Assembly (NCBI GenBank): GCA_001791995.1
Contig: MGFR01000003.1
Span: 6,170-70,169, forward strand
DNA: 64,000 nt
Source of the DNA: Candidatus Woesebacteria bacterium RBG_13_46_13
Lineage (GTDB): Bacteria; Patescibacteriota; Microgenomatia; UBA8517
Reading direction: 5' to 3'
Part shown: in pieces, positions 1 to 64,000 of the stretch
Position numbering within the stretch: the first letter of the stretch is position 1
How the letters are laid out: the number at the start of each line of letters is the position of its first letter
The notes under the pieces: model-generated
The model's input: the letters and a program-made list of their open reading frames with translations, nothing else
What the model was told of the DNA's origin: nothing
Database searches by the model: none
Program-made: the position numbers and the translations under genes

Positions 1-2
1 AA

Positions 3-137
3 CCAGCCGTTGAGGTGAACCAGGGCACGTTTGCCGCGGTTAATATCCCTTAAATAATACCTGTCGATTTTTCCACCCTTCTGCAGAAACGTGTCTATAA
101 GCTTTGTAAGTGAAGAATCAGTGATCAATATAGCCAT
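3..137 (-). CDS. 5'-partial hypothetical CDS (N-terminal 45 aa; continues beyond window start)
   Basis: Hand translation of the minus strand from ATG at 137 gives MAILITDSSLTKLIDTFLQKGGKIDRYYLRDINRGKRALVHLNGW with no stop before the window edge. A GGGGTGG SD-like motif lies 5-6 nt upstream. Not in the ORF track because it is under 60 aa. Confidence 0.25.
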   Translation of the reverse strand, partial: MAILITDSSLTKLIDTFLQKGGKIDRYYLRDINRGKRALVHLNGW

Positions 138-299
138 TATACCACCCCCAGGTGTCATTATGGGGCCAAAAATGCTATAATACCGCTAGGTTACTAGTCC
201 ATTCCGACAAAGCATACTAAATCGATACTTCCGGTATCCGTTTCCAGGCTTCTTGGTGGAGGAGTTTCCAAAAACAAAAGAAAGGAGGTGACAAAATTA

Positions 300-629
300 A
301 TGGCAAAAAGATTGTTTGTAGGGAGTCTTCCCTACACTACAACTTCTGAAGAGCTGAAGGAACTTTTCGCAAAAATTGGAGAAGTTACTGCGGCTGATGT
401 TATTACCGATAAATTTACCGGTCAAGGTAAAGGTTTTGCTTTTGTGGAGTTTGCAGATGATGCAAATGCCGATAAGGCAATCAAAGAGTTAAACGGTACG
501 GATTATAACGGAAGAAAGCTCGTTGTAAACGAAGCCAGACCTCGCGAAGAGAGATCTTCGGGTGGTGGTGGATACGGCGGCGACAGAGGTGGTGGATTTA
601 GAGGAGGCGGAGGCTCAAGGCGCTATTAA
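300..629 (+). CDS. RRM-type RNA-binding protein with Gly/Arg-rich (RGG-like) C-terminal tail
   Basis: RNP1-like GFAFVEF and RNP2-like LFVGSLPY motifs. C-terminal tail GGGGYGGDRGGGFRGGGGSRRY. Strong SD AAAGGAGGTG 7 nt upstream of ATG 300; the ORF track begins 12 nt earlier at 288. Confidence 0.85.
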   Translation: MAKRLFVGSLPYTTTSEELKELFAKIGEVTAADVITDKFTGQGKGFAFVEFADDANADKAIKELNGTDYNGRKLVVNEARPREERSSGGGGYGGDRGGGFRGGGGSRRY

Positions 630-757
630 GCGCTAATATCCTTTCGTTGTCCTTTGGATTGGCTGTGAGGAGAAACGGTTTTAAATTTAGTGTGAAGAAA
701 ACTCTGTCCAAACTGGATTTTGACACTTCGCTTAAGGTTTATTAGAATACTCCTGAT

Positions 758-1633
758 ATGAGCCCGGAAAGAAAGGTTGAGGTTGTTACCGACAGCGGCT
801 CTTCGATCAGACCCAAAGATACGCTGGCCAGAGAAAGCGGTGTTACCGTTGTTCCTTTGGATCTGAAATTCTTCGAAAACGACCAATATGTCAGCTACTC
901 CGATGCGGATGTGGAAACCGAAGAGTTCTACCGCCGGATGCGGGAAGGCAAAAAACTTCCCCAGACTTCGGGAGCAATTCCCGGAAGAATAGTCGAAACA
1001 TTCAAGCACCTTTCCGAAAAAGCCCAATCTATTGTTTCTATCCATATTACTTCCAAACACTCGGTTGTTTGGGAGTCGGCCGTATTGGGAAAGAAACTCT
1101 TTCAAGACGATACCCAAAAAGATACACCGATTGAGATTGTGGACTCAAAGCAGGTTTCCCTGGCCACCTGGTTTCCGGCGGAAGATGCCGCGCAGCTGGC
1201 CGAAAAAGGAGCGACCCTTGAGCAGATTATGGAAGAGCTCAAGCAAAGGATGCCCAAAATCAGCCTTTATGCGGTTCTGGAAAGCTTTGACAATCTCAAG
1301 CTCGGAGGTCGTGCTGAAGATTTGGTTAAGGGATATCTTGCCTCTCTACTCTCGATTTATCCAGTTCTGACCTTTGTCGAAGGGAAACTTACCCAAGCAG
1401 CCAGAGCCAGAACGGCCCAGAAAGCCAGAGACAAAATGGTTGAAATGGTTGCCGATGCGGGAAAACTCGTTAGACTTGCAGTTTTGCATGCAAACGCCCT
1501 CGAAACCGCCAGAAACGTCAAAGAAGCCTTAAGTAAAGCTTATAAAGGTGACATTCCCATTCACGAAGCCGGTCCGGTCCTTGCCGTCCACGCGGGTGAG
1601 GGCACGGTTGGGGTGGTTCTACAAAGGGCTTAA
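758..1633 (+). CDS. DegV family protein (fatty-acid-binding DegV/EDD fold)
   Basis: N-terminal VEVVTDSGSSI matches the DegV signature (I-x-TDS-x-x-D). 291 aa is typical for the family. Confidence 0.7.
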   Translation: MSPERKVEVVTDSGSSIRPKDTLARESGVTVVPLDLKFFENDQYVSYSDADVETEEFYRRMREGKKLPQTSGAIPGRIVETFKHLSEKAQSIVSIHITSKHSVVWESAVLGKKLFQDDTQKDTPIEIVDSKQVSLATWFPAEDAAQLAEKGATLEQIMEELKQRMPKISLYAVLESFDNLKLGGRAEDLVKGYLASLLSIYPVLTFVEGKLTQAARARTAQKARDKMVEMVADAGKLVRLAVLHANALETARNVKEALSKAYKGDIPIHEAGPVLAVHAGEGTVGVVLQRA

Positions 1634-1689
1634 TCTCTCTTCGGGTTTAAAGATTGACAGGCTAATTTAAAGGTGGTATTTATGTACAC

Positions 1690-2184
1690 ATGTCGGAAAG
1701 AACAACGGTAAATTTCGGTCCTCCCCAAAGCTACGAAGAGGCACTTCTCAGGTTCCCTAGGGGAATGGATTTAACCGTTGCAATGTATGAGTTTAAGCAA
1801 CTATTAACTTCACCTGTCCTGGATCGATTACCGCTTACGCGCAGAATAATGGAAGTATCGGCAGAATCCTTAAAGGCGATGGAAGAGATATCTTTCAGAA
1901 GGAATGTGGATAGCGTTGGGAAAACAAACTGGGATTACTTTTTACCTTACTGCCGGGTAGAACCCTTAAGCTCCGTATTTGAGGCCGATGAGCTATTTAG
2001 AGAACTCAAGATTTGGACGCTTAGGCCAGAGGTAAGGGATGACAAGTTTCTTTTGGTCTGTGTGCTGGCCGACCCGGGCTTTCACTTCGATTCTCCGGAG
2101 TATTATTTGGGAATTCTGAGACACCACGAATACGATTTGCTTATTCCCCCGGTTGTGCCTTCCAGCCTAAGCAGGAATCCATAA
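1690..2184 (+). CDS. hypothetical protein (164 aa), first gene of accessory island
   Basis: Long ORF with no recognisable motifs. Sits between the housekeeping degV and the defence-like genes. Confidence 0.4.
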   Translation: MSERTTVNFGPPQSYEEALLRFPRGMDLTVAMYEFKQLLTSPVLDRLPLTRRIMEVSAESLKAMEEISFRRNVDSVGKTNWDYFLPYCRVEPLSSVFEADELFRELKIWTLRPEVRDDKFLLVCVLADPGFHFDSPEYYLGILRHHEYDLLIPPVVPSSLSRNP

Positions 2185-2251
2185 AAACGGGAGAGTAGTC
2201 TTCAAGGTTCAGATTATTGTGGAGCTATATTACCTTAAGTAGCTGTTTTCT

Positions 2252-2602
2252 TTAATCTCTATCCTTGGCAATAAAGTCGACAAATTTGAATAATATTTCC
2301 AACAAGATGACGGAAAGCCATGCGAGGAAAGAATAATAAGCCAAAGGGTATAAGATAATAGCTGCAAGCGTTCCTTTGGCTACGCTTTTTTCGACCATTT
2401 CCGACGGAATCTCCAGGCAGGCAAGAACAAGATTTATTAAGTTTGATTTCACTTCCTGAAACTTTGCGGGATTTATACCGAAAGGATGACGGTTTACCCG
2501 CTTGGGGGCGTCCCACATAAAAAATATCTTGATCCACTTCCAGATACGCCCCAGATCCTTTTTGAATTCTTTCCTGCTGGCAACTTCAATTTCTAAGCCC
2601 AC
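2252..2602 (-). CDS. hypothetical small membrane protein (116 aa)
   Basis: ORF with a hydrophobic C-terminal half (LAAIILYPLAYYSFLAWLSVILLEILF). Fills the gap between flanking genes. No family recognised. Confidence 0.25.
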   Translation of the reverse strand: MGLEIEVASRKEFKKDLGRIWKWIKIFFMWDAPKRVNRHPFGINPAKFQEVKSNLINLVLACLEIPSEMVEKSVAKGTLAAIILYPLAYYSFLAWLSVILLEILFKFVDFIAKDRD

Positions 2603-2673
2603 TCCGCTATTTTACTCCCGAAATTCTACTTCGGAGAGATTATGGGGTCAAATTTTCAAACGCGTGCCACTCT

Positions 2674-3615
2674 TTATCTGTCAGGCGCTGCTTCATACGA
2701 TTCTTTAATAATCGGCATCATATAATCAATAGTTTTATCTGATTTTACATCTATCCACCAAAGCGGTGTTTTCCCCCATTTATAAGACTCCGGTATTTTG
2801 GTCAACTTATTGGCGGTATCGTGGTTTAATTTTTCCTTCCTCACAGTGACTCTAAGCTTATCTTTATATACATGAATTGAAACAAAGTTATACCAATTTA
2901 TTTTGTACCCAATATAGTTGCCTACCGGTTTTTCAATAATCTGATCATCGATCTGTTTAATCCTATCTCTAATTTCGTCAAGAAGTCGGGTAATCTGCGG
3001 CGAAGCTTTCTTATAGTGATCATCTACAGAGTAAACTTTTATTTCGCTACTGACTTTTCTTATTGCCTTGCTTTTCGTCACTTTGGTAATAGATTCTTCT
3101 GCCTCAGCTGGTTTTATCTGACTAAAGAAAACGGTATCGTTTTCAAAAAGTTCAGCTTCCCATAGCTCAAAGGGTAAATCTTTGAAAGCAACGGCACCCA
3201 ACTGATGGAGCGTAAAGGAAGGGGCGATAAACACAACTCTAGATTGCGTCCAATCAACGTCTGTTCTTTTAATAGATTTCTCTGTCCTTTCGGCGTATTC
3301 GAGAACGAATTCCGCCTTATTATTAAGCATAAGTCCCAAATAGTTGAAGCCTTGATCAATCACGGAAAAGCTTTCGTTTCGTTTGTATTCGATAATCACA
3401 AAGGATTTTGTTTCTGGATCAAATGCTAGTGTGTCAATAATAAAATTTCTTACAATAAACTGTTTGTTTTTCTTACCAGAGACAAACTGAAGTCCAAAAA
3501 CTTCTTCTAGCGATTCTTCCGTAAGAAGTTGTAAATCCTTTTCAAGATTAAAGGATCTTTCTTTAATTCTTGTTAGCTTCGGACCATTGATTTTAAAAAT
3601 CGGCATTTGAGGCAA
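2674..3615 (-). CDS. PD-(D/E)xK nuclease-fold protein (putative restriction-endonuclease-like / defence nuclease)
   Basis: Motif block NFIIDTLAFD ... SFVIIEYKRNE (D ... E-x-K) in the N-terminal half. Distinct beta-rich C-terminal domain. Located in the defence island. Confidence 0.5.
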   Translation of the reverse strand: MPQMPIFKINGPKLTRIKERSFNLEKDLQLLTEESLEEVFGLQFVSGKKNKQFIVRNFIIDTLAFDPETKSFVIIEYKRNESFSVIDQGFNYLGLMLNNKAEFVLEYAERTEKSIKRTDVDWTQSRVVFIAPSFTLHQLGAVAFKDLPFELWEAELFENDTVFFSQIKPAEAEESITKVTKSKAIRKVSSEIKVYSVDDHYKKASPQITRLLDEIRDRIKQIDDQIIEKPVGNYIGYKINWYNFVSIHVYKDKLRVTVRKEKLNHDTANKLTKIPESYKWGKTPLWWIDVKSDKTIDYMMPIIKESYEAAPDR

Positions 3616-3640
3616 TTATACTACTTCAAAAATCAACCAG

Positions 3641-4531
3641 CTAAACGTTCCTTTTGCACTCCATGCATAGACCCTGTGTTAAAGGATTGCTATCATATCC
3701 GTCAGATAGGCTGAGTGGTTTTCCACATCTTTTGCAGGGGTTAACAATATATGCAGACAGGGTTGGTCCAGAGGGCCCAGTTGGGAATGTCCCTGAAGCA
3801 ATACTTAAGTTGCTTAATGATTGCTCTGAAACTTTATTTTGTAATTTAGAGATGTCCGACTCTTTTTTAAGGATTTCTTTCTCAAGATCTTCAATCTCTT
3901 CTGTTTTATCCTTAGCAAGTTGGTCTTTCTGCGTTTTGAGACTTTTCAGTTCTCCATTTAGAGTGTTGATTGAATCTTCTTTAAGTCTCATTTCTTCAAA
4001 ATAATCCACTATTTCTACAGATGCTGGATTAATATCAGCCCAGTCAGTGATAGAATTTAAAATATCCTTGTCAACATTACTTATAAGATTTTGAATTTCA
4101 TCAAGATTCCTGTCATCCTTTTCGTTAAATATTTTTATGCGGTCGGAAATATTTTTAACTTTATATTTAAGCGATTGCAAATATCTTATTGATGTAACGC
4201 TTTTTTTTGAAAGGATTGTGTTCCCTTTGGCTTCAATCAAATTTTGTACTATGACCGCTGTAGTTACTGAAGAAAAGATAATTTCAAAAATTTCAAGAGC
4301 AATACGAGTAGTGCCTTCTAGAGATTGCGCATACAGAAACAGTGCGATTGCAATTAATGCCGGCGCAACTGCACCTGGCGTTAAAACAATCGATAATGCA
4401 AATACCCATTTTTCTTTCAGAGAAGCCAGATATATTTTGATGTTCGCGAGTGAAACATTTATAGTATTGTGTGGTACTTGCCTAGCAAATCTGTTTCCTG
4501 CTTCCATTCTTTTTTTACTATGTTTTTTCAT
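3641..4531 (-). CDS. membrane-anchored coiled-coil protein with C-terminal CxxC...CxxC zinc ribbon
   Basis: Two predicted TM helices after MKKHSKKR. Long charged heptad-like region (KEDSINTLNGELKSLKTQKDQLAKDKTEEIEDLEKEILKKESDISKLQNKV). C-terminal CKRCGKP...CMECK. The ORF track starts 30 nt earlier. Confidence 0.45.
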   Translation of the reverse strand: MKKHSKKRMEAGNRFARQVPHNTINVSLANIKIYLASLKEKWVFALSIVLTPGAVAPALIAIALFLYAQSLEGTTRIALEIFEIIFSSVTTAVIVQNLIEAKGNTILSKKSVTSIRYLQSLKYKVKNISDRIKIFNEKDDRNLDEIQNLISNVDKDILNSITDWADINPASVEIVDYFEEMRLKEDSINTLNGELKSLKTQKDQLAKDKTEEIEDLEKEILKKESDISKLQNKVSEQSLSNLSIASGTFPTGPSGPTLSAYIVNPCKRCGKPLSLSDGYDSNPLTQGLCMECKRNV

Positions 4532-4577
4532 AAAAAACTGCCCTTGCGGGCAGCAACTCAATAATATTCCTAAACGC

Positions 4578-6347
4578 CTATGGGGTCAAATTGGTCCACT
4601 TAGACGATGTTTGAATTATTGTGTTGAACCATTCAGTTTCATTGTCAAAATTATCCGCAATGGAGCTTGCCCATTTAAGAAAACTGTAGATTTGTTCCGC
4701 CTCAACACCGCCTTCATTATAAGCATGGTCTAATATTTTTTTAAACGCATCCAGGTTTAAAGGAATTATCTGTGCCTTACCACCATAATGTACAACATTT
4801 GTTTTTCGAAGCACAAAGAAAAGGGCCACGACTGAAGGATTTATCGAGGGGGCCAAAAATAATCCAAACACTGGCCGTTTATCTGCGTTAGTCCGCAATA
4901 CTTCGACAACATCTCCGAGGTGTCTTGCAACCGGTTCCCCCTCTGAATCATACTGCCTCGCACCAGTCGAAAGAGTAACTTCAACCACAAGGACAAAATT
5001 ATTGTAATAGCAGACCAAATCAGGAAGTTTTGGCGGGGCATTATGTAAAGGTCTACCGTCGTTATCGATAGAAAGATTTCCGATAATATTCCCATCGTCC
5101 AACATATTCAGCGCCCTCCAAGTGTTCCATTCAAAAAAAAGAGGCTTGTCTGGTATATCAATGTCGCCCCGGTCCTGAATTTTATTAAAAACCCCAATTA
5201 TATCCGGATACAACTTATAAGTTTGCAGTGCCTTTACCTCTTCATTGATTAAAGCCGACTGTAAAACCTGCTCAAGTTCTGTTTTCAAACCCCACAGCTC
5301 GTCTATCATTAGAGTGGTTAGCTTCCCCATCGAGTAGGTTTCATCTGGCTTTGGAAGTTTGCCAGATGCTGATCTAATTTTTACAACGAGTGCTATTATT
5401 TCTTCTCTCAATACACCAACATCATCTTCAGGAAGCGACGGCAAATTGGAATTACCGAGAAAGTCCAAAAAGACAGACGGTGATTTTTCATACTCTTCTG
5501 GTTCTCGCGGAAAAGTTTTAAGAATGGTCCTGACAATGCGCGTCTTGGTATCAAGAATTTCCAGCCTATAAGTCCTTCCAGAAATAGTAAAAAGGCCGGT
5601 CGCTCGAAAATATCGAATTGCTGCATCGGCGTAATCAATAGAATTTCTCATTTTTGTTTTAACAAAATCGTCTATGCTTGGTTTTCTGCCTTTCCTTTGC
5701 CTGAGTGTAATAGAGCCTTTGTTAATATCCACTAGATAGAGTGCAACATATTTTGCTAAATGAGTTTTTATAGCTAAGGCTTTCTTATCGCGACTGTTCT
5801 TTATGCTTTCTATGTTCTTTCGGAAATCAAGAATTTCTTTTTTCGTTCCCTCATAGTTTTGGTAATCAATTAGGGTTATCCCAAACATAGCGATTTCCCG
5901 CTTGCTTAGCCCATCAAGATCATAGACCAATCGCAAAATTTCCAAAAATGGCTTAATACGAAAGTCTTTATATCTCTCATCCCAATGTTTTGGTGATGGA
6001 TATTGCCATTTAAGGAGTTGTCGTAGAAATAAATCGTCTAATCGCCTTTTTTCTATTAGCCGCCTTCCTGCTGGAGTTATTTGTATTTTCTTTTCGTCAT
6101 CAAACCTCACGAAACCAAGAGTTTTTGGGCTTCTATTTATTCTGTCTCTAGCAGAAAATGAGGGTTCCTTTTCGTAGATTTTTCCCTCAAAAAAACCACT
6201 TTTCGCTAGCAATCTTGCGTATTGCTCTTGAATTTTGGAATCCCATTTCTTTCCTTCAAACCGGGCTAGCAGAGCTAGCTCATCACTTAGTTTATAAGGG
6301 TTTCTAGGCGAAGTTGACACCGACCACGTGTGTTTAGTTTCCGACAT
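4578..6347 (-). CDS. putative type II restriction endonuclease (589 aa), cognate of upstream methyltransferase
   Basis: Lies 8 bp downstream of the DNA methyltransferase on the same strand, the classic M-R arrangement. Its size and a C-terminal PD...E-V-T-like block (PDLVCYYNNFVLVVEVTLS) are compatible with a large type II REase such as the AlwI-like family. The family assignment is not verified. Confidence 0.45.
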   Translation of the reverse strand: MSETKHTWSVSTSPRNPYKLSDELALLARFEGKKWDSKIQEQYARLLAKSGFFEGKIYEKEPSFSARDRINRSPKTLGFVRFDDEKKIQITPAGRRLIEKRRLDDLFLRQLLKWQYPSPKHWDERYKDFRIKPFLEILRLVYDLDGLSKREIAMFGITLIDYQNYEGTKKEILDFRKNIESIKNSRDKKALAIKTHLAKYVALYLVDINKGSITLRQRKGRKPSIDDFVKTKMRNSIDYADAAIRYFRATGLFTISGRTYRLEILDTKTRIVRTILKTFPREPEEYEKSPSVFLDFLGNSNLPSLPEDDVGVLREEIIALVVKIRSASGKLPKPDETYSMGKLTTLMIDELWGLKTELEQVLQSALINEEVKALQTYKLYPDIIGVFNKIQDRGDIDIPDKPLFFEWNTWRALNMLDDGNIIGNLSIDNDGRPLHNAPPKLPDLVCYYNNFVLVVEVTLSTGARQYDSEGEPVARHLGDVVEVLRTNADKRPVFGLFLAPSINPSVVALFFVLRKTNVVHYGGKAQIIPLNLDAFKKILDHAYNEGGVEAEQIYSFLKWASSIADNFDNETEWFNTIIQTSSKWTNLTP

Positions 6348-6355
6348 TAAAAAAT

Positions 6356-7141
6356 TTAGAGCAACTTATTTTGTAAACTTTTTTTTAAATCTTCAGGCAA
6401 TGCGCTACGCTTTTGGTAAATGTCGATTCCTGTTTTAAGAAAGCAATCAGCCCTTTTTTTGGCTATTCGGCAGGCCTTTAGGGAAATGTCTGCACCAATG
6501 AAATCGCAACTCGCTTTCAGTGCGCCTATACTGGAGCTTCCACTACCAACAAACGGGTCACACACCAGAAACCCCGGGGAGGAGCTAGCTTTCAACATCA
6601 TATCAAAAAGCTCTACGGGTTTCTGCGTAGGGTAGATACCCCTAGGTATTCTTTTAATTCTCCAAACATCAGGAATACTTTTAGAGTTCAGTTTTCTATA
6701 TCCCTTAGTTGCAAAAAGAATGAACTCATGTCTTCGTCTAAAATAATGGCCCATTCCGAAATTAACCTTATCCCAAACTAGAAGGTTTTTAACGTCAAAA
6801 ACATCTCTAACTATGTGACCTAGCGAAAGGAGAGAAAAGCTGTCAAACATAATATATAAGTGTCTATTGTTTTTTAATACTCTATGACACAGTTTAAGAA
6901 AGTATAAAAAAGTTTCAGGCTCATCCTTAAATTCAGGAAACCATTTTTCATTTCCCCCCTTTTTATACTCACCAACAATCCTGCCATTACCAAAATTCAT
7001 TTTATTGTTCATTCCAGAATATGCTGGATCAGTCACAATAATATCTACGCTTTCTTCGGGAAGAGATTTTAAAAATTCGAGGCAATCTTTTTGCAAAATC
7101 TCAAATCTTGAGGCTTTTGTAACTTTTTTGGTCGGTCTCAT
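6356..7141 (-). CDS. DNA methyltransferase, beta-class (probable N6-adenine or N4-cytosine)
   Basis: Motif IV IIVTDPAYSG (DPPY-like) is N-terminal to motif I CDPFVGSGSS (FxGxG SAM-binding). This order is the hallmark of beta-class amino-MTases. Confidence 0.8.
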   Translation of the reverse strand: MRPTKKVTKASRFEILQKDCLEFLKSLPEESVDIIVTDPAYSGMNNKMNFGNGRIVGEYKKGGNEKWFPEFKDEPETFLYFLKLCHRVLKNNRHLYIMFDSFSLLSLGHIVRDVFDVKNLLVWDKVNFGMGHYFRRRHEFILFATKGYRKLNSKSIPDVWRIKRIPRGIYPTQKPVELFDMMLKASSSPGFLVCDPFVGSGSSSIGALKASCDFIGADISLKACRIAKKRADCFLKTGIDIYQKRSALPEDLKKSLQNKLL

Positions 7142-7239
7142 TATTTTCCCTCGCCCATTTTACTACTTTTTAGGTCTAGGAACTAAGGGTCGGATTTGTC
7201 TAACTCGCCTTCAATACCCACAATGGGGGCTATCTTACT

Positions 7240-9054
7240 CTATCCCGCCCCTCCGCCGCCACCTCCGCCTCCCCCACCCCCTCCTCCGGAGAATGCTCCG
7301 GAGGAGCCCACTCCGTGGGCGCCGTATCCGGAGAAAGACGACGAAAGCGAAGAGAAGCTATTGCCGAAATCCGCAAAGGTGGTCCCCACTAACGGATAAA
7401 GGTTTGAGTTTTTGGCGATGTTGTAATCGACAGGCAGTTCGCTTAAGGCTTTTTGGGATATCCCCAAGGCGGTTCCGTAGACAAGGTATTTTTCCCAGAG
7501 GATTACGGAATCGATGGGATAGTTTTTGGTAACTCTATAATCTTTGAGAAATTGTTTGAAGGCCAGCCATGAAGCCAGTTCAAGGTTTCCGATAGGAGTT
7601 CTTTTCATCATAAAAATTGCAAAGATGATAAGAATAATTATTCCGGCGATTGAAAGCATTCCTGCCGTGACCAGAAGGAGAGCGGTAGAGCTTGCAATGA
7701 GAAAAGGCATTGCTACAAAGTAGATGAATATTAGTATTCCGAAAAGTACGATATCGGCAATGATACTGCCGGACATTTCTTTACTTTTCTCTTCGAATAT
7801 TCCGGTATCCAGAAGACTATCGTGAACCTTTTCTTTCCAATCGGACCAAAACTCCGTTGTGGCCGAGGGTTTAGTTTTCGGAAAGGATTTAATCTCCGAG
7901 AAACTTATCTTCTTCTCCACTCCGGAAAAGATGAAATCGACAAGTTTTTTCTCCAGAGCGGTAAGTTTTACCTTTGATTCAGATTTTAAGATTAGGGTGT
8001 ATTCCGGGCCGACGCTGAAAAGCCCCATTACGAGTTTTTTGGGCTTTTCTATTTGGATTTCCAGAACCTTCTTCCTTATAAGATTAACGATAGTTGCCAC
8101 AATGCTTTTGCCGGTCGGGCCGTAGCCCGGCTGGCGGGTTAAAGCCTCAACCAGGGCCGGTTCCAGATCGCTCGGGGGCTCATGCAGTTTCCCGGAAAGG
8201 TTAACCTCGGGTAAGGGAGCGTCCTTCCCGTATTTAAGGAAGCGCTCGGTCCAGACTATTAGTCTATATAGAAGAAAAAGACAAATAGAGGCAAGAATAA
8301 CGTTCAGGGTTAAGGACGAAACGGCATTTTTGGTTTGGAAGCCTTTTTCTTCTTTGAGTATTTCCTCTTTTGAGGAAGTTCCCTTTTGGGCAAAGGCTGC
8401 ATTTTCCAGTTTGGGGAAAAGTATTCTTGCCTCAACGAATTTATTGGCCGGCAGGCCCATTGCCGAATAGGTAACCTTATCTCCCGCCACAATTGCCACC
8501 TTGCCGTTTAAGGGTCCGTGACCGAATGCGTAGAGGGAGTCGGAAGGATAGCTCTCCGGTAAGGTAATGGTTGCGGAAACATTGGAGACTCCCTTGGCCC
8601 AGGCGTCTCCTATAAGTTGCCAGTAAAATTCCGAAGTATCGACCTGGAGGATAACCGCGTTTTTGATTCTGTAGGACAGGCTAAAGGTTTTGGGTTCACT
8701 CTGGGCTTGATAGAACCATTTGATATAGAGCTTTTCCGGAGTTGGTCCCAGCTGATAGGTTCCCGGCTCCTCTTCTTCGGAAAGAAGATAATCCTTTCCG
8801 CCTTCCTTTATGGAAACGTCCTCGATTATGGAGTTTTTGCAGCCGTCGCATTTGGCCTTAAGGTTAATCCATTCATCCGCCCAGGAGAACGAGCCGTCAA
8901 AATCGTAGGTCCGGGTTTCGGCGACACTTGCACTGCCGTCGGAGTTGATATCAACAGAAATTGTGGCCTGGGTGATGGAATAGTCTTTGGCGAGGGCTGT
9001 TTTTGGGAAAAGAAGTAAAAGGAAGAAGAGGAGAACTAAAATCGCTTTCTTCAT
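7240..9054 (-). CDS. DUF2207-family membrane protein with poly-Gly C-terminal tail
   Basis: Signal peptide MKKAILVLLFFLLLLFPKTALA, a large extracytoplasmic domain and multiple TM helices. C-terminus is a Gly-rich SGAFSGGGGGGGGGGGGGAG tail. This architecture is typical of DUF2207. The ORF track gives an alternative upstream start at 9108. Confidence 0.65.
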   Translation of the reverse strand: MKKAILVLLFFLLLLFPKTALAKDYSITQATISVDINSDGSASVAETRTYDFDGSFSWADEWINLKAKCDGCKNSIIEDVSIKEGGKDYLLSEEEEPGTYQLGPTPEKLYIKWFYQAQSEPKTFSLSYRIKNAVILQVDTSEFYWQLIGDAWAKGVSNVSATITLPESYPSDSLYAFGHGPLNGKVAIVAGDKVTYSAMGLPANKFVEARILFPKLENAAFAQKGTSSKEEILKEEKGFQTKNAVSSLTLNVILASICLFLLYRLIVWTERFLKYGKDAPLPEVNLSGKLHEPPSDLEPALVEALTRQPGYGPTGKSIVATIVNLIRKKVLEIQIEKPKKLVMGLFSVGPEYTLILKSESKVKLTALEKKLVDFIFSGVEKKISFSEIKSFPKTKPSATTEFWSDWKEKVHDSLLDTGIFEEKSKEMSGSIIADIVLFGILIFIYFVAMPFLIASSTALLLVTAGMLSIAGIIILIIFAIFMMKRTPIGNLELASWLAFKQFLKDYRVTKNYPIDSVILWEKYLVYGTALGISQKALSELPVDYNIAKNSNLYPLVGTTFADFGNSFSSLSSSFSGYGAHGVGSSGAFSGGGGGGGGGGGGGAG

Positions 9055-9055
9055 C

Positions 9056-9268
9056 TTACTTTTCCGTTGGCCCTTCGGGGGCATCCGGGGCGGGCATTCC
9101 TTCGACAACCGTCTTGGTCACGACAGATTGGCTGGAATTACTGGGAACGGGCTCCACGGTAACCCCTCTTTCCTTAAAGGCCCTATCCGCTTTGAATACG
9201 TTTACCCCGGAGCTATTAACCCTTCTGGGTCTTCTTACCCAGTCTACTCTCTTTTCTTCCTCGGACAT
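9056..9268 (-). CDS. hypothetical small protein (70 aa)
   Basis: ORF ends 1 nt before the DUF2207 start. Acidic/Pro-rich, no known motif. Confidence 0.2.
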   Translation of the reverse strand: MSEEEKRVDWVRRPRRVNSSGVNVFKADRAFKERGVTVEPVPSNSSQSVVTKTVVEGMPAPDAPEGPTEK

Positions 9269-9299
9269 ATCTATATCCTAATTAAAAAAGCTTCCGTTA

Positions 9300-9599
9300 T
9301 CAAATCTTCCTTTTGGGATAGCCGGGACAAGAGGCGGGAGTTCCAAGTGGAGTATTTTCATAAAGAGAGACGGGGGTATAACCCTTGCTGCAGCCAAGAG
9401 CTACGACTTCTTTACCGTCTTTGCGTCCGAATCTAAGCTCCAGATTTTCGCATTTGCCGCATAAGCCCTCCAGGGCCCTAAGCCTGTTGGCGTTATCCTG
9501 GGCGGCATCGCCGTGTATACGGTGATGCGGTTTGGAATAACGCGTTTGCAGGTGCCGGACGACTTCCTTTGCGGCGGCAATTCGTTTCTCTGATTCCAT
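9300..9599 (-). CDS. hypothetical protein (99 aa) with Cys-rich segment
   Basis: ORF containing CGKCENLE...GCSKGY...CPGYP. No family recognised. Confidence 0.3.
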   Translation of the reverse strand: MESEKRIAAAKEVVRHLQTRYSKPHHRIHGDAAQDNANRLRALEGLCGKCENLELRFGRKDGKEVVALGCSKGYTPVSLYENTPLGTPASCPGYPKRKI

Positions 9600-9613
9600 T
9601 ATAGGGTATTATA

Positions 9614-9787
9614 TCACGGTTTCTTGCGGGGTTCCTTTTTCTGGGGTCTGGGCATGTCGCGGCGGATATGCCATTGAAGCTCTTCCGGCAGGGCCAGAGG
9701 CCTGGGCCGTGCCACCTCGTGGCTCCCGTTTCCGTTCCCGTTGCCGTTTGTCCTGTTTTTCTTAGCAAAAGATGCTTCAGGAGTCAT
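9614..9787 (-). CDS. hypothetical small ORF (57 aa) with NGNGNGNG repeat
   Basis: Hand translation gives MTPEASFAKKNRTNGNGNGNGSHEVARPRPLALPEELQWHIRRDMPRPQKKEPRKKP. It differs from the ORF-track frame 9493..9768. Stop lies 15 nt before the next gene. Confidence 0.15.
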   Translation of the reverse strand: MTPEASFAKKNRTNGNGNGNGSHEVARPRPLALPEELQWHIRRDMPRPQKKEPRKKP

Positions 9788-9928
9788 AGAAGTAACTAAT
9801 AACAGATAACGCCGAGCTTATTCAAGGGGAAATTTTTTGTAAATTGCCCCAGTTAGTATTAGAATAAGGCCAAGCACGTTGACTTTAACCCTCTTGTCAA
9901 ATGCGACAAGAATCATCAAGGAGGTAGC

Positions 9929-10153
9929 ATGGCAGACATGGATGTAGGAATAGAATCCTCCAGGGTCGAACCGTACTATCTTGCACAGACCGCTTTGGCG
10001 GAAACGTCGGTCAGGTGCAACAGATGCGTGTACGACGGAACCAAGTTCTGCCGGATTGCCTCGGAAGAGGAGATGCGTCACGCCGTCAAACGGCTGGTTC
10101 GCTACCGTATTCCCGTACCTCCCTGCCTCAAATGGGTTGAAGGCGAAATGTGA
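9929..10153 (+). CDS. hypothetical small Cys-containing protein (74 aa)
   Basis: Near-perfect SD AAGGAGGT 6 nt upstream of ATG 9929. Contains CNRC...C...C. Convergent with the hppA 3' end. Confidence 0.35.
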   Translation: MADMDVGIESSRVEPYYLAQTALAETSVRCNRCVYDGTKFCRIASEEEMRHAVKRLVRYRIPVPPCLKWVEGEM

Positions 10154-10216
10154 AGAAAGAGTTTTAAGAGAGCCGGTTTTGGCTTCTTACCCAAGAAGAC
10201 TACCGGCTTTCTCTCT

Positions 10217-12451
10217 TTAAGAAGCTACCTCTACTGCCTTACTCTGCTTTATTGCCCAGACGAAGATGACAAGAAGAACCGCGATGGCTATCTTGGCTCC
10301 GATTGATGCCTCGTAAGCCACAATTACGGGCGCGGCGATTAAGGAAACCAGGGTAACAACTTTAATCATTGGGTTTAAGGCCGGCCCAGCGGTATCTTTT
10401 AAGGGGTCCCCCACCGTATCACCCTCAATCGAAGCGTTATGCGCATCCGAACCTTTACCTCCCAAATGTCCGTCCTCGATGTACTTCTTGGCGTTATCCA
10501 TGGCCCCACCAGCTACGGCCATAAAGACGGCCATCAGTTGCCCCGTCAGGATAACCCCGGCCAGAAAAGCTCCCAAGGCTTCGACTTTAAAGATTAGCCC
10601 GACGATTAAAGGCAGGGTTACCGCTATCGCTACCAAGCTGATCAGGTCTTTTTGGGCTGCGGCGGTGGTGATACTTACCACTTTCTCGTATTCGGGCGTG
10701 ACCGTTCCTTCCATAACTCCGGGAACTTTAAACTGGCGTCTGACTTCCTCAACTACCTTGGCGGCACCTTTGGCCACCGCTTTGATGGAGATGGAGGAGA
10801 AAAGGAAAGGAAGAGAACCTCCTACCAGAAAGCCGATTACGGTATCGATGGTTGAGACCCGGATATCCTTAAGAACGGCCAGACCGAGCCTTGCCTGGAC
10901 AATGCCGACATCGGTCACAAAAGAGAAGAAAAGGGCCGTTGCGGCAATAACTGCGGAGGCAATTGCCAGCTGTTTGGTTATTGCCTTGGTGGTGTTTCCC
11001 ACCGAATCCAACTCGGCCATAATTTTCCAGGCCTTCTTGTCCACCCCGCTCATCTCCCCGATACCGTTGGCATTATCCGCAATCGGGCCGAATGTATCCA
11101 TCGCAACATTATTTCCCGTTAAGGACAACATGCCTATACCGATCATGGCCACGCCGTAAAGCATATAGATGGGAGGCATGCCCAGATAAACCAGGTAGCT
11201 TGAAGCCAGAGCCAAGGCGACGACGATGACGCTGGCAACCGAGGATTCCATACCGACCGCGAGGCCGGAAAGGATAGTTGTGGCCGGACCGGACTTGGTT
11301 GCCTCGACAATTTCCTTGACCGGGCGCTTTTTGTACGAGGTAAAGTAGCTGGTCAAGGGGTTAAAGACCACGGCCAGAAGAATTCCGATGGTATTTAAAA
11401 GGGCCAGTTTCCATTCCCCGGCGTAGTAGAAGGCGAAAGCAAAAGCCAGGACAATGGTGGTGATACTGGAAAGCTCGTAGGAGCGGAACATTGCCTCTTC
11501 CGCGTCTTTGGCCCTAACTAGCTTCAGAGGGAAGTTTTCCCAGATAGGCACAGCCAGGGTCCCGAGAATCGAGGAAAGTACCCCAATGGCCCTGACCACC
11601 AAAGGATAGACGATCCAGAAGGTGTTGCCGGTCAGGTGGAAAAGAACCAACCCCAAAATTAAGGCCGAGACAATGGTTACCTCGTAGGATTCGAAGATAT
11701 CCGCCGCCATTCCGGCACAATCCCCAACATTATCCCCGACCAAGTCGGCTATAACACCCGCGTTTCTCGGGTCATCCTCGGGAAGGCCTTTTTCGACTTT
11801 GCCCACCAAATCTGCCCCGACATCTGCGGCTTTGGTATATATTCCCCCACCGATTCTCATAAAAAGGGCAACCAGAGTGCCTCCGAAACCGAAACCCAAA
11901 AGCGCATCCGGTGCGGCTTTACCGAAGACCATGAATATTACCGTGCCGCCCAAAAGACCCAGCCCGTCGGTCAGCATTCCGGTAAAGGTTCCGGCCCGAT
12001 AGGCAACCGTTAATGCGCCGTTATGATCACCCGCAACGGCTTTGGCGGTGACCCGGACATTGCCTTCGATTGCCACGCGCATACCAAGCTGTCCCACCAA
12101 GGTTGAGAATGTAGCTCCGACGATAAAGGCGATGGTCCGGCCGATGGCAACAATCAGCGTGGCGTTGGAGCCGAATCTGGCGATTGCTTCGGAAGAGGGA
12201 GGAACGATATAAACCGAGAGAAAAAGAACTACGGTTAAAGGGACAAGAAACAAGAGGATTGTCTTAAGTTGTTTTTTGAGATATCCCTGGGCGCCTTTCT
12301 TGATGGCGTTCCACACCGCTTGGGCTTTTTCGCTGCCTTTATCCTGGGCAATGGTTTGGCGCCAAATCCAGAAAGCATAGACAAGGGCAGTTGCTGCAAC
12401 TCCGACAACACTCCAGAGGAAAATTTGTTCCAGATAGCTTAAGTCGCTCAT
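10217..12451 (-). CDS. hppA: membrane-bound proton/sodium-translocating pyrophosphatase
   Basis: Hallmark motifs GDNVGDCAGMAAD, DNAKKYIEDG and EGDTVGDPLKDTAGPALN. 744 aa, polytopic. Confidence 0.9.
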   Translation of the reverse strand: MSDLSYLEQIFLWSVVGVAATALVYAFWIWRQTIAQDKGSEKAQAVWNAIKKGAQGYLKKQLKTILLFLVPLTVVLFLSVYIVPPSSEAIARFGSNATLIVAIGRTIAFIVGATFSTLVGQLGMRVAIEGNVRVTAKAVAGDHNGALTVAYRAGTFTGMLTDGLGLLGGTVIFMVFGKAAPDALLGFGFGGTLVALFMRIGGGIYTKAADVGADLVGKVEKGLPEDDPRNAGVIADLVGDNVGDCAGMAADIFESYEVTIVSALILGLVLFHLTGNTFWIVYPLVVRAIGVLSSILGTLAVPIWENFPLKLVRAKDAEEAMFRSYELSSITTIVLAFAFAFYYAGEWKLALLNTIGILLAVVFNPLTSYFTSYKKRPVKEIVEATKSGPATTILSGLAVGMESSVASVIVVALALASSYLVYLGMPPIYMLYGVAMIGIGMLSLTGNNVAMDTFGPIADNANGIGEMSGVDKKAWKIMAELDSVGNTTKAITKQLAIASAVIAATALFFSFVTDVGIVQARLGLAVLKDIRVSTIDTVIGFLVGGSLPFLFSSISIKAVAKGAAKVVEEVRRQFKVPGVMEGTVTPEYEKVVSITTAAAQKDLISLVAIAVTLPLIVGLIFKVEALGAFLAGVILTGQLMAVFMAVAGGAMDNAKKYIEDGHLGGKGSDAHNASIEGDTVGDPLKDTAGPALNPMIKVVTLVSLIAAPVIVAYEASIGAKIAIAVLLVIFVWAIKQSKAVEVAS

Positions 12452-12495
12452 GCAAAAATTTTATGAAAAGCGGTCAGGCTTTTCAATAGCCTGTT

Positions 12496-14475
<1,980 letters not shown>

Positions 14476-14518
14476 TTATACCTCCAAAAGAACCTAATTT
14501 AAAGCGGGAAAAAACCTT

Positions 14519-15124
14519 TCAGGAAAGATTGACAACCAAATTTGTCAGCTGCAAAGAAACGTTGCCGTTGGCTTTCAGCCGGGTCAGAGTCAGACCTCCT
14601 GCCTTCAGATACTTGGCCAAAAGAGAGTGTTTGTCCCGGGTTTTATGCAGCAGGTCATGACAGGAAAGGATAAAGCTTTCGCTAAAAGCGACTGCTTCGT
14701 CCCGATTTCTGATTTTATCCAGGATTGCCAGTTTTTCCTCGGGGGGCATTTTGATAAATTCCAGAATCTTTTTACTATCCGAAAAGCCGCTGCCTTTAAC
14801 CTCAATCGTTTGGCAGCGGGAAAGAATGGTGGGCAGCACGGCTTTTTTGCTGCGGCAGGTCAGGAGGTAATAAAGGTTTTCCTGGGGTTCTTCCAGATTT
14901 TTCAGAAAGGCATTTTGGGCGGACACGGTTGCCGTGTCGATATCTTTGACTACAATGGCCGTGGGTTTGGTCAGCTTCAGATTGGCAAAGGAGTCCAAGC
15001 TCCTCACCTGCTCGATTTTTTGCAAAGGAAACTCCATTACGGCCACTCCGAGTTTTTTTATCTGTGTTTGGATTGCTTCGTCCGTACCTTCGGGATTTTG
15101 GCCTACAAAGAGAAATGCATGCAT
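14519..15124 (-). CDS. holB: DNA polymerase III delta' subunit-like clamp-loader protein (short form)
   Basis: AFLKNLEEPQ and ILSRCQ signature boxes of the clamp-loader delta'/tau family. HAFLFVG start. Degenerate P-loop, as in delta'. Confidence 0.55.
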   Translation of the reverse strand: MHAFLFVGQNPEGTDEAIQTQIKKLGVAVMEFPLQKIEQVRSLDSFANLKLTKPTAIVVKDIDTATVSAQNAFLKNLEEPQENLYYLLTCRSKKAVLPTILSRCQTIEVKGSGFSDSKKILEFIKMPPEEKLAILDKIRNRDEAVAFSESFILSCHDLLHKTRDKHSLLAKYLKAGGLTLTRLKANGNVSLQLTNLVVNLS

Positions 15125-15168
15125 GTAATAGATTTTAGAGGGCAAAAGCCAAATGTCAAAAGTCAAAA

Positions 15169-15198
15169 TTGCGGGAATTTCCCGAATATTGTTATAAT
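15169..15198 (+). promoter_or_regulatory. sigma70-like promoter of the pilus operon (TTGCGG-17-TTATAAT); transcript likely leaderless
   Basis: -35 TTGCGG at 15169-15174, 17-18 nt spacer, -10 TATAAT at 15193-15198. The pilB ATG at 15208 lies about 10 nt after the -10 with no SD. Confidence 0.4.
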
Positions 15199-15207
15199 GA
15201 ACATACC

Positions 15208-16935
15208 ATGCCTGCTGCCCCTATTCTCCCAAATACGGACGGTGCTGTAACCCTGGCGGACATTCTTGCCCAGCAGGGAGCTTTGGATCCCGAAAGAGCC
15301 AAGCAGGTCAAACTAGCGGAAATTCAGTCCGGCAAACCCCAGGAAGAAATTATCACAGGCCAAAAGCTGGTTACCGAAGACGCTTTGGTTAAGGCCAAGG
15401 CGGTTTTTTACAACATTCCCTTTATCGATTTAGGAGCAATTCCCACCTCCCCCGAAGCCCTAAATACGATTTCTCAGGAAGTGGCCGAAAGGTTTAAGGT
15501 CTATCCCGTTTCCATCGACGCTGCAGCCAAACAGTTGATTTTGGCCATGGCCGACCCTTTAAACTTAACCGCCATCGAATTTATCGAGCAGAAAACCGGC
15601 TTAAGGGTCAAGCCCGAGGCGGCCGTTCCTTCCAAGGTCGATGAGTTTATCTCAACCCGCTATTCGACCGAACTGTCCCAGCAGGTAACGGAAGCCTTAA
15701 AGGAAGTCGAGCCGGAAGAGGAAAAGAAATCTGTCGACTTGTCCAAGACCGGCTTTATCCGGGAAGAAAAAGTCTCCGAGATAGTCAGCCACATCTTGGA
15801 TTTTGCCATGCGGGCCAGGGCTTCCGACGTGCACATTGAACCCCAGGAGAAATTAACCAGAGTACGCTATCGAATCGACGGAATTTTGCAGGAGAAGCTC
15901 ACCATCCCGAGTAATTTGCACGACTCTTTGGTTTCAAGAATCAAAATCCTGTCGGGAATTAAAATAGACGAAAAGCGAATTCCCCAGGACGGCAGATTCA
16001 ATTTTAAGGCGGGAGATAATGAAGTGGACTTGAGGGTTTCGACCCTACCCACTTCCTGGGGAGAAAAGGTAGTCATGCGGCTTTTAAAAAAGTCCGGCGG
16101 TGTACCGGAACTTATAGAATTGGGACTAAGAGGAACCTCTCTTAAGAATCTGCAGGATGCGATTTTAAGACCTCACGGAATCGTTATCATCTGCGGCCCG
16201 ACCGGTTCGGGAAAAACCACCACTCTTTATTCCCTAATTTCCAAGATCAGTACCCCCAAGGTCAATATCGTGACACTGGAGGACCCGGTGGAATATAAAA
16301 TTGCCGGGGTCAACCAGGTGCAGATTAACCCGGCGGCGGGTTTGACCTTTGCTTCGGGACTGCGTTCTTTCTTAAGACAGGACCCGAACATTATTTTGGT
16401 GGGAGAAATCCGAGACCGCGAAACCGCCGATCTGGCCATCCAGGCCTCCTTAACCGGCCACTTGGTCTTTTCCACCCTGCACACCAACGATGCCTCGGGG
16501 GCCCTCCCCAGACTATTGGATATGGGGGCGGAACCCTATCTTCTGGCTTCCTCAATGACGGCCATTGTCGCCCAGAGGGTGGTCAGGAAAATTCACGACA
16601 AATGTAAAGTCAGCTATGTCCCCGACCCCAAGATAGTTGAAGACATGAAACAGGTACTGGGACCCTTGTGGCCGGCCGGTAAAGAGACGAAACTGTATAA
16701 AGGTCAGGGTGATGCCGAGTGCGGCGATTCGGGCTATTTGGGCAGGGTGGGAATCTTTGAGGTCTTACCCATCAGCGAGAAGATCTCAAGACTGATTCTG
16801 CAGCGCTCTCCCGCCTCGGATATCGAAAAGCAGGCCAAAGAGGAAGGAATGGTAACATTAAAGCAGGACGGATATTTGAAGGCTCTCGAAGGAGTTACCT
16901 CTATCGAGGAGATTCTCAGGGTTGCCCAGGAATAG
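15208..16935 (+). CDS. pilB: type IV pilus assembly ATPase PilB (GspE family)
   Basis: GspE N-terminal domain, Walker A GPTGSGKTTTLYS, Asp box, His box, and tetra-Cys C...C...C zinc motif. The ORF-track start at 15169 overlaps the promoter, so ATG 15208 is preferred. Confidence 0.85.
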   Translation: MPAAPILPNTDGAVTLADILAQQGALDPERAKQVKLAEIQSGKPQEEIITGQKLVTEDALVKAKAVFYNIPFIDLGAIPTSPEALNTISQEVAERFKVYPVSIDAAAKQLILAMADPLNLTAIEFIEQKTGLRVKPEAAVPSKVDEFISTRYSTELSQQVTEALKEVEPEEEKKSVDLSKTGFIREEKVSEIVSHILDFAMRARASDVHIEPQEKLTRVRYRIDGILQEKLTIPSNLHDSLVSRIKILSGIKIDEKRIPQDGRFNFKAGDNEVDLRVSTLPTSWGEKVVMRLLKKSGGVPELIELGLRGTSLKNLQDAILRPHGIVIICGPTGSGKTTTLYSLISKISTPKVNIVTLEDPVEYKIAGVNQVQINPAAGLTFASGLRSFLRQDPNIILVGEIRDRETADLAIQASLTGHLVFSTLHTNDASGALPRLLDMGAEPYLLASSMTAIVAQRVVRKIHDKCKVSYVPDPKIVEDMKQVLGPLWPAGKETKLYKGQGDAECGDSGYLGRVGIFEVLPISEKISRLILQRSPASDIEKQAKEEGMVTLKQDGYLKALEGVTSIEEILRVAQE

Positions 16936-16938
16936 ATT

Positions 16939-18009
16939 ATGACTATTAAGGATTTATTGCAGCTGACGGTTGAGAAAAACGCTTCCGATTTGCATGTTGT
17001 GGCGGGGATTCCCCCGACCTTAAGAATCGACGGAGAACTTGCCCCCATTGCCAACGAGGCATTTTTGACCCCGGATGCAATCGCCGCTCATCTTAAAGAG
17101 GTCATCTCGGCCGAACAGCTGGAGCGGCTAATGGTCAATAAGGAAATCGATTTTTCCCTGGCCTTTTCGGATAAGGCCCGTTTCCGGGTTAACGCCTATA
17201 CCCAAAAAGGCTCTTTGGCAGCCGCTTTCAGGAGAATCCCCCTGATTATTCCGGAAATAGACAACCTGGGCTTGCCCAAAATACTGCACTCTTTTACCGG
17301 TCTGAGACAGGGCTTTATTCTGGTTACGGGTCCAACCGGTCACGGAAAATCAACCACTCTGGCGGCGATGATTAACGAAATCAATAAAACCCGCGCCTGC
17401 CATGTGGTCACCATCGAGGACCCCATTGAATTTGTCTTTAGAGCGGAAAAGTCGATTATCTCCCAGCGGGAGATGCGCAGCGATACCCACTCCTGGCAGG
17501 TAGCCTTAAGAAGCGTACTCCGGGAAGATCCGGATGTTGTTTTGGTGGGAGAAATGAGGGATTACGAAACAATCGCCGCGGCCCTAACCGTTGCGGAGAC
17601 CGGCCACTTGGTTTTTGCAACCCTACATACCAACTCGGCCGCTCAAACCATCGACAGAATAGTGGACGTCTTTCCCGAGGAGCAGCAATCCCAGGTGCGG
17701 CTGCAGCTTTCCAACGTTATCGAGGCGGTTTTTTCGCAAAGACTTATCCCGGCTCTCGCCGGCGGCAGAGTCGTGGGCTACGAGGTGATGTTGGGTACAA
17801 CCGCCATCAGAACCGCCATCCGGGAAGGTAAGACCCACCAGATAGACTCCATGCTGCAGACTTCACAGGAGGTCGGAATGAATACCATCGAAAACTCCCT
17901 GGCCGCACTTATCAAGGACGGAAAGATCAGCCTGGAGGTGGCCCAAAGTTATTCCTTAAGACCCGAACAGCTGACCAGACTGGTCCGTGTTCCCGAAGGA
18001 ATTAAGTAA
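16939..18009 (+). CDS. pilT: type IV pilus retraction ATPase PilT
   Basis: DLHVVAGIPPTLRIDGEL, Walker A GPTGHGKSTT, 356 aa. Confidence 0.85.
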   Translation: MTIKDLLQLTVEKNASDLHVVAGIPPTLRIDGELAPIANEAFLTPDAIAAHLKEVISAEQLERLMVNKEIDFSLAFSDKARFRVNAYTQKGSLAAAFRRIPLIIPEIDNLGLPKILHSFTGLRQGFILVTGPTGHGKSTTLAAMINEINKTRACHVVTIEDPIEFVFRAEKSIISQREMRSDTHSWQVALRSVLREDPDVVLVGEMRDYETIAAALTVAETGHLVFATLHTNSAAQTIDRIVDVFPEEQQSQVRLQLSNVIEAVFSQRLIPALAGGRVVGYEVMLGTTAIRTAIREGKTHQIDSMLQTSQEVGMNTIENSLAALIKDGKISLEVAQSYSLRPEQLTRLVRVPEGIK

Positions 18010-18012
18010 TGA

Positions 18013-19218
18013 ATGAAAAGATTTACCTACAAGGCAAAAGATAAAGAGGGCAAGGTAGTTACGGGAGAAGTAGAAGCATCTTCGGACTCGGTCGCAGCCA
18101 AACTCGTCAGACAGAAGGGCTTAACCGTGATCTCGATTAAGCCTGCCAGGGAAAATTTGCTCTCCTTTATCAGAAGATTAAGGGAGCGGATAAGCCTGAC
18201 CGACGTGTCAACCTTCACCCGACAGCTGGCCACCATGGTCAATGCCGGTCTGCCCATTACCGAGGCTTTGCTTATTTTGCGTTCCCAAACCAAGGGACCG
18301 ATGCAGAAGGTGGCTGCCCAAATCTTAACCGATGTCGAAGGCGGAGAATCCCTCTCCATTGCCCTATCCCGCCACCCCAAGGTTTTCGGGCCCACCTATA
18401 TCGCCTTGGTTAAATCCGGCGAACTCGGAGGGGTTATCGATGAGGTCTTGGCGAGGCTTGCCGATAACTTGGAGAAACAACAGGAATTTAAAGGTAAGGT
18501 CAAGGGAGCTTTAATCTACCCCGCAATAATTGTTGTCGGCATGTTTGTGGTGGGGATGGTGATGATGATTTTTGTCATTCCCCGCTTAACCTCCCTTTAC
18601 GGGGATTTTAATGCCCAGCTGCCCGCCGCTACCAAACTGTTGATAGGAATTTCCAATATCTTCCTCAAATTCTGGCCGTTTTTGATCGTTTTGCTGGTAG
18701 GCGGTATTTGGGGCTTTACCGCCTTCCGCAGAACGCCTGCCGGAAAAAGGAAAACCGATGAGCTGATCTTTAAACTTCCGATAGTGGGAGAGCTGCAGAA
18801 GGAAGTTCTTTTGGCCGAGCTGACCCGGACGCTTTCTTTAATGGTGGGATCGGGTGTATCTATTCTTGATGCCTTAAACATCTCGGCCGGAGTTGTCGGA
18901 AATGAAGTTGTGGCCAGTGCCTTAAGGGATGCATCCAAGCAGGTGGAAAAGGGTTTCCCCATCGCCTACTCTTTCTCCAAACATCCTGAGGCCTTCCCTT
19001 TTATTCTCTCCCAGATGGTGGCCGTGGGAGAGGAAACCGGAAAGATGGAAGAGGTACTGGGCAAGGTCAGTCACGTCTTTGAAGTGGAGAGCGATCAGAA
19101 AGTCAAAGCTCTAACCTCGGCGGTAGAGCCTTTGGTGATGATAATTTTAGGTCTGGGGGTGGGCTTCTTGGTTATTGCCATCATCTTGCCTATTTATAAC
19201 CTGACCAGCCAGTTTTAA
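18013..19218 (+). CDS. pilC: type IV pilus platform protein PilC (GspF family)
   Basis: Two T2SSF repeats, each with TM helices. N-terminal FTYKAKDKEGKVVTGEVEA motif typical of PilC. Confidence 0.85.
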   Translation: MKRFTYKAKDKEGKVVTGEVEASSDSVAAKLVRQKGLTVISIKPARENLLSFIRRLRERISLTDVSTFTRQLATMVNAGLPITEALLILRSQTKGPMQKVAAQILTDVEGGESLSIALSRHPKVFGPTYIALVKSGELGGVIDEVLARLADNLEKQQEFKGKVKGALIYPAIIVVGMFVVGMVMMIFVIPRLTSLYGDFNAQLPAATKLLIGISNIFLKFWPFLIVLLVGGIWGFTAFRRTPAGKRKTDELIFKLPIVGELQKEVLLAELTRTLSLMVGSGVSILDALNISAGVVGNEVVASALRDASKQVEKGFPIAYSFSKHPEAFPFILSQMVAVGEETGKMEEVLGKVSHVFEVESDQKVKALTSAVEPLVMIILGLGVGFLVIAIILPIYNLTSQF

Positions 19219-19297
19219 TGCCTTGACAGCCAATTGCTTAATAGACGATACTGGATTAGAAAGCGAGAGGGGGTGAAAAGTAATTAATACTGCTCAT

Positions 19298-19888
19298 ATG
19301 ATAAGACAAAAGGGTTTCACCTTGGTTGAACTTCTTATTGTTATTGCACTTTTGGGAGTCTTGGCAGCTGCCGTTTTGGCGGCTATCAATCCTCTCGAGC
19401 AGGCAAATAGGGCCAGAGACACCAGAGTCCGCTCCGATGCCAGCCAACTTTTGGCGGCAACCGACAGATATTTCGTTGCACAGGATAAGTTTCCCTGGGT
19501 AACCAGCGGAGACGTAACCACCAACGACGGTGCTTATGGGTTTATCAGTGCCCAGGACGACGGAGCCGGGATTTGTGCTGCGACCGGTTGTGCCGGTGCG
19601 GCCGACGACGGCTTCCTGATTACCAACAACGAGCTGAAGACGGAATTCAGAAACAGGGATTTTGTCAAAGCAACCGTAGATACGGAGATGCTCTATATCG
19701 GTAAGGCCACGGGAGCATCGTCCTCGGTCTATGCCTGTTGGGTTCCCAAGAGCAAATCGGAAAGGCAAAAATCAACAAAGACGCTTACGCTGGGAAGTAC
19801 CACATTGGGTACAACCACAACCGCGGATTGCGGAACCAGAACATATGCTGATTTGGCGACGTCCTGCGTTGTTTGCTTGCCGCAATAA
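19298..19888 (+). CDS. pilA: type IV major pilin (PilA-like)
   Basis: Class III signal MIRQKG|FTLVELLIVIALLGVLAA with Glu+5. 196 aa with a C-terminal Cys pair. Confidence 0.8.
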   Translation: MIRQKGFTLVELLIVIALLGVLAAAVLAAINPLEQANRARDTRVRSDASQLLAATDRYFVAQDKFPWVTSGDVTTNDGAYGFISAQDDGAGICAATGCAGAADDGFLITNNELKTEFRNRDFVKATVDTEMLYIGKATGASSSVYACWVPKSKSERQKSTKTLTLGSTTLGTTTTADCGTRTYADLATSCVVCLPQ

Positions 19889-19891
19889 TTC

Positions 19892-20674
19892 GTGGTTTTA
19901 ATAATATTTTTGCTGGGACTTGCATTCGGGTCCTTTGTGGGAGTTTTAACTTGGAGACTTCCGAGGGGAAAGCAATTTCTTCTCGGTCGCTCCATTTGTC
20001 CCCACTGTAAACATCAAATTGCCTGGTTTGACAATATTCCGCTTGTTTCTTTCCTGGCCTTAAAGGGAAGATGCAGACACTGTAGGGCCAGAATTTCACG
20101 GCGCTATCCGGCTGTTGAGCTTGCTTTGGGAGTGCTGTTTGTTCTTCTCTACCTTAGACTTTTATCCTGTCCGTCCCCAGAGGCGGTTTGTCTGATAAGA
20201 ACCACTTATGCTTTACCCGGAATACTCTTTTTATTTTTTATCCTGCTTCTTAATCTGGCTATTTTTGTGATCGATATCGAAAAAAGAATAATTCCCGACG
20301 AGCTGGTGTTTGCGGGTTTGGCTAGCTTAAGCATTCTTCTGGTTTTGGGTCCCCAGCATGCGTTCTATCTTCGTTTTTTCTCGGCATTTTTGGCAGCATT
20401 TTTACTGCTTACCTTAAACATTGCCACCAAAGGCAAAGGTATGGGCCTCGGGGACGTCAAATATGCCCTTTTGGGAGGTCTTTTTTTCGGCTGGCCCTTG
20501 ACCCTTGTCTGGCTTCTGACCGCTTTCTTGACAGGGGCTTTGGCCGCAATCATACTGATTTTGACGGGTAAGGCAGGTATGAAGGACAAGATTGCCTTCG
20601 GTCCTTTTATGGCAATCGCCTTAGTAATAGTGATGTTTTTCGGAGAAAGGATTTTAGGACTAATTTGGCTATGA
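19892..20674 (+). CDS. pilD: prepilin peptidase (A24 family)
   Basis: CPHC...CRHC zinc-binding motif. Polytopic, with a GTG start immediately after the pilin stop. Confidence 0.85.
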   Translation: MVLIIFLLGLAFGSFVGVLTWRLPRGKQFLLGRSICPHCKHQIAWFDNIPLVSFLALKGRCRHCRARISRRYPAVELALGVLFVLLYLRLLSCPSPEAVCLIRTTYALPGILFLFFILLLNLAIFVIDIEKRIIPDELVFAGLASLSILLVLGPQHAFYLRFFSAFLAAFLLLTLNIATKGKGMGLGDVKYALLGGLFFGWPLTLVWLLTAFLTGALAAIILILTGKAGMKDKIAFGPFMAIALVIVMFFGERILGLIWL

Positions 20675-20679
20675 GAAAA

Positions 20680-21285
20680 ATGCGTTTAATGCGGGGGTTA
20701 ACCGTTACGGAACTGATGATTGTGGTGGTAATTATTGCGTTCTTGGCTCTTTTGGCATTTTGGGCTGTCAGAACCCAGGTTTATAAAGGCTTCGACGCCC
20801 GACGCAAAGCGGATATCCACAGAATTAAAGTGGCGGTTGAGGAATACGAAAAGGACCACGACTGCTACCCCACCCCGGATTTGGTTGTTTGTAAGCCCCA
20901 GGATACCGGTCTAAGGCCCTACCTGGACAAAATTCCCTGCGACCCGAGAACGAACGGGTCTTATTATTACGACCACGAAAACTCTTCCTGTCCCAAGTGG
21001 TACCGGCTATATACGGCTTTTGAAAACATCAAGGATTCAGACTATATGGGTCCTTTGGGGCCCGGTAATTCCTTCAACTATTTTTCGGGCAGTCCCAACG
21101 CTCCTTATCCCTCAGCTCCACCCTCCAACTTTTACGGCTGCAGAAGCGGAGTCTGCGTTCCCATCCTATGGAACCCCACCCGCCCGGGTGCGGAGTGCGA
21201 CCCGAATTTCGGTAGCTCCTCCTGCTACGGTAAATGTACGGATCCGAATACCGGGGCTCCGATTAACGAATGCACCCAAATATGA
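20680..21285 (+). CDS. pilin-like protein with Cys-rich C-terminal domain
   Basis: Prepilin-type N-terminus MRLMRG|LTVTELMIVVVIIAFLALL with Glu+5. The C-terminal half has 8 Cys. Start ambiguous: in-frame starts at 20665, 20671, 20680 and 20689. Confidence 0.6.
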   Translation: MRLMRGLTVTELMIVVVIIAFLALLAFWAVRTQVYKGFDARRKADIHRIKVAVEEYEKDHDCYPTPDLVVCKPQDTGLRPYLDKIPCDPRTNGSYYYDHENSSCPKWYRLYTAFENIKDSDYMGPLGPGNSFNYFSGSPNAPYPSAPPSNFYGCRSGVCVPILWNPTRPGAECDPNFGSSSCYGKCTDPNTGAPINECTQI

Positions 21286-21899
21286 AGAACTTTTTGACCC
21301 GGAAAGAAATTGTCGGGATTACACTTATCTTAACCTTCATTTTCGCCCTCTCTTCTTATAACTTCAAACTCAGTCTGCGCCGCTCGCGGGATATCCAAAG
21401 AAGAGACGACTTAACCGCCCTCGCCCAGGGTCTGGAGAGCTTTTACGATGACGACGACTTCGGTTTCTATCCCCCGTCCAGTCCGGACGGAAAGATATTG
21501 GCTTGTATTCCCGCCGGGGTTGACCCCGAAACGATCAAAGAGATTGTCGGAGGAAGAGCGGTGAACAAGAAAAAGATTTTTGCCGCTCTCACCGGCTGCG
21601 AGTGGGGCAACTCCGCTTTAGTAGATGCGTCTGACTTGTCCAAGGAACCCTATTTAAGCGCAATTCCCCAAGATGTTAAGGAATCCTCGGGTTATTCCTA
21701 TATCTATTTCTCTACCGGAAAGCATTTTCAGGTTTACGGGGCTTATGAAGGCAAAGGCTTACCCGAATACGACCCTAAGATAGTTGCCAGGGGGATTCTT
21801 TGTGGAAGGCAAATCTGCACTTTCGGTAAAGCCTCCCGCGGAACACCTTTGGACAAATCTTTGGAAGAATTTGAAAGAGAACTTCAAAAAGGTCCGTAA
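21282..21899 (+). CDS. pseudopilin-like protein with non-canonical N-terminus
   Basis: Hydrophobic N-terminus TRKEIVGITLILTFIFAL lacks the G-F-x-x-x-E motif. It retains the pseudopilin RRSRDIQRRDDLTALAQGLESFY block. ATGA overlap with the upstream gene. Confidence 0.5.
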   Translation: MKNFLTRKEIVGITLILTFIFALSSYNFKLSLRRSRDIQRRDDLTALAQGLESFYDDDDFGFYPPSSPDGKILACIPAGVDPETIKEIVGGRAVNKKKIFAALTGCEWGNSALVDASDLSKEPYLSAIPQDVKESSGYSYIYFSTGKHFQVYGAYEGKGLPEYDPKIVARGILCGRQICTFGKASRGTPLDKSLEEFERELQKGP

Positions 21900-21923
21900 T
21901 TTGAGTATAGTGTATATAGGGAT

Positions 21924-22472
21924 ATGCCCACTGCCAAAAGAAAATACCAAAAGACTTCCCCGGGTTTTACCCTGGTAGAGCTTCTGGTGGTCATGGCCAT
22001 CATCTCCATTCTGGCAACCCTTATCGTCGGCGGATTCCGGACGGCCCAGATGCGCGGCCGGGACGCCCAAAGGAAAAGCGATTTAAAACAAATTTCAAAC
22101 GCTTTGGAGCTTTTCTATGCGGATTACGGAAAATACCCTGCGGCCTCGGGAACACAAATCGCAGCCTGTGCATATAACCCCCAAACCGGGGCGGGTGCGG
22201 CCTGTGTCTGGGGAACATCGCAGGTAACGGACGGCAAGACCACCTACTTCAGGGTTATTCCCAAAGATCCGGCAACGGGACAGAATTATGTTTATAAAGT
22301 CTCAAGTGCCAAAAACATGTACCAGCTCTATGCCCACATAGAAAATCCCCAGGATAAAAACTGCATCGACGCAAATTGCGTAAACCCCGTTACGGACACC
22401 TGCGGAGGAACTTTGGTTTGTAACTTTGCCGTAAACAGTACCAATACGACAGCCACGGAGGTTTTGCCATGA
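21924..22472 (+). CDS. pseudopilin (GspG-like), paralogue 1 of 4
   Basis: SPG|FTLVELLVVMAIISILA with Glu+5. RGRDAQRKSDLKQISNALELFYADYGKYP block. Confidence 0.75.
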   Translation: MPTAKRKYQKTSPGFTLVELLVVMAIISILATLIVGGFRTAQMRGRDAQRKSDLKQISNALELFYADYGKYPAASGTQIAACAYNPQTGAGAACVWGTSQVTDGKTTYFRVIPKDPATGQNYVYKVSSAKNMYQLYAHIENPQDKNCIDANCVNPVTDTCGGTLVCNFAVNSTNTTATEVLP

Positions 22473-22963
22473 ACAGACTCAAAACCACAATTTCCAAGGG
22501 CTTTACGCTGGTTGAGCTCTTGGTGACAATTTCCATAATTGCCATAATTTCCACAGTGCTCCTTTCCAACTTCAATGCGGCCAGGGAAAGAGGCAGGGAC
22601 GCTCAAAGAAAAGCGGATTTGAGAAATATTCAGACAGCACTCAGAATTTTTTACAACGACTACGGAGGATTTCCGACAAGCGGAACGGGGGCAAACTTGG
22701 GTAAAATCGTAGCCTGCGGGCAATCCACCACGCCCGGTCCTTTTACCTGTGAGTACGGTTCGGCCTGGAGTGCCGACAATAAGACAATTATGTCCGTCCT
22801 TCCCAAAGATCCCCTTTCTAGCCAGGCCTATCAGTATACCCAGACCGATGCGGACTCGTATACTCTTCAGGCGTGCCTGGAAAACAAAAGCGACGACAAA
22901 GGTATTACCGCCGGAGGAACCACCTGGTGTCCGACCAACTGGATGTATCAGGTCAAACCATGA
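22469..22963 (+). CDS. pseudopilin (GspG-like), paralogue 2 of 4
   Basis: SKG|FTLVELLVTISIIAI. RGRDAQRKADLRNIQTALRIFYNDYGGFP block. ATGA overlap upstream. Confidence 0.75.
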   Translation: MNRLKTTISKGFTLVELLVTISIIAIISTVLLSNFNAARERGRDAQRKADLRNIQTALRIFYNDYGGFPTSGTGANLGKIVACGQSTTPGPFTCEYGSAWSADNKTIMSVLPKDPLSSQAYQYTQTDADSYTLQACLENKSDDKGITAGGTTWCPTNWMYQVKP

Positions 22964-23448
22964 AGAAAATAAAATTAAATAAGGGTTTTACTTTGGTTGA
23001 ACTGTTAGTGGTTATCTCCATCATCGGGATTTTGGCGGCCATTGCTTTGGTATCCTTTACCAGTTCGCAAAAACAGGCCAGGGATACGGCCAGAAAATCC
23101 GATATCAAGCAGTACCAGCTGGCTCTGGAAGGTAACGCCAATAAAACGGGCGGGCTATATCCGCAGAGACCGGATGGGGGCGGCGTAGTTGCCTGGACTA
23201 CCCTTTGTACCGATTTGGCCTTAACCACTTGCCCGCAGGATTTACGCTACACCAAGGATGCAACTTTTGTATATCAATACCAATCCGACGGAACGGTTTC
23301 CGACGGCACCGCGGTGGGAACCAAATATGTACTTTGGGCAAAACTGGAAAATATATCCCCCACCAACTACTGGATAGTCTGTTCCAACGGCAAATCGGGT
23401 CAGTCGGCATCGGGAGTTCCGCCTTCGGGAGGAACGTGTCCTATATGA
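22960..23448 (+). CDS. pseudopilin (GspG-like), paralogue 3 of 4
   Basis: NKG|FTLVELLVVISIIGILAA. ARDTARKSDIKQYQLALEG block. ATG overlaps the upstream TGA (ATGA). The ORF track starts at 22873 in the same frame. Confidence 0.7.
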   Translation: MKKIKLNKGFTLVELLVVISIIGILAAIALVSFTSSQKQARDTARKSDIKQYQLALEGNANKTGGLYPQRPDGGGVVAWTTLCTDLALTTCPQDLRYTKDATFVYQYQSDGTVSDGTAVGTKYVLWAKLENISPTNYWIVCSNGKSGQSASGVPPSGGTCPI

Positions 23449-23882
23449 TCAAAAAAGGTTTTACCCTTATCGAGTTGTTGGTGGTTATTTCCATCGTGGG
23501 GATTTTAATCGGGCTTTCGATCTTCGGCTTGGCGGGGGCCAGGGAGAGCTCGCGCGATGCCAGACGCAAAGCTGACTTGGAGCTTGTCAGGAGCGGGATC
23601 GAAATTTACCGCGCGGACTGCAACACCTACCCGGTTGCAACCTATACGACCAACTGGCCGGCACAGATTGTCGGGGACGGAAGCAGTACCTCGTGTGCGG
23701 TAGCCAATTCTTATCTGAGTAGCCCCGCCGATCCCAACTCCCCGACCAGATATTATCGGTACTCATCAGCCGGTACGACCTATGAGCTCTGTGCCTCCCT
23801 TGAACAAGGCACGGGATCCGTAACCTGTGGGGGTTCAGGCGACTGTGGTCAAGCGTGTAATTACAAAGTAACCAATCCCTGA
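23445..23882 (+). CDS. pseudopilin (GspG-like), paralogue 4 of 4
   Basis: KKG|FTLIELLVVISIVGILIG. SRDARRKADLELVRSGIEIYRADCNTYP block. ATGA overlap. The ORF track starts at 23205 in the same frame. Confidence 0.7.
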   Translation: MIKKGFTLIELLVVISIVGILIGLSIFGLAGARESSRDARRKADLELVRSGIEIYRADCNTYPVATYTTNWPAQIVGDGSSTSCAVANSYLSSPADPNSPTRYYRYSSAGTTYELCASLEQGTGSVTCGGSGDCGQACNYKVTNP

Positions 23883-23888
23883 CATGAG

Positions 23889-24389
23889 ATGCAAAAACAT
23901 TCTGCCTACACAAAACTAAACTCCGCCTATACCTTCATCGAGATTTTGGTTGCCTTAACCATCATCAGCCTGATCTTCGGCGTGGGCTACGTCAGCTTTA
24001 GGGATTTCTCCAGACGTCAGGCCTTAGCCGGTGCCGCCAGAGGAATCGTCGGAGATCTGCGTCTGGCCCAGGAAGAAGCCATCGCGGGCCAGAAACCAGC
24101 GGATATTTTTTGCAACCCGCCGGCAATCCTTAACGGATATAACTTTCGTGTGGTAAATGCCCAGAATTATGTGGTGGAAGCCAACTGCTCGGGAGGCAAT
24201 GTTCAGGTAAAAAGCGTAACCATCGCTTCCGATATTTCGATGTCCATTCCGTCTCCCAACCCCATTACTTTCAAGATTTTGGCCCAGGGAACCAATATTA
24301 ATGCCCCGTCCGCTACTCTGACACTGACTCAAAAAGGCACCGCGGCCACGCGGCCAATTTCCATCAGCCAAGCGGGAGAAATAAAATAG
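23889..24389 (+). CDS. minor pilin, GspH/FimT-like
   Basis: Prepilin-like N-terminus SAYTFIEILVALTIISLIF, with Ala replacing Gly at -1. RRQALAGAARGIVGDLRLAQEEAI block resembles FimT/GspH. Confidence 0.55.
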   Translation: MQKHSAYTKLNSAYTFIEILVALTIISLIFGVGYVSFRDFSRRQALAGAARGIVGDLRLAQEEAIAGQKPADIFCNPPAILNGYNFRVVNAQNYVVEANCSGGNVQVKSVTIASDISMSIPSPNPITFKILAQGTNINAPSATLTLTQKGTAATRPISISQAGEIK

Positions 24390-24860
24390 ATGACCAAAAA
24401 AATGGAAAAAGGACAAAGCCTGTTCGAAATAGTTTTGGCTCTGGCAATTGCTACCTTAATTGTTGTGGCCTTGGTTGCTCTGGCCTCCTCCGCCATCAGA
24501 AACTCCACCTTTGCCAAAAACAAAAGTTTGGCTACCCGCTATTCCCAGGAGGCAACCGAATGGTTGAGGGGGGAAAGGGACACGGATTGGGACGTCTTCT
24601 ACGCCCGAACGGCAAATCCCCTTTACTGCCTAAAATCTCTTTCCTGGACCGAGGCGACGATCGGTCAGTGTACCTCCGGGCAGGAAATAACGGGCACGGT
24701 TTATAAAAGAGAGATTGGTTTTACCCGCGAGACAGTCGATGTGGGTGGCGTCCCCAAGAACGTAGTCGAGGCGGAAATAAATGTCTATTGGCAGGACGCC
24801 CAGGGGATTCATGAGGTTAAATCCGTAACCAACTTTACCGACTGGAGGGACACAATATGA
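24390..24860 (+). CDS. minor pilin (GspI/PilV-like)
   Basis: KG|QSLFEIVLALAIATLIV with Glu+5. 156 aa. Confidence 0.6.
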   Translation: MTKKMEKGQSLFEIVLALAIATLIVVALVALASSAIRNSTFAKNKSLATRYSQEATEWLRGERDTDWDVFYARTANPLYCLKSLSWTEATIGQCTSGQEITGTVYKREIGFTRETVDVGGVPKNVVEAEINVYWQDAQGIHEVKSVTNFTDWRDTI

Positions 24861-25357
24861 AAAAACAGATATCTGCCCGCGGGGTGAGCTTTATCGAGAT
24901 TTTGGTGGTTATTGCCATTTTTGCAATTTTGGGTGTTTTGGTCGGCAGAATTACCTTGATTACCCTTAGGGGTTCCAATAAAAGCGAGTCTTTGGGAAAG
25001 GTTAGGACCAACCTGGATTATTCGTTGGCCGTAATGGAGCGCCAGTTGAGAAATGCCGAAACCGCATCTCCCTGCAACAACACCGCAGTGACGACCATCA
25101 ATTATACCGATATCGATGGAATCCCAAGTTCCTTCTCCTGTGTCAATATCGGCCCTACGGGCTATATTGCCTCAAGCTCGGCAAGGCTGACCACCGATGA
25201 GATAAAAATAACCGCCTGTTCCTTTACCTGCTCCCCTGCCGCAGGCAGGGTTCCGCCGGCAGTGACGATTTCGCTGGAGGCAGCTGATGCCAAAACAACC
25301 GGAATAGAGGCTGCCAAAGTTACGGCAACCACCAAAATCTTTCTTAGAACTTATTAG
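24857..25357 (+). CDS. minor pilin (GspJ/PilW-like)
   Basis: ARG|VSFIEILVVIAIFAIL with Glu+5. YSLAVMERQLRNA block. ATGA overlap upstream. Confidence 0.6.
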   Translation: MKKQISARGVSFIEILVVIAIFAILGVLVGRITLITLRGSNKSESLGKVRTNLDYSLAVMERQLRNAETASPCNNTAVTTINYTDIDGIPSSFSCVNIGPTGYIASSSARLTTDEIKITACSFTCSPAAGRVPPAVTISLEAADAKTTGIEAAKVTATTKIFLRTY

Positions 25358-25406
25358 CAAGTTTTAAGATTGACCGGGGTATACTTGATTGCTAAACTGA
25401 TAACGT

Positions 25407-26309
25407 ATGAAAAAACTGTCCCTGTGGGAAAATAGCTCCGGCCAGGCACTTCTTCTGGTACTTTTGTCGATGGCGGTTGTTTTGACTATTGTTCTTTCGA
25501 TACTTTCCCGAAGCGTAACCGACGTTGCGGTAACAACCCGGGAAGAGGAGGCCTTACGGGCCTTTTCCGCAGCCGAGGCAGGGGTGGAAAGGGCTTTGAT
25601 AGTAGGCTCGAGTATTGGTAGTACCGAAATAGGAGACGCTTCCTTTACCGCTGATGTTTCGGGTACTGCCCAGGCCGGTATCGAGTTTGCCAACCCGGTC
25701 GGAATCCTTTCCGGGGAATCCCTTATCTTTTGGTTCGTTGCCCATGACGATACGGGAAATTTAATCTGTAATGCCGGCAACCCCTGTTTTACGGGAAGTA
25801 AGTTTAAAATTTGTTGGGGCAAGGAAGGAACCGCTTCTGGTGATGCAACCACTCCTGCGATAGAGGTTTCCACTTATTATGCAACCACCCCGGGAGATTA
25901 CGCGACCGTCCAAATTGTCAGAGACACAGCGGATCCCAATAGTTCCAGACGGGGAACGAACAATTTCTCTGCCAACGATGCGGGAACCTGTACGGCAGGC
26001 GGGGAAAATTTCCAGTTTCAAAAGACCGTGGATTTGGCTCTCTTGGGAGTTCCGGTAGGCGCATACGGCGTGCAAAACGGATTGCAGTTTGCCAAGGTCA
26101 GAATGTTTTACAACACGGGTGTGGGTCACCAGATCGGTATCACTACGAGTTTTCCGGGCAATACATTACTCCCCTCCCAAGGTTTAAGGATCGTTTCAAC
26201 CGGGGTATCAGGAGACTCCAACAGAAAGATAGAAGTCTTTCAGGGCTTCGGGGAACTTCCGCCGATATTCGACTCTGCGGTATTTAGCTCAGGAGGAATC
26301 TCCAAATAA
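25407..26309 (+). CDS. minor pilin PilX/GspK-like
   Basis: SSG|QALLLVLLSMAVVLTIVLSIL followed by ALRAFSAAEAGVERAL, typical of PilX/GspK. No Glu+5, as in the GspK class. Confidence 0.55.
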   Translation: MKKLSLWENSSGQALLLVLLSMAVVLTIVLSILSRSVTDVAVTTREEEALRAFSAAEAGVERALIVGSSIGSTEIGDASFTADVSGTAQAGIEFANPVGILSGESLIFWFVAHDDTGNLICNAGNPCFTGSKFKICWGKEGTASGDATTPAIEVSTYYATTPGDYATVQIVRDTADPNSSRRGTNNFSANDAGTCTAGGENFQFQKTVDLALLGVPVGAYGVQNGLQFAKVRMFYNTGVGHQIGITTSFPGNTLLPSQGLRIVSTGVSGDSNRKIEVFQGFGELPPIFDSAVFSSGGISK

Positions 26310-26310
26310 C

Positions 26311-27321
26311 ATGGTGGGGCTGGACATAGGTTCCAAAACGATAAAAGTAGTTGAGTTGGCCAAAGAGGGCAACTCTTGGAGGCTTAAAGCCTCGGGTGTG
26401 ATCGGTTTTCAGGGAACCAGCCCGGATAAAGCCAAGGACCAAAGCGAACTGGCTGCCCTTGCACAAATAATTAAAAAGCTTTTTAAGGAGGCGAATATTT
26501 CCTCAAAAGAGGTAGCCCTTGCACTTCCCGAATCGCAGGTTTTCTCACGCACCGTGAAGTTCCCGCCCTTAACCGATCAGGAAATAGACTCGGCTGTTAA
26601 ATGGGAAGCCGAACAATATATTCCGATTCCGGTCAATGAGGCAATCATCGAGCATCAGATAATTGAAAGGAGAGACACCGCCTCTCCTCCGGAAGTGGTT
26701 GTTCTTTTGGTGGCGGCGCCCAGGAATCTGGTCGAACCTTATGTCAGAACGGTGCAGATGGCGGGACTCACGGTTGTCGGGGTAGAAACGGAACTAATTG
26801 CTCTGGCCAGATCCATCTCCCCCGCCAACCAAACCGTTCTCTTGGTGGATTTTGGTGCCCGCTCAACCGATATCGCCATTGTCAGGAATAACCAGTTAAG
26901 CTTTACCCGCACTATTCCCACAGCCGGAGAGGCCTTCACCAGAGCTGTTGCCCAGAGCTTGGGAGTGGAGGTTCAGCAGGCCGAAGAGTACAAAAGGGCC
27001 TATGGGCTTTCCCAAAGCCAGTTGGAGGGCAAGGTTAAGGGAGCTTTAGAGCCCATCTTCAGGGTTGTAGTCGATGAGATGAAAAAAGCAATCCATTTTT
27101 ACCAGTCGGAGGAAAAAGGGGAAGCTCCGAAATCGATTATTCTTTCGGGAGGTACGGCGGGCATGCCCGAGGCGCTATCACTTCTGACCAAGATGATGGG
27201 ACTGGAAGTGGTGGTGGGCAATCCTTTTGCCAAGGTTGCGGTTGATGCCCAGGCCGCCAAGAGTTTAGCAGCATTCGCCCCTCTCTACTCGATTGCCGTG
27301 GGGCTCGCGATGAGGGAGTAA
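26311..27321 (+). CDS. pilM: type IV pilus assembly protein PilM (actin-like ATPase)
   Basis: N-terminal VGLDIGSKTIKVVEL and internal DFGARSTDIAIV actin-fold phosphate motifs. 336 aa. Confidence 0.85.
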   Translation: MVGLDIGSKTIKVVELAKEGNSWRLKASGVIGFQGTSPDKAKDQSELAALAQIIKKLFKEANISSKEVALALPESQVFSRTVKFPPLTDQEIDSAVKWEAEQYIPIPVNEAIIEHQIIERRDTASPPEVVVLLVAAPRNLVEPYVRTVQMAGLTVVGVETELIALARSISPANQTVLLVDFGARSTDIAIVRNNQLSFTRTIPTAGEAFTRAVAQSLGVEVQQAEEYKRAYGLSQSQLEGKVKGALEPIFRVVVDEMKKAIHFYQSEEKGEAPKSIILSGGTAGMPEALSLLTKMMGLEVVVGNPFAKVAVDAQAAKSLAAFAPLYSIAVGLAMRE

Positions 27322-27324
27322 GTT

Positions 27325-27855
27325 ATGGCCGCCATTAATCTTCTACCCAAAGATCTGTTGCCGAGCGCGGGGCTAATCAAAACCGCGAAACTTCTCAAAA
27401 ATCTTTTAACCTTGGGCTTTGGCATTTTTACGATAGTCCTTGTCGGTTTGGTTGCTTTTTTTGTCCTAAACTCGATTAGCCTGCGTTCCTCCACCGCCCG
27501 CCAGGAAGAATTGAAAAATTCCATCAAGGCCCTCGAGCAAACGGAGCAGGGACTGGTCTTGGTCAAGGATAGACTTACCAAAGTCAAGGAGGTATTGGCC
27601 AAAGATTCGGGAGCGGAAGAGGTGGATAACCTGGCCAAAGTTTCGTCTTTGACCACAGCCGGTGTGGATTTGACCGAAGCCGTTGTCTTTAAAGAAGAGT
27701 TGGATACGACCTTTAACGTTTCCGATGCCAGCGTTCTGACCAGTTTTATGGCCCAGATAATTGCCTCCGGGGACTACAAGAGAATCGATTTAAACTCCTT
27801 CAGTTTTAATCCCAGCGTGGGTTATCTTATCAGTCTGGCCTTTATCAGCAAATAA
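27325..27855 (+). CDS. pilN: PilN-like bitopic pilus alignment protein
   Basis: Short cytoplasmic INLLPKD motif, which binds PilM. Single TM, coiled coil. Position immediately after pilM. Confidence 0.6.
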   Translation: MAAINLLPKDLLPSAGLIKTAKLLKNLLTLGFGIFTIVLVGLVAFFVLNSISLRSSTARQEELKNSIKALEQTEQGLVLVKDRLTKVKEVLAKDSGAEEVDNLAKVSSLTTAGVDLTEAVVFKEELDTTFNVSDASVLTSFMAQIIASGDYKRIDLNSFSFNPSVGYLISLAFISK

Positions 27856-27856
27856 C

Positions 27857-28552
27857 ATGGCACAAAGCGATTTATCAAAAAAACTACTCTCCCCCAACGT
27901 CAAGGCCTTTATGGGGCCTGTCGGGCTTTTACTGCTTTTGGCAATTTTGAGTGTTTTTGCCTTCCGCTTCGGTTTTGCCAAGATCTCCGAACAAAGGCAG
28001 TCTGTGGCCACGGCCAGACAAAACGAGTCGGTCCTGTCCCAGAAAGAGTCTATCTTAAAGGATGTCCAATCCGGTGTGCCCTCTTACGTCAAGGCGGTTG
28101 CGGCGGCACTCCCTGAGAAAAACCCCAGCCTTTCGATGGTTTCGCAACTGAGAATATTAAGCGGAGAAAAGGGCCTATCTTTGGGAAATATTAAGGTCGG
28201 TTCGGAAATAGCGGCAGGTGGGGCTTCGATTTCCGAGGTCGACGTCACCTTCGGGATAGAAGGTCCGGCCGCAGAAATAGTTTCTTTTTTGGCAGCCGTC
28301 AAGGATCTTGCACCGGTCTCAACCATTGAAAAGGCCAAAATCAACAGATCCTCAATCGGTACCCGGGCCGATATTACCTTAAGAGTCTATAAATCGGAAT
28401 TTCCCCAGAAGTTACCATCGTTAACGGAGCCCGCCAGAGCCTTAACCGATGACGAGAAGACCACTCTCACCAAACTCTCGGCTTTAAGGCTGCCCATATT
28501 TTCGGAGCTGACCCCGCAAGGAGGAGCCGTGAGGGAAAATCCCTTCGAGTAA
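27857..28552 (+). CDS. pilO: PilO-like bitopic pilus alignment protein
   Basis: Single TM followed by a coiled coil and a C-terminal alpha/beta domain. Position after pilN. Confidence 0.5.
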   Translation: MAQSDLSKKLLSPNVKAFMGPVGLLLLLAILSVFAFRFGFAKISEQRQSVATARQNESVLSQKESILKDVQSGVPSYVKAVAAALPEKNPSLSMVSQLRILSGEKGLSLGNIKVGSEIAAGGASISEVDVTFGIEGPAAEIVSFLAAVKDLAPVSTIEKAKINRSSIGTRADITLRVYKSEFPQKLPSLTEPARALTDDEKTTLTKLSALRLPIFSELTPQGGAVRENPFE

Positions 28553-28562
28553 TAATACGGAG

Positions 28563-28796
28563 TTATTGCTTTTCTACGACTTCGACCGAAACCGCTATTT
28601 TGTCCAGTGTGGCCCTGACCCTTAAGATATTTCTGATCGCTTTGATTGTACTACCCCCTTTGCCGATAATTATCCCCATGGCTTCTTTAGGAGCCTTAAC
28701 AGTCAGACTTAGTCTGCCTTCGTCTTGCACCTCTTCGATTTCGAAGTCCTTTATACCGGTGATGTTTTCGATGACAAAAGACAACAGCTCTTTCAT
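28563..28796 (-). CDS. KH-domain RNA-binding protein (YlqC/UPF0109 family)
   Basis: GIIIGKGGSTIKAIRNIL KH motif, 77 aa. Conserved position downstream of rpsP. Confidence 0.75.
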   Translation of the reverse strand: MKELLSFVIENITGIKDFEIEEVQDEGRLSLTVKAPKEAMGIIIGKGGSTIKAIRNILRVRATLDKIAVSVEVVEKQ

Positions 28797-29023
28797 TTTG
28801 CCTTCTTATCTATGAGTTCTTTGACCGCCTTGGTAACCTGTGCTCCCTTTTTCAACCATTTATCCAATTTTTCCTTGTCGATTTCGAGGGCATCTTTGGA
28901 GGGGTGCCAATAACCGATTATCTCAAGGGCCACCCCGCTGGCTTTTTGGGAGTCCTCGATGGCCACAATTCTGTAAAAGGCTTTTTTTCTGACACCAAGA
29001 CGATAGAGTCGTATTTTTACCAT
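28793..29023 (-). CDS. rpsP: 30S ribosomal protein S16
   Basis: MVKIRLYRLGVRKKAFYRIVA...GYWHP is a textbook bS16 N-terminus. Confidence 0.9.
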   Translation of the reverse strand: MVKIRLYRLGVRKKAFYRIVAIEDSQKASGVALEIIGYWHPSKDALEIDKEKLDKWLKKGAQVTKAVKELIDKKAK

Positions 29024-29034
29024 ATTGCTGGATT

Positions 29035-29718
29035 CTACTTTTTTTGAGGCTTTTTTACAAGCTCAAGTGCGGCCTCTGCCGCTTTTTGTTCCGCTTCGCT
29101 TTTGCTCTTTCCTTCGCCTTTGCCCAGGCATTTCCCGTCCGCCTTAACCTCGACGATAAAGCGCTTGTTGTGGTCGGGACCGGATTCCTCTACCACCGAA
29201 TACTTGGGAGCACCCAAGCCTTCTGACTGGACGTATTCCTGAAGACGGCTCTTGGGGTCTTTGAGGGGTCCTGCTACTTTCTCGGGTACCTCGCTGATAA
29301 GGTTGACCTTGATAAATTCATGGGTAGTTTCCAACCCCTGATCCAAAAAAAGAGCTCCGATGATGGCCTCGACGGTATCGGCCAAAAGCGAAGGGTTGTC
29401 CCGGCCTCCGCCCTCCTCTTCGCCTTTGGAAAGAAAAAGAGACGCTCCGACATTAAGCTTTCTGGCCAAACCCGCCAGGTTATCGGTATTTACCAGATTT
29501 GCCCTTAAGGCCGTGAGGTACCCTTCTTCCTTCTCCGGGAAGGAGCTGTAAAGCTCTTTGGAGACGACGAATTCGAGGATTGCATCCCCCAGAAATTCCA
29601 GTCTTTCGTTGGAGGCTCTTTCGCCCAGGTGTTCGTTAACCCAGGATTTGTGGGTAAAAGCCTGGTCCAAAAGGTTTTTGTCGCTAAAAAGATTTCTTAA
29701 GTTTTCCAGTTTATCCAT
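29035..29718 (-). CDS. rnc: ribonuclease III
   Basis: ERLEFLGDAILEF RNase III signature plus a C-terminal dsRBD (GPDHNKRF...AEQKAAEAAL). Confidence 0.9.
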   Translation of the reverse strand: MDKLENLRNLFSDKNLLDQAFTHKSWVNEHLGERASNERLEFLGDAILEFVVSKELYSSFPEKEEGYLTALRANLVNTDNLAGLARKLNVGASLFLSKGEEEGGGRDNPSLLADTVEAIIGALFLDQGLETTHEFIKVNLISEVPEKVAGPLKDPKSRLQEYVQSEGLGAPKYSVVEESGPDHNKRFIVEVKADGKCLGKGEGKSKSEAEQKAAEAALELVKKPQKK

Positions 29719-29719
29719 A

Positions 29720-29962
29720 TTATTCGGCTACGTGTGAAGAAACCGTTTCCACCAGCTCCTCGACACTTAAGGCGGGGGAAAGCTCCAGGGATTGGGCATC
29801 AATGCCCAGCCCGCCAAGGGTATTTAAAAAGTCGGTGAAATCGGTGGCACTCATGTGCAGCTCTTCGGAGAAGGTGTCGGTATCCTCGATATCTTCAACC
29901 TCCACCCCAATGGTGTCCGCGATTTTACCTTTGATGAACTCTTTGAGTTTTTCTTCTTTCAT
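29720..29962 (-). CDS. acyl-carrier-protein-like small acidic protein
   Basis: 80 aa, acidic, four-helix pattern. Sits in the acpP position upstream of rnc. The phosphopantetheine-Ser context (EELHMSATDF) is non-canonical relative to D-S-L. Confidence 0.45.
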   Translation of the reverse strand: MKEEKLKEFIKGKIADTIGVEVEDIEDTDTFSEELHMSATDFTDFLNTLGGLGIDAQSLELSPALSVEELVETVSSHVAE

Positions 29963-30321
29963 TGGGCCTGTTCCTCCTTTTTGTATATAGTACCCAATAC
30001 ACCGTTGATAAATGAAGAGGAGTTTTCGCTGCCGAACTCTTTGGCCAGCTCTACCGCCTCATCGATGACTACCTTGGGTGGGGCTTCCCCCACCTCCAGC
30101 TCATAGATTGCCAGTCTTAAAATGGCCAAATCAATTCTATTGAGTTTATCTATCGGCCAGGCTGTGGCAGCTTTCTGAATCTCGGCGTCAATAGTGTCCT
30201 TTTTGGCCAGAATTGCAGCCACCGCTTCGTTCTTGGAAGGTTGCGGGGTATAACTTTCGGCAAAGAGCTCTTTGACGATTTCTCTTCTTTTTTGGTGACG
30301 GGGATCTCGGGCAGTCTTCAT
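29959..30321 (-). CDS. nusB: transcription antitermination factor NusB
   Basis: RIDLAILRLAIYEL and FINGVLG motifs, 120 aa. Confidence 0.85.
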   Translation of the reverse strand: MKTARDPRHQKRREIVKELFAESYTPQPSKNEAVAAILAKKDTIDAEIQKAATAWPIDKLNRIDLAILRLAIYELEVGEAPPKVVIDEAVELAKEFGSENSSSFINGVLGTIYKKEEQAQ

Positions 30322-30333
30322 TGTTTGGGTGCC

Positions 30334-30498
30334 TTAGGCATTCTTATAAAATCCACAATGGGGGCATGCACGGTGAGGTTCCCTGAGTTTTCCGCAGGAA
30401 GGGCATTTGACCAAAGAAGTCAGACCCAACTTGGCGGTAATGGCCCTGCGGGTATTACTGCGACCCCTGGTATGTTTCTTCTTGGGTAGCGGTGTCAT
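30334..30498 (-). CDS. rpmF: 50S ribosomal protein L32
   Basis: Hand translation gives MTPLPKKKHTRGRSNTRRAITAKLGLTSLVKCPSCGKLREPHRACPHCGFYKNA (54 aa), with the bL32 CxxC...CxxC zinc ribbon. Missed by the ORF track because of the 60-aa cutoff. Confidence 0.75.
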   Translation of the reverse strand: MTPLPKKKHTRGRSNTRRAITAKLGLTSLVKCPSCGKLREPHRACPHCGFYKNA

Positions 30499-30510
30499 AC
30501 TTCGGCAATT

Positions 30511-32517
30511 TTAAACCATACTAGCCTTAGTGGCAAGCACGAAACCCTTGTCTGAAAGCATCTGGGCTACCCGCTTGGCTTTTTGGATTAACTCCGTGTC
30601 CTGCCAGGAAGCGATCTTTAGTTCGGGGAATCCGTGCTGTCTGGTGCCGAAGACTTCTCCGGGACCTCTTAAGCTCAAATCCAACTCGGCGAGTTCAAAT
30701 CCGGAAATCCCTTTTTCGAGTGCGGCCAAGCGTGTCAAAACTCGCGGTGCTGCGGAATCAGAGAAGATTAGGCAGTAGGATTTCTTTTCCCCTCTGCCCA
30801 CCCTGCCCCTCAGCTGGTGCAGCTGGGCCAGACCGAAGCGCTCGGAGCCTTCGATGAGCATGATGGTGGCGTTGGCAACGTCGATACCGACCTCGACCAC
30901 GGGAGTTGCGACCAGGACGTCTATTTTTCCTTTTCTGAAGTCCGACATCACTCGATCCTTGTCTTTACCGGAGAGCTTACCGTGTATCAGACCGAATGAA
31001 AGTTCGGAAAAAATCTTTTTCTGCTCGGCGTATTCCTTGGCAGCCGCTTTGACCGACTGCATGGTCTCTTTGTCCGACTCTTCGATTAAGGGGCAAATCA
31101 GAAAAGCCTGAACTTTGTCTTTGAGAATTTCGTCTTTGACCCAGGTCATGGCCTTGGGCCTCTTGGCCGGTGGAACTATCCAGGTGGTTATTTTTTGTCT
31201 GCCTCCCGGAAGTTCTTTCAAAACAGACAGGTCCAAGTCTCCATAGAGGGTTAGGGCTACCGTTCTGGGAATTGGGGTTGCGGTCATAGTCAGAATATGC
31301 GGCATCAGTTTCTTTTTGCCGACTTGTTTGACCAGCAGGGCTCTTTGTTCAACGCCAAAGCGGTGCTGTTCGTCGATTACCACCAGACCTACATTTTCAA
31401 AGAGACCCTTTTTGTTAAGAAGAGCGTGGGTGCCAACAAAAATATCCGTTCTGCCCAGGTCTTTTTTAACCAAACCCGAAGTAATCAGGGCTACCCTAAG
31501 CTTGAAAGGCTTAAAAATTCTCTGCAGGGTTTCGTAGTGCTGCTGGGCCAGAATTTGGGTAGGCGCCATTACGGCGGTCTGTAGGCCGTTGATGAAACAA
31601 ACGAAAGCCGCAATTGCTGCCACCACGGTTTTGCCGCTACCCACATCACCCTCCAAAAGCCTATTCATCGGCCAGGCGCGGGTTAGGTCCCCAAGAATTT
31701 CTTCCACGGCGCTTTGCTGCGATGCGGTTAGGGCAAATGGAAGAGAATCTATAAATTTATCGACATCGCTTTCTTCAAAGGCCAAGGTATGTCCCGTTTG
31801 GTTATTCTTCCAACCTGCTTTTCTGGAGATGCTTGTCAACTGTAATTCCAACAACTCATCAAACGCCAGCCGCTGCCTACCTTTCTCGGCCTCATCTTCA
31901 CTGGCAGGATGATGAACGGCGTGAATTGCGTCGGTCAAAGGTATCAGCCCTTCGGACTTAATGAATTTTAAAGGAAGAGTTTCTTTTATCGTGCTTCCCA
32001 GACTGGCCAAGGTTTCGGCAATTCTTCCCCTAAGCCACTTGGAAGAAAGTCCGAAAGTTTCGGGATAGATGGGCACCAGACCCGAGGTGTGAATGCTTGT
32101 CTTGCCTTGCTTTATCAGTTCGTATTCCGGGGAGATTAAAGCCTTTCGTCCGGAGAAGAACCCGACCTTACCTGCCAGAGAGATTTCGGCTTCGGGAAAA
32201 AGAACCCTAACCAAAAACGGCTGGTTAAACCAGACAACCGTAATTTTGCCCGATGCATCCTCAACCTCCCCGATTTGGATTTTGCGCCCGGATCGGGTGT
32301 ACTGGTTTTTAATGGAAACTACCTTGCCTCTTATCGTTAAAACATCTTCCGGAGCGGCCGCTCTCACGGGAGAGGAGACCCTAAAGTCCAGATATCTGTG
32401 GGGAACGTGATAGAGCAGATCTTTGATTGAAACAATCCCAAGATTATTCAGGCGCCTTGCGTAAGAAGGACCGACCAGAGGAAGCTCCTCAACCGGTGAG
32501 TTTAGATACATTGTCAA
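30511..32517 (-). CDS. recG: ATP-dependent DNA helicase RecG
   Basis: N-terminal wedge/OB domain. Helicase motifs GDVGSGKT and DEQHRFG. Motif VI QLRGRVGRG. 668 aa. Confidence 0.85.
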   Translation of the reverse strand: MTMYLNSPVEELPLVGPSYARRLNNLGIVSIKDLLYHVPHRYLDFRVSSPVRAAAPEDVLTIRGKVVSIKNQYTRSGRKIQIGEVEDASGKITVVWFNQPFLVRVLFPEAEISLAGKVGFFSGRKALISPEYELIKQGKTSIHTSGLVPIYPETFGLSSKWLRGRIAETLASLGSTIKETLPLKFIKSEGLIPLTDAIHAVHHPASEDEAEKGRQRLAFDELLELQLTSISRKAGWKNNQTGHTLAFEESDVDKFIDSLPFALTASQQSAVEEILGDLTRAWPMNRLLEGDVGSGKTVVAAIAAFVCFINGLQTAVMAPTQILAQQHYETLQRIFKPFKLRVALITSGLVKKDLGRTDIFVGTHALLNKKGLFENVGLVVIDEQHRFGVEQRALLVKQVGKKKLMPHILTMTATPIPRTVALTLYGDLDLSVLKELPGGRQKITTWIVPPAKRPKAMTWVKDEILKDKVQAFLICPLIEESDKETMQSVKAAAKEYAEQKKIFSELSFGLIHGKLSGKDKDRVMSDFRKGKIDVLVATPVVEVGIDVANATIMLIEGSERFGLAQLHQLRGRVGRGEKKSYCLIFSDSAAPRVLTRLAALEKGISGFELAELDLSLRGPGEVFGTRQHGFPELKIASWQDTELIQKAKRVAQMLSDKGFVLATKASMV

Positions 32518-32620
32518 CGGAAGGCAGTCAGAAAAGGCAGGAACGACCCCAACACCAAAAGCAGCCCCGCGACAATGATTATTGCCGTGAACAGCCTTCT
32601 TTGTTTTCTGGTAAGTATCA

Positions 32621-33775
32621 TTATTTAGTGGCTATCAAGAAGGTTCTTTCCCCGACCCTAATTTTGTCCCCGACTTTAACAACATAGGCCGCATCGGAAA
32701 CCGTTTTGCCGTTAATATCAACCGCATGCTGTTTAATTATCCGTTTGGCGTCACTGATGCTTTCAAGACGGGTGTAGGGCGAGATGGTTTTGGCCAGGCT
32801 TTCTCCGGCCGAGACTCTGATATCAAAAGAGGGTGCTCTTTCCTGGAACGTTCTTTCGAAATATTTTTGGGCAGCCTCTGCGGATGCTCCTCCCCAAAGG
32901 AGTTTAACAAGCTCATATGCCAGTCTTTTTTTCTCTGCGAGGGGTTCTTTTTTGACTTTGGCCTCGATCCCCTGCAAAGGAAAGGAAGTCAAAAGTTCAT
33001 AAGCCAAAGGCAGTACTGTGTCGGGGAAAGACATGATGCCTGCATAGAAATTCTCCGGAGAACTATCCAAAAACAAAGCGTTGCCCGTGGTTTTACCGAC
33101 TTTATTGCCCTCTTTATCTACCAAGAGTTTGGTTCCGAGTACGAATTTTTCTTTACCCTTAATCGCCTGCATCAGGGTACGGCCGACAAGCATGTTAAAT
33201 ATCTGATCGCTGCCCCCTATTTCCAAATCAACATCCATGGCGACGGAATCATAGCCCTGAAGAACCGGATAGAGAAACTCATGCACTCTGACCGTTCCTT
33301 CTTCTTTAAGTCTTTTTTGGAACATATCCCGCTCGATAAGCTGGGGAACGGTTAAATTTGCACAGATGGTCAGAAACTCTTCCATCGAGAGTGCCGAGAG
33401 CCATTCGGAGTTAAAGAGCATTTTGGCGGGGTTGGGCCCTTCAAAATCCAAAACCTTAGCGGCTTGCTCTTTCCACTTGGCAACATTTTCCTTAACCTCT
33501 TTGGGGGAAAGCTGTTTTCTGGTTGCGAGCTTATCCGTCGGGTCCCCGATCATTCCCGTAAAATCCCCGACCAAAAATATCACTTTGTGGCCCAATTCTT
33601 GGAATTGGGAGAGTTTTAATAGTCCAACCAGATTTCCCAAATGCAAAGAGGGCATGGAAGGGTCGAAGCCCTGATAAAGGGTAATCGGTCCCTTGGCCAT
33701 GATCTTGGCCAGTCCTTCTTTTGAGGGCAGGATTTCGGCAACTCCGCGGGTTAAAACTTCATCGATTGGGTTCAT
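32621..33775 (-). CDS. tyrS: tyrosine--tRNA ligase
   Basis: HIGH-class motif PSLHLGNLV, KMSKS-like KVGKT, and a C-terminal S4 domain. Confidence 0.85.
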   Translation of the reverse strand: MNPIDEVLTRGVAEILPSKEGLAKIMAKGPITLYQGFDPSMPSLHLGNLVGLLKLSQFQELGHKVIFLVGDFTGMIGDPTDKLATRKQLSPKEVKENVAKWKEQAAKVLDFEGPNPAKMLFNSEWLSALSMEEFLTICANLTVPQLIERDMFQKRLKEEGTVRVHEFLYPVLQGYDSVAMDVDLEIGGSDQIFNMLVGRTLMQAIKGKEKFVLGTKLLVDKEGNKVGKTTGNALFLDSSPENFYAGIMSFPDTVLPLAYELLTSFPLQGIEAKVKKEPLAEKKRLAYELVKLLWGGASAEAAQKYFERTFQERAPSFDIRVSAGESLAKTISPYTRLESISDAKRIIKQHAVDINGKTVSDAAYVVKVGDKIRVGERTFLIATK

Positions 33776-33814
33776 TTATACCCATTTTAAGCTCGTTTTG
33801 ATACAATAACAAGT

Positions 33815-36361
33815 ATGTGGAGAGAGAGGGCGAGAAGAAGAACCAGTGCATACGTTCCGGAAAGGGTTCGCAAGAGCAGACAGGTAGTTAGGCTTGCCAA
33901 GCTGATGTTTCTGGGAGTTATCGGACTTTTTCTGGCCAGCTTTCTCATTTTCCCCATTTTTGCATTCAACCTGCCTTCCCCCGACAAAATAGTCAGGCGG
34001 GAAGGTTTTTCCACCAAGATTCTGGACAGAAACGGAGAGGTGCTCTACGACATCTTTGCCGACCAAAGAAGAACCCCGGCCAGCCTCGCCGATATCCCCC
34101 TTTACCTGCGCCAGGCAACGGTGGCAATTGAGGATAAGAATTTTTACAAGCACCAGGGCTTTGACCCCTTAGGAATCATCAGGGGTTTTACCAGACTCTT
34201 TACTTCAGGCCGCGCCCAGGGGGGCTCTACCCTAACCCAGCAGCTGGTCAAAAACGTTTTGCTGACGCCCGAGCGGTCAATCTTCAGGAAAATCAAAGAA
34301 TTTATTCTGGCCGTGCAAATCGAAAGAAAATATACCAAGGACGAAATCCTGCAGATGTACTTAAACGAAGCGCCCTACGGAGGAACCGCCTGGGGAGTCG
34401 AAACCGCTGCCGAGACTTATTTCGGAAAGAAAGCTAAAGACCTTTCCCTTGTCGAGTCGGCAATCTTGGCGGGCTTGCCCCAAAGACCCTCGGCTTATTC
34501 CCCCTATTCCTCAACCCCGAAAGCCTATGTCGGTAGAACCCAGGATGTCCTCAGGCGGATGCGCGAGGACGGATATATCAACAAAGACCAGGAAGCCCAG
34601 GCCAAAGCAGAACTGGAGAGTGTTACCTTCCAAGAACGCGGGGGTTCATTTAAGGCCCCGCACTTTGTCCAATATGTCCAAAAGATATTGGAGGAGCGCT
34701 ACGGCGAAGCATCGGTTGAGCAGGGAGGGCTGAAAGTGACCACCACCCTGGATTGGAAACTGCAGGAAGCAGCCCAAGATATCGTCAAGGAGGAAATTGC
34801 CAAGGTCGAATCGCAAAGGATCACAAACGGCGCAGCCGTGGTTCTAAATCCCGAAACCGGGGAAATCGTGGCCATGGTCGGATCCAAGAATTTTAACGAT
34901 CCCAACTATGACGGACAGGTCAACGTCACCATGAGTCTCAGGCAGCCCGGCTCTGCAATTAAACCTGTTACTTATGTAACGGCTTTTAAGGAAGGCTATA
35001 CCCCCTCTACTCTACTAATGGATGTTCCGACCACCTTTCCGGGAGGGGTCGGCCAGCCGGATTATAACCCGGTAAACTACGACGGCAAATACCGGGGCCC
35101 CATCCAGGTCAGATACGCTCTGGGAAATTCGATCAACGTGGCCGCGGTTAAGATGCTGGCTATGGTGGGAATCAAGGACACTCTGGAGACGGCCTACGAT
35201 TTGGGTATAACCACTCTGGCTCCCACCCAGGAAACCTTAAACAGGGTAGGGCTTTCCCTGACTTTGGGAGGAGGCGAAGTGCGTCTTTTGGAGCTAACCG
35301 GTGCTTATGCGGCTTTCATGAACAAGGGTTATAAGATAGAGCCTACCGCGATACTTAAGGTTGAAGATTCCGAAGGCAAGGTGCTGGAGGAGACCAAGCC
35401 GGAAAAGAAAAAGCGGGTTCTCTCCGAAGGCCAGGCGTACCTGATTGCCAATATCCTTTCGGACAATTCCGCCCGTTCGCAGGTTTTCGGAACCAACTCG
35501 CTGTTGAATATTCCGGGCAAAACCATTGCGGTTAAAACCGGTACCACCAACGACAAAAGGGACAACTGGACGATAGGGGGCAATCCCCAGGCGATGGTCG
35601 GAGTTTGGGTCGGCAATAACGATAACTCCCCGATGCTTAACGTAGCCTCCGGAGTATCCGGGGCCTCGCCTATCTGGAGAAGGGTTCTTTTGGAGGCTTT
35701 ATCCGGTAAGCCCAATGTCTCGTTTGAAACCCCTTCCGAAATAGTGACGGCTACGGTTGATGCGGTTTCCGGATATCGGGCTCACGACGGATTTGCGGAA
35801 AGAAGCGAAAGTTTTATCAAGGGTACCGAGCCGGGAGAAGACCCGATACATGTTAAGCTGAAAGTCTGTAAAACCGACGGTAAGCTGGCCTCCCCGTTTG
35901 ATATCAACCAAAGCAATTACGAGGAAAAGGAATATTTTGTCTTCAAAGAAGAGGATCCGACCGCAGCCAAGGGCCAGCCCAATAAATGGCAGGAAGGAAT
36001 TCTTAACTGGCTGGCTACCCAAACCGAAGCGAAATACCACCCGCCGACGGATTATTGCGGTACGGCCAATCCGATAAGTATTAAGTTTTTGACTCCAACC
36101 GATCAAACCTCGAATCTGGGTAGTGCCTTTAAGATCAGATTTGAGGCTGCTTCAACCGTCGCCATTACCCAAGCCGATCTATATATAGACGCCAACAAGG
36201 TCAGGGGTTATAGCGGTCCGCCTTACGAATACGATGCTTCGGGCCTATCCGACGGAGCCCATACCCTAAAAGTGGTTGCCACAGATGCCAACTCGAAGCA
36301 GTCCGACAGCATAATCAGAATTGGCGTCAATAGCCTCTGGGACGCTACCCCTACTCCCTAG
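33815..36361 (+). CDS. class A penicillin-binding protein (PBP1A-type transglycosylase/transpeptidase)
   Basis: GT51 motifs AIEDKNFYKHQGFD and GGSTLTQQLVKN. Transpeptidase SAIKP, SIN and KTGTT motifs. N-terminal TM anchor. Extra C-terminal beta-rich domain. Confidence 0.85.
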   Translation: MWRERARRRTSAYVPERVRKSRQVVRLAKLMFLGVIGLFLASFLIFPIFAFNLPSPDKIVRREGFSTKILDRNGEVLYDIFADQRRTPASLADIPLYLRQATVAIEDKNFYKHQGFDPLGIIRGFTRLFTSGRAQGGSTLTQQLVKNVLLTPERSIFRKIKEFILAVQIERKYTKDEILQMYLNEAPYGGTAWGVETAAETYFGKKAKDLSLVESAILAGLPQRPSAYSPYSSTPKAYVGRTQDVLRRMREDGYINKDQEAQAKAELESVTFQERGGSFKAPHFVQYVQKILEERYGEASVEQGGLKVTTTLDWKLQEAAQDIVKEEIAKVESQRITNGAAVVLNPETGEIVAMVGSKNFNDPNYDGQVNVTMSLRQPGSAIKPVTYVTAFKEGYTPSTLLMDVPTTFPGGVGQPDYNPVNYDGKYRGPIQVRYALGNSINVAAVKMLAMVGIKDTLETAYDLGITTLAPTQETLNRVGLSLTLGGGEVRLLELTGAYAAFMNKGYKIEPTAILKVEDSEGKVLEETKPEKKKRVLSEGQAYLIANILSDNSARSQVFGTNSLLNIPGKTIAVKTGTTNDKRDNWTIGGNPQAMVGVWVGNNDNSPMLNVASGVSGASPIWRRVLLEALSGKPNVSFETPSEIVTATVDAVSGYRAHDGFAERSESFIKGTEPGEDPIHVKLKVCKTDGKLASPFDINQSNYEEKEYFVFKEEDPTAAKGQPNKWQEGILNWLATQTEAKYHPPTDYCGTANPISIKFLTPTDQTSNLGSAFKIRFEAASTVAITQADLYIDANKVRGYSGPPYEYDASGLSDGAHTLKVVATDANSKQSDSIIRIGVNSLWDATPTP

Positions 36362-36422
36362 AAAAATCCACATTTGCCTTCTGTAGTATAATATTTGTTA
36401 AGTATGAACCTGCCGAAACAAA

Positions 36423-36854
36423 ATGGGAAAAGAACAACTCACAAGTTGTAACGATGAGTTTGAGGCCAAACTTCAGGCCAAAGATCCCCGTTTGCCCAAA
36501 CACCTTCGTACCTACATCAGAAGATTAAAACAGGCCGGAAAAATCGATGAGGCGATAAAGCACCGAGAGCATTTTGTCCACCAGAGGAGAAACAAACACG
36601 AGATAGCCGTTGATGAGCTTCACAAAACCATAGCCGAGGTTATCTGCACCGACGACCCGGTAAAGGAAGCTGCGGGAAATATCAAAGTTACCTGGCTTTT
36701 GAATGTTGTGGGAGTTATCGAGACCCCGGAGGAAAGAAAAGCCCAGATATTAGAGATTTACGAATCTACACCCGAACACGTTCAGGTTGTACTTGAGGAG
36801 TTGATGCCTCTAATCAGAAACGAAGTTTCACCCCTGATGCCGACCGCGGCCTAG
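36423..36854 (+). CDS. hypothetical protein (143 aa)
   Basis: ORF with no recognised motif. Confidence 0.35.
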   Translation: MGKEQLTSCNDEFEAKLQAKDPRLPKHLRTYIRRLKQAGKIDEAIKHREHFVHQRRNKHEIAVDELHKTIAEVICTDDPVKEAAGNIKVTWLLNVVGVIETPEERKAQILEIYESTPEHVQVVLEELMPLIRNEVSPLMPTAA

Positions 36855-36855
36855 C

Positions 36856-38802
36856 TTATTTTGCAATCGCTCCGAAGTCCCTCTTGAGGATTTTAAGAAT
36901 GGTTCCCCTGATCTTTTCTGTTTCGCTATCGGTTAAAGTCTTTTGGGGGTGCTGGTAATTAAGCCTGAAGGTATAGGCATCGTTATATATCGTCCCCAGG
37001 ACGACCTCGGATATCAGAGGTGATGTAGATTTGATGGCAAAAATTACATCCCCGACCCTGCTCTTTGCGGGAAGAATCAAAGTAATATCTTCGATTTGGG
37101 CCGGGTGAGAAGGAATCTTTTTGTACTGCCTGGGCTGAATTCCTAATTTCAGAAGAGCCATATCCAATTCGTAGTAAATCTCTCCCGTTTCCAACATCCC
37201 GAACTGGCCCAGAAATTTATTTGAGCATTTTAACAAGAGCCTTTGGCTGGGCTGAAAATATTGCGAATCTTCGGGAATAAACCCAAGGGTAACGTTTAGC
37301 TCTTCCGCCAGGGCTTCAATAATTCCTTTAGCTTGCCTAAAGCCGGTATTAACAAATATTCCGGCCAGCATCATTTTTTCCTGAGGCAGGTCTCCCTTTC
37401 TGGGAAGATAAACATTGGCCATTTCAAAAAGGTGGAAAGCCTCCTTTACCCCGGCATTTTCCCCGGCGGCACGGGCAAGAGACGGCAGAAGTGAAGTTCT
37501 CAGGAATGAGGAATCCTCGCCCAATGGATTCGCCAGCTGAAGGGCTCCTTGTCCGGCTTCATGCTTTGCAACAAGAGACAGGCTATAGACTTCTATGCCT
37601 GCGTACCCCTTGAGTATATTTTTGACCTTCGCCTCGAAGCCAAACGGAGAATCTACCAAGGGTTCGGTTAAGGCTCCCTGCATGATAATACCGGGCAGCC
37701 TTTGATACCCCCAAATTCTGGCAATCTCTTCGATAACATCCTCTTTAATCTGTACATCTTTAAGTCTCCACGAGGGAACTTTTACGGATAGCGATTTGCC
37801 CCTCCAGCCAGCTTCGAAACCCAAGGACGTCAGGGCTTTTCCTATCTGATGTTTAGGAAGGACAGTTCCCAGAAAGCCGCTTATAAAATCAAAGTCCAAA
37901 GCAATAGTTTTAGCCCCGGGAGGGTTGGGATAAATATCGAGGATCGTCTCTTCCGCTTTTCCGCCGGTTAGGGTTTCGAAAAGATCTATGCCGCGGCGGA
38001 TAGCCAAGCTTATCAGTTCCGGGTCCGTTCCTTTTTCGAATATATCCGAAGCCTCGGAGCGGTGGGCCAAGGACATCGCGGTCCTTCTGATATTTAAGGG
38101 GTTATAAGTTTGGACAAACAAAAGAACATTTTTGGTTTTGTCATCAATGGCGCTTAGTGTCCCGCCCATTATTCCGGCCAAATCAATAAGTCTTCCCTTT
38201 CCGTCTTCGATGACGATATCTCCCCCCGGGAGTGTATGCTTTTTCTCATCAAGCGTGGTTATGGTTTCTCCCTTACGACTGGGCCTTAAGAGCATCTTTC
38301 CTTTAAGGATTTTGTCGTAGTCGAAGGTATGTACGGGCTGGCCCAGCTCCTTCATGATGTAGTTGGAGATATCAACAACGTTATTAATGGATCTAACTCC
38401 TACTCTTTCCAGTCTTTGGCTCATCCATTCGGGAGATGCCGCCATCTTGACTCCTTTGATCAAGACAGCCGCAAACCTGGGGCACAAAGTAGTGTCAACC
38501 TCGGCTTTTAAGTACCTTACCGTCTTGGCAAATGTCTGTCGGGACTTACTTTTTAAGGGCACAAGTGAAGCCTTAACGGTGTGTGCAGGAAGGGCGGCTG
38601 AGGCTTCCCTGGCAATGCCGTAGACGCCCATGCAGTCTACCCTATTGGTGGTTACTTCGATTGAATAAAGCGAGTCGTCTTTGAGCCTGGTGACCTTTTC
38701 TACAGATGGGCCGGATAAAGAAAGGGCATCGGCGATTTTACTTGAGGCGGCCTTGGTTTTTAGATAATCTCTTAACCAGTTATCCGATATTGTTATATTC
38801 AT
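36856..38802 (-). CDS. pheT: phenylalanine--tRNA ligase beta subunit (short form)
   Basis: N-terminal DNWLRDYL B3/B4 region. Directly downstream of pheS. 648 aa, lacking the N-terminal tRNA-binding extension. Confidence 0.8.
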   Translation of the reverse strand: MNITISDNWLRDYLKTKAASSKIADALSLSGPSVEKVTRLKDDSLYSIEVTTNRVDCMGVYGIAREASAALPAHTVKASLVPLKSKSRQTFAKTVRYLKAEVDTTLCPRFAAVLIKGVKMAASPEWMSQRLERVGVRSINNVVDISNYIMKELGQPVHTFDYDKILKGKMLLRPSRKGETITTLDEKKHTLPGGDIVIEDGKGRLIDLAGIMGGTLSAIDDKTKNVLLFVQTYNPLNIRRTAMSLAHRSEASDIFEKGTDPELISLAIRRGIDLFETLTGGKAEETILDIYPNPPGAKTIALDFDFISGFLGTVLPKHQIGKALTSLGFEAGWRGKSLSVKVPSWRLKDVQIKEDVIEEIARIWGYQRLPGIIMQGALTEPLVDSPFGFEAKVKNILKGYAGIEVYSLSLVAKHEAGQGALQLANPLGEDSSFLRTSLLPSLARAAGENAGVKEAFHLFEMANVYLPRKGDLPQEKMMLAGIFVNTGFRQAKGIIEALAEELNVTLGFIPEDSQYFQPSQRLLLKCSNKFLGQFGMLETGEIYYELDMALLKLGIQPRQYKKIPSHPAQIEDITLILPAKSRVGDVIFAIKSTSPLISEVVLGTIYNDAYTFRLNYQHPQKTLTDSETEKIRGTILKILKRDFGAIAK

Positions 38803-38806
38803 ATTA

Positions 38807-39892
38807 TTAAAATTGTTTCAAGAATCGTAGGTCCGATCCGTATATTAGCCTGATATCGGGAATCTGCAGTCCGGACTTCATCATATAGGTTCTTTCCACT
38901 CCCCACCCGAAGGCATAACCGGAATATTTCTCGGGGTTTATTCCCCCGGCCGCAAGAACCCTGGGGTGAACCATGCCTGCACCCCCGAGCTCGAGCCAGC
39001 CGTTTTTACAAAGCTTACATCCTCTCCCCAGGCAAACTCCGCAGGTCACGTCTACTTCGAAAGAGGGCTCGGTAAATTGAAAATGAAACGGTCTAAGTCT
39101 GGTTTTTCTCTCCGGACCAAAGAAATTCCTGGCAAAATAGTCCAAAGTTCCTTTGAGGTTGGCAACGGATATGCCTTTATCGATAACCAATCCTTCAAAC
39201 TGATGGAACATCGGTACGTGAGAAGCATCGATTTGCCTGCGGTAGCACTTGGCGATGTTAATCATCCTGACGGGAGGGGATTTGACCCTTTGCATTTCCC
39301 TGACCTGGGCGGAGGAAGTATGGGGGGTCAGAACCATTTGTCCGAATTTGGGGTTGGCCGGGGCATCCACGAAAAAAGTTTCCCATTCGTCCCGCGCCGG
39401 GTGCCCCTCGGGCATATTTAAAGTCTCGAATGCATACCAGTCCCATTCGACTTCCGGGTACCTATTTCTGACAAAGCCCAATTGGGTAAAAAGAGCCGAT
39501 ATTTCCTCAATCGCCTGAGTCACCAGGTGCAGATGTCCCATCGCCGGCTTTATCCCCGGAACCGTTGGGTCAAACCAGGCCCTGGCGCTTTCTTTGAGAT
39601 GATTTTTCTGCGAAGCTAAGGCTTTGACAATTGTATTTTTGGCTTCGTTGACGAGCAGCCCTGCTTGCTTCCTCTTTTCGGGAGAGACTTCCCTAATTCT
39701 TTTGATTAAGGAGGTAAACTTGCCGCTTCTTCCCAGGTAGGTAACCCTGATTGTTTCGAGCTCTTCAAAAGAGGACACCTCCATTATTTGGGCCAGGGCT
39801 TCGTTTTTGAGATTGATTACTTCTTCCTGCATATTGTCTCGAACCATTAAAAAAGCTCTCCGGAGGAGAGCTGTCTTGATAGTGTTCTCCAC
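38807..39892 (-). CDS. pheS: phenylalanine--tRNA ligase alpha subunit
   Basis: Class II motifs, FHQFEGLVID motif 2 region, 361 aa. Confidence 0.85.
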   Translation of the reverse strand: MENTIKTALLRRAFLMVRDNMQEEVINLKNEALAQIMEVSSFEELETIRVTYLGRSGKFTSLIKRIREVSPEKRKQAGLLVNEAKNTIVKALASQKNHLKESARAWFDPTVPGIKPAMGHLHLVTQAIEEISALFTQLGFVRNRYPEVEWDWYAFETLNMPEGHPARDEWETFFVDAPANPKFGQMVLTPHTSSAQVREMQRVKSPPVRMINIAKCYRRQIDASHVPMFHQFEGLVIDKGISVANLKGTLDYFARNFFGPERKTRLRPFHFQFTEPSFEVDVTCGVCLGRGCKLCKNGWLELGGAGMVHPRVLAAGGINPEKYSGYAFGWGVERTYMMKSGLQIPDIRLIYGSDLRFLKQF

Positions 39893-39936
39893 CGGCTAAC
39901 TAATATTACCGAAAAAGCCGGAGAAGAAAAAGAATT

Positions 39937-40278
39937 TCATTTTTTTACAACTTCGACTATCTTAGCGAAAGCCTTAGGGTCTGATATCGCGATATCCGAA
40001 AGAATTTTTCTATCAAGGCTGATATTGGCTTTTTTGGCCAGAAGAATGAACTTCGAATAGCTCAAGCCCTTTTCCCTTAATGCCGCATTCAGACGGGTTA
40101 TCCAGAGAGCCCTTAAGTCTCTTTTTTTGAGTCTTCGGCCTTCATAGGCATACTGTCCCGCATGCAAGAGTGCTTCTTTGGCTACCTGAATTCTTTTTCT
40201 CCTCGCTTGCCCGAAGCCTTTGGCACGTTTCAAAAACTTCCTGTGTTTTCTCGAAGCGGTTGATTTTACTCTGGCCAT
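39937..40278 (-). CDS. rplT: 50S ribosomal protein L20
   Basis: MARVKSTASRKHRKFLKRAKGF...YAYEGRRLKKRDLRALWITRLNAA matches bL20. Confidence 0.9.
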   Translation of the reverse strand: MARVKSTASRKHRKFLKRAKGFGQARRKRIQVAKEALLHAGQYAYEGRRLKKRDLRALWITRLNAALREKGLSYSKFILLAKKANISLDRKILSDIAISDPKAFAKIVEVVKK

Positions 40279-40279
40279 A

Positions 40280-40486
40280 TTATTTTTTTAGGGATTTACC
40301 CAAAGCCTTTCTAAGTTTCTTGGCATAAAAGCCTTTGATGGTTTTCATCTTTTTCAGTCCGGAAAGTCTTTTTTGCGACTTTCTGCCTTTCAAATGCCGC
40401 ATTCCGGCCTGTCTTCTTAAGACCTTGCCGGTTTTGGTGATACGGAATCTTCTGATGACCGATTTTCTAGTTTTCTGTTTTGGCAT
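40280..40486 (-). CDS. rpmI: 50S ribosomal protein L35
   Basis: MPKQKTRKSVIRRFRITKTGKVLRRQAGMRHL matches bL35. 68 aa. Confidence 0.85.
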   Translation of the reverse strand: MPKQKTRKSVIRRFRITKTGKVLRRQAGMRHLKGRKSQKRLSGLKKMKTIKGFYAKKLRKALGKSLKK

Positions 40487-41027
40487 CTAATTCTTCTTTC
40501 TTGGCAATTTTTTTGGCGGTCGGCGAGATAACCATAATCAAGTGCTTTCCCAAAAACTTGGGTTCCATGTCGATGGAAATCGCATCTCCCAACTCTTGGA
40601 CGATTCTTTTCAAGAGGGCAAAACCGAAGGGCTTACTGCCCATCTGTCTGCCTTTAAAAACTACAACCAGTCTGACCTTATTGCGTTCGGATAAAAATTC
40701 CTTAACCCTCGAGAGCCTGAAAGCGTAATCGTTTTCCGCGATAAAGGGAGAGAATCTGACTTCCTTGATGTCTCCGCCTTTGGTCTTGGTTCTGCTTCTT
40801 AGTTTTTTCTCTTCCTGGTATCTGAATTTTCCGAACTCAACAATCTTGGCAACCGGTGGGAGCGCTTTCGGCGCAATCTCAACCAGGGTCAGTCCGGCCT
40901 TTTTGGCCTTTTCGATTGCCTCGGCAGTTTTGATAATACCCAGCTGTTTGCCGTCCGAGCCGATTAGTCTTACTTCCGGGACGCGGATTGCTTCGTTTAC
41001 TCGCCAGAAAAGTGTGCTGTTTTTCAA
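40467..41027 (-). CDS. infC: translation initiation factor IF-3
   Basis: INEAIRVPEVRLIGSDGKQLGII...AGLTLVEIAP matches IF-3. Starts on TTG, which fits the unusual-start autoregulation known for infC. Overlaps rpmI by 20 nt. Confidence 0.85.
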   Translation of the reverse strand: MKNSTLFWRVNEAIRVPEVRLIGSDGKQLGIIKTAEAIEKAKKAGLTLVEIAPKALPPVAKIVEFGKFRYQEEKKLRSRTKTKGGDIKEVRFSPFIAENDYAFRLSRVKEFLSERNKVRLVVVFKGRQMGSKPFGFALLKRIVQELGDAISIDMEPKFLGKHLIMVISPTAKKIAKKEELDAKTEN

Positions 41028-41077
41028 CTTACGGTCTAAATTCTACTAAATGTTAGCCTCGCAAGCAAGAAGAGCTT

Positions 41078-42829
41078 CTAGGAGATTATTTTTTTGGCGA
41101 TCTCCTCCTTAATATCTGCCATAAATTTAGGAAGCCCTACCGCCCCGGAGGTCTTTCCCAGCCTGTTTCTGACCGAAACCAAAGATGCTTCTTCTTCCTT
41201 GGGACCCAGGATTAACATATATGGTACCTTGGCAAGCTGCGCATCCCTGATCTTGGCCGCAAGCGTTTCATTGCGGCTATCCACTTCCGTGCGGATACCG
41301 GCCTCCTTAAGTTTAAGGTAGACGGAGTTAGCGTATTTAAGAGCCTTTTCCGTAATGGGCAAGACTTTAACCTGGACCGGGGAAAGCCACAAGGGAAAAC
41401 TGCCGTGATATTTCTCGATCAAAAAAGCAATCGTTCTTTCCAGACAGCCGATTGATGCCCGATGGATAACCACGATTTCTTTCTCCTTGCCGTCCTTGTC
41501 GATATATTTCAGATCGAAACGCTTGGGCATGACAAAGTCGTACTGCACGGTAAAGGCGGTTTCTTCCTTGCCCGAAAGTTTTCTGACCTGGACATCGATT
41601 TTGGGACCGTAAAAGGCCGCCTCTCCTGCGGCTTCATAGAAGGGCACGTCCTGGGCCTTGAGCACTTTTCTTAAGATTCCTTCCGCCTTATCCCAGGCTT
41701 TATCGTCCTTGTAATATTTCTTGGCATCGCCTCTATCCCCCAAAGACAATCGGTAGCGATAGTCCTCGCCTTTTTTAAGTCCCATCACCGAATTGGCGTA
41801 ACTTATCAAATCCAAAACTCCTTCTATCTCGCCTTCGGCGGCCTCCGGTGCAGTAAAGATATGGGCATCGGCCAAGTTAAACATCCGGATTCGGATAAGC
41901 CCGGTCAGCTCCCCGCTCTTTTCGTAACGGTATTGGGGAGCGATCTCGGCAATTCTGATGGGTAGCTCCCGGTAGCTGTGGACTTCGGAGCTATAAAGCA
42001 TGAAATGGTGGGGACACGTCATGGGCCGAAGAATGAGTTCCTCGTCGTCAACCTTCATGACCGGATACATAGTGTCCTTGTAATAGGGATAGTGACCCGA
42101 TTTTTTATAAAGGTCGGTTTTGGCCAAAGGCGGAGTGTAAACGTGCTGGTAACCTCTTTTTATTTCCTCATCAACGATAAATCTTTCCAGCTCCCGCCTG
42201 ATGGTTGAACCCTTGGCGGTTAACAGCGGAAGTCCTTTGCCGACCAAATCCGAGAAGACAAAAAGCCCCAGATCTTTACCTATTTTGCGGTGGTCGTTTT
42301 CCGAAGCTTCTTCGATGGAATCAAGATATTTGTCCAGTTCTGCTTTTGATGTAAAAGCCGTTCCGTAAATCCTGGTCAGCATTTTGTTTTTTTCGCTGCC
42401 CCGCCAGTAAGCACCGGCCAGAGAAAGCAGTTTGAAGTATTTTATTTCGGAAGCTTTGGTTACATGACCACCCCTGCACAAATCCACAAAGGCCCCGGAC
42501 TTATAAAGAGTGATTCCTTCACCTGATTTTTCCAGTTCCTCAATCAGCTCTATCTTGTAGGAGTTTTCTTTGAATAATTTCTTGGCTTGAGTAGCCGTGA
42601 CCTCTTTTTTCGCGAATTTATCCCATCCCGGGAGAATTTGGGACATTGCCTCTTCGATTTTGCCGAGGTCTTTTTCGGATATTTTTACCTTACCCATATC
42701 GAAGTCGTAATAAAAACCGTTTTCGATAACGGGTCCTATTGTCGGCTTGGCATCGGGCCAGAGTTTAACCACGGCCGCTGCCAAAAGATGGGCCGTTGAA
42801 TGCCGCAGATTATCCAAAACGTTTTTCAT
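41078..42829 (-). CDS. thrS: threonine--tRNA ligase
   Basis: Class II core RPMTCPHHFMLY and RIRMFNLADAHIF, plus a C-terminal anticodon-binding domain. First gene of the thrS-infC-rpmI-rplT-pheST cluster. Confidence 0.85.
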   Translation of the reverse strand: MKNVLDNLRHSTAHLLAAAVVKLWPDAKPTIGPVIENGFYYDFDMGKVKISEKDLGKIEEAMSQILPGWDKFAKKEVTATQAKKLFKENSYKIELIEELEKSGEGITLYKSGAFVDLCRGGHVTKASEIKYFKLLSLAGAYWRGSEKNKMLTRIYGTAFTSKAELDKYLDSIEEASENDHRKIGKDLGLFVFSDLVGKGLPLLTAKGSTIRRELERFIVDEEIKRGYQHVYTPPLAKTDLYKKSGHYPYYKDTMYPVMKVDDEELILRPMTCPHHFMLYSSEVHSYRELPIRIAEIAPQYRYEKSGELTGLIRIRMFNLADAHIFTAPEAAEGEIEGVLDLISYANSVMGLKKGEDYRYRLSLGDRGDAKKYYKDDKAWDKAEGILRKVLKAQDVPFYEAAGEAAFYGPKIDVQVRKLSGKEETAFTVQYDFVMPKRFDLKYIDKDGKEKEIVVIHRASIGCLERTIAFLIEKYHGSFPLWLSPVQVKVLPITEKALKYANSVYLKLKEAGIRTEVDSRNETLAAKIRDAQLAKVPYMLILGPKEEEASLVSVRNRLGKTSGAVGLPKFMADIKEEIAKKIIS

Positions 42830-42897
42830 CAGTTCAATTGTATCCTATTTACAGGCACATTCAAATCAATTATATAAGGAGAAAGGCAAGTACGACC

Positions 42898-44394
42898 TTG
42901 AGAAAAATAATTCTGGGAATAGTTGTTTTCGTAACCGGTGCAAGCGTGATGGTCACGGAGATCGTGGCTTCCAGAATTCTAGCTCCTTATATCGGCACTT
43001 CAATAATCGTCTGGACGAGCTTAATCGGGGTAATTCTCGGGGGTCTGGCATTGGGATACTATTGGGGAGGAAGGCTTGCGGATAAGGCGGGAAGCTATTT
43101 TCTTTTAAGAAACATTCTCTTTCTGGCCTCGGTTTATATTTTCGGCGTCAGCCAGGCAAGCGGATATCTTTTAACCCGGCTGATAGAGGCCAATGCGGAT
43201 ATCAGAATCTCCTCTCTGGTTTCATCACTGACTCTATTTCTGCCCCCAACAATTTTGCTGGGGATGGTTATACCCTTTGCGGTGGCCCTCTCGCTGAAAG
43301 AAGTAAATAAAGCCGGCAGGGTTGCGGGAGGGCTTTATGCCCTCTCTACGCTTGGGAGTATTTTGGGAACTTTCTGGTGCGGCTTTTTCCTTTTGGCAGA
43401 TATCGGCAGTATAAAGATATTGGTTCTTATCTCGCTTCTTCTTATTTTAATTGCGATTTTGCTCAATTTTGCAGCAGAGAAGGCAAAAACCCTTTGGTTT
43501 CTGATATTGCTCTCCGCAGCTTTGCTTTTTGTCTTTATTGCGGCAGGAGCCAAGGTTAAGGAAGAGGGATTGCTTTTGGATACGGACACTTTATATTCCC
43601 GGGTGATAATTAAAGCCGGGAGAGAGCCAGAAACAGGTAGAGAAACCATCGAACTGACTAAAGGCAGATTTATCGAAAGCTATGCTTACACTCAGGGGGA
43701 CGATTTATTCGGATATTACAACTATTATGATCTGGCCTCTATTTTTAATCCCGAGCTGTCGAGGGTTTTGATGATCGGCGGAGCGGGGTTTGTCTACCCA
43801 AAGCATTTTTTGAAAACCCTTCCCAAGACGTTGCTGGACGTGGTTGAATTAGACCCTGCGATGTTGGAGCTTGCAGAAGAATACTTCGGATTTACCCCCA
43901 ACCCCACGCTTCAGGTGTATCACGAAGATGCCAGAACCTATCTCAACTCCACGCAGAAAAAATATGACGCTTTATTGATTGACGTTTTCGATAGCGACAT
44001 TACACTTCCCTTCCAACTGACAACCGTGGAGGTAATCAAAAAATACTATGAGGCGTTAACCCCAAAAGGAGTGTTAATTGTTAACATTATCGGTCAGATA
44101 GAGGGCGAGGAAGGAGAGTTCTTGCGTTCGGAGTATCTAACCTACTTACAAATGTTCCCTTTTGTAGAGCTCTACCCGATAAGCGATGCCAAAGACGGAA
44201 GTCGAATTCAAAATATTATGCTGGTGGCTACCAAAAACAAACAAGAAGAAATATCGAAAGATGCCAGGATAGCCGCAATGCTCGGGCACCGATGGGAGAA
44301 AACAATTGAAGGAAAGGCAATAATCTTGACAGACGATTTTGCACCTGTGGAACAGATGATGGCCAAACGGACCAGGTGGGATTATCTGTATTAA
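42898..44394 (+). CDS. polyamine aminopropyltransferase (spermidine-synthase-like) fused to an N-terminal polytopic membrane domain
   Basis: C-terminal VLMIGGAGFV...VVELDPAMLELAEEYF...DALLIDVFDSD motifs. About 7 predicted TM helices N-terminally. Start ambiguous: TTG 42898 or ATG 42949. The ORF-track start at 42796 would overlap thrS. Confidence 0.65.
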   Translation: MRKIILGIVVFVTGASVMVTEIVASRILAPYIGTSIIVWTSLIGVILGGLALGYYWGGRLADKAGSYFLLRNILFLASVYIFGVSQASGYLLTRLIEANADIRISSLVSSLTLFLPPTILLGMVIPFAVALSLKEVNKAGRVAGGLYALSTLGSILGTFWCGFFLLADIGSIKILVLISLLLILIAILLNFAAEKAKTLWFLILLSAALLFVFIAAGAKVKEEGLLLDTDTLYSRVIIKAGREPETGRETIELTKGRFIESYAYTQGDDLFGYYNYYDLASIFNPELSRVLMIGGAGFVYPKHFLKTLPKTLLDVVELDPAMLELAEEYFGFTPNPTLQVYHEDARTYLNSTQKKYDALLIDVFDSDITLPFQLTTVEVIKKYYEALTPKGVLIVNIIGQIEGEEGEFLRSEYLTYLQMFPFVELYPISDAKDGSRIQNIMLVATKNKQEEISKDARIAAMLGHRWEKTIEGKAIILTDDFAPVEQMMAKRTRWDYLY

Positions 44395-44397
44395 GAG

Positions 44398-44471
44398 TGG
44401 ACCCGGGGGGATTCGAACCCCCAACCCCCTGACTGCCAGCCAGGTGCGCTAACCAATTGTGCCACGGGCCC
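44398..44471 (-). tRNA. tRNA-Ala (anticodon GGC), CCA encoded
   Basis: Hand-folded cloverleaf. G3:U70 alanine identity pair, anticodon loop CUGGCAG, T-loop GGTTCGAATCC. Confidence 0.8.
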
Positions 44472-44475
44472 GCGG

Positions 44476-44549
44476 TGGACGGTAAGGGACTCGAACCCCT
44501 GACCTTTCGCACGTCAAGCGAACGCTCTAGCCAACTGAGCTAACCGTCC
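44476..44549 (-). tRNA. tRNA-Val (anticodon GAC), CCA encoded
   Basis: Cloverleaf with acceptor GGACGGU/ACCGUCC and anticodon loop UUGACGU. 4 nt from tRNA-Ala. Confidence 0.8.
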
Positions 44550-44592
44550 TTCAAGTTAAATATTATACCTTCTGGGGAAACCTTAGACAAAT

Positions 44593-44898
44593 TCAGGCCG
44601 AATTGGCACTGTCCAAATAGAAGCCAAAAGCAGGAATAGAATGCTCTTCGCAGGTAGCATAAAGTGTGTGTATACCTTGATCGCCCTTATGGTCCGTCAG
44701 GAATCTGGCTTTCTTTTCGCAGTGCGCACAAGTAAAAAGAGGAGTTTGTTCGGTGGCGGGTTTGATTTCGTAAAGTCTTGAGACGTGGTTTGTTTCGTCC
44801 GAAGGAAATTCACTTAAAAGTCTGACGGCGTCAATGCGCAGCGCAATCAAAGCTTCGGCTGCGGTCATGACAAACAGGTGGGAATTTTCCGGAGTCAC
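44593..44898 (-). CDS. hypothetical protein (101 aa) with CxxC ... C-x2-H motif
   Basis: ORF containing FTCAHCEKK and ATCEEH. No family recognised. Confidence 0.35.
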   Translation of the reverse strand: MTPENSHLFVMTAAEALIALRIDAVRLLSEFPSDETNHVSRLYEIKPATEQTPLFTCAHCEKKARFLTDHKGDQGIHTLYATCEEHSIPAFGFYLDSANSA

Positions 44899-44899
44899 G

Positions 44900-45529
44900 C
44901 TAGCCGGCCGAACGTTGTAGGTAATGGTCTGGAGACAGGAGAAACTTGCTGCCGTGTTTCTTATAAATACTCCAGAAATTCTTCTTTTCCGCCCGTCTGT
45001 TGGAGGCGTGCATCCAGATACCCGCGTTGTCTATCTTTTTCCTGAAAGACTTAACGAAATCCAAAAGTTTTTCGAAAAATACGATATGGTAGACCCCGGG
45101 GTTGACGGGTGCCTGCATAGAGGCTACTTCGATTTCTTCTCCCAAGCCTTGAGTACTTTGGGCCAGGGCGTAGACTTCCTGCATCAGAGCATGTAGTTGC
45201 AGTTTAAGCTGATTGCCTTTTTCCTCTATTCTGCGGTTTTCTTCCTGCAAGAGACTTCGCTCAAAAGCCATTTGGACTTTTTGTTTCTTTTTTTCTTCCC
45301 TGTCCCCCGTAAAAACATCGGTTAACTCTAAGGTTTCACCCGGAGTTATCTCTCCGGAGTATTTTTGTTTCTCGGCCCCGAAAAGCTGTTGCAAAAACTC
45401 CTCGGAAGAGGCCTTTAGAAGGTCGTTCTTGAGGCTACGTGAGGTGCCTCCTCCGATATCCTTGAGGCTCTCCAGAACATTGCTTCTGCGGATATTTTGC
45501 AGGTTTTTGGGCTTTTGGGATTTGTCCAT
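44900..45529 (-). CDS. hypothetical protein (209 aa), coiled-coil-rich
   Basis: ORF adjacent to the preceding one with a 1-nt gap. Charged coiled-coil middle region. Confidence 0.4.
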   Translation of the reverse strand: MDKSQKPKNLQNIRRSNVLESLKDIGGGTSRSLKNDLLKASSEEFLQQLFGAEKQKYSGEITPGETLELTDVFTGDREEKKKQKVQMAFERSLLQEENRRIEEKGNQLKLQLHALMQEVYALAQSTQGLGEEIEVASMQAPVNPGVYHIVFFEKLLDFVKSFRKKIDNAGIWMHASNRRAEKKNFWSIYKKHGSKFLLSPDHYLQRSAG

Positions 45530-45539
45530 ACTTGCGAGA

Positions 45540-46415
45540 TTACAATAAGGTCGTCAGCCAGTCAAGAGAGGCCCTGCGTCTTAAAATCGAAGCAATGAGC
45601 CGCCTTTGTTCGGGGGTATCCAGCCTTTGTTTGGTTTTTGCATCCGCCGTGCTGGCCGTGATGACCGCTTCGATTTCTTTTTCGTCAACCTTAAGATTTT
45701 GCTCGTCGGCGATTTTGTTGAGGATCAAATCCATGGTAATGGCTTCCTTGGCCTGCTTTTCGTAATCTTCCCTTAAAGTTTCGGGTGTTTTGCCGATTGA
45801 AGAAAGGTATCCTTCCAGGGTCAGGCCGAGTTTTTCGAGTCGGTCCAGAAGGTTAGAGAGTCTGGAGTTTGCCTCTTCTTCGATCAGCATTTTGGGGACA
45901 GTGACGTTAATCGTGGAAAGCAGAATTTTCAACACTTCCTGCTGTTTATCCTCCCTGGTCGGTTCCTTTGCCTCTTTCTTGGTATCCTTACCGGGAGTCC
46001 AGATCTTGCCCGAGGCCAAAGCGCCTTTGAGAGCTTTCTTGTAATTCCCCAAGACAATCTCGGGAAGTTCACAAGTTAGGGCCGTCACCTGCCAGTCCTT
46101 GTCTTCGTCCGCGCTTAGCACTTCGATTCTGGGATACGTGGCCGGCTTGAGCTTGTTGGCAACAATTGCGTCCCCTATCGCTTTGGGAATAATCCGGCCT
46201 ACGGTTTTTTCCACCAGCGTCATTCTGGAGACCCTTTCGGAGACTTTGGAGATAGGAGCGTTACCTTTTCTGAAACCGGGAACCTCGGTTTCTTTGGCCA
46301 ACTCGGCCAAGGCCTCGGCTTTGGCTTGCTTTACCGTTTCCCAAGGAAGGGTAAAGTTAAGCTGTACGCCACCGTCAGCTTCCTTGGCCAGTGTAGAGGA
46401 TATTTTAGTGCTCAT
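45540..46415 (-). CDS. tig: trigger factor (short form lacking PPIase domain)
   Basis: N-terminal ribosome-binding signature PGFRKGNAP (GFRxGxxP). 291 aa, where canonical Tig is about 430 aa. No FKBP-type region. Confidence 0.7.
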   Translation of the reverse strand: MSTKISSTLAKEADGGVQLNFTLPWETVKQAKAEALAELAKETEVPGFRKGNAPISKVSERVSRMTLVEKTVGRIIPKAIGDAIVANKLKPATYPRIEVLSADEDKDWQVTALTCELPEIVLGNYKKALKGALASGKIWTPGKDTKKEAKEPTREDKQQEVLKILLSTINVTVPKMLIEEEANSRLSNLLDRLEKLGLTLEGYLSSIGKTPETLREDYEKQAKEAITMDLILNKIADEQNLKVDEKEIEAVITASTADAKTKQRLDTPEQRRLIASILRRRASLDWLTTLL

Positions 46416-46474
46416 TTTAATTGGTTCTCAAAAAATCCACGTTCAGTCGAACGTGGTGGGCAATTATAACACAA

Positions 46475-46621
46475 CTAGCCGCCCTTGTGCTGGGTTCTAA
46501 ACTGGCTGGGGTTAAACTTGGCGGCCTTGAGATTGCCCTTACCCCCGAACCTGCTGGCTTTAAAAAACGAAGGGGTTCTGAAGCCCAAGGCCGGAGCCGC
46601 CTTCTTTTTGGTAAATGTCAT
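46475..46621 (-). CDS. hypothetical small basic protein (48 aa)
   Basis: Hand translation gives MTFTKKKAAPALGFRTPSFFKASRFGGKGNLKAAKFNPSQFRTQHKGG. AGAGGT SD about 9 nt upstream. Lies in the intergenic region upstream of tig. Confidence 0.2.
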   Translation of the reverse strand: MTFTKKKAAPALGFRTPSFFKASRFGGKGNLKAAKFNPSQFRTQHKGG

Positions 46622-46662
46622 AGGCTTATTTTACCTCTTAAAGGCTACTTCCTCAATATAAA

Positions 46663-46691
46663 TTGTCAATTGCGTGAAATTACTTTATACT
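46663..46691 (+). promoter_or_regulatory. sigma70-like promoter TTGTCA-17-TATACT upstream of second RRM gene
   Basis: -35 TTGTCA at 46663-46668, 17-nt spacer, -10 TATACT at 46686-46691. About 45-nt leader to GTG 46741. Confidence 0.35.
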
Positions 46692-46740
46692 TTGTAAAGT
46701 GCGAACAAGAGTGTTTGCATCTTAGAAAGGAGACAAGTTA

Positions 46741-46998
46741 GTGGCAACTAAGTTATTTGTCGGTAATCTTGAATACACTGTTACTGCCGATGATCTTCGA
46801 GAAGCTTTTTCTCAAGCCGGTACAGTGGCAGACGCCGTTGTAATTTCAGACAAAATGTCTGGTCGAAGCCGAGGATTCGGTTTCGTTGAAATGAGTTCGG
46901 ATGAGGAAGCGAAAGCTGCAATCGAAAAGATAAACGGTACAGAGATTAAAGGCAGAAAGATAAATGTGAACGAGGCTCGTCCTCAAGTAACTCGCTAA
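46741..46998 (+). CDS. RRM-type RNA-binding protein (85 aa)
   Basis: RNP2 LFVGNLEY and RNP1 RGFGFVEM motifs. GTG start with AAAGGAGA SD. Confidence 0.8.
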   Translation: MATKLFVGNLEYTVTADDLREAFSQAGTVADAVVISDKMSGRSRGFGFVEMSSDEEAKAAIEKINGTEIKGRKINVNEARPQVTR

Positions 46999-47062
46999 GT
47001 TATTCTTCTTAGCAACAAATTTAAGTCCTTTGGCTTTTAAGGGAGGAGTTTTTGTGGCCGAA

Positions 47063-47401
47063 TCAGTCCTGAGCCAGCCTGTGCAGAAACCAGGAGACCA
47101 AAGAAAGAACTATCGAAGCGGCAATTGCTGTCCAGAAGGTTGAGATTTCAAACCCCGGGACGATTTTGCTGGACAGATACAAAAGGCCAACGTTAATCAG
47201 AAAGGCAGCAATGCCAAAGGTGAATATTGATATCGGCAGGGCGATAAGCTGTAAAATAGGTTTGATAAAGGTATTGACCACCCCGATGACAACCGCCGCA
47301 ACAGTTGCCGTTGCCAGATCCTTAAGGATAAACCCCGGAACAAGATATTCAACAATCAGAAGAGCAAAGATATTGATGGCCAACCTCATTAAAAGTCTCA
47401 T
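47063..47401 (-). CDS. phage-holin-4 / DUF360 (YvlD-like) family small membrane protein
   Basis: 112 aa with four TM segments. NTFIKPILQLIALPISIFTFGIAAFLINV is a characteristic stretch of that family. Confidence 0.6.
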   Translation of the reverse strand: MRLLMRLAINIFALLIVEYLVPGFILKDLATATVAAVVIGVVNTFIKPILQLIALPISIFTFGIAAFLINVGLLYLSSKIVPGFEISTFWTAIAASIVLSLVSWFLHRLAQD

Positions 47402-47419
47402 TATTTAATAATCCCCTAT

Positions 47420-48433
47420 TTAATCCGCCTTTGTCAAATCCTGATTGAAGAACAGGAGGTTTCTGGCTACAACCGTGTTCCACGCAGGGTTTAGGTTATG
47501 GTCGGCCCCCGGGTATTTGAAGTAGGCTATATCTTTTTCTAGGTCTTTAAGGCTTTTGGAGAGAGAATCGCTCCATTCAACAGGCACGGCATCATCTACC
47601 GTACCCTGATGTAACTCTAGGGGGGCATTTATTCTGTCGTAGTAGCGGTCGATGGCATATAAGTCTGGGTCATAAAGTCTTTCAAAATCCGCCAGCTCGT
47701 GCCTGATCAGCTTGCCCCTGTCTTCGGATTCATCCGTGTAGTAAAGGATTGAGTAAGGGAAGGGCTTTGATACCGGAGCCCAGAGGACGGTTGGAATTTG
47801 TCTTTGCGTAATCTCCAAAAGAGTTAAGGCAATCTGGCCGCCGTTGGAGTGAGCCCAAATAAAGACGTTTTGGCTGTCCCAATCTTTAATCGAGGGAAGC
47901 GAAGCCAGAAGGACCAGGGCGGTGGTATAGGTTTGGAAGCGCGATTCGAAAATGTTGCCCGCCTCGGGGTCGGACTCTGCATATCCCAAAAAGTCCGGAG
48001 CCAGGGTGATATAACCGTTTGAGGCAAAATATTCTGCGGCCCGCTGGGTTCCCGTACCCGTTTTGTATATTTTCTGGTCGACATAACCCCGAAACATGAT
48101 AACCAGAGGGAAAGGACCCTGGCCTTTGGGGATATTTATTTGACCGCTGACCTTTTTGGCAGCTTTATTGGAGAGAGTCGGATCAAACGAAAAATAAAAC
48201 AAGAATGAGGTGTAATCAGGAGTTTCCTTAATAGTTTCCCCCTTTTCGATAGCAACCGGCTTGATAGATAATTCCGATAGGTTTTCTATAGAATATTTAT
48301 CCAAAGGTCGGGGGATTATTTTTTCAGCCGCCTTTTCCAAGCCTGTATCTCGTATTTCAAAAAACGAGTGAATGTACCACCCCAAAACCAGAGATAATAA
48401 GATTACGATCGGAAGATATAAATAGTTTTTCAT
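47420..48433 (-). CDS. alpha/beta-hydrolase fold protein (S9 peptidase / dienelactone-hydrolase-like), membrane-anchored
   Basis: Nucleophile elbow G-H-S-N-G-G (IWAHSNGGQIA), downstream Asp and His. N-terminal TM helix. Confidence 0.6.
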   Translation of the reverse strand: MKNYLYLPIVILLSLVLGWYIHSFFEIRDTGLEKAAEKIIPRPLDKYSIENLSELSIKPVAIEKGETIKETPDYTSFLFYFSFDPTLSNKAAKKVSGQINIPKGQGPFPLVIMFRGYVDQKIYKTGTGTQRAAEYFASNGYITLAPDFLGYAESDPEAGNIFESRFQTYTTALVLLASLPSIKDWDSQNVFIWAHSNGGQIALTLLEITQRQIPTVLWAPVSKPFPYSILYYTDESEDRGKLIRHELADFERLYDPDLYAIDRYYDRINAPLELHQGTVDDAVPVEWSDSLSKSLKDLEKDIAYFKYPGADHNLNPAWNTVVARNLLFFNQDLTKAD

Positions 48434-49836
48434 GCCCCGAAAAGCCTCGGCATATTTTGGATTATGGTAAGAGCGCTAAAGACTCCGTAGAAGATGAAAG
48501 CAGCTGCAATTACCGCAACTCGGATAAAGGAAGGCCTGAGAGCAGGCGAAAAAGTTCTAACGTTTAAGAAAACTATTAAGGCGCTATATACAAACATCGC
48601 CATGGCATTAAGTGCCGCACCTATCACGACCAGGGTTAAAGGTTCTGTTAACCCTAAAGAAAAGATAGCGACACCGGCCAATATTTGAATCCATAAAAAG
48701 ATGTAGTAGTAGACCGGAAGTTTTCCGATTTTAAACCTATTGGATGCAATTATCAGGTTTTCAGACATTATTCTACTTGTAGCGTCTAAGACTGAAAATT
48801 GTGTGGAAAAAAGCATCGCAGCAGCGATTAGCAAAAACAGAGTTCCGATTATGGGTAAAGTTTTGGCTGCAATAACTCCGGCTTCGCTTAAAAGAAACAT
48901 TATTCCCTGTGACCCCTGGGGATTTCCGTAAACCGTAGTGTAGGCAAGCAAGGAAAGCATAATCATGGAGACGGCTCCCGTTGCCCAAAAAATAAGCAAA
49001 TGTTCGATATTGATTCTTTTCCACCAAACTCTAAAAAACTTAAGATTTTTAGGGGTAGGTTCAAAAGTTACCCCTTCCAGCTTTATGTTCTCTTTCCTCC
49101 CTGTTAAGATGCTCGTAATTCTTCCAGAATATTTTCCCATTCCATAACCTTTTTCCTTGACATAATAACCCTGAGCCAAATTTAAATTCCCGCCCGCTCC
49201 TGCATAGGCAAAGGCACCCAAAAAGGTCGCCAGAGAGATTCCTGCAGGCAGAAATAAATAGCCTCGACCCTGCCCAACAAGACCTTTTGCAAGTTCAACC
49301 CAATCGGGAGTCTTGGCTAAGATAAAGGCGACAGCGAAGATAAAAGGCACACCGATTAAGATCAGTGTTTTTTGAAAGACCTCTTGAGTTTTATAGACCA
49401 CCGGACCCAAGGTGAGGACCAAACCGATAAGCACAAGTAGGATTATCGGAATAATTGGAGAGTAGGTTAATCCAAAAATATGGGCGATAAGGGTTGCCGA
49501 GGAAGCAATTATTCCGGGCCACATCCAGGGGATTAGGGTGGAGAAAATAAACCACACCGGCGATACGAGCTTAAGCTTTCTGGCAAGGCCCACAAAAACG
49601 CTTTCTCCGGTAACTAGTGTATATCTTTCAATTTCCATATTGATAAAAAACTGAAAAGTTATTCCCAGAAGAGCCCCCCAGATTATCCCCAGACCATAAT
49701 TGGCGGAAAGAAAAGGCCAGAGGATAAGTTCGCCACTGCCGAAACCTAAACCCAAAAGAATAAAACTTGGACCGATTAGCCTTAAGAGAGGTAACGGTTT
49801 AGGGAGGTTTCCTTTTCCCAAAGGTGCAAGTTTCAT
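48430..49836 (-). CDS. Nramp-fold (MntH-related) membrane transporter with non-canonical metal-site motif
   Basis: TM1-TM2 region IGPSFILLGLGFGSGELILWP...QFFINMEIERYTLVTGESV aligns with Nramp GP-x-(DPGN)...E-x-R-x-G-I-x-TG. DPGN is replaced by GSGE. 468 aa, about 11 TM helices. Confidence 0.55.
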   Translation of the reverse strand: MKLAPLGKGNLPKPLPLLRLIGPSFILLGLGFGSGELILWPFLSANYGLGIIWGALLGITFQFFINMEIERYTLVTGESVFVGLARKLKLVSPVWFIFSTLIPWMWPGIIASSATLIAHIFGLTYSPIIPIILLVLIGLVLTLGPVVYKTQEVFQKTLILIGVPFIFAVAFILAKTPDWVELAKGLVGQGRGYLFLPAGISLATFLGAFAYAGAGGNLNLAQGYYVKEKGYGMGKYSGRITSILTGRKENIKLEGVTFEPTPKNLKFFRVWWKRINIEHLLIFWATGAVSMIMLSLLAYTTVYGNPQGSQGIMFLLSEAGVIAAKTLPIIGTLFLLIAAAMLFSTQFSVLDATSRIMSENLIIASNRFKIGKLPVYYYIFLWIQILAGVAIFSLGLTEPLTLVVIGAALNAMAMFVYSALIVFLNVRTFSPALRPSFIRVAVIAAAFIFYGVFSALTIIQNMPRLFGA

Positions 49837-49914
49837 TCTCCCAGTTTAGGATTTTACGGGGTTTTTGGCAAGGAAATTGACTAAGTTTTCAAGGTGAAGT
49901 ATTATAGGCTTCCC

Positions 49915-50727
49915 ATGAAAGAAAACGAAGACAGATTGGGCAGAAGGGACTTCTTAAAAGCCAGTGCAATTGTGGCGGCCACGATTTTGGTAAGACCCGT
50001 CGCACACATTCCTCCGGAGCAGCCTGATGAGTGTATTCCCCAGGGTGTAACACCCGAGTTGCAGGAGTTTCTCGCTTCCCACGAAGTCAGAAAAGGAGAT
50101 ATCGATAGAAACGTGGTTTTGATGACCTACGACGATTTCGGCAACCACGAACGCTTTAACGCCATTCTGGATACTTACCAGGAATTGGGGGCCAAAGCCA
50201 CCTTTTTTGTACCCGGAGGATACGCCCGGGATAAAATTTACCTAAGGTATTACTCCAGGGAGATAGAAAGAATTGTTGCCGAAGGTCATGCACTGGGTTG
50301 CCACGGGCTCATCCACGAACCGCTCACGGTTTATAAAAAAGACCAGTTAAGCAAAGATATAAGACAATGGTTGGGACTGGTATCTTCTATAGTCCCGGGA
50401 TACGAAGTAAAATATTTCAGGTTTCCTTTCGGTGCCAGCGATCAGGACGCAAGGGAGGTTTTTGCCGAATACGGCCTGCAAAGCGTTCTTTGGTCCTTGG
50501 AGTCCGGGGGAACCGAAGAGCGTACCTTACAAAACGTACTCGAACGCGTCAGCGCGGGAGATATCGTCTTGAGCCATACCCCCCGTTTTTACGATGCCTA
50601 TTACTCCAGGCAAATAGTCGAAAGTCTGTTATCCTCCGGTTATAGCCTGGAAAGTGTCGCGACTGGACTTAAAAAGGAAGATTGTCCTTCTGCCAGGCTT
50701 GATCCCCAAGAATGTCCGAATAACTAG
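49915..50727 (+). CDS. polysaccharide deacetylase (NodB/CE4) with twin-arginine signal peptide
   Basis: Tat motif GRRDFLKASAIVAA. NodB motifs VLMTYDD and HGLIHE. The ORF-track start at 49894 is in frame. Confidence 0.7.
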   Translation: MKENEDRLGRRDFLKASAIVAATILVRPVAHIPPEQPDECIPQGVTPELQEFLASHEVRKGDIDRNVVLMTYDDFGNHERFNAILDTYQELGAKATFFVPGGYARDKIYLRYYSREIERIVAEGHALGCHGLIHEPLTVYKKDQLSKDIRQWLGLVSSIVPGYEVKYFRFPFGASDQDAREVFAEYGLQSVLWSLESGGTEERTLQNVLERVSAGDIVLSHTPRFYDAYYSRQIVESLLSSGYSLESVATGLKKEDCPSARLDPQECPNN

Positions 50728-50763
50728 TCTTGACTTCGGGTTTTATTCGGGATAGATTGAGAT

Positions 50764-51024
50764 ATGTTGGAGAAGATTTCAGCTCCGGTTTCCGTAACCC
50801 TGGTTTTTGACCACGCCAAAAGAAAAGTTTTTCCCAAGTGGCTGGTTTGGGAAGGAAAGCTCTATCCGCTCGAAAAAGTCGGCCTGCACCACACCTTCAG
50901 ACAGGGCCGCACCCTTTTCCACGTCTTCTCCGTGGCCTCAGAAACCCTATTTTTCCGACTTGTTTTCAATACCGACAATTTATTCTGGCGCCTGGAGGAA
51001 ATTTCAGATGGTCTTCCCGACTAA
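50764..51024 (+). CDS. hypothetical small protein (86 aa) immediately upstream of Y-family polymerase
   Basis: ORF ending within 17 nt of the polymerase start. No motif recognised. A YolD/UmuD-like accessory role is speculative. Confidence 0.3.
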   Translation: MLEKISAPVSVTLVFDHAKRKVFPKWLVWEGKLYPLEKVGLHHTFRQGRTLFHVFSVASETLFFRLVFNTDNLFWRLEEISDGLPD

Positions 51025-52270
51025 CCTTCCTTTCAATTCCAAACCCTCGACCGTGATGCATCTGGATTTGAATTCCTGCTTTGCCACCATCGAACAACAG
51101 GCCAACCCGCTTTTAAGGGGAAAGCCCGTGGCCGTGGCAGCCTACACTACTCCTTCGGGTTGTATTGTGGCCCCCTCTGTCGAGGCCAAACGCCTGGGCA
51201 TAAAAGTCGGAATGAGGGTCAAAGACGGAAAACTTCTTTGCCCCAGCCTGATAGTTTTGGCTCCCGACCCTTGGAAATACCGCAATGTCCACCTGGGCTT
51301 AAGGAAGATTGTCTCCGACTATACGCAGGAGTTTAGCCCCAAATCGATAGACGAGTTTGTGCTTAACCTGGAAGGCTACCCCGCCTTGCAGAAAGGCATG
51401 TGTAACCTCGCCAGAGAGATCAAGAGGCGGATTAGGGCCGAAGTCGGTGATTGGCTCAGCGTCTCAATAGGAATCGCTCCCAACAGGTTCCTGGCCAAGA
51501 CCGCGGCCGGGTTGCACAAGCCCGACGGGCTGGACGAGATCAATAAGGATAATTTCGTCAAGGTCTACTCCGGACTTGAACTTACGGACCTCTGCGGGAT
51601 TAAGGAGAGAAACGCGGTCAGGCTAAACGGTATGGGCATATATAGCGTTCCGGACTTTTACAAGGCCCCTTTCTGGAAGCTGAAGGCAGCCTTCAGCTCG
51701 ATTGCCGGCTATTATTGGTATTTGAGGCTTAGAGGTTGGGAAATAGACGATGTGGCCTTTGCCCGACGAAGCTACGGCAATTCCTACGCCTTACCCAAGC
51801 CTTTCTCAAGCATCAAGGAACTATCCCCCATTCTCTCCAAGCTGGTCGAGAAAATGGGGATACGGCTAAGGAGGGCCGGGTATAAAGCCAAAGGGGTCCA
51901 CCTGGCCATCTTCTTCAGAAACGGCTCTTTTTGGCACAAAGCGGCAGCCTCAGCCAAAGTTCTTTTCGATTCCAGAGACATCTATCAAGAGGCTTTTAGA
52001 CTCCTTGTCCGTTGTCCCCACCGTAGCCCGGTACGTGAACTGGCGGTTTCCTGCTTCAACCTTTCCCGGGATACAAGCCTACAAATGGAACTTTTCGCAG
52101 ACGTTGCCAGAAAACAAAAAATAGTCGAGGCGCTCGATGCAGTCAATGAACGCTGGGGAAACTTTGTGGTTACTCCGGCCAGAATGGCGGGGATGAACGA
52201 CACGGTTTTGGACAGGGTGGCTTTCGGTGGGGTGAAAGAACTGGAAGAGTTTACTCTAAATTCCAGATAG
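51008..52270 (+). CDS. Y-family DNA polymerase, UmuC/UvrX-like
   Basis: MHLDLNSCFATIEQ...LRGKPVAV...GCIVAPSVEAKRLGIKVGM closely parallels the UmuC N-terminus (CDVNAFYAS...GKPVVV...GCVIARNAEAKALGVKMG). GGAGGA SD 8 nt upstream of ATG 51008. An alternative start is ATG 51056. Confidence 0.75.
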   Translation: MVFPTNLPFNSKPSTVMHLDLNSCFATIEQQANPLLRGKPVAVAAYTTPSGCIVAPSVEAKRLGIKVGMRVKDGKLLCPSLIVLAPDPWKYRNVHLGLRKIVSDYTQEFSPKSIDEFVLNLEGYPALQKGMCNLAREIKRRIRAEVGDWLSVSIGIAPNRFLAKTAAGLHKPDGLDEINKDNFVKVYSGLELTDLCGIKERNAVRLNGMGIYSVPDFYKAPFWKLKAAFSSIAGYYWYLRLRGWEIDDVAFARRSYGNSYALPKPFSSIKELSPILSKLVEKMGIRLRRAGYKAKGVHLAIFFRNGSFWHKAAASAKVLFDSRDIYQEAFRLLVRCPHRSPVRELAVSCFNLSRDTSLQMELFADVARKQKIVEALDAVNERWGNFVVTPARMAGMNDTVLDRVAFGGVKELEEFTLNSR

Positions 52271-52747
52271 ATCAACTTCAGTTCCAAGAGTAACGTTGTT
52301 ATTGTCCGAGAAGCCGGCGTTAACCTCAAGAACGTAGTCGATCGGCTTTTCAGGATAATAAAGAGTCAAATGTCCTTCGGGTATGTCCTTATCAGGAGGT
52401 TGGAGAGCCTTGTCTATCTTGACCACCTTGGCATCGTTGACCCAGATAATATCGATGGGGATCAGCATCTCTTTCATCCAGAAAGAAGGGTAAATGTCTT
52501 TTTTGTCGAAGATAAAAAGCATTCCTGAATCGGCACCCAAGGAGGTTTTCCCGGATAGCCCGTTTTTTCTTTCGGCCTCATTATCCGCCAAGGTTACGCT
52601 AATCACTTTTTCCCCAACCTTGATCTCCTTTTTCGGTTCAGAACCCAAGGAAAGAGGAATTTTGGCCTGAAAATGGGAACTTCCCAGGACCCCGGCCAGA
52701 ACAACTATAATCCCGGTTACCAAAAACAGAAAAATAATACTTCTCAT
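52256..52747 (-). CDS. DUF192 domain protein, secreted/membrane-anchored
   Basis: VTLADNEAERKNGL...GMLFIFD...FWMKEMLIPIDIIWV...YVLEVNAG matches the DUF192 consensus. N-terminal TM or signal. Confidence 0.75.
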   Translation of the reverse strand: MRSIIFLFLVTGIIVVLAGVLGSSHFQAKIPLSLGSEPKKEIKVGEKVISVTLADNEAERKNGLSGKTSLGADSGMLFIFDKKDIYPSFWMKEMLIPIDIIWVNDAKVVKIDKALQPPDKDIPEGHLTLYYPEKPIDYVLEVNAGFSDNNNVTLGTEVDLSGI

Positions 52748-52754
52748 CGGGCCC

Positions 52755-53003
52755 TTACTCTGAAGATCCTATTTCGGCCTCAATTTCGGAGAGTTCCTTG
52801 TCGATATCATTTAGATTAGTTGCCTCCAGATCCTTCTCGATTTCATCGATTTCGGTAGAATCCGACTGTACTTCCATTTCCCTGATCGACGTTTCATAAG
52901 GAACGCGCGACGTCAGATTCCCGCTTGCCAGAAGGTAAGAAAATGCACCCAATGTTATTAAGAGAATTGCTGCTAAAACCAATATAAGTGTTTTATCTTT
53001 CAT
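52755..53003 (-). CDS. hypothetical small membrane-anchored acidic protein (82 aa)
   Basis: N-terminal TM followed by an acidic tail. Confidence 0.3.
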   Translation of the reverse strand: MKDKTLILVLAAILLITLGAFSYLLASGNLTSRVPYETSIREMEVQSDSTEIDEIEKDLEATNLNDIDKELSEIEAEIGSSE

Positions 53004-53004
53004 A

Positions 53005-53568
53005 TCAGCTTGGTGTAGGCGTAGGGGTAGGAGAATCGCCTCCTACTCTCAGCCCTTTTATACTTCCTATCGCATGCACAAGAAGCTTGTGTATTTCAAC
53101 CAGATTTGCCTTAATGTCCTGGACGGTGTCAATAACCTTTCCGAGAGCAAATTTCGGGTCTTCGCTTTCCAATACGATTTCGATATCTCCTTTTGCTGTT
53201 TCCAGCATTACCCCAGCTTCATTAAGAAGTTTCTTGGCCTCCGCAAGGTCTCCCTTGGCAAGCGTGGTATCGATATCCGAATCTCCGGAATCGATAATTG
53301 CCAGTCTATCCTCGATTCTCTCGATCAGCTTCTGGAGACGATCAATCGCAGCCGTGATTCTGGTCAACATCCTGCTCCAGTAAGTTCTCACTCTCTCTCT
53401 TCGTATCAAGCTTAGCTTTGCCGCTACCGTTGCCCTGTTTTGATCTCTTGCCTGAGACGAGCTTGGAGATACGGTTGCCACTCGATTTATGGCGGACGGC
53501 GAAGTTGTAATCCTGTTGGTGTTGGGAGAAGCCAAAAGCAGATTTAATGCCAAAAGTAAAGTAAACAT
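53005..53568 (-). CDS. hypothetical secreted protein (187 aa) with PTPTPTPS tail
   Basis: Signal-peptide-like N-terminus, coiled-coil core, Pro/Thr repeat at the C-terminus. Confidence 0.4.
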   Translation of the reverse strand: MFTLLLALNLLLASPNTNRITTSPSAINRVATVSPSSSQARDQNRATVAAKLSLIRRERVRTYWSRMLTRITAAIDRLQKLIERIEDRLAIIDSGDSDIDTTLAKGDLAEAKKLLNEAGVMLETAKGDIEIVLESEDPKFALGKVIDTVQDIKANLVEIHKLLVHAIGSIKGLRVGGDSPTPTPTPS

Positions 53569-53573
53569 CTTAT

Positions 53574-53786
53574 CTATTTTGCAGGAACTGTTGAATTATT
53601 GTCAAGTTTTACCTCGTCTCCCAAAACATCCGGACTGGAAGTAGAGGCTGTTTGTCTGCCTCGCTGGGAAGAAACAAAAAGGGCCAAAACCAGAATGAAA
53701 GCCAAAAGAGGTATGAAAAGCAGATAGATGGTAGAGTTTTTGGAGATTTTGTTGGTATGGATGTGTAGGATTTCCAGTTCGGGCAT
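53574..53786 (-). CDS. hypothetical small membrane protein (70 aa)
   Basis: One TM helix (LLFIPLLAFILVLALFV). Confidence 0.3.
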   Translation of the reverse strand: MPELEILHIHTNKISKNSTIYLLFIPLLAFILVLALFVSSQRGRQTASTSSPDVLGDEVKLDNNSTVPAK

Positions 53787-53829
53787 AGATTAAGTTTACA
53801 CCTTAATCTCAAGACACAAAACAGGAGGG

Positions 53830-53912
53830 TGCCGAGGAAGGGAGTCGAACCCCCACGTCCTTAAGGACACGTGGCCCTAAACCACGCGCGTCTGCCATTC
53901 CGCCACCTCGGC
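53830..53912 (-). tRNA. tRNA-Leu (anticodon TAG), type II long variable arm; CCA not encoded
   Basis: Hand fold: acceptor GCCGAGG/CCUCGGC, anticodon loop UUUAGGG, variable stem-loop UGUCCUUAAGGACGU, T-loop GGTTCGACTCC. Confidence 0.8.
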
Positions 53913-53920
53913 GCGGCTAT

Positions 53921-53955
53921 ATTATAACAAAAAGGGACCCCCTTTCGGGGGTCCC
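53921..53955 (-). terminator. intrinsic-terminator-like hairpin (9-bp GC stem, UUUC loop, U-tract) downstream of methyltransferase gene
   Basis: Plus-strand gggaccccc-tttc-gggggtccc. On the minus strand it is followed by UUUUUGUUAUAAU. It lies only 8 nt before the tRNA-Leu(TAG) 5' end. Confidence 0.45.
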
Positions 53956-54097
53956 AGGAAAAATTCCGACGCTCAGACCAGTAAACTGGCTTTGCCTCAG
54001 AATCTAGTAGGGACTATAACATAATACTCTAGGATTGTCAAGTGTAGAGGAAGGTGCGAAGATGCCTACATTAAGGGTTTTCTCTGACTACTAAAGG

Positions 54098-54856
54098 CTA
54101 TCCCCTTTTCCTGGCTAAGACAAAGACCGACGGTCCGAAATTAAACAAGGATAGGGGTTTTTGTAAATGCTTCTCGTAAGCCAAAAGCGTATAACTGGGA
54201 ACAAGTCTCTTGATAAAGGCACTTCTGATGTTTGATACCGAACGCTTTTCGACTATAGAAAAGCCGAAATGCTCGAGTTTCTCCAGGATGACATCGGGGT
54301 GGTAGTTGAGAAAATTGATCGAGTGCTGCCTGCGCGATTTTTTGCTACGCTTATCCGAAGGAAAAATATCAAAGCGGAAAGTCAGATTCCCCTTTAAGAA
54401 CTGAATCAGCGTGGCTTTAAGGTGCATCTTGTTGGGAAATTCCAGAATAAAATAACCGTTGGGCTTAACAAGTTTTTCGACCGCAGTTAAGGCCTTATCC
54501 AAATCCTCTATGTGGTGTAGCACCCTGACCATGATGACCAGATCGGCGCTTTGCGCCCTTAGCTTCTCATTGAGGTTTTCTACGCCGGAATGGATGATCC
54601 GTATATTTTTGAGCTGGGAGAATTCCTCTCTGGCGATTTTCAGCAGTTTGGAGGACGGATCGGTCAAGATTACCCTTTTGGCCCGGTAGAGATATGTCGG
54701 AACAAGTCTACCGAAACCCGCTCCGATTTCGATAATGGTGGAAATCCTGGGTATCCGTTCCAAAAAAGCCTTTAAGGCAATTATTTCCGAACCGTGCTCG
54801 TAATCCCTGCCTATCCAGTAGTTTGGGTAATCGTAGGTGTCATAATGCGCAGCCAT
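54098..54856 (-). CDS. class I SAM-dependent methyltransferase
   Basis: Motif I IIEIGAGFGRL and motif II region DLVIMVRVLHH. 252 aa. Substrate unknown. Confidence 0.7.
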   Translation of the reverse strand: MAAHYDTYDYPNYWIGRDYEHGSEIIALKAFLERIPRISTIIEIGAGFGRLVPTYLYRAKRVILTDPSSKLLKIAREEFSQLKNIRIIHSGVENLNEKLRAQSADLVIMVRVLHHIEDLDKALTAVEKLVKPNGYFILEFPNKMHLKATLIQFLKGNLTFRFDIFPSDKRSKKSRRQHSINFLNYHPDVILEKLEHFGFSIVEKRSVSNIRSAFIKRLVPSYTLLAYEKHLQKPLSLFNFGPSVFVLARKRG

Positions 54857-54899
54857 ATTGTTTTGAGGCGAAACTCGATTATACAGGAGAGTTCAAAAA

Positions 54900-55538
54900 C
54901 TACTCCATTTCGCTCATGAATTTATTTACTCCCGCAGCCCATGAGCCATTGGAAAGAGGAGTGTATTTACTCATAATATCCTCGATAGTTTCGTAGCCCT
55001 TGTTCAGGTATTCGTTTCTTATCCCTTGCGAGACCGTATCTATTCCTTCTTCGAAGGAGGTAAAGCCGAGAGTGCCCCGGCTGTGGATTCCCCAACCCCA
55101 GCAATTGTAGCTTCCGGGAGGTATTATTTTACAGAGGTTTGATTCCTGTTGGGCGATGGCGGTAATTAAACGATAATCGAGCTGGTATCTATCGGCTGTG
55201 GCGACAATAAAGTCCGAATAAGGGACCAAAGGAGAGGCGTAGCTTGCCAGATACTGGCGGACTATTTCGCTTCTGGCATCGGCAGTATTGGGATCTCCCG
55301 AGATTTCCGGAAGAGTAGTCGGAAGAGATGCAAAAACTTTGACTCCCGATTGCGGATACAAAATATAGTTGGATTCCATCAGATTCGGATTTTCTGCCTT
55401 ACCGTTCTTGGAGAGAGAAAGCAAAGAGAATAGGCTGGTGGCCAAAGTAAGCGGGGCAACGGTAAAGAATATCGCAATCAAAAAAAGGTTTTTCCAAAAG
55501 GAAAAATCTTCCTTGAAGGTAAAGTTTTCTTGATGCAT
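54900..55538 (-). CDS. membrane-anchored lysozyme-like (putative peptidoglycan glycosidase/transglycosylase) protein
   Basis: N-terminal TM. LITAIAQQESN...CWGWGI resembles the catalytic Glu-Ser and Gly-rich motifs of lysozyme-like/SLT/glucosaminidase folds. Confidence 0.4.
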   Translation of the reverse strand: MHQENFTFKEDFSFWKNLFLIAIFFTVAPLTLATSLFSLLSLSKNGKAENPNLMESNYILYPQSGVKVFASLPTTLPEISGDPNTADARSEIVRQYLASYASPLVPYSDFIVATADRYQLDYRLITAIAQQESNLCKIIPPGSYNCWGWGIHSRGTLGFTSFEEGIDTVSQGIRNEYLNKGYETIEDIMSKYTPLSNGSWAAGVNKFMSEME

Positions 55539-55604
55539 ATCGGGCAGAGTATGCTGCCAAAGTCAGGATGCCACAAATGACCAGGCAAAGTCAAGAAATT
55601 TTAG

Positions 55605-55676
55605 TGAGCCTGGGAGGAATCGAACCTCCAACCGCTTCCTTAAGAGGGAATCGCTCTACCGTTGAGCTACAGGCCC
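55605..55676 (-). tRNA. tRNA-Lys (anticodon CTT); CCA not encoded
   Basis: Hand fold: acceptor GGGCCUG/CAGGCUC, anticodon loop CUCUUAA, T-loop GGTTCGATTCC. The 5' end overlaps the upstream CDS stop by 10 nt. Confidence 0.75.
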
Positions 55677-57064
55677 TTGATTAGCTTCAATATTGTAGCA
55701 AAGAAACCGTCTATTTTCATTCTTGGAGGGGAAACGATAAACAATTGGAAAAATTCAGGGGAAGAAATTGCATTACCGCCTTTTGTCAGAGTCAAGGATT
55801 TTAGCTGGACACCGGACTCTTCGGGGGCCAGTATCTTGAAAGAGATGAAGCCTATAGAGCCGGGTTCAAGGGTCTCGAAGGAGGGAGATATTCCTAATGC
55901 AGATTCTTCTTGCGAAATTAAACCTATATCACTTTTGTTCCAGATAGACTGGCCGGTATTCTTTACAAGTAAGGTGCCGGAGATTATGGAACCTGTTAAG
56001 CGGAAGGGTTGAACGATAACGCTTTCGATTTCGGCCTTTTCTTCCTGGACAGGTTCCCCCTTGACCTTATTTAGGCTTGCTACCTCAAAATAGAAAGGGT
56101 AAAAAAATCCTTCTTTGTCTTTCCAGGAAAAAGTGTCGAAAGGAGGCTCGTTATAGGAAAGCAGAAACGGGGTAACCGCGATAATTTTTTTGTCCGTCCA
56201 GACTTGGGTAAAGGCAAAAGAAAGCCTTTCTCCGATTATATCGGTACTTATGGCTTTTTTCTTTTCGCCGTTCATGGCATGGGCCCAACCGGTTTCGGTA
56301 ATAAATACGGGTAATTCTTTGGCTATCCCCAGCTCCTTTAAAAGAGAAAGTTCCCAGTCATATGTTCTAACGGAGCCCCTTCCGTATCCGTTTTGGCTAC
56401 CGGAAAAATCGGGGTTGGGGTAGGAATGCGACGCCCAGCCGTCGACGTTTGCAAAGACTTGCGGCTCTTTGGCCAGCATTTTTTTGATAAAAGTAGCTTC
56501 GTCCATGGTATCTTTTGAATTCCCGGCGGAGGCATCTAGTCCTGCGGGTAAGACGAAAAAGTCGGAGGAGGCACCCTTTAGTTTTGAGGAAAATTCCCTC
56601 AGATAAGTCGCATACTCTTCCGGATTTATCTCACCACCCCACTCCTTGGTGTGATTGGGTTCGTTGGCGATAACCACATAGCGGTTTTTGACAACCCAAT
56701 TTAGAGAGTTTAAAAAACTCACCCAGCCGTCAATTTCGCCCAGACTTGGCTTTTCCCAAATATCTCCCAAGGGTCTGGTGGCAATTCTTACAATTGGTAT
56801 CAGATGCAGCCGTCGGGCTTTGTTAAAAGTATCCTGCCATTTATCCTTGTTTTTGTCGGTTTGCTGGATAACCAGAGTTACGTAACCCCAGTCTCCTCCG
56901 CTGGAATTGACCAGTTTGGCCGCATCCTCCAAATCGTTGGAATCGATAATGTGGATTCCGAAACGGTTATTGGCAACCGAGGCAAGATCGTAAGCAGCTG
57001 CTATTCTTGAGCCAAAAAGCAAAAAACAGATTGAAACAAATAATGAGGTTAGTAGTTTTTTCAT
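55667..57064 (-). CDS. secreted GH-A clan (GH5-like) glycoside hydrolase
   Basis: Signal peptide. VIANEPN (acid/base Glu of the NEP motif) and FITETGWA (nucleophile Glu), spaced as in TIM-barrel GH5-type enzymes. C-terminal beta-rich domain. Confidence 0.6.
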   Translation of the reverse strand: MKKLLTSLFVSICFLLFGSRIAAAYDLASVANNRFGIHIIDSNDLEDAAKLVNSSGGDWGYVTLVIQQTDKNKDKWQDTFNKARRLHLIPIVRIATRPLGDIWEKPSLGEIDGWVSFLNSLNWVVKNRYVVIANEPNHTKEWGGEINPEEYATYLREFSSKLKGASSDFFVLPAGLDASAGNSKDTMDEATFIKKMLAKEPQVFANVDGWASHSYPNPDFSGSQNGYGRGSVRTYDWELSLLKELGIAKELPVFITETGWAHAMNGEKKKAISTDIIGERLSFAFTQVWTDKKIIAVTPFLLSYNEPPFDTFSWKDKEGFFYPFYFEVASLNKVKGEPVQEEKAEIESVIVQPFRLTGSIISGTLLVKNTGQSIWNKSDIGLISQEESALGISPSFETLEPGSIGFISFKILAPEESGVQLKSLTLTKGGNAISSPEFFQLFIVSPPRMKIDGFFATILKLIKGL

Positions 57065-57096
57065 CCAGAATAATCTTAGCAGAAGCGAATTATTTG

Positions 57097-57170
57097 TGCC
57101 CCCGGCGCGACTCGAACGCGCAACCCTATCGTTAGAACCGATGCGCTCTATCCAATTGAGCTACGGGGGC
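57097..57170 (-). tRNA. tRNA-Arg (anticodon TCT); CCA not encoded
   Basis: Hand fold: acceptor GCCCCCG/CGGGGGC, anticodon loop GUUCUAA, T-loop GTTCGAGTC. Confidence 0.75.
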
Positions 57171-57174
57171 TCGG

Positions 57175-57246
57175 AGCGGGCGAAGGGAATTGAACCCTCT
57201 GTCTCTTCCTTGGCAAGGAAGCATTTTACCGGTAAACTACGCCCGC
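57175..57246 (-). tRNA. tRNA-Gly (anticodon GCC); CCA not encoded
   Basis: Hand fold: acceptor GCGGGCG/CGCCCGC, anticodon stem CUUCC/GGAAG with loop UUGCCAA, T-loop GGTTCAATTCC. Confidence 0.8.
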
Positions 57247-57433
57247 ACTGTGCTGAAGGCGCTATCAGAGTCAAGCACCCCAATTTGATTCCAGCAATTC
57301 AATAATACTATAAACGAGGCTGAAATTCTAATTACACAACAGAAAGTTCTAAAAGCTTACCAAGCGGAGCATATAATTATACTTAAACCATATTAAAATT
57401 GTGCGAATAATTGACATAGTTTGTTGTATATAA

Positions 57434-57462
57434 TTGACTTTTTGATGATAAGTGGGTATATT
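57434..57462 (+). promoter_or_regulatory. near-consensus sigma70 promoter TTGACT-17-TATATT with AT-rich upstream region
   Basis: -35 TTGACT at 57434-57439, 17-nt spacer, -10 TATATT at 57457-57462. AT-rich UP-like tract at 57370-57430. Confidence 0.45.
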
Positions 57463-57468
57463 CGAGGT

Positions 57469-57560
57469 GTGCTGGTGGGCGAAAGCCCCTCTTCGGCTAA
57501 GGTATATCTAAGCTGAGAGCCAGCACACTAGGAGCGTCCGCGAGGACGCTTCTTGTTTCT
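57469..57560 (+). ncRNA. candidate small structured RNA (about 92 nt), function unknown
   Basis: Bounded by the promoter above and an intrinsic terminator. Predicted closing helix GUGUGCUGG/CCAGCACAC encloses a GGGC-GAAA-GCCC hairpin and a UCGGCUAAG/CUAAGCUGA hairpin. No plus-strand ORF in the transcript. Confidence 0.4.
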
Positions 57561-57944
57561 GGAACGTTTATTGTTAGGCATTACACTTACAAATTCAACC
57601 TTTCCCGTTCCTATTTTCTCAAGAACGACCCTCATTTCTGTATCTTTTGCTATTTCGCTAACCAGGCCGTATTGGATAACAGATTTCTTTTTACCCTTTA
57701 TTTCTTTTGTTGTGTTTCTAGCTTTAAACTCCTTACTTTCTCTTATTACTCTAGGTGCATGAGGTAAACACATTAACTTGAGATATTGTTCGTCAATCGT
57801 TCGTGGCCTTCGATTTTTCTTGTACAGAAGGTGATTGAAGCCATTCGATGTAAAGAAAACGGTATCTCCCAAGGCTGGACAATAAATTGAAACAATGCTG
57901 TTATAGAAAGCACGCCTTCGAAGTTTTAGAATTTCAATATTCAT
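57528..57944 (-). CDS. hypothetical basic protein (138 aa) in AT-rich segment
   Basis: ORF in a low-GC stretch between tRNA genes. Lys/Arg-rich C-terminus. The ORF-track start at 57998 would overlap tRNA-Phe, so the internal ATG at 57944 is used. No SD. Confidence 0.25.
   Translation of the reverse strand: MNIEILKLRRRAFYNSIVSIYCPALGDTVFFTSNGFNHLLYKKNRRPRTIDEQYLKLMCLPHAPRVIRESKEFKARNTTKEIKGKKKSVIQYGLVSEIAKDTEMRVVLEKIGTGKVEFVSVMPNNKRSRNKKRPRGRS
57533..57560 (+). terminator. rho-independent terminator (7-bp stem AGCGUCC/GGACGCU, GCGA tetraloop, UCUUGUUUCU tract)
   Basis: Read directly from the sequence. The U-tract occurs only on the plus strand. Confidence 0.55.
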
Positions 57945-57971
57945 TAAGCGAAAGCTAACAGAAAATTTCTG

Positions 57972-58044
57972 TGCCGAGAGTGTGAGTCGAACACACATCT
58001 GACGCTCTTCAGGCGCCCGCCGTGACCACCTTGGCTATCTCGGC
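57972..58044 (-). tRNA. tRNA-Phe (anticodon GAA); CCA not encoded
   Basis: Hand fold: acceptor GCCGAGA/UCUCGGC, anticodon stem GGCGC/GCGUC with loop CUGAAGA, T-loop TGTTCGACTCA. Confidence 0.7.
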
Positions 58045-58056
58045 AAATTACTCCTG

Positions 58057-58130
58057 TGGTCGCTGAGGGTCTCGAACCCCCGACCTTGCGGATGTAAACC
58101 GCACGCTCTAACCAACTGAGCTAAGCGACC
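58057..58130 (-). tRNA. tRNA-Val (anticodon TAC); CCA not encoded
   Basis: Hand fold: acceptor GGUCGCU/AGCGACC, anticodon loop UUUACAU, T-loop GGTTCGAGACC. Confidence 0.8.
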
Positions 58131-58215
58131 TGGTGCCGGGAAGAGGACTCGAACCTCCACACCTTGCGGTACACGCACCTCAAGCGTGCCTGTCTACCAG
58201 TTTCAGCATCCCGGC
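58131..58215 (-). tRNA. tRNA-Leu (anticodon GAG), type II; CCA encoded
   Basis: Acceptor GCCGGGA/UCCCGGC, anticodon loop UUGAGGU, long variable arm. Directly abuts tRNA-Val with 0-nt spacing. Confidence 0.8.
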
Positions 58216-58247
58216 ATGGTGCAGATAAGCCAAGCTTGTCTGCTCTG

Positions 58248-58333
58248 TGCAGATGAGAGGACTTGAACCTCTACGGACGTTTAAAGTCCATACGGCCCTG
58301 AACCGTACGCGTCTGCCATTCCGCCACATCTGC
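58248..58333 (-). tRNA. tRNA-Leu (anticodon CAG), type II; CCA not encoded
   Basis: Acceptor GCAGAUG/CAUCUGC, anticodon loop UUCAGGG, variable arm GGACUUUAAACGUCC. Confidence 0.8.
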
Positions 58334-58362
58334 AAATAACCTGAATATTATATCAAAAAGGG

Positions 58363-59442
58363 CTATATAAATCTTACTTGGAGTTCTGGACTAACTTTGG
58401 TGGTTAGAGGTACCTCCTGACCGGGAAAATGTGCGGCCGGTCCCCAGATTTTGGCCAGCTTTTTATCAGAGGCAAAATCTTCTCCTATCTCTTCGGCGAC
58501 CTGGGCCAGTGTTTTTCCTTCTTTGGTAATCATGGGGTTTGCCGTTCCCGGCTCCTCATCCGCCTTGACCAGATAAATCTTAAGAAGCCTAAGCCTCTGC
58601 CAAATTTGAGTCAAAAGCTCATCTATTCCCTCTCCGGTTTCTGCGCTGATTGCTATGAAAATGTCTTTCGGCAGTCTATTAATTTTTTTGTCCTGGTCGA
58701 TTTTATTGATTACGAAGATAGCGTCAAGATAGGCCCTACTTGGAGAAAAAGCGTCAAGCAGCCGCTCCATTGAAAAATTCTCTTTTAAGACGATATCAGC
58801 ATTTTTGATGCCGTATTCCTTAGCTATCTCCTTGATGGTCTCTTTGGACAGCTGTTGGGTTATGTTCGACTGAACGTTTAGGCCCCCTTCGGGCTTTTTG
58901 TCGATACGAATCCCAGGTTGGGTTTTGTTTATCCTTATTCCTGCCTCCTCGAGTTCCTTCTGAAGTGTTTGGGTTTGGTCGGCCCTCTCGACGTCGGTCA
59001 TGATCAGCAATAGATCCGCACCGCGAGCAACGGAGAGGACTTCTTTGCCTCTTCCTTTACCGTGCCTTGCGCCTTCGATCAGCCCCGGTACGTCCATAAT
59101 TTGAATATAGGCGTCGTTGAATTTAAGCATTCCGGGAATTACCGAGACCGTGGTAAAAGCATATGGGGCTACCTTGCTTTCGGCGTTGGTCAGTCGATTG
59201 ATTAAAGTGGATTTTCCGGCAGAAGGAGGACCTATAAGTACAACCGTAGCGTCACCCTCTTTCCTGACGGCATAACCTCCTCCGCCCCCTCCGTGGGCAC
59301 GGATGACCCCTTCGAATTGTCTGTCTTTTAGACGCGAAAGTCTGGCTCTTAACTTTCCGATATGGTGCTCCGTCCCTTTGTGGTAGGGGGTTTCTCTTAT
59401 CTCCTTTTCGATATCCTCAATTTGTTGGGTAAAATCGGCCAT
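58363..59442 (-). CDS. DRG/Rbg1-family (Obg-like, TGS-containing) GTPase
   Basis: Near-colinear with eukaryotic/archaeal DRG1: EIEKEI..T..NK.TEHH.G.L.A.L, the GGGGGG...GDA stretch, G1 GPPSAGKSTL, G2 FTT, G3 DVPGLIEGA..GKGRG, NKID, and C-terminal TGS block LVKADEEPG...IWG. Confidence 0.8.
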   Translation of the reverse strand: MADFTQQIEDIEKEIRETPYHKGTEHHIGKLRARLSRLKDRQFEGVIRAHGGGGGGYAVRKEGDATVVLIGPPSAGKSTLINRLTNAESKVAPYAFTTVSVIPGMLKFNDAYIQIMDVPGLIEGARHGKGRGKEVLSVARGADLLLIMTDVERADQTQTLQKELEEAGIRINKTQPGIRIDKKPEGGLNVQSNITQQLSKETIKEIAKEYGIKNADIVLKENFSMERLLDAFSPSRAYLDAIFVINKIDQDKKINRLPKDIFIAISAETGEGIDELLTQIWQRLRLLKIYLVKADEEPGTANPMITKEGKTLAQVAEEIGEDFASDKKLAKIWGPAAHFPGQEVPLTTKVSPELQVRFI

Positions 59443-59467
59443 TGTTGTATAATTATATCTGATTTTA

Positions 59468-59539
59468 GCCTCTGTGGCTTAACGGATAGAGCATCGGTCT
59501 TCGGAACCGAGGGTGGAGGTTCGATTCCTCCCAGAGGCA
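59468..59539 (+). tRNA. tRNA-Arg (anticodon TCG); CCA not encoded
   Basis: Hand fold: acceptor GCCUCUG/CAGAGGC, anticodon stem UCGGU/ACCGA with loop CUUCGGA, T-loop GGTTCGATTCC. Confidence 0.75.
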
Positions 59540-59588
59540 CATTATATCTACTCCGAAGAAAATGTGGAGTTTCCCCAACGAAACGGGA

Positions 59589-60032
59589 TTATCTTGCGGG
59601 CTTGATAAAGGTTTTTACCCTGGCAACGCTAAAGCCGATAAATAGGCCCAAAAGTAAAGCCCAGCGGTAATTGACTATCCCCAACCCGGTAAAGGGTGCA
59701 AATCTGGCCACGGTCCAAACGGCTGCGCTGCCGATTAGGATGTAAAAAACCAGAGAGCCGAATCTGCTTTCGGGATGAAGGCCCCTTACCACAACCAAAT
59801 CCTTAATGGCCCAGTTTAGGAAACTGATCCAAAATCCCGAATAGATAATGGCGTCAATTAGCCCGAACTTGTAGTTTCCCAAGACGACGCTATCCGGAAA
59901 AATGATGTGGGCCAAATAAACAAAGAAAGACGTGATAAGCCAGGATAGTAAAAAGACAAAATGCTCGCTCAGATAATTCACCCCCTTTTCACCTTGAGTA
60001 TCGTATTTGGTGAAAAGTTTGTCAATGAGCAT
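59589..60032 (-). CDS. hypothetical polytopic membrane protein (147 aa)
   Basis: Four predicted TM helices. No motif recognised. Confidence 0.4.
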   Translation of the reverse strand: MLIDKLFTKYDTQGEKGVNYLSEHFVFLLSWLITSFFVYLAHIIFPDSVVLGNYKFGLIDAIIYSGFWISFLNWAIKDLVVVRGLHPESRFGSLVFYILIGSAAVWTVARFAPFTGLGIVNYRWALLLGLFIGFSVARVKTFIKPAR

Positions 60033-60060
60033 GCAGGCATAGTAAAATATGCATAGCTTA

Positions 60061-60145
60061 GCCGAGGTGGCGGAACGGTAGACGCACAGGACTTAAAATC
60101 CTGAGACCCATTTGGGTCGTGGGGGTTCGACTCCCTTCCTCGGCA
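60061..60145 (+). tRNA. tRNA-Leu (anticodon TAA), type II; CCA not encoded
   Basis: Acceptor GCCGAGG/CCUCGGC, anticodon loop CUUAAAA, variable arm GACCCAUUUGGGUCG. Confidence 0.8.
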
Positions 60146-60146
60146 C

Positions 60147-60221
60147 CGGGGAGTAGCTCAGCTGGTTTAGAGTGCGCGCTTTGGGAGCGCGAGGTCGCCG
60201 GTTCGAATCCGGCCTCCCCGA
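60147..60221 (+). tRNA. tRNA-Pro (anticodon TGG); CCA not encoded
   Basis: Acceptor CGGGGAG/CUCCCCG, anticodon stem CGCGC/GCGCG with loop UUUGGGA, T-loop GGTTCGAATCC. Only 1 nt after tRNA-Leu. Confidence 0.8.
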
Positions 60222-60222
60222 C

Positions 60223-60690
60223 TTACCTGGAGACTTGAATTGTGGCGCTGTTCTCCGCGTTACAGGCCTTAACGGTAACTATACTATTTGAATCCGAAAC
60301 TACCGAATAGTAGGTAGTGCTGGCAGAGCCCCCACCGGGATCAACGGGAATAGACTTCAAATACTTGGCCAAGGTCACGGAAAGATCCAAACAGGCAGCG
60401 GCCGCTCCGGTACATTGAGATCCTCCCCCTGAGCCGCAGGTTCCGAGCTGCTTTTCGGTTGAGGTAACGCCGGTTGGAAGGCTTCCGTTATTGTCGATGA
60501 TGTATTCATGAACCGCGGTCAAGACAGAATTGACGTCATTCCACCGACGGGAGTTTCTGGCATCCGCAAATCTTTGTACGGGATTTAGGGCCACGATTAC
60601 GATTGAAGCCAAAATAGCGATGATGGCAATAACCAAGAGTAATTCAATGAGTGTAAAACCGCTTTTGTTAGAAGATGGAGCGTTGGGCAT
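60223..60690 (-). CDS. type IV pilin (second PilA-like paralogue)
   Basis: KSG|FTLIELLLVIAIIAILASI with Glu+5. NPVQRFADARNSRRWNDVNSVLTAVHEY parallels the first pilin (19298..19888). Cys pair. Confidence 0.75.
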   Translation of the reverse strand: MPNAPSSNKSGFTLIELLLVIAIIAILASIVIVALNPVQRFADARNSRRWNDVNSVLTAVHEYIIDNNGSLPTGVTSTEKQLGTCGSGGGSQCTGAAAACLDLSVTLAKYLKSIPVDPGGGSASTTYYSVVSDSNSIVTVKACNAENSATIQVSR

Positions 60691-60735
60691 GTCTTTAATT
60701 ACTACAGCACATAGCCGATTTTAAGTCAAGGCCGC

Positions 60736-61107
60736 TCAAATCTCTTTCCAAAAAACCGGTGTGATCGTTGTCGCCCTGGTTGTTATAACCCGTATCGATT
60801 TGCCGTAGCCGTTGACCGTTGCCGAGACCGTAAAGGTCCAGTCAAAGCCGGTATGCGAATCCACGACCAGAGAGCAGATTCCCTCGGGCAGGGTTATTGT
60901 CGAAGGAAGGCTGTTGTTGGTATTGATGGAGTAAATCGCATCCTCAATGCAGGCTTCAACACGATTAATAGTTTCTTCCCTTCTTCTTCCGGATAGAGAT
61001 TTTTGGGCTTCGGAGATTGATGTTAGGGCCAAAGTTACACCTATAACCAAAAGAACAGCCGAAATAATCAGAACGCTTGAAAACGCAATGTAACCCTTTT
61101 GTCTCAT
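60736..61107 (-). CDS. minor-pilin-like protein with degenerate prepilin motif
   Basis: QKGYIAFSSVLIISAVLLVIGV hydrophobic N-terminus without Glu+5. Start taken at ATG 61107 to avoid a 71-nt overlap with the upstream gene; the ORF track gives 61179. Confidence 0.4.
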   Translation of the reverse strand: MRQKGYIAFSSVLIISAVLLVIGVTLALTSISEAQKSLSGRRREETINRVEACIEDAIYSINTNNSLPSTITLPEGICSLVVDSHTGFDWTFTVSATVNGYGKSIRVITTRATTITPVFWKEI

Positions 61108-61108
61108 T

Positions 61109-61633
61109 TTAATTAGATCTAACCTCCGCTGCCGAAATAAACGTCTGAGAACGATCAAATTCGCTCCTGGTAGAGGCATTAACCGAGTCGATGGTTAAGG
61201 AAAACCTGATATTTTTGGTCAGAGATCCGCTGGTTAGATTGGTAAAGGTCAGGCCGCTCACGCTAACCAAGTTTGAGGTCAGGGCTACGTCATTTGAGAG
61301 CGCGGCGCAGACAGGTGAGCCTCCTCCCCAACCGATTCTTAAAACTCCTGACGCAAGATAAATTCTGGTAGGATTTCTGGTAGCGTCGGAATTAGACATA
61401 CAAATAGAAGTGGCCGAGACGGAATTAATGTCGGAGGCATTTCTTATTTCAAAGAGAATCCTTTTTGAAGCCAGTCTAAGATTCTGGGTAACTTCTGTGT
61501 AAACGTTTGATTTGATCCTACCGTAAATAATGTTCCAGCCAAACTGGACAGCACCATAAACAAAAATTGTAACCAGAGCGATATAGACGATCAGTTCGAT
61601 AAAGGTAAAACCGTTGTTTATATTTTTTCTCAT
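61109..61633 (-). CDS. pseudopilin / minor pilin
   Basis: NNG|FTFIELIVYIALVTIFV with Glu+5. 174 aa. Confidence 0.65.
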   Translation of the reverse strand: MRKNINNGFTFIELIVYIALVTIFVYGAVQFGWNIIYGRIKSNVYTEVTQNLRLASKRILFEIRNASDINSVSATSICMSNSDATRNPTRIYLASGVLRIGWGGGSPVCAALSNDVALTSNLVSVSGLTFTNLTSGSLTKNIRFSLTIDSVNASTRSEFDRSQTFISAAEVRSN

Positions 61634-61634
61634 C

Positions 61635-63065
61635 TTATAAGGGCTTAAAACCGGCTAGTTCTTGTGCATTGGCCTCTGTTGCTCCGTATGCCCTGTCGTT
61701 AAACGCAGAGTAAGCGACGCCGTTAATGTTGTTCGTGTAATCAAACGATCCGAAAAGGGCTGGAGTAGAAAAAGTACCGATTGTCACGATTTGAAATTCG
61801 GAAGAGGCGTTATTGGTCCCCAGAAACACATAGTTGTTGGCGTTACCGAGCGCTATGTCGTTAATATTTGCCCCGGCCAGGTAGGTTCCGGAAAGCGTAG
61901 GCGCCGAGGGTGTTGAGACGCTTATCGTGTCCAATTCTCCCCCTTGTCTAGATATGATAATTGCTAAGTCAAATCCGGAGATTGAAGTTGCATCGGAACC
62001 TCCGGTAATGTCTAAAGACCCTACCAAGGAGGGCGAGGCAGGCGTTGAAACGCCTACCACTTGAAGCTCCTGGGTATTGGAGGAGGAAGCAACGAAGGCA
62101 TTAGATCCCAAAACAACAATCTCGTTGGCGTCGGCACCCAAGTCTAATGAACCGGTCAGAGAAGGGGCTGAAGGCGTACTGATATCCGTGACAATAAATT
62201 CATCATCCGCGCTGCTGTCCCTGACCAGATAGGCGTAGTTTCCGATAACAAACACGCCGTTGGCGTTGGCGGCCCCTGCAGCATCAAACGTGCCGACAGA
62301 ACTGGGGGTGGAGGGTGTACAAACGTCTATAATCTGCAATTCTGTGGCGTCCGCTTCGTTGGTAATGTAGGCGTATCTGCCCCAGACGTAGATGTTGGTG
62401 GGGTTACCCGAAAGAGTTAAAGATGAAGTCAAGCTGGGGGTAGAGGTCGAAATATCAAATATGGCAAAGTTCGGCGAGCCGGTATTCCTGGTCAGGTAAG
62501 CATAATGTCCCTGAACTTGGATTTTGTCTCCATTGTCGTTGCCAGCAAGGTCAACACTCGACTCCTGGGAAGGGCTGGCCCAGTTACCGACGGCTGTTTT
62601 TTTCCAATTCGTATAGTAAGTCTCGAAACTAACGGTATTTGCTCTGGCAATGGTGAAATTCCAACTGACGGTCGAAGTTATCTTCTTGGCGTTTAAATCC
62701 AGAACGTTGGCGCAGCCCGAAAGAACCGGATTATTCGTGGGAATATCCCGGTAGACGTCGGCAACACTGATTTGTCTGGTATAGCTACCTTTGGTGTCCG
62801 AAGAGCCCGAAAAAGCCCAAGTACCTCCACCGCTGGTAGCCCCATGGTTACCGTTGGTTAACAAAGACCAGGACTGGTTCTTGATGGAGCGTGCGGCTTC
62901 TATCCCCTCCTGGGCGTAAAGGGTTGCGTCACTTTCGTTGTCTCCGAGCCTATTTATAGAGAATATTTGCAGAATGGCGGTTACCGCGGAGACGGCGACA
63001 ACCACGAATATTCCGACTGCGACAATTACTTCAATGATTGCGAAGCCTGATTTAGATTTTACCAT
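61635..63065 (-). CDS. prepilin-leader protein fused to LVIVD-repeat beta-propeller (candidate pilus adhesin)
   Basis: N-terminus KSG|FAIIEVIVAVGIFVVVA with Glu+5. The C-terminal about 330 aa carries at least 7 tandem repeats of about 40 aa: [YAY(L/I/V)..x10-15..(E/N)(L/F)xI(I/V)D(I/V)S(T)P(S)xPSLxGS]. Confidence 0.7.
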   Translation of the reverse strand: MVKSKSGFAIIEVIVAVGIFVVVAVSAVTAILQIFSINRLGDNESDATLYAQEGIEAARSIKNQSWSLLTNGNHGATSGGGTWAFSGSSDTKGSYTRQISVADVYRDIPTNNPVLSGCANVLDLNAKKITSTVSWNFTIARANTVSFETYYTNWKKTAVGNWASPSQESSVDLAGNDNGDKIQVQGHYAYLTRNTGSPNFAIFDISTSTPSLTSSLTLSGNPTNIYVWGRYAYITNEADATELQIIDVCTPSTPSSVGTFDAAGAANANGVFVIGNYAYLVRDSSADDEFIVTDISTPSAPSLTGSLDLGADANEIVVLGSNAFVASSSNTQELQVVGVSTPASPSLVGSLDITGGSDATSISGFDLAIIISRQGGELDTISVSTPSAPTLSGTYLAGANINDIALGNANNYVFLGTNNASSEFQIVTIGTFSTPALFGSFDYTNNINGVAYSAFNDRAYGATEANAQELAGFKPL

Positions 63066-63066
63066 G

Positions 63067-63507
63067 TCAATTAATATCCAATTCCCCCGCGCTATTTAAT
63101 ATTAAGTTTTTGGTCCCGGTCGAGGCCGAAATTGTAATTGTCAGGGTAGAAGAGGGTTCGCCGCGGTCTGTCGAAAAGGTCACGTTGGAAAATCCGGAAA
63201 TGCCAACGCTGGAGGGATAACTAAAATCCTCCGAGAACGACGGAGAACCACAGGTTCCTCTAAAAAGGCGGATGTTTGTTCCGTCTAAACAGGCACCCCA
63301 GGCAACATTGTTTTTGCCGTCCATGGAATAGCTTTGGGCTTTCTTGAGGGTGCTGACAACTTTATCGACGGTGGCGTCAAGATTGGTTTGGATGAAAAAT
63401 CTGGCTAAAAAAGGAGATGTCGTTGCGGCCAGGATTGATATTAAGGCCACAACCATTAAAAGCTCTATAAAGGTAACACCGTTTTCCGGATAAGAGTTTT
63501 TCAGCAT
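63067..63507 (-). CDS. pseudopilin (GspH/FimT-like)
   Basis: ENG|VTFIELLMVVALISILAA with Glu+5. 146 aa. Confidence 0.65.
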   Translation of the reverse strand: MLKNSYPENGVTFIELLMVVALISILAATTSPFLARFFIQTNLDATVDKVVSTLKKAQSYSMDGKNNVAWGACLDGTNIRLFRGTCGSPSFSEDFSYPSSVGISGFSNVTFSTDRGEPSSTLTITISASTGTKNLILNSAGELDIN

Positions 63508-63511
63508 CTGG

Positions 63512-64000
63512 CTATCTGATACTTCCGGTAAGCTGGTAGATGGGACTGATTATTGCGATTGCAATTAAGGCCACGATAAGCCCCACGACAATCAGCAGAA
63601 TAGGCTCCAAAACGGTGGTCAGGTTTTTAGTAACATTGTCCAGCTCTTCGTCATAATAATCGGCCAAGTATAAAAGCGAGTCGGCGAGTTTACCGCTTTT
63701 TTCCCCTACCGATATCATTTTCGTAACCAGAACGGGGAAAAGACGATCTTTGGAGAGGGATTCGGTCAAGGATTTCCCCTGCTCAACCCCGGCTTGAGCT
63801 TGGTTGACTAATTTTTGAAAAGACTGGTTGGATAAAGTTTTCGCCGTAACCGCTAGGGCCTGAGATATCGGAACTCCGCTTTGCAGGAGAGTTCCCAGGT
63901 TTCTGCAGAATCGGGTAATCTGAAAATTCTTGGCGATTGCGCCCACAAAAGGAAGTCTAATAACTATCTGCCCCCAAACGGATTTAAGAGGAGTCAGGAT
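63512..64000 (-). CDS. GspF/PilC-family platform protein, C-terminal part (5'-truncated by window edge)
   Basis: The 144-aa ORF-track segment (63512..63946) is in frame to the window edge. T2SSF repeat with the SGKL motif region ISVGEKSGKLADSL and terminal TM helix. Confidence 0.7.
   Translation of the reverse strand: MLTPLKSVWGQIVIRLPFVGAIAKNFQITRFCRNLGTLLQSGVPISQALAVTAKTLSNQSFQKLVNQAQAGVEQGKSLTESLSKDRLFPVLVTKMISVGEKSGKLADSLLYLADYYDEELDNVTKNLTTVLEPILLIVVGLIVALIAIAIISPIYQLTGSIR

What the first reader, a model, noticed from the sequence alone, without database searches (positions are those of the whole stretch)
57370..57567. Stand-alone small RNA candidate with consensus promoter and GNRA-loop terminator inside a tRNA cluster
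TTGACT-17-TATATT, preceded by an AT-rich UP-like tract, drives about 92 nt that fold into a closing 9-bp helix enclosing two hairpins, one with a GAAA tetraloop. The transcript ends at a strong intrinsic terminator. No plus-strand ORF and no downstream plus-strand gene exist. The motifs are not obviously those of SRP, 6S or tmRNA. It is antisense to the 3' end of an AT-rich hypothetical ORF.
Basis: seen in the sequence. Interest (0 to 1): 0.55.

Follow-up and report, generated by a model that had tools for sequence, protein, structure and literature searches.

The report
New small RNA paired with LPD3-like protein
The flagged segment is a real, previously uncatalogued ~90-nt structured small RNA gene that always sits tail-to-tail with one small basic protein gene across uncultured CPR bacteria; the pair looks like a mobile two-part cassette, most plausibly an RNA that keeps its partner protein in check.

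Summary
At 57434-57560 (+) there is a TTGACT-17-TATATT promoter, a 64-nt three-way junction (P1 10 bp, P2 with GAAA loop, long P3) and an intrinsic terminator. Its fold is far more stable than shuffles (z -5.8), and no Rfam 15 family matches. The single-sequence motifs are weak evidence on their own. The comparative evidence is decisive. The convergent minus-strand ORF (57528-57944, 138 aa, pI 10.5, stand-alone LPD3-like fold) belongs to a large family restricted to CPR bacteria (982 clusters at 50% identity). All 85 loci examined that encode it carry a homologous RNA in the same convergent position, with its own promoter and terminator, even where the proteins are only ~30% identical. Covariation is strong: 17 of 24 pairs show double changes, and 95% of cells are paired against 31-47% in slid controls. 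No third gene is conserved. Genomic contexts differ, and a 95%-identical strain has a different cassette at the same tRNA-Phe/tRNA-Gly site. Two loci have the RNA without the protein; none has the protein without the RNA. My best reading, inferred and not shown, is an RNA-antitoxin-like module in which the sRNA binds and neutralises the protein. This is a new RNA family and a new RNA-protein association. Function is untested.

The parts
57370..57433 (+). AT-rich tract upstream of the sRNA promoter (UP-like). It contains a second TTGACA at 57411-57416 that has no properly spaced -10.
   Evidence: Read directly from the sequence. Not tested for conservation.
57434..57462 (+). Sigma-70-type promoter of the sRNA: -35 TTGACT (57434-57439), 17-nt spacer, -10 TATATT (57457-57462).
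   Evidence: 10 of 12 positions match. Across homologous loci the best -35/-10 scores 9.4/12 on average against 7.3 in control windows. Its -10 ends 3-5 nt before the covariance-model start, which lies 2 nt ahead of the first P1 pair, in 58 of 72 loci.
57466..57529 (+). Three-way-junction core of the sRNA. P1 is 57466-57475 paired with 57520-57529, and J1/2 is U57476. P2 is 57477-57488 (GGGC-GAAA-GCCC). P3 is 57489-57519, with the conserved C-G / G.U / G-C block at 57494-57496 paired with 57513-57515.
   Evidence: Single-sequence fold. Covariance models R1 and R2 score 79.1 and 74.4 bits, and this is the only hit in the 64-kb window. Covariation tables.
57530..57560 (+). Intrinsic terminator of the sRNA: 10-bp stem, GCGA loop, U-rich tail UGUUUCU. 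It lies inside the last ~11 codons of the convergent ORF.
   Evidence: My crude script detected a hairpin plus T-run after the junction in 58 of 73 homologous loci, and the median RNA length is 90 nt.
57528..57944 (-). Partner protein gene: 138 aa, pI 10.5, no transmembrane segment, a stand-alone LPD3-like alpha/beta domain. The stop codon TAG at 57528-57530 overlaps the last bases of P1. GC is 37.9% against 47.4% for the window.
57247..57970 (.). The whole inserted cassette, lying between tRNA-Gly (57173-57246, -) and tRNA-Phe (57971-58044, -) in a tRNA operon.
   Evidence: A 95%-identical relative (L111) has an unrelated 717-bp cassette at exactly this site. A 75% relative (L113) has tRNA-Phe, tRNA-Gly and tRNA-Arg directly adjacent.
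57338..57348 (+). Left copy of an 11-nt imperfect direct repeat (AACAGAAAGTT). The right copy, AACAGAAAATT, is at 57957-57967, so the repeat brackets the cassette.
   Evidence: A short two-copy repeat may be chance.

Best explanation
SHOWN.
- 57434-57560 (+) is a gene for a ~90-nt structured small RNA: a three-way junction followed by a terminator.
- It belongs to a new RNA family that is not in Rfam 15.
- It forms an obligate, self-contained two-gene cassette with the convergent gene for a small, very basic, stand-alone LPD3-like protein (57528-57944, -).
- The cassette is widespread in CPR/Patescibacteria and sits in variable genomic contexts, often mobile-element or defence contexts. In this window it is a strain-variable insertion in a tRNA operon.

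INFERRED, as the most likely mechanism.
- The sRNA is made constitutively from a strong promoter. It acts as an RNA antitoxin-like inhibitor of its partner protein, mainly by binding it directly. This resembles type III systems such as AvcI/AvcD or the abiF-motif RNA RCd22 with AbiF.
- The sequence-conserved P3 helix (C-G, G.U, G-C, then UA/AA) and the junction would be the recognition surface. P1 and P2 would serve only as scaffold, because they covary freely.
- The convergent layout shares or overlaps the terminator. That adds a second layer of repression through 3'-end antisense pairing and transcriptional interference.
- If the cassette is lost or host transcription is shut off, the short RNA would decay and free the protein.
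- The protein's activity is unknown. A nucleic-acid-directed activity, possibly an RNase, is suggested only by its charge, by conserved His38, Arg48 and Glu/Gln52, and by non-significant fold resemblance to RelE/BrnT/CdiA-type toxins.
For: Reality of the RNA.
- The fold is much more stable than shuffles (z = -5.83).
- In 8 sequences, 12 of 24 pairs show compensatory changes.
- In 72 distinct sequences, 95.4% of cells are paired against 31-47% in slid controls. 17 of 24 pairs show double changes, and 0 of 500 shuffles reach the observed values.
- 146 wobble cells favour the plus strand: 95.4% of cells pair there against 87.2% on the opposite strand.
- Promoters are conserved and positionally fixed, and terminators are conserved.

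Obligate pairing with the protein.
- The RNA is present, convergent, in all 8 close homologue loci.
- It is present in 11 of 13 genome hits found by DNA pattern alone.
- It is present in loci of the ~30%-identical 160-aa subfamily: L025, L028, L029 and 65 of the 66 unique metagenome flanks, the 66th (L034) being cut off by its contig end.
- Model R1, built only from the close subfamily, detects the distant RNAs full-length (E down to 4e-5).
- Model R2 finds 74 of 87 loci and the other 13 with filters off.
- In 70 of 72 loci the stop codon lies -8 to +55 nt from the end of the junction.

Two components only.
- No other ORF family recurs around the cassette.

Selfish or accessory nature.
- Flanking genes differ between loci. 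They include a serine recombinase, IS1595, T4SS pilin, HepT/MNT, Fic, Schlafen-type genes and HsdM.
- The ORF has low GC.
- A 95%-identical strain carries a different cassette at the same site, and a 75% relative has that site empty.

Asymmetry expected of antitoxin and toxin.
- Two loci have the RNA without the protein (L015, L017). None of 85 has the protein without the RNA.

Protein properties.
- The family median pI is 10.1.
- The fold is LPD3, a domain of phage and conjugative-element 'polyvalent' conflict proteins (PMC5512222).

Precedents.
- A structured RNA motif associated with one protein domain (the abiF motif) proved to be a protein-binding RNA antitoxin (PMC12373285).
- AvcI is a single sRNA that binds and inhibits AvcD and is lost on transcription shut-off (PMC10511110).

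Argument against a purely antisense role.
- The sRNA shows no cognate-specific complementarity to the 5' region of its mRNA (median rank 32 of 69, p = 0.92).
- In the 160-aa subfamily the overlap is only the terminator hairpin.
Against: - There is no experimental or transcriptomic evidence for expression, for toxicity, or for RNA-protein binding.
- LPD3 has no known activity (PMC5512222).
- The protein has no hit in PADLOC, NCBIfam or PHROGs.
- It has no relatives in IMG/VR, in sequenced phages or in plasmids.
- The architecture differs from every established RNA-antitoxin class. The RNA is convergent and single-copy, and the toxin is neither a small peptide nor ToxN-like.
- Strict linkage would equally be expected if the RNA were an essential cofactor of the protein.
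- The two RNA-only loci could be assembly or decay artefacts. L017 has an N-gap right after the RNA.
Confidence: 0.45

Rival explanations
1. Cofactor RNP. The sRNA is a positive, structural or functional partner of the LPD3-like protein, as a scaffold, activator or specificity subunit, and not its inhibitor. This is what is suspected, but unproven, for the DUF3800-, drum- and skipping-rope-associated RNAs. The pair would act together on some target, for example in defence or in competition between mobile elements.
For: - Strict 1:1 linkage with no third gene.
- Sequence-conserved P3 with a conserved G.U pair.
- A strongly basic protein.
- The closest described class, conserved RNAs ending in terminators that associate with one protein domain in either orientation, has no assigned function (PMC5737381).
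- An RNA-only copy lies next to a DUF3800-IX RNA in a defence-type island.
Against: - A cofactor RNA would not be expected to persist without its protein, as it does in L015 and L017.
- The RNA has no variable single-stranded segment that could act as a guide.
- The convergent, overlapping arrangement and the stronger RNA promoter fit repression better than co-expression.
Confidence: 0.27
2. Pure cis-antisense control (type I-like). The sRNA acts only at the RNA level. Convergent transcription and pairing of the overlapping 3' ends destabilise or truncate the partner mRNA, as in the 3'-overlapping type I pairs known from Gram-positive bacteria (my own knowledge, not checked here). There would be no RNA-protein contact.
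For: - In the window's subfamily the terminator hairpin lies inside the last codons of the ORF, so every full-length mRNA is complementary to at least ~30 nt of the sRNA.
- In the 160-aa subfamily the terminator looks bidirectional and is shared.
- The convergent layout is invariant.
Against: - An antisense mechanism does not explain a three-way junction conserved over ~30% protein identity, with sequence-invariant P3 positions and a conserved G.U.
- That junction lies outside the overlap in most loci.
- No cognate-specific pairing to the mRNA 5' region was found.
- The protein is not a small hydrophobic peptide.
Confidence: 0.15
3. Mobility module. The LPD3-like protein is a site-specific nuclease or recombination factor that spreads the ~0.7-kb cassette into intergenic sites such as tRNA operons, like a free-standing homing endonuclease. 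The sRNA limits its expression or marks the element.
For: - Strains about 95% identical carry alternative cassettes at one tRNA-Phe/tRNA-Gly junction, and a 75% relative has that site empty.
- An 11-nt imperfect direct repeat brackets the cassette.
- Genomic contexts differ between loci.
Against: - The protein has no nuclease or recombinase signature.
- The repeat is short and may be chance.
- No common insertion target was seen across loci.
Confidence: 0.06
4. Not an RNA gene. The conserved structure would work at the DNA level, as an attC-like recombination site or single-stranded origin, or would be merely an elaborate bidirectional terminator for the ORF.
For: - The element always lies at the 3' end of the ORF, like the attC site of an integron cassette.
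- Comparative RNA-motif searches can also pick up ssDNA motifs (PMC5737381).
Against: - A -35/-10 promoter is conserved and positionally fixed directly upstream.
- A separate terminator lies downstream.
- 146 G.U cells, including a G.U pair kept in 54 of 72 sequences, pair only on the plus strand.
- The three-way junction is not attC-like.
Confidence: 0.03

Closest known systems
Protein-domain-associated structured sRNAs with 3' terminators (DUF3800-I to -XI, drum, skipping-rope, FuFi-1; Weinberg et al. 2017, PMC5737381)
   Same: It is a short, highly conserved structured RNA that ends in a Rho-independent terminator. It is not in a 5' UTR and is tightly associated with genes for one protein domain, which can be on the opposite strand. 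DUF3800-IX is also a ~67-nt three-way junction and occurs 550 nt from an RNA-only copy of this RNA in L015.
   Different: No sequence or covariance-model similarity to any of them. The partner is an LPD3-like protein, not DUF3800. The orientation is fixed (always convergent, abutting the stop codon), not 'either orientation, either side'. The taxonomic range is CPR bacteria.
Type III-like RNA antitoxins that bind their toxin: AvcI/AvcD (PMC10511110) and the abiF-motif RNA RCd22/AbiF (PMC12373285)
   Same: A single structured sRNA is encoded beside a protein gene as a two-part module found in mobile or defence contexts. In the known cases the RNA is the more abundant and more labile partner and neutralises the protein by direct binding. 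The abiF case shows that a 'protein-associated RNA motif' can turn out to be an antitoxin.
   Different: Binding and toxicity are untested here. The RNA is convergent with its own promoter, not upstream on the same strand. The partner protein family (LPD3-like) is unrelated to the deaminase AvcD and to Abi_2.
Classical type III toxin-antitoxin systems (ToxIN, CptIN, TenpIN; PMC8860590, PMC12283969)
   Same: An RNA and a protein form a two-component module.
   Different: There are no tandem RNA repeats: the RNA is a single copy. The RNA is not upstream of the toxin gene and co-directional with it. The protein gives no ToxN-type Pfam hit.
Type I toxin-antitoxin pairs with 3'-overlapping convergent RNAs (reviewed for Clostridia in PMC6563280; the par/Fst, TxpA/RatA and BsrG/SR4 layouts are from my own knowledge)
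   Same: The sRNA and the mRNA are transcribed convergently, and their 3' ends overlap at a shared terminator region.
   Different: The partner is a 138-160-aa soluble, basic alpha/beta protein, not a hydrophobic peptide shorter than 60 aa. No second region of complementarity to the translation start was found. The conserved three-way junction lies outside the overlap.
LPD3 domain (Pfam PF18798) of phage and conjugative-element polyvalent proteins (Iyer et al. 2017, PMC5512222)
   Same: The partner protein matches LPD3 by profile (66 of 130 family members, best E = 2.3e-8). It also matches by predicted structure: the top BFVD hits are LPD3 proteins, with probability 1.00 and 0.98.
   Different: Here the domain stands alone, is chromosomal in CPR bacteria, and is coupled to an sRNA. 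No RNA association has been described for LPD3, and its function is unknown.

Membership tests
Any Rfam 15 family (SRP, 6S, tmRNA, riboswitches, ribozymes, DUF3800 motifs and others) | Covariance-model score at or above the family's gathering threshold. | tested here: not met
   No non-tRNA hit in the window at gathering thresholds. In E-value mode on 57250-57970 the best matches are sraL at 18.2 bits (threshold 39) and SNORD71 at 18.5 bits (threshold 34). Eight homologous loci also gave no hit on the RNA.
Type I toxin-antitoxin | The toxin is a small (usually <60 aa) hydrophobic, membrane-active peptide. | tested here: not met
   The partner is 138 aa with GRAVY -0.64 and a maximum 19-residue Kyte-Doolittle window of 1.05. 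AlphaFold2 predicts a soluble alpha/beta domain with pLDDT 94.9.
Type I toxin-antitoxin | The antitoxin RNA base-pairs with the toxin mRNA. | tested here: inconclusive
   Complementarity at the 3' end is guaranteed by the overlap (about 30 nt in the window; only the terminator hairpin in the 160-aa subfamily). No cognate-specific pairing to the 5' region was found. Pairing in vivo cannot be tested here.
Type III toxin-antitoxin (ToxIN/CptIN/TenpIN) | The antitoxin is an array of tandem RNA repeats upstream of the toxin gene on the same strand. | tested here: not met
   There is one RNA copy per locus. No direct repeat of the RNA was found. The orientation is convergent in all loci.
Type III toxin-antitoxin (broad sense, including AvcID and AbiF/RCd22) | The RNA binds the protein toxin directly and neutralises it, and the protein is toxic when free. 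| not testable with these tools
   This needs toxicity and rescue assays plus EMSA or co-purification. Only indirect support exists: strict linkage, RNA-only but no protein-only loci, and a basic protein.
Protein-associated, terminator-ended structured sRNAs (the DUF3800/drum/skipping-rope kind) | A conserved structured RNA with covariation, a 3' intrinsic terminator, and a compelling association with one protein domain encoded nearby. | tested here: met
   Covariation, terminator, and association with the LPD3-like family in 85 of 85 protein loci. This is membership of the kind only. It is not a member of any named family.
LPD3 (Pfam PF18798), for the partner protein | Profile score at or above the Pfam gathering threshold (27 bits). 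| tested here: inconclusive
   The window protein scores 23.6-24.1 bits, with E between 4e-5 and 6e-5, which is below the cut-off. 66 of 130 family members match at E < 0.01, best 2.3e-8. The top structural hits in BFVD are LPD3 proteins (E = 3.9e-3, probability 1.00, TM 0.56).
Integron attC site / ssDNA element | An imperfect hairpin at the 3' end of a cassette that works as DNA, with no promoter or terminator of its own. | tested here: not met
   The promoter is conserved and positionally fixed, and there is a separate terminator. The shape is a three-way junction. G.U pairs favour one strand as RNA.

The most novel reading that the evidence does not exclude
The pair defines a new class of two-component conflict module that is largely confined to CPR/Patescibacteria. 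In it a single ~65-nt three-way-junction sRNA recognises and directly neutralises a stand-alone LPD3-domain effector through a conserved G.U-containing helix. The sRNA is convergently encoded and shares its terminator with the protein gene. If true, this would give the first function, and a cognate RNA ligand, for the LPD3 domain found in phage and conjugative polyvalent proteins. It would also offer a working model for the whole unexplained group of protein-associated, terminator-ended RNA motifs.
Probability: 0.35. Interest if true: 0.8.

Novelty: new variant of a known kind. Interest (0 to 1): 0.68.

Why it matters
- It adds a well-supported new RNA family, with strong covariation over about 85 loci, to a lineage (CPR/Patescibacteria) whose non-coding RNAs are almost unexplored. 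No paper describing it was found in the library searched.
- It links that RNA one-to-one to a large uncharacterised protein family: 982 clusters at 50% identity. This gives the LPD3 domain its first concrete functional partner.
- The system is tiny, about 0.7 kb with one sRNA and one 138-aa protein. It could be synthesised and tested directly in E. coli for toxicity and rescue, RNA binding and phage defence.
- A positive result would extend RNA-antitoxin biology to a new architecture. It would also suggest how other 'orphan' protein-associated RNA motifs (DUF3800, drum, skipping-rope) work.

Tried and rejected
- **Known RNA family:** rejected. Rfam gave nothing at gathering thresholds or in E-value mode on the window and on 8 homologous loci.
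- **Riboswitch or cis-leader:** rejected. There is no downstream gene on the same strand, and the RNA has its own terminator.
- **Hammerhead or other ribozyme:** the junction has almost no unpaired core, and Rfam gave no hit.
- **Minus-strand (mRNA 3' UTR) structure:** rejected. The evidence is the G.U counts, the covariance-model scores (74-79 bits for the window's plus-strand RNA, with no minus-strand window match and 16-21 bits for minus-strand matches at other loci), and the promoter and terminator orientation.
- **Trans-antisense pairing to the cognate mRNA 5' region:** cognate targets are no better than non-cognate ones.
- **Conserved third gene:** none found.
- **Phage or plasmid carriage:** no RNA pattern and no protein relatives in IMG/VR, in INPHARED phages or in PLSDB plasmids.
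- **Defence or annotation libraries:** no hit in PADLOC, NCBIfam or PHROGs.
- **Technical dead ends:**
  - Alignment A3 was too diverse for the search for related loci.
  - The afdb50 library was unavailable.
  - The supplement of PMC5737381 is not held.
- **LPD3 mentions in two other papers:** these turned out to be LPD38 and LPD39.
- **Unrelated ORFs in relatives:** the 161-aa ORF in L113 and the 223-aa ORF in L111 are unrelated to the family.
Full report

- An AT-rich tract lies upstream.
- The promoter is -35 TTGACT (57434-57439), a 17-nt spacer and -10 TATATT (57457-57462), matching 10 of 12 consensus positions.
- Next comes a GC-rich segment that folds into a three-way junction.
  - P1 is 57466-57475 paired with 57520-57529.
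  - P2 is 57477-57488, GGGC-GAAA-GCCC.
  - P3 is 57489-57519.
- A 10-bp terminator hairpin with a GCGA loop follows at 57530-57553, then UGUUUCU.

The fold is -52.7 kcal/mol against -32.8 +/- 3.4 for shuffles (z = -5.83, 0 of 200 as stable).

The promoter and terminator pattern matches are not rarer than chance in this 2-kb region. The single-sequence case therefore rests on the fold alone.

The context is as described.
- The element lies between tRNA-Gly (57173-57246) and tRNA-Phe (57971-58044).
- Both tRNAs are on the minus strand, inside a Leu-Leu-Val-Phe-[insert]-Gly-Arg tRNA operon.
- The element is antisense to the 3' end of a minus-strand ORF.

**2. Not a known RNA.**

Rfam 15 at gathering thresholds finds only the 13 tRNAs in the window. 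In permissive mode the region gives only noise: sraL at 18.2 bits against a threshold of 39, and SNORD71 at 18.5 against 34. Homologous loci also give nothing on this RNA.

**3. The convergent ORF is a real gene and the RNA's constant partner.**

The ORF, read from the start that homologues support (57944), encodes 138 aa.
- pI is 10.5, and there is no hydrophobic segment.
- GC is 37.9% against 47.4% for the window.
- It has 8 close homologues at 44-54% identity, one of them from Candidatus Roizmanbacteria.

I fetched the contigs of seven of the eight homologues (the eighth, P0001, is a partial sequence identical to the window protein). In every one the same RNA lies just 3' of the gene on the opposite strand. 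Each copy has its own TTGACA-type promoter and terminator, and shows compensatory changes in all three helices.

RNAalifold on 8 sequences recovers the three-way junction, with 12 of 24 pairs showing double changes.

**4. The RNA found independently of the protein.**

I scanned one genome per GTDB species with a degenerate DNA pattern for the P2-P3 core. This gave 13 hits:
- Roizmanbacteria, Woesebacteria, Saccharibacteria and Berkelbacteria;
- four MAGs labelled 'uncultured Gammaproteobacteria'.

Eleven of the 13 carry the protein convergently, two of them cut by the locus end.

The two exceptions, L015 and L017, share a different upstream sequence without a consensus promoter, and they lack the ORF.
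- In L015 the RNA lies downstream of an XRE-type HTH gene and converges on a DUF5647-like 81-aa ORF.
- That island also holds MazG-like and Schlafen-type helicase genes and a bona fide DUF3800-IX RNA.
- L017 has an assembly gap right after the RNA.

**5. How far the pairing goes.**

An exhaustive HMM search finds 982 representative clusters (50% identity) of the protein family at E <= 1e-3, and 358 at <= 1e-10. Nearly all are 120-165 aa stand-alone proteins. Where named, they come from CPR lineages (Nomura-, Doudna- and Roizmanbacteria) and are annotated 'hypothetical'.

I tested members only ~30% identical to the window protein.
- L025, L028 and L029 each have a convergent promoter, three-way junction and terminator of different sequence but the same architecture.
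- A metagenome scan with the 160-aa subfamily gave 503 confirmed relatives.
- Of the 80 loci kept, 65 of the 66 unique 3' flanks show the RNA. The remaining one, L034, is cut off by its contig end.

Covariance models confirm the RNAs are homologous.
- Model R1, built from only the 8 close sequences, detects the distant RNAs full-length, on the correct strand and at the correct place, with E down to 4e-5.
- Model R2 finds 74 of 87 loci at E < 1e-3 and the remaining 13 with filters off.
- The window holds exactly one copy.

So 85 of 85 protein loci with an intact flank have the RNA. In 70 of 72 loci the stop codon lies -8 to +55 nt from the end of the junction. In the other two the ORF is split into fragments.

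**6. Structure statistics (72 distinct sequences).**
- 95.4% of pair cells are canonical, against 31-47% when partners are slid by 1-3 columns.
- 17 of 24 pairs have changes on both sides, in 199 cells.
- 0 of 500 shuffles reach any observed measure.

P1 and P2 vary freely with compensation. P3 contains sequence-invariant positions, namely C-G, a G.U kept in 54 of 72 sequences, and G-C. These are followed by UA...AA.

The 146 wobble cells mean the opposite strand would pair less well (87.2% against 95.4%). Together with promoter and terminator orientation, this fixes the plus strand as the functional RNA.

Promoters and terminators support an independent transcript.
- Promoters average 9.4/12 against 7.3/12 in control windows.
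- The -10 ends 3-5 nt before the covariance-model start, which lies 2 nt ahead of the first P1 pair, in 58 of 72 loci, so transcription should start at the base of P1.
- My crude script finds a hairpin plus T-run in 58 of 73 loci, and the median RNA length is 90 nt.

**7. What the protein is.**

AlphaFold2 with a 130-sequence alignment gives a confident model (pLDDT 94.9). The topology is helix, beta-hairpin, two helices, then a four-stranded antiparallel sheet, with a disordered basic tail.
- Weak hits recur to the RelE-like toxin BrnT, a Salmonella TA toxin and CdiA-CT toxins. None is significant, so I treat them as a lead only.
- Against predicted viral structures the top hits are LPD3-domain proteins, with probability 1.00 and 0.98.
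- 66 of 130 family members match Pfam LPD3. The window protein itself scores 24.1 bits, just under the 27-bit cut-off.

LPD3 is one of 40 uncharacterised domains of phage and conjugative-element polyvalent proteins (PMC5512222).

Invariant or near-invariant residues are Tyr14, Phe31, Gly35, His38, Leu39, Arg48, Val106, Gly114, Phe118 and Ser120. The family median pI is 10.1. There are no PADLOC, NCBIfam or PHROG matches.

**8. The cassette is self-contained and mobile.**

Clustering all neighbouring ORFs from about 100 loci finds no other recurrent family.

Neighbours differ from locus to locus and are often mobile-element or conflict genes:
- serine recombinase, IS1595 transposase and T4SS pilins;
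- HepT/MNT, Fic/RhuM, Schlafen/AlbA and HsdM;
- LexA-like peptidase.

An empty-site test used the flanking GTPase gene.
- A relative whose flanks are 95% and 83% identical has an unrelated 717-bp cassette encoding a 223-aa HTH protein at exactly the tRNA-Phe/tRNA-Gly junction, with no RNA hit.
- A 75% relative has tRNA-Phe, tRNA-Gly and tRNA-Arg directly adjacent.

An 11-nt imperfect direct repeat brackets the window cassette, but this may be chance. No relatives occur in IMG/VR, in sequenced phages or in plasmids.

**9. Mechanism.**

Shown:
- a conserved, independently promoted and terminated structured sRNA;
- obligate convergent pairing with one protein family;
- a two-component, horizontally mobile cassette.

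Inferred: the RNA controls the protein. I favour direct RNA-protein binding (RNA-antitoxin-like), for five reasons.
- (a) The junction is conserved in sequence at P3 and in shape over deep divergence, yet lies outside the RNA/mRNA overlap in most loci.
- (b) There is no cognate-specific complementarity to the mRNA 5' region (median rank 32 of 69; p = 0.92).
- (c) The protein is uniformly very basic.
- (d) RNA-only loci exist but protein-only loci do not.
- (e) There are precedents. The abiF RNA motif, first known only as a protein-associated motif, is a protein-binding antitoxin (PMC12373285). AvcI is a single labile sRNA that inhibits AvcD until transcription stops (PMC10511110).

The convergent overlap probably adds antisense and transcriptional-interference repression. 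In the window's subfamily the terminator hairpin sits inside the last codons of the ORF. In the 160-aa subfamily the terminator is A-tract/U-tract flanked and apparently bidirectional.

Rivals, in decreasing likelihood: the RNA as a positive cofactor (RNP), a purely antisense regulator, a mobility function, and a DNA-level element or plain terminator. The last is contradicted by the promoter, the G.U pairs and the separate terminator.

**10. Comparison with what is known, and novelty.**

[quoted passage not shown] The authors could offer no functional hypothesis for these (PMC5737381). A later paper notes only that DUF3800 looks RNase H-like (PMC10910872).

This RNA matches none of them and pairs with a different protein.
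- It fails the defining features of type I TA (small hydrophobic toxin).
- It fails the defining features of classical type III TA (tandem repeats, co-directional, ToxN-type toxin).
- It could still work like the broader type III class.

Searches of the paper library for CPR/Patescibacteria structured RNAs found nothing describing it.

I therefore rate it a new variant of a known kind: a new RNA family and a new RNA-protein association with a distinctive fixed convergent architecture. Function is still untested.

**11. Verdict.**

- That this is a genuine conserved sRNA gene obligately coupled to the LPD3-like protein: about 0.95.
- That it acts as a protein-binding RNA antitoxin-like inhibitor: about 0.45.
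- Interest: 0.68.

Noticed in passing
window 57247-57970; L111:3099-3816; L113:4848-5573: The tRNA-Phe/tRNA-Gly junction of this tRNA operon is a cassette hot spot. A 95%-identical relative carries an unrelated 717-bp cassette there, encoding a 223-aa protein with only weak, sub-threshold HTH matches. A 75% relative has that junction empty but has an unrelated 161-aa ORF between tRNA-Val and tRNA-Phe.
   Followed up: partly
window 57338-57348 and 57957-57967: An 11-nt imperfect direct repeat (AACAGAAAGTT / AACAGAAAATT) brackets the sRNA-protein cassette. It could be an insertion scar or chance.
   Followed up: no
L015:2313-2383 (-), with the RNA-only copy at L015:1702-1766 (-): A bona fide DUF3800-IX RNA (RF02968, 66.8 bits) lies about 550 nt from a copy of the new RNA that lacks the LPD3-like gene. 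The island also has XRE-HTH, MazG-like and Schlafen-type helicase genes. Two different protein-associated sRNA motifs therefore sit in one defence-type island.
   Followed up: partly
partner-ORF 5' regions, e.g. L021, L022, L029, L047, L019: Many partner ORFs have a -10-like box ending 6-7 nt before the ATG and no Shine-Dalgarno sequence. This suggests leaderless mRNAs. In the window the ORF starts only 26 nt after tRNA-Phe and has no recognisable promoter of its own, so it may be co-transcribed with the tRNA operon.
   Followed up: no
L015, L019, L021, L022 (genome-contig hits): Four MAGs carrying this otherwise CPR-restricted module are labelled 'uncultured Gammaproteobacteria'. The labels may be binning or classification errors, or they may indicate transfer outside CPR.
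   Followed up: no
window 60223-63946 (-): A run of ORFs with N-terminal type IV pilin/pseudopilin-like motifs (GFTLIELL...), plus a fragment that may belong to a pilus-assembly platform protein (by eye, not searched). It looks like a pilus gene cluster next to the tRNA region.
   Followed up: no
window 57411-57416: A second perfect TTGACA lies 23 nt upstream of the sRNA -35 box, with no properly spaced -10. It may be a vestigial or alternative promoter element within the AT-rich tract.
   Followed up: no
L050:2313-2549 (-) and 11 similar loci: A ~78-aa ORF antisense to the 3' part of the partner gene recurs in 12 loci. It starts inside the sRNA and would have to read through the terminator. 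It is most likely a shadow of the conserved sense gene and not a real gene.
   Followed up: no

What the first reader, a model, noticed from the sequence alone, without database searches (positions are those of the whole stretch)
58363..59442. DRG/Rbg1-type GTPase (normally archaeo-eukaryotic) in a bacterial gene context
The protein is colinear with eukaryotic DRG1 from the N-terminal helical region through the GGGGGG stretch, G1-G4 motifs and the C-terminal TGS domain. The surrounding genes (bacterial tRNAs, pili, bacterial ribosomal proteins) are clearly bacterial. DRG-family GTPases are ribosome-associated factors characteristic of archaea and eukaryotes. A bacterial copy implies either ancient retention in this lineage or horizontal acquisition.
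Basis: partly seen in the sequence, partly recalled or inferred. Interest (0 to 1): 0.65.

Follow-up and report, generated by a model that had tools for sequence, protein, structure and literature searches.

The report
Archaeal-type DRG GTPase in CPR bacteria
A ribosome-binding GTPase of the DRG/Rbg family, which reviews describe as absent from bacteria, is really encoded in this candidate-phyla-radiation bacterial genome. It belongs to a large bacterial DRG clade that has been stably inherited and was most likely acquired long ago from archaea.

Summary
ORF 58363-59442 (-) encodes a 359-aa protein that aligns end to end with yeast Rbg2 and Rbg1 (E 1e-70 and 1e-65). It has the helix-turn-helix, the GGGGGG linker, motifs G1-G5, the DRG-specific S5D2L insert (Pfam PF16897, 87 bits) and a TGS fold. 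Obg matches the G domain only (E 1e-14). The AlphaFold model superposes on Rbg1 at TM 0.76-0.81.

The contig is bacterial: trigger factor, IF3, bL20, bS16, NusB, a class A penicillin-binding protein, GyrB and type IV pili. The gene's GC and codon usage match the window.

It is not a one-off. Thousands of homologues exist, with source names in the Microgenomates group of Patescibacteria: Woesebacteria, Pacebacteria and Shapirobacteria. Subclades only 36-47% identical to the window protein (33% at the lowest within the clade) share the same neighbourhood: tRNA-Arg(tcg), a tRNA array and a 465-aa secreted protein.

In NJ trees all context- or name-verified bacterial sequences form one clade (52% bootstrap). 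Its stem is very short and it sits inside an unresolved archaeal radiation.

Best reading: one ancient archaea-to-CPR transfer, then vertical descent. The protein probably acts without a DFRP partner as a GTP-dependent factor on 70S ribosomes.

The papers I found on DRGs and on CPR ribosome biogenesis do not mention it; databases list it under generic names. It is a new member of a known kind. Interest is moderate.

The parts
58363..59442 (-). DRG/Rbg-family GTPase gene, 359 aa plus stop codon
   Evidence: ORF. Pfam MMR_HSR1 + MMR_HSR1_Xtn + weak TGS. Full-length alignment to yeast Rbg2 and Rbg1. AF2 model with mean pLDDT 81 superposes on Rbg1 4a9a at TM 0.76-0.81.
59308..59442 (-). N-terminal helix-turn-helix domain (residues 1-45). 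It carries the motif TPYHKGTEHHIG, whose Lys22 aligns with the conserved Lys of the eukaryotic NKATE motif.
   Evidence: Helices 5-17 and 25-44 in the model. Aligned to the Rbg1/Rbg2 N-termini. The signature His is present in 32/32 bacterial sequences, whereas most archaea and eukaryotes have Asn.
59272..59295 (-). Glycine-rich linker H50-GGGGGG-Y57
   Evidence: Read directly from the translation. Low pLDDT at residues 46-58. Aligned to the GGGGG stretch of Rbg2.
58933..59253 (-). G domain, first part (residues 64-170): G1 GPPSAGKS, G2 T97/T98, G3 DVPG followed by Leu121 (a hydrophobic residue where Ras has the catalytic Gln), and the GKGRGKEV signature
   Evidence: Pfam MMR_HSR1 at residues 66-170. 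Invariant columns in 31 relatives.
58738..58932 (-). S5D2L-like insertion in the G domain (about residues 171-235)
   Evidence: Pfam PF16897 at residues 186-286, 87.4 bits. Beta-beta-beta-alpha-beta-alpha elements at residues 169-232 in the model. Superposes on Rbg1. The domain boundaries are my estimate from the model.
58588..58737 (-). G domain, second part (residues 236-285): G4 NKID (246-249) and G5 SAE (266-268)
   Evidence: Translation. N246, K247, D249, S266 and A267 are invariant.
58366..58587 (-). C-terminal TGS (beta-grasp) domain, residues 286-359
   Evidence: Pfam TGS is sub-threshold at 19.4 bits. pLDDT is about 90 or higher. The region aligns to the TGS of Rbg1/Rbg2 in sequence and in structure. 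Many homologues carry a recorded PF02824 hit.
59468..59540 (+). tRNA-Arg(tcg), divergent, 25 nt upstream of the DRG start codon; a conserved neighbour
   Evidence: ARAGORN and Rfam. The same tRNA lies directly upstream of DRG in L001, L004, L005 and L008, and within 1.4-4 kb in L009 and L007.
57096..58333 (-). tRNA array that starts 30 nt downstream of the DRG stop, on the same strand: Leu(cag), Leu(gag), Val(tac), Phe(gaa), [inserted ORF 57528-57998], Gly(gcc), Arg(tct)
   Evidence: The same order follows DRG in L001 and L004; the array is displaced by about 3 kb in L005. No terminator-like site lies between the DRG stop and the first tRNA.
55667..57064 (-). Conserved syntenic neighbour: a 465-aa protein with an N-terminal signal-like segment and no Pfam hit. 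It is not a DFRP.
   Evidence: Homologues (36-48% identity over most of their length; 70% in the partial L004 match) lie within about 1.3 kb of DRG in L001, L005, L007, L012 and L013, and about 2.2 kb away in L004. No Pfam family. Only weak PDB hits to GH5/GH17 enzymes, E about 0.05.

Best explanation
The gene encodes a genuine, intact member of the DRG/Rbg subfamily of Obg-like GTPases. Its layout is HTH, Gly-rich linker, G domain with an S5D2L insert, then TGS.

The host genome belongs to Patescibacteria (candidate phyla radiation) and is related to the Microgenomates group.

The gene belongs to a large bacterial DRG clade. That clade has been inherited vertically within this group for a long time, in a conserved neighbourhood of tRNA genes. 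It most probably entered an ancestor of the group by one ancient horizontal transfer from an archaeon.

By homology (inferred, not shown), the protein binds GTP and docks on the translating 70S ribosome at the factor-binding site. There it would help paused ribosomes continue peptide synthesis and leave after GTP hydrolysis. It would work alone, as archaeal DRGs appear to, without a DFRP partner.
For: Family identity:
- Pfam PF01926 plus PF16897, well above cutoff.
- Rbg2 and Rbg1 at E 1e-70 and 1e-65 over the full length, against Obg at 1e-14 over the G domain only.
- Structure model TM 0.76-0.81 to Rbg1, against at most 0.45 for YchF and at most 0.36 for Obg.
- No NCBIfam Obg, YchF, Era, Der or HflX model reaches its cutoff.
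- All GTPase motifs are invariant in 31 relatives, with 70% mean column identity, which indicates purifying selection.

Bacterial host and no chimera:
- Bacteria-specific genes occur across the window.
- The gene has GC 0.477, GC3 0.497 and codon-usage distance 0.166. The window gene means are GC 0.472 and GC3 0.518.

Size of the clade:
- More than 3,000 hits at E<1e-10; the best 120 are 59-97% identical. Source names include Candidatus Woesebacteria and Patescibacteria, Pacebacteria and Microgenomates, and Shapirobacteria.

Vertical inheritance:
- L001 is collinear with the window over 10 genes although its GC is 0.38 rather than 0.47.
- tRNA-Arg(tcg), the tRNA array and the 465-aa neighbour are conserved next to DRG in subclades whose proteins are only 36-47% identical to the window protein.
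- Gene contexts of P0130, P0132, P0134, P0195 and P0318 are bacterial.

Archaeal origin:
- All 32 bacterial sequences form one NJ clade (52% bootstrap). It contains no sequence that was verified as archaeal.
- Its stem is 0.04 substitutions per site, against 0.20 for eukaryotes. Bacteria-to-archaea identity (40.3%) is about equal to archaea-to-archaea identity (42.6%).
- The nearest outgroups are archaeal by context or name.

Function:
- Rbg1 and Rbg2 were solved on 80S ribosomes (PDB 7rr5 and 7nrc).
- A preprint (10.64898/2026.05.13.724932) reports that an archaeal Drg, and even E. coli ObgE, rescue yeast or human cells that lack Rbg/Drg, and that rescue depends on GTP hydrolysis.
Against: - The backbone of the tree is unresolved. 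Support for bacterial monophyly is only 52% (NJ, one 353-column protein alignment), no ML tool was available, and the tree is unrooted.
- One bacterial subclade (Pacebacteria-like, around P0132) scores as well with the archaeal profile as with the bacterial one, -8 to +11 bits. A second transfer, or a root inside the bacterial clade, is therefore not excluded.
- The taxonomic range rests on a handful of source names.
- Nothing here shows GTPase activity or ribosome binding. TGS is below the Pfam cutoff by sequence.
- Whether the same genomes also carry Obg could not be tested. The window has no other GTPase.
Confidence: 0.75

Rival explanations
1. Ancient vertical retention. DRG was present in LUCA or the last bacterial common ancestor, and survives only in this CPR lineage after loss everywhere else in bacteria.
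For: The bacterial sequences form one clade with deep internal divergence: mean 49% identity, minimum 33%. Synteny is conserved across subclades. The tree is unrooted, so a root on the bacterial stem cannot be excluded.
Against: The bacterial stem is very short, 0.04 against 0.20 for eukaryotes. Bacteria-to-archaea identity is no lower than identity among archaea, unlike what I would expect of a primary split between domains (my expectation, not tested). All source names fall in the Microgenomates group or in unspecified Patescibacteria, so many independent losses would be needed. Reviews of the family report no bacterial members (PMC8629797).
Confidence: 0.13
2. Two or more independent archaea-to-CPR transfers, with the Pacebacteria-like subclade acquired separately from the Woesebacteria/Shapirobacteria-like subclades.
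For: Subclade D (around P0132) is equivocal between the bacterial and archaeal profiles. Its hit list mixes Methanomassiliicoccales and Altiarchaeales proteins at about 50% identity with Patescibacteria proteins at 51-53%. Bootstrap support for bacterial monophyly is only 52%.
Against: The motif TPYHKGTEHH is shared by all 32 bacterial sequences. tRNA-Arg(tcg) and tRNA-Lys(ctt) lie within 1.4 kb of the gene in L009 as well. NJ still recovers one clade.
Confidence: 0.12
3. Functional rival. The protein acts mainly in ribosomal subunit assembly, compensating for assembly GTPases lost in this lineage, rather than on translating ribosomes.
For: PMC12641178 reports that CPR have about half the usual number of ribosome-biogenesis factors and that Microgenomatia lack der, era and rbfA. 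PMC10582724 reports loss of Era in most CPR. The paralogous Obg and Nog1 are assembly factors.
Against: The solved DRG complexes are on mature translating 80S ribosomes (7rr5, 7nrc). No DRG is known as an assembly factor. PMC12641178 reports that Microgenomatia retain obgE.
Confidence: 0.2
4. Artefact: an archaeal or eukaryotic fragment mis-assembled or mis-binned into a bacterial contig.
For: None beyond the unusual taxonomy of the family.
Against: GC, GC3 and codon usage equal the window average. The gene lies between bacterial-type tRNA genes. The same arrangement recurs in independent assemblies from NCBI, JGI, ENA and Logan.
Confidence: 0.01
5. A divergent bacterial Obg or YchF that merely resembles DRG.
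For: NCBIfam ObgE models hit the G domain at about 90 bits.
Against: Those hits are far below the cutoffs (280-406 bits) and cover only residues 65-200. There is no Obg-fold (PF01018) or YchF C-terminal domain. The DRG-specific PF16897 is present. The full-length fold matches Rbg1.
Confidence: 0.01

Closest known systems
Yeast Rbg1 and Rbg2, human DRG1 and DRG2 (PDB 4a9a, 7rr5, 7nrc)
   Same: Identical domain order (HTH, Gly-rich linker, G domain with S5D2L insert, TGS). All five G motifs. The GKGRGK signature after switch II. The conserved Lys in the N-terminal loop. Alignment over about 345 residues at E 1e-65 to 1e-70, and TM 0.74-0.81.
   Different: Only 35-36% identity. The N-terminal motif reads HKG instead of NKA. 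No DFRP partner (Tma46/Gir2 type) was seen nearby. The host has a 70S bacterial ribosome. There is one copy rather than a DRG1/DRG2 pair.
Archaeal DRG (single-copy aDrg; for example the clusters named Thermoplasmatota, Hydrothermarchaeota, Methanomassiliicoccales, Altiarchaeales and Thermoprotei)
   Same: Closest in sequence: up to 48% identity to the window protein and up to about 52% to other bacterial members. Same length and domains. Stand-alone, with no established DFRP.
   Different: Archaeal genes lie in archaeal contexts, such as KsgA-DRG-Hjc, or next to Rpb6 and eL18. The bacterial genes form their own NJ clade and are set among tRNA genes.
Bacterial Obg (ObgE/CgtA)
   Same: Same superfamily. 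The G domain is homologous at E about 1e-14. Both bind ribosomes. A preprint reports that ObgE can substitute for Rbg1/Drg1.
   Different: Obg has an N-terminal glycine-rich Obg fold and no HTH, S5D2L or TGS domain. None of the Obg models reaches its cutoff.
YchF/Ola1
   Same: Obg-like family with a C-terminal TGS-like domain, and it binds ribosomes.
   Different: YchF has a coiled-coil insert and an ATP-preferring NxxE G4 motif, whereas this protein has NKID. Fold match is at most TM 0.45. The NCBIfam YchF models reach 26-43 bits against cutoffs of 279-387.

Membership tests
DRG/Rbg subfamily of Obg-like GTPases | N-terminal helix-turn-helix domain followed by a glycine-rich linker | tested here: met
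   Helices 5-17 and 25-44. Residues 4-45 align to the Rbg1/Rbg2 N-termini, and GGGGGG lies at residues 51-56.
DRG/Rbg subfamily of Obg-like GTPases | TRAFAC G domain with G1-G5 and a hydrophobic residue in place of the catalytic Gln | tested here: met
   GPPSAGKS, T97/T98, DVPG-L121, NKID and SAE. These are invariant in relatives. PF01926 scores 84 bits.
DRG/Rbg subfamily of Obg-like GTPases | S5D2L insertion inside the G domain (Pfam PF16897 MMR_HSR1_Xtn) | tested here: met
   87.4 bits against a cutoff of 35.2, profile positions 2-106 of 106. It superposes on Rbg1.
DRG/Rbg subfamily of Obg-like GTPases | C-terminal TGS domain | tested here: met
   Sub-threshold in Pfam by sequence (19.4 bits against 22.2). 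However, the region aligns to the TGS of Rbg1/Rbg2, is modelled at pLDDT of about 90, and is included in the full-length superposition. Many close homologues carry a recorded PF02824 hit.
DRG/Rbg subfamily of Obg-like GTPases | Closer to DRGs than to any other Obg-like subfamily | tested here: met
   Rbg2 and Rbg1 at E 1e-70 and 1e-65, against Obg at 1e-14, Nog1 at 1e-8 and YchF at 1e-4 to 1e-5. It clusters with archaeal and eukaryotic DRGs among the 311 family clusters.
DRG/Rbg subfamily of Obg-like GTPases | DFRP-type partner protein (defining for eukaryotic DRG complexes, not established for archaea) | tested here: inconclusive
   No DFRP family appeared among the about 70 window ORFs scanned or among the called genes of nine bacterial loci. 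Whole genomes were not available.
DRG/Rbg subfamily of Obg-like GTPases | GTP hydrolysis and association with translating ribosomes | not testable with these tools
   Needs biochemistry or cryo-EM.
Obg/CgtA | N-terminal glycine-rich Obg fold (PF01018), and passing the ObgE equivalog models | tested here: not met
   No PF01018 hit. ObgE models score 63-93 bits against cutoffs of 280-406, over the G domain only.
YchF/Ola1 | Coiled-coil insert, YchF C-terminal domain, NxxE G4 motif | tested here: not met
   No YchF-specific Pfam domain. G4 is NKID. TIGR00092 scores 25.9 bits against 279. TM is at most 0.45.
Nog1 | NOG1 N-terminal and NOGCT domains | tested here: not met
   No such Pfam hits. PDB Nog1 chains match only residues 65-126.

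The most novel reading that the evidence does not exclude
DRG in the Microgenomates-group CPR bacteria is not a passive passenger. It would be an archaeal-type translation factor that became an integral part of a bacterial ribosome cycle, taking over work from the GTPases this lineage has lost (Der, Era), or working alongside Obg on different substrates. Alternatively, it would be a relic of a pre-LUCA DRG/Obg pair retained only in CPR, which would bear on the deep placement of CPR. Its fixed position at the head of a tRNA array would then reflect co-regulation with tRNA supply.
Probability: 0.12. Interest if true: 0.75.

Novelty: new member of a known kind. Interest (0 to 1): 0.5.

Why it matters
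DRG reviews state that the family is found in eukaryotes and archaea "though not in bacteria" (PMC8629797). The current functional model pairs bacterial Obg with archaeal and eukaryotic Drg as counterparts (bioRxiv 10.64898/2026.05.13.724932). A whole bacterial lineage with a conserved, bona fide DRG contradicts the distribution statement.

It also offers a natural test of two questions: whether DRG can work on a 70S ribosome without a DFRP partner, and whether DRG and Obg are redundant.

It adds a translation-machinery gene to the list of archaeal-type genes in CPR bacteria. The ribosome-biogenesis toolkit of CPR is known to be halved (PMC12641178), and that survey did not consider DRG.

The practical significance is moderate. 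The protein family and its fold are known, and sequence databases already hold thousands of these proteins under generic names.

Tried and rejected
It found only one close relative, a short DRG-like protein from a Micrarchaeota archaeon, and an Azospirillum Era. It therefore gave no phylum-wide distribution.
- The exact look-up of the window protein found nothing on record.
- Three cluster look-ups yielded very few organism names.
- No ML tree software was available. Phylogeny was therefore limited to my own NJ with bootstrap and a leave-one-subclade-out HMM test.
- No outgroup rooting was attempted, because only about 100 residues of the G domain align with Obg.
- Looked for a second Obg-like GTPase in the window to test co-occurrence with Obg. 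There is none; the only other P-loop proteins are PilB/PilT-type ATPases and RecG.
- Looked for a DFRP-like partner. None was found.
- Tested whether the ORFs inserted into the tRNA arrays of the window and of L004 are related. They are not.
- Six literature searches for DRG, Rbg1 or COG1163 together with CPR or Patescibacteria terms found no paper that describes bacterial DRGs.
- Considered and rejected: a chimeric contig (and the recurrent synteny), and a divergent Obg or YchF.
Full report
**Observation.** The translation shows H50-GGGGGG-Y57, G1 GPPSAGKS (71-78), G2 T97-T98, G3 DVPG (117-120) followed by Leu121, the GKGRGKEV stretch, G4 NKID (246-249) and G5 SAE (266-268).

**Family assignment.**
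- Pfam gives MMR_HSR1 (84 bits) and MMR_HSR1_Xtn (87.4 bits, cutoff 35.2, whole profile matched). The latter covers the S5D2L insert characteristic of DRGs. TGS is sub-threshold at 19.4 bits against 22.2.
- No NCBIfam equivalog model (ObgE, YchF, Era, Der, HflX, MnmE and others) comes near its cutoff, and all of them match only the G domain.
- Against PDB sequences the best matches are yeast Rbg2 (7nrc, E 9.5e-71, query residues 7-352) and Rbg1 (4a9a and 7rr5, E about 1e-65, residues 4-346). The best Obg reaches E 9.4e-15 on residues 65-164 only.
- An AlphaFold2 model built on 31 homologues has mean pLDDT 81 and pTM 0.77. Its low-confidence segments are the Gly linker and switch I.
- Foldseek against the PDB puts Rbg1 and Rbg2 first, at TM 0.74-0.81 over the full length. 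YchF reaches at most 0.45 and Obg at most 0.36.
- The protein is therefore a DRG by sequence, domain order and predicted fold.

**Host and integrity of the contig.**
- The window carries bacteria-specific genes throughout. These include trigger factor, DinB, DUF192, pilins and T2SSF, and bS16, bL20, IF3, NusB, RNase III and KhpA.
- It also carries an H+-pyrophosphatase, DegV and a restriction-modification pair.
- Further genes are GyrB, Pol III delta', RecG, a class A penicillin-binding protein and PheST/ThrRS/TyrRS, and PilB/T/C/D/M. There are also 13 tRNA genes.
- The DRG gene has GC 0.477, GC3 0.497 and a codon-usage distance of 0.166. The window gene means are GC 0.472 and GC3 0.518. Only the restriction-modification island (2.7-7.1 kb) and ORF 57528-57998 are compositionally deviant.
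- Contamination or chimerism is excluded.

**Distribution.**
- The 5.8-billion-protein search returned more than 3,000 hits at E<1e-10. The best 120 are full length and 59-97% identical. The few named ones are '[Candidatus Woesebacteria bacterium]', 'OBG GTPase family GTP-binding protein [Patescibacteria group bacterium]' and JGI's 'ribosome-interacting GTPase 1'.
- In the library of 50%-identity representatives the whole DRG family amounts to 311 clusters at E<=1e-30. The best full-length representative outside the window's own cluster is only 47-49% identical.
- Searches seeded with two distant bacterial representatives gave the names Candidatus Pacebacteria, Microgenomates and Patescibacteria, and Candidatus Shapirobacteria and Patescibacteria.
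- All informative bacterial names belong to the Microgenomates group, so the class-level placement of the window is inferred from them. One record, L001, is labelled Gammaproteobacteria. It is collinear with the window over ten genes and is clearly a relative.

**Synteny.**
- In the window, tRNA-Arg(tcg) lies 25 nt upstream on the opposite strand. An array Leu-Leu-Val-Phe-(insert)-Gly-Arg starts 30 nt after the stop on the same strand, with no terminator-like site in between.
- The same arrangement is found in L001 (63% identity) and L004 (75%). In L005, a 930-kb contig, it recurs with a 3-kb displacement.
- tRNA-Arg(tcg) is also directly upstream in L008 (P0134, about 45% identity to the window protein), and within 1.4-4 kb in L009 and L007.
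- A 465-aa protein with a signal-like N-terminus and no Pfam hit (window 55667-57064) is next to DRG, or within about 1.3 kb of it, in L001, L005, L007, L012 and L013, and about 2.2 kb away in L004.
- Contexts of the distant representatives are bacterial:
  - P0130: Ddl, MacB.
  - P0134: bL20, IF3, ThrRS, trigger factor, SecG, LexA.
  - P0132: bS15-PNPase, DksA.
  - P0195 and P0318: LexA, TGT.
- This pattern indicates long vertical inheritance within one bacterial group.

**Phylogeny.**
- I aligned 109 cleaned sequences: bacterial representatives, archaeal representatives, yeast Rbg1/2 and other eukaryotic representatives, and a divergent clade that includes the Micrarchaeota protein L002. I built NJ trees with 200 bootstraps on 353 columns.
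- All 32 sequences that are bacterial by context, by name or by clade membership form one clade with 52% support. The window's subclade has 98% support.
- Every sequence verified as archaeal lies outside that clade: Hydrothermarchaeota/Thermoplasmata, Thermoplasmatota, Thermoprotei, 'archaeon', Methanomassiliicoccales and Altiarchaeales. So do P0411 (TopoVI/Hjc context) and P0407 (Rpb6/eL18/NurA context).
- Eukaryotes form a separate clade with 72% support. The backbone is unresolved.
- The bacterial stem is 0.04 substitutions per site, against 0.20 for eukaryotes. Mean identity between bacteria and archaea (40.3%) is about the same as among archaea (42.6%).
- In a leave-one-subclade-out profile test, six of seven bacterial subclades prefer the profile built from the other bacteria (mostly +6 to +42 bits; one member of the P0413 subclade, P0142, scores -3). 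The Pacebacteria-like subclade is equivocal (-8 to +11). All 51 archaeal sequences prefer the archaeal profile.
- The motif TPYHKGTEHH occurs in all 32 bacterial sequences, where most archaea and eukaryotes have NKA. The nearest archaeal cluster (P0411) and the L002-type clade also carry HKG.

**Origin.** I take one ancient archaea-to-bacterium transfer into an ancestor of this CPR group as the most economical reading, for three reasons:
- the apparently narrow bacterial range,
- the short stem inside an archaeal radiation,
- full amelioration of composition together with deep divergence within the clade.

Retention from LUCA and multiple transfers remain possible. The tree is unrooted and weakly supported, and I could not survey all bacterial genomes.

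**Mechanism (inferred).**
- All catalytic and nucleotide-binding motifs are intact and invariant, so the protein should be an active GTPase.
- Rbg1/Tma46 and Rbg2/Gir2 have been visualised on 80S ribosomes (7rr5, 7nrc).
- A preprint reports that an archaeal Drg, and even E. coli ObgE, restore growth and read-through of stalling sequences in yeast or human cells that lack Rbg/Drg, in a manner that depends on GTP hydrolysis (10.64898/2026.05.13.724932).
- I therefore expect this protein to bind 70S ribosomes at the factor-binding site and to favour continued peptide synthesis on paused ribosomes, without a DFRP.
- No DFRP-like gene is seen in the window or in nine related loci, but whole genomes were not examined.
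- A role in subunit assembly is a reasonable rival, given that this lineage is reported to lack der, era and rbfA (PMC12641178; PMC10582724).

**What is known.**
- The DRG review PMC8629797 states that DRGs have homologues in archaea "though not in bacteria".
- The 2026 preprint's phylogeny treats Obg as the bacterial branch and Rbg/Drg as the archaeal and eukaryotic branch.
- The CPR ribosome-biogenesis survey never mentions DRG.
- Six targeted searches found no paper describing DRG in CPR.
- Sequence databases nevertheless already hold thousands of these proteins under generic names. The clade is therefore unremarked rather than undiscovered: a new, bacterial member group of a known family.

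**Limits.**
- Trees are NJ only, and there is no rooted tree.
- Taxon names are sparse.
- Co-occurrence with Obg was not tested.
- There are no functional data.

Noticed in passing
window 59443-59467; L001 and L004 upstream of the DRG start: The DRG start codon has no Shine-Dalgarno sequence. It is preceded by TATAAT (TAAAAT in L001), then TATACAACA, then ATG. This is conserved in L001 and L004 and suggests a leaderless or near-leaderless mRNA. In L007, L012 and L013 the divergent intergenic gap is only 14-28 nt.
   Followed up: partly
window 57528-57998 (-): A low-GC (0.38) ORF of 156 aa interrupts the tRNA array between tRNA-Phe and tRNA-Gly and overlaps the end of tRNA-Phe. It has a weak match to the LPD3 domain (Large polyvalent protein-associated domain 3). 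In L001 the same tRNAs are contiguous. L004 has an unrelated ORF inserted at another point of the array. These look like independent insertions into a tRNA array.
   Followed up: partly
window 55667-57064 (-): A 465-aa protein with a signal-like N-terminus and no Pfam family is syntenic with DRG in six other CPR loci. It gives only weak PDB hits to GH5 endoglucanases and a GH17 enzyme (E about 0.05). To my eye it has NEP and ETG motifs like a clan GH-A glycosidase.
   Followed up: partly
window 2674-7141: A low-GC island (0.36-0.40, against about 0.47-0.50 elsewhere) carries an AlwI-type restriction endonuclease, an N6/N4 DNA methylase and a DUF5655 protein. It is probably a mobile restriction-modification module.
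   Followed up: no
window 15169-28552 and 60223-63946: There are two type IV pilus gene sets. The first has PilB, PilT, PilC, a pilin, the prepilin peptidase PilD, PilM and many small unannotated ORFs. The second has four or five pseudopilin-like genes, including a 476-aa N-terminally pilin-like protein with LVIVD beta-propeller repeats, and a second PilC fragment at the window end.
   Followed up: partly
L001 (CAZTVZ010000001.1): The record title says 'uncultured Gammaproteobacteria bacterium', but the locus is collinear with this CPR window over ten genes (36-72% identity). The label looks wrong.
   Followed up: yes
L005 8001-9179 (P0111, 392 aa): The called start of this DRG homologue (TTG, giving 33 extra residues) overlaps tRNA-Arg(tcg) at 8003-8075 on the other strand. 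The start is probably mis-called, and several 389-402-aa homologues may share the problem.
   Followed up: partly
L002 2020-2907 and the clade around it (P0206, P0209, P0224 and others): A strongly supported (98-100%), fast-evolving clade of DRG-like proteins includes a Micrarchaeota protein of only 295 aa that appears to lack most of the S5D2L insert. This clade shares the HKG motif with the bacterial DRGs.
   Followed up: partly
L010, L011, L014: In three archaeal (or, for L010, archaeal-looking) loci, DRG is flanked by a KsgA-type rRNA dimethyltransferase upstream and/or an Hjc-like Holliday-junction endonuclease. This may be a conserved archaeal neighbourhood.
   Followed up: no
window 288-629 (+): A 113-aa protein with a eukaryote-type RRM_1 RNA-recognition motif (E 5e-26) lies at the start of the window.
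   Followed up: no

What the first reader, a model, noticed from the sequence alone, without database searches (positions are those of the whole stretch)
60223..64000. Second pilus locus encoding a prepilin-leader::LVIVD beta-propeller fusion (candidate pilus-tip adhesin)
On the minus strand a PilC paralogue (truncated by the window edge) is followed by pseudopilins. Among them is a 476-aa protein that starts with a class III signal (KSG|FAIIEVIVAV, Glu+5) and then carries at least seven LVIVD-like repeats (YAY...IIDVSTPSxPSLxGS) predicted to form a beta-propeller. A second major-pilin paralogue ends the locus. Fusing a pilin leader to a propeller would display it on a pilus. This is a plausible host- or surface-binding device for an episymbiont.
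Basis: partly seen in the sequence, partly recalled or inferred. Interest (0 to 1): 0.7.

Follow-up and report, generated by a model that had tools for sequence, protein, structure and literature searches.

The report
Pilus tip pilin carrying a beta-propeller
A tiny Woesebacteria-like (CPR) bacterium has a second, compact pilus operon in which one tip-type minor pilin carries a seven-bladed LVIVD propeller, most likely a binding head shown at the pilus tip; the design is real but of a kind already catalogued.

Summary

The same carrier pilin sits at the same place in a conserved operon (PilB-PilC-pilin-carrier-pilin-cap-major pilin) in many CPR lineages, where its C-terminal cargo differs. LVIVD is the commonest cargo. 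Others are lectin, Kelch or unannotated repeat modules, or none, and proteins range from 134 to 2116 aa.

The best explanation is a tip-displayed binding module. The ligand is unknown.

Pilins with LVIVD modules were already counted in the 2021 survey of modular pilins. A propeller-bearing minor pilin needed for host binding is known in Saccharibacteria. I therefore rate this a new member of a known kind, of moderate interest.

The parts
63512..64000 (-). C-terminal 163 codons of a second PilC-type platform protein (cut by the window edge)
   Evidence: Pfam T2SSF E 5.8e-31. 61-63% identical to the PilC of syntenic L001/L003, against 38% to the window's first PilC.
63067..63507 (-). Minor pilin 1 (146 aa), G|VTFIE; H-like by position, with weak similarity to the GspH-domain pilin of locus 1
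   Evidence: N_methyl E 1.5e-4. 25% identity, E 1.6e-4, to the GspH-domain pilin at 23889-24389. A relative was found just upstream of the carrier in 43 of the 85 loci.
61635..63065 (-). Modular minor pilin (476 aa): class III leader + GspI-like pilin domain + seven-bladed LVIVD propeller
62586..63065 (-). Carrier pilin module (residues 1-160): leader MVKSKSG|, Glu+5, alpha1 helix 6-64, beta-sheet 72-151, then a short lower-confidence linker
61644..62570 (-). Seven-bladed LVIVD beta-propeller (residues 166-474)
61109..61633 (-). Minor pilin 3 (174 aa), G|FTFIE; J-like by position only
   Evidence: N_methyl E 9.2e-5, and N_methyl in 17/17 orthologues, with no J-specific match.
60736..61107 (-). 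Minor pilin 4 (123 aa from Met25 of the listed ORF): G|YIAFS, no Glu5, two invariant Cys; candidate cap (K-like) subunit
   Evidence: 123 aa in L001/L003. Alignment A4. Weak ComGG and PilX_N hints, E about 0.03 in 2 of 19 members each.
60223..60690 (-). Major-pilin-type subunit (155 aa), G|FTLIE; separated by a 45-nt spacer from the minor pilin genes
   Evidence: N_methyl E 1.4e-8. 89% identical to L001/L003. One to five tandem copies in related loci.
19892..20674 (+). PilD prepilin peptidase/methylase in the first T4P locus; the only one seen in the window and the presumed processing enzyme for these pilins
   Evidence: Pfam A24_N_bact 2.2e-32 and Peptidase_A24 4.9e-14.

Best explanation
The region is the distal part of a compact second type IV filament operon in a Woesebacteria-like CPR bacterium. 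By synteny the whole operon reads: sensor kinase, response regulator(s), PilB-like ATPase, PilC-like platform, four minor pilins, one major pilin.

The four minor pilins are proposed to form the tip complex that starts filament assembly. Filaments grow from tip to base, and the tip complex is capped by the subunit without Glu5. This is established knowledge for type IV pili and type II secretion (PMC10191384).

The second minor pilin is a GspI-like pilin whose C-terminus continues, through a linker of about 12 residues, into a seven-bladed LVIVD propeller. After cleavage by PilD (encoded in the first locus) it would enter the tip complex through its pilin domain, so the propeller would sit at the far end of the filament. 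There it most likely binds a ligand on a host cell or surface.

Across CPR the same carrier pilin, at the same operon position, bears different cargo modules, so this position acts as the exchangeable 'head' of the pilus.

Shown here: gene content, motifs, folds, and conservation of the operon and of the carrier. Inferred: processing, tip location, binding function, and the nature of the ligand.
For: - Pilin signals and operon.
- Leader Gly and Glu+5 at least 90% conserved in 61 relatives.
- The fourth pilin lacks Glu5, with G|YIALS conserved in 19 orthologues.
- PilD is in the window.
- PilB and PilC lie upstream in the syntenic relatives.
- Among 80 loci from species-representative genomes, PilC is upstream in 70 and PilB in 62, and all six genes are recognisable in 23. 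The carrier ORF ranges from 138 to 2002 aa.
- Cargo on the carrier: LVIVD in 37 of 106 representatives, plus Laminin_G_3, Kelch, CBM96, CBM_4_9, DUF2341 and others. Many are binding modules.
- Precedents: modular pilins as tip adhesins (PMC8179133), and TM7x PilX2, a propeller-bearing minor pilin of T4P-2 needed for host binding (PMC11623550).
Against: - No ligand or function is known for any LVIVD domain, and nothing here identifies a binding site.
- The propeller is 78% identical to its closest relatives. That is more conserved than the neighbouring GTPase (70-74%) and PilC (61-63%). This argues against a fast-evolving host-range determinant at this scale and would also fit a structural or priming role.
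- The operon has no PilT and no PilM/N/O of its own, so it may make a short Com-like or pseudopilus-like fibre rather than a long retractile pilus.
- The H, J and K assignments rest on gene order, absence of Glu5 and weak matches only.
- The window protein's N_methyl score is below Pfam's cut-off.
- The CPR lifestyle of this organism is inferred from taxonomy alone.
Confidence: 0.6

Rival explanations
1. Com-like DNA-uptake filament. The operon has the same parts list as comGA-GG (ATPase, platform, one major and four minor pilins, peptidase elsewhere). The propeller would be a tip DNA receptor, as ComZ is in Thermus.
For: - Gene content matches the Com column of the table in PMC10191384.
- No PilT or PilMNO in the operon.
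- Weak ComGG hints for the 123-aa pilin.
Against: - The alternative cargos at the same position are lectin, CBM and Kelch-type modules, not DNA-binding ones.
- In TM7x, T4P-2 mutants kept normal competence (PMC11623550).
- The ComGG hint is not significant.
- Similarity to YncE is generic to seven-bladed propellers (10-12% identity).
Confidence: 0.1
2. Priming or plug role. The propeller does for this system what the PilY1 C-terminal propeller does in diderm T4aP: it completes the tip complex and is needed mainly to start assembly, not to bind a target.
For: - Strong purifying selection relative to neighbouring genes.
- PilY1 with minor pilins primes assembly in Myxococcus (cited in PMC11623550).
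- Position in the tip set.
Against: - Orthologous carriers with no cargo at all exist in otherwise complete operons (L028 about 208 aa, L065 about 151 aa), so cargo is not needed for assembly in general.
- Cargo types are unrelated folds.
- TM7x lacking PilX2 still made T4P-2 filaments.
Confidence: 0.12
3. Bindosome-like surface display. The pilin domain anchors the propeller in a short envelope-spanning pseudopilus or at the membrane, as in the class III signal peptide sugar-binding proteins of Sulfolobus. It would capture nutrients rather than attach cells.
For: - A compact ATPase + platform + small pilins set without retraction or alignment proteins.
- CPR are auxotrophic scavengers, and the Sulfolobus bindosome is a precedent (both from my own knowledge, not checked here).
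Against: - A dedicated, well-conserved major pilin, often in tandem copies, ends the operon, which fits a real fibre.
- There is only one cargo-bearing pilin per operon, not a set of binding proteins.
- No transporter genes are linked.
Confidence: 0.1
4. The propeller is an enzyme (lyase, lactonase or hydrolase type) delivered on the filament to act on the host envelope.
For: - Peptidase-bearing modular pilins exist (PMC8179133).
- One relative's cargo matches the Lactonase family weakly.
Against: - No catalytic family matched the window protein.
- The conserved residues are the repeated structural ones (G-x-YAY, E-L, P-x-x-P) in every blade.
- Structural matches are at 8-14% identity and are generic.
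Confidence: 0.05

Closest known systems
Modular type IV pilins (Raynaud et al. 2021, PMC8179133), e.g. S. sanguinis PilB (pilin + vWA) and PilC (pilin + lectin)
   Same: An N-terminal pilin module is joined by a short linker to a bulky module not specific to pili, predicted to sit at the tip and to bind ligands. Their Dataset S1 already lists IPR012902 followed by one to thirteen IPR013211 (LVIVD) units in 30 proteins. The identifier is confirmed as LVIVD in PMC10210494. Their text mentions an 860-aa Falkowbacteria example.
   Different: No LVIVD pilin has been studied. The survey did not describe the structure, the I-type nature of the carrier, the operon, or the exchange of cargo on one orthologous carrier. 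In S. sanguinis the I-like subunit (PilA) is the non-modular one.
PilX2 of the T4P-2 thin pilus of Nanosynbacter lyticus TM7x (Grossman et al. 2024, PMC11623550)
   Same: A CPR bacterium with two pilus systems. The second has its own PilB and PilC. Its largest minor pilin carries a C-terminal seven-bladed propeller. Deleting it halves host binding without abolishing filaments.
   Different: PilX2's propeller is built of RCC1 repeats, not LVIVD, and no RCC1 family matched here. PilX2 is reported to lack a predicted PilD signal, whereas this protein has a canonical one. In TM7x the pilins and the machinery are in separate loci and the system has its own PilM/N/O. Homology of the carrier domains was not tested.
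GspI/GspJ/GspK (T2SS) and PilH/I/J/K or FimU/PilV/PilW/PilX (T4aP) tip complexes
   Different: There is no sequence-level match to the Pfam or PDB families of I, J or K. In T2SS the enlarged subunit is K, with an inserted alpha domain. Here the enlarged subunit is the I-position one and the K-position one is tiny (123 aa).
PilY1/PilC tip adhesin of diderm T4aP
   Same: A seven-bladed propeller presented at the pilus tip through the minor-pilin complex.
   Different: PilY1 is not a pilin and uses its own propeller family (IPR008707) as the docking module, with the effector modules N-terminal to it. Here the propeller is the cargo and a pilin domain does the docking. No PilY1 family matched.
LVIVD repeat proteins (Adindla et al. 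2004, PMC2447325; Pfam PF08309)
   Same: Repeats of about 40 residues typical of archaeal and bacterial cell-surface proteins. Blades here are 37-40 residues.
   Different: Those proteins are usually exported by ordinary signal peptides and anchored otherwise. Here the domain is mounted on a pilin.

Membership tests
Type IV pilin (class III signal peptide, Pfam N_methyl PF07963) | Short basic leader ending in Gly, followed by a hydrophobic stretch of about 20 residues with Glu at +5 | tested here: met
   MVKSKSG|FAIIEVIVAVGIFVVVAV. Gly7 and Glu12 are at least 90% conserved in 61 relatives.
Type IV pilin (class III signal peptide, Pfam N_methyl PF07963) | Score above Pfam's curated cut-off for N_methyl | tested here: not met
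   16.1 bits against a 21.2 cut-off, E 0.0083. 42 of 106 family representatives match N_methyl at E<=0.001. The other three Glu5 pilins of the operon pass.
Type IV pilin (class III signal peptide, Pfam N_methyl PF07963) | Pilin fold: long N-terminal helix packed on an antiparallel sheet | tested here: met
Type IV pilin (class III signal peptide, Pfam N_methyl PF07963) | Cleavage and N-methylation by a prepilin peptidase, and incorporation in a filament | not testable with these tools
   PilD is encoded at 19892-20674. Processing itself needs experiment.
LVIVD repeat / beta-propeller (PF08309) | Significant match to the repeat profile in tandem copies | tested here: met
   E 1.5e-23, 82.3 bits against a 20.2 cut-off, four stretches. 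Seven units are visible by alignment of the blades.
LVIVD repeat / beta-propeller (PF08309) | Closed propeller of four-stranded blades | tested here: met
Modular pilins (sensu Raynaud et al. 2021) | N-terminal pilin module plus a C-terminal domain not specific to pilus biology, joined by a short linker | tested here: met
   The same InterPro architecture is listed in their Dataset S1.
Modular pilins (sensu Raynaud et al. 2021) | The extra module has a direct role in a pilus-mediated function | not testable with these tools
   Needs binding or mutant assays.
Core minor pilin I (GspI / PilV / PilI) | GspI-type fold | tested here: met
Core minor pilin I (GspI / PilV / PilI) | Sequence membership in the I family | tested here: not met
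   No I-family Pfam hit. A profile of 21 carriers finds no pseudopilin in the PDB beyond the N-terminal helix.
Core minor pilin I (GspI / PilV / PilI) | Set of four minor pilin genes in H-I-J-K order with a Glu5-less K | tested here: inconclusive
   The order and the Glu5-less fourth gene fit. The H assignment rests on a 25% identity hit, E 1.6e-4. J has no specific support. K has only E about 0.03 hints.
Core minor pilin I (GspI / PilV / PilI) | Forms a complex with J and K | not testable with these tools
   No multimer prediction was available.
PilY1/PilC tip adhesin | Non-pilin protein with the PilY1-type C-terminal propeller (IPR008707) | tested here: not met
   The protein is a pilin, and no PilY1 family matched. 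It is a functional analogue only.
TM7x PilX2-type minor pilin | RCC1-repeat seven-bladed propeller on a minor pilin | tested here: not met
   It is a seven-bladed propeller on a minor pilin, but the repeats are LVIVD and no RCC1 family matched at E<=1.
Com (ComG) competence pilus | ATPase, platform, one major and four minor pilins; ComG family matches; role in DNA uptake | tested here: inconclusive
   The parts list agrees. Only weak ComGG hints were found. Function is untestable here.

The most novel reading that the evidence does not exclude
The I-position minor pilin of this conserved CPR operon is a universal 'socket'. It is an orthologous carrier domain, with at least about 1100 sequence clusters, onto which lineages have grafted unrelated tip modules: LVIVD propellers most often, also lectins, Kelch, CBMs, large unannotated repeat modules, or nothing. 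On this reading the module sets which host or surface a CPR cell can attach to. Module type would then predict host or ligand class, and module swaps would underlie host switching across the radiation. This has not, to my knowledge, been described as such.
Probability: 0.3. Interest if true: 0.7.

Novelty: new member of a known kind. Interest (0 to 1): 0.45.

Why it matters
How ultrasmall CPR bacteria find and hold their hosts is largely unknown. The only genetic evidence comes from one oral Saccharibacterium. This locus shows that a Woesebacteria-like organism has the same general solution, a second pilus with a propeller-bearing minor pilin, but built from a different repeat family.

The carrier pilin and its operon are conserved across much of the radiation while the cargo changes. 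That gives a simple sequence-based handle: find the carrier and read its C-terminus. With it, candidate attachment modules can be catalogued in thousands of uncultured genomes and chosen for binding tests.

It would also give the LVIVD repeat, which has no known function, a first defined biological setting.

Tried and rejected
- An exact-sequence look-up of the 476-aa protein found nothing on record. I used its 79-80% relatives instead.
A 16-sequence alignment worked. Its two search patterns both lie in the pilin module, so the 80 loci are a sample of carriers, not of LVIVD proteins, and the proportions of cargo types are biased.
- Profile searches of the carrier, the 174-aa and the 123-aa pilin families against PDB sequences gave nothing beyond the N-terminal helix. 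Only structure comparison placed the carrier.
- Pfam scans of the 123-aa and 174-aa families gave no significant specific family.
- I looked for evidence of propeller/carrier shuffling within the LVIVD subgroup by comparing identities. Among distant members the correlation was weak (-0.20). I do not regard this as proof of exchange.
- The promoter and terminator scan was no better than shuffled sequence.
- I considered that the operon might belong to non-CPR bacteria, because several records are labelled Gammaproteobacteria, Pseudomonadales, Vitreimonas or Bdellovibrionales. I could not check these labels. The named, independently binned hits are all CPR, so I treat the odd labels as doubtful.
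- I rejected 'PilY1 homologue' and 'RCC1 propeller' because the family tests were not met.


Full report
**The observation.** The minus strand of 60223-64000 carries six tightly packed genes.
- The C-terminal 163 codons of a PilC-type platform protein run off the window edge (Pfam T2SSF, E 5.8e-31).
- Next come pilins of 146, 476 and 174 aa.
- A fifth gene is listed as a 147-aa ORF. Its product is 123 aa in the closest relatives, so it most likely starts at its Met25 (61107).
- After a 45-nt spacer comes a 155-aa pilin.
- The gaps between the first five genes are 1-4 nt.
- Four pilins have a canonical class III signal: G|VTFIE, G|FAIIE, G|FTFIE, G|FTLIE. The 123-aa protein reads G|YIAFS and has no Glu5.
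- The 476-aa protein matches Pfam LVIVD at E 1.5e-23. N_methyl scores below its cut-off (16.1 against 21.2 bits).
- A complete type IV pilus cluster (PilB, PilT, PilC, pilin, PilD, several minor pilins, PilM, PilN-like, PilO) lies at 15169-28552, so 'second locus' is correct.

**Structure of the 476-aa protein.** I used an alignment of 61 relatives. AlphaFold2 gave a confident model, with mean pLDDT 92.6 and pTM 0.85.
- It has a helix at 6-64 and a sheet at 72-151.
- A short stretch of lower confidence follows at about 152-165.
- Then come 28 strands that make exactly seven four-stranded blades of 37-40 residues. Each blade has the pattern SL.GSL.L.G....I.V.G.YAYV......ELQIID.

**It is a whole pilin, not only a leader.** Residues 1-155 are conserved as a unit (AQEGIEAARSI, W83, YTR95-97, W135, TYxTNWKK).
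- Modelled alone, this region gives pLDDT 84.9.
- There is no sequence-level match to those families.

**The other pilins.**
- The 146-aa pilin resembles the GspH-domain pilin of the first locus only weakly (25% identity, E 1.6e-4).
- The 174-aa pilin has no specific assignment.
- The 123-aa family has an invariant Gly, no Glu5, two invariant Cys, and only non-significant ComGG and PilX_N hints.
- The arrangement thus mirrors the H-I-J-K order, with a Glu5-less last member. Only the I-type fold and the missing Glu5 are directly supported.

**Relatives and context.** The full-length protein has 265 hits. Those named by a source are all CPR: Parcubacteria, Moraniibacteriota, Gracilibacteria, Falkowbacteria and Dojkabacteria. 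They have about 40% identity over the whole length, at lengths of 450-490 aa.
- In contigs with 79-80% relatives (L001, L003) and in a complete Moraniibacteriota genome (L004, 43%) the gene order is the same: PilB-like ATPase (MshEN + T2SSE), PilC, small pilin, LVIVD pilin, two small pilins, major pilin.
- In L001 and L003 this is preceded by a PAS histidine kinase and two receiver-only response regulators.
- None of these operons has PilT, PilD or PilM/N/O of its own. In the window those genes are in the first locus.
- GyrB places the window close to Candidatus Woesebacteria (79% identity to named genomes).

**The carrier and its changing cargo.** A scan of one genome per species, seeded by two motifs in the pilin module, returned 80 loci.
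- PilC lies upstream in 70 and PilB in 62.
- Relatives of the 174-aa pilin lie downstream in 51, and of the 155-aa pilin in 56.
- All six genes are recognisable in 23.
- The carrier ORF ranges from 138 to 2002 aa. Ten are under 220 aa and have no cargo, twelve are 1000 aa or more, and 19 carry LVIVD.
- Examples of other cargo:
  - Laminin_G_3 lectin in L020.
  - Tryptophan-rich repeat modules of about 430 aa with no Pfam match, in Woesebacteria and others (L016, L018, L024, L025, L027).
  - A weak lactonase-type propeller match in L048.
  - SpaA_2 plus LVIVD in P0109.
  - A 2018-aa multi-propeller LVIVD protein in L032.
- A filter-free search with residues 1-160 against 1.84 billion cluster representatives found 1099 proteins at E<=1e-10. 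The match was always at the N-terminus, in proteins of 134-2116 aa.
- Of the 106 best, 37 have LVIVD and 5 have Laminin_G_3. Others have Kelch, DUF2341, disaggregatase repeats, CBM96, CBM_4_9 or DUF4082. About half have no annotated cargo.
- Both samples are biased towards relatives of the window's carrier, so the proportions are indicative only.

**Mechanism.** Established knowledge of type IV filaments holds that the core minor pilins form a complex that starts assembly. That complex stays at the tip because fibres grow from tip to base, and it is capped by the subunit lacking Glu5 (PMC10191384).
- Applied here, the I-type carrier would place the propeller at the distal end of a fibre made of the 155-aa pilin.
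- The fibre would be driven by the operon's own PilB and PilC and processed by the PilD of the first locus.
- Many of the alternative cargos are binding modules, so a binding role for the propeller is the most economical reading.
- The closest tested precedent is PilX2 of TM7x. It is the largest minor pilin of the second (thin) pilus and has a seven-bladed propeller.
- Its loss lowers host binding to the level of the major-pilin mutant while filaments are still made (PMC11623550).
- What is shown here is anatomy and conservation. Processing, tip location and binding are inferred.

**Points against, and rivals.**
- Between the window and L001/L003 the propeller (78%), carrier (81-85%) and major pilin (89%) are more conserved than the adjacent GTPase (70-74%) and PilC (61-63%). 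This is strong purifying selection rather than rapid diversification. It fits a conserved ligand, but equally a structural role.
- The parts list equals that of the ComG operon, so a DNA-uptake fibre cannot be excluded. The lectin-type cargos elsewhere and the normal competence of TM7x T4P-2 mutants argue against it.
- A PilY1-like priming role is weakened by cargo-free carriers in otherwise complete operons.
- A bindosome-like nutrient-capture device or an enzyme head remain minor possibilities.

**Novelty.**
- The concept of modular pilins was set out in 2021. The supplementary table of that paper lists N_methyl followed by one to thirteen IPR013211 units in 30 proteins.
- IPR013211 is the LVIVD repeat. 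The text of that paper mentions a Falkowbacteria example.
- A search of the held literature found one paper that combines Patescibacteria, pilin and propeller (the TM7x study). It found none that discusses LVIVD pilins.
- The protein is therefore a new, uncharacterised member of a known kind.
- What may be new:
  - The carrier is an I-type core minor pilin at a fixed operon position across CPR.
  - LVIVD is its commonest cargo.
  - The cargo is exchangeable.
- The TM7x paper only remarks that pilin C-termini seem to be diversifying.

**Verdict.** The finding is real and correctly described, and its interpretation is supported as far as sequence and structure prediction can go. It is of moderate interest (0.45). 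It is not surprising to a pilus specialist, but it is a useful entry point to host-attachment determinants in uncultured CPR bacteria.

Noticed in passing
L001:4599-6843; L003:4581-6825; 39 of 56 related loci: A receiver-only response regulator gene ends less than 600 nt upstream of the PilB-like ATPase in 39 of 56 loci that have enough upstream sequence. It often comes with a PAS histidine kinase. This suggests the second pilus is under two-component (PilH/CheY-like) control. The window ends before this region.
   Followed up: partly
L016:3560-5270, L018, L024, L025, L027, L037, L039, L044 (carrier ORFs of about 600 aa): In Woesebacteria and related lineages the same carrier pilin bears a tryptophan-rich repeat module of about 430 aa (motifs such as YR.WNGS.WS). 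It has no Pfam match. It is possibly an undescribed propeller family.
   Followed up: no
window 58363-64000 compared with L001 and L003: The pilins, including the propeller, are more conserved between these genomes (67-89%) than the adjacent GTPase (70-74%) and PilC (61-63%). This is unusual for surface-exposed proteins.
   Followed up: partly
L054:10682-13266, L049, L079, L080: There are tandem arrays of up to five matches to the major-pilin gene downstream of the minor pilins in some lineages. They could be a reservoir for pilin variation. Some are split matches and may be fragments.
   Followed up: no
window 60061-60222 and 53828-60222: Thirteen tRNA genes lie in the window, most of them between 53.8 and 60.2 kb. 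The stop codon of the major pilin (60223) abuts the 3' end of a convergent tRNA-Pro (60147-60222). tRNA-Leu and tRNA-Pro are themselves directly adjacent. Relative to L001/L003, about 780 nt have been inserted between the pilin operon and the GTPase, holding three tRNAs and a 147-aa membrane protein.
   Followed up: partly
window 12496-14457 (GyrB) and its relatives P0267, P0268, P0299, P0325: Several close GyrB relatives (79-89% identity) are 790-1091 aa and carry an intein domain (PF14890). The window's GyrB (653 aa) has none.
   Followed up: no
L006-L009, L012, L015, L018, L019, L031, L038, L059 (record titles): Many loci with this typically CPR operon come from third-party MAG records labelled Gammaproteobacteria, Pseudomonadales, Vitreimonas or Bdellovibrionales. 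One of them is a 1.4-Mb contig. The labels look doubtful but were not checked.
   Followed up: no
window 10217-12451: A 744-aa membrane H+-pyrophosphatase (Pfam H_PPase, E 4.6e-229) lies next to gyrB in this small-genome organism.
   Followed up: no
window 60691-60735: The 45-nt spacer before the major pilin gene contains TTGACT, then 17 nt, then TGTAGT. This could be an internal promoter for the abundant subunit. The consensus scan did not list it, because its rule requires A at position 2 of the second hexamer.
   Followed up: no
L032:8001-14060: A 2018-aa protein in a MAG labelled Saccharibacteria has the same carrier pilin followed by many LVIVD-like units, enough for several propellers in series. 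It is the extreme of the cargo range.
   Followed up: no
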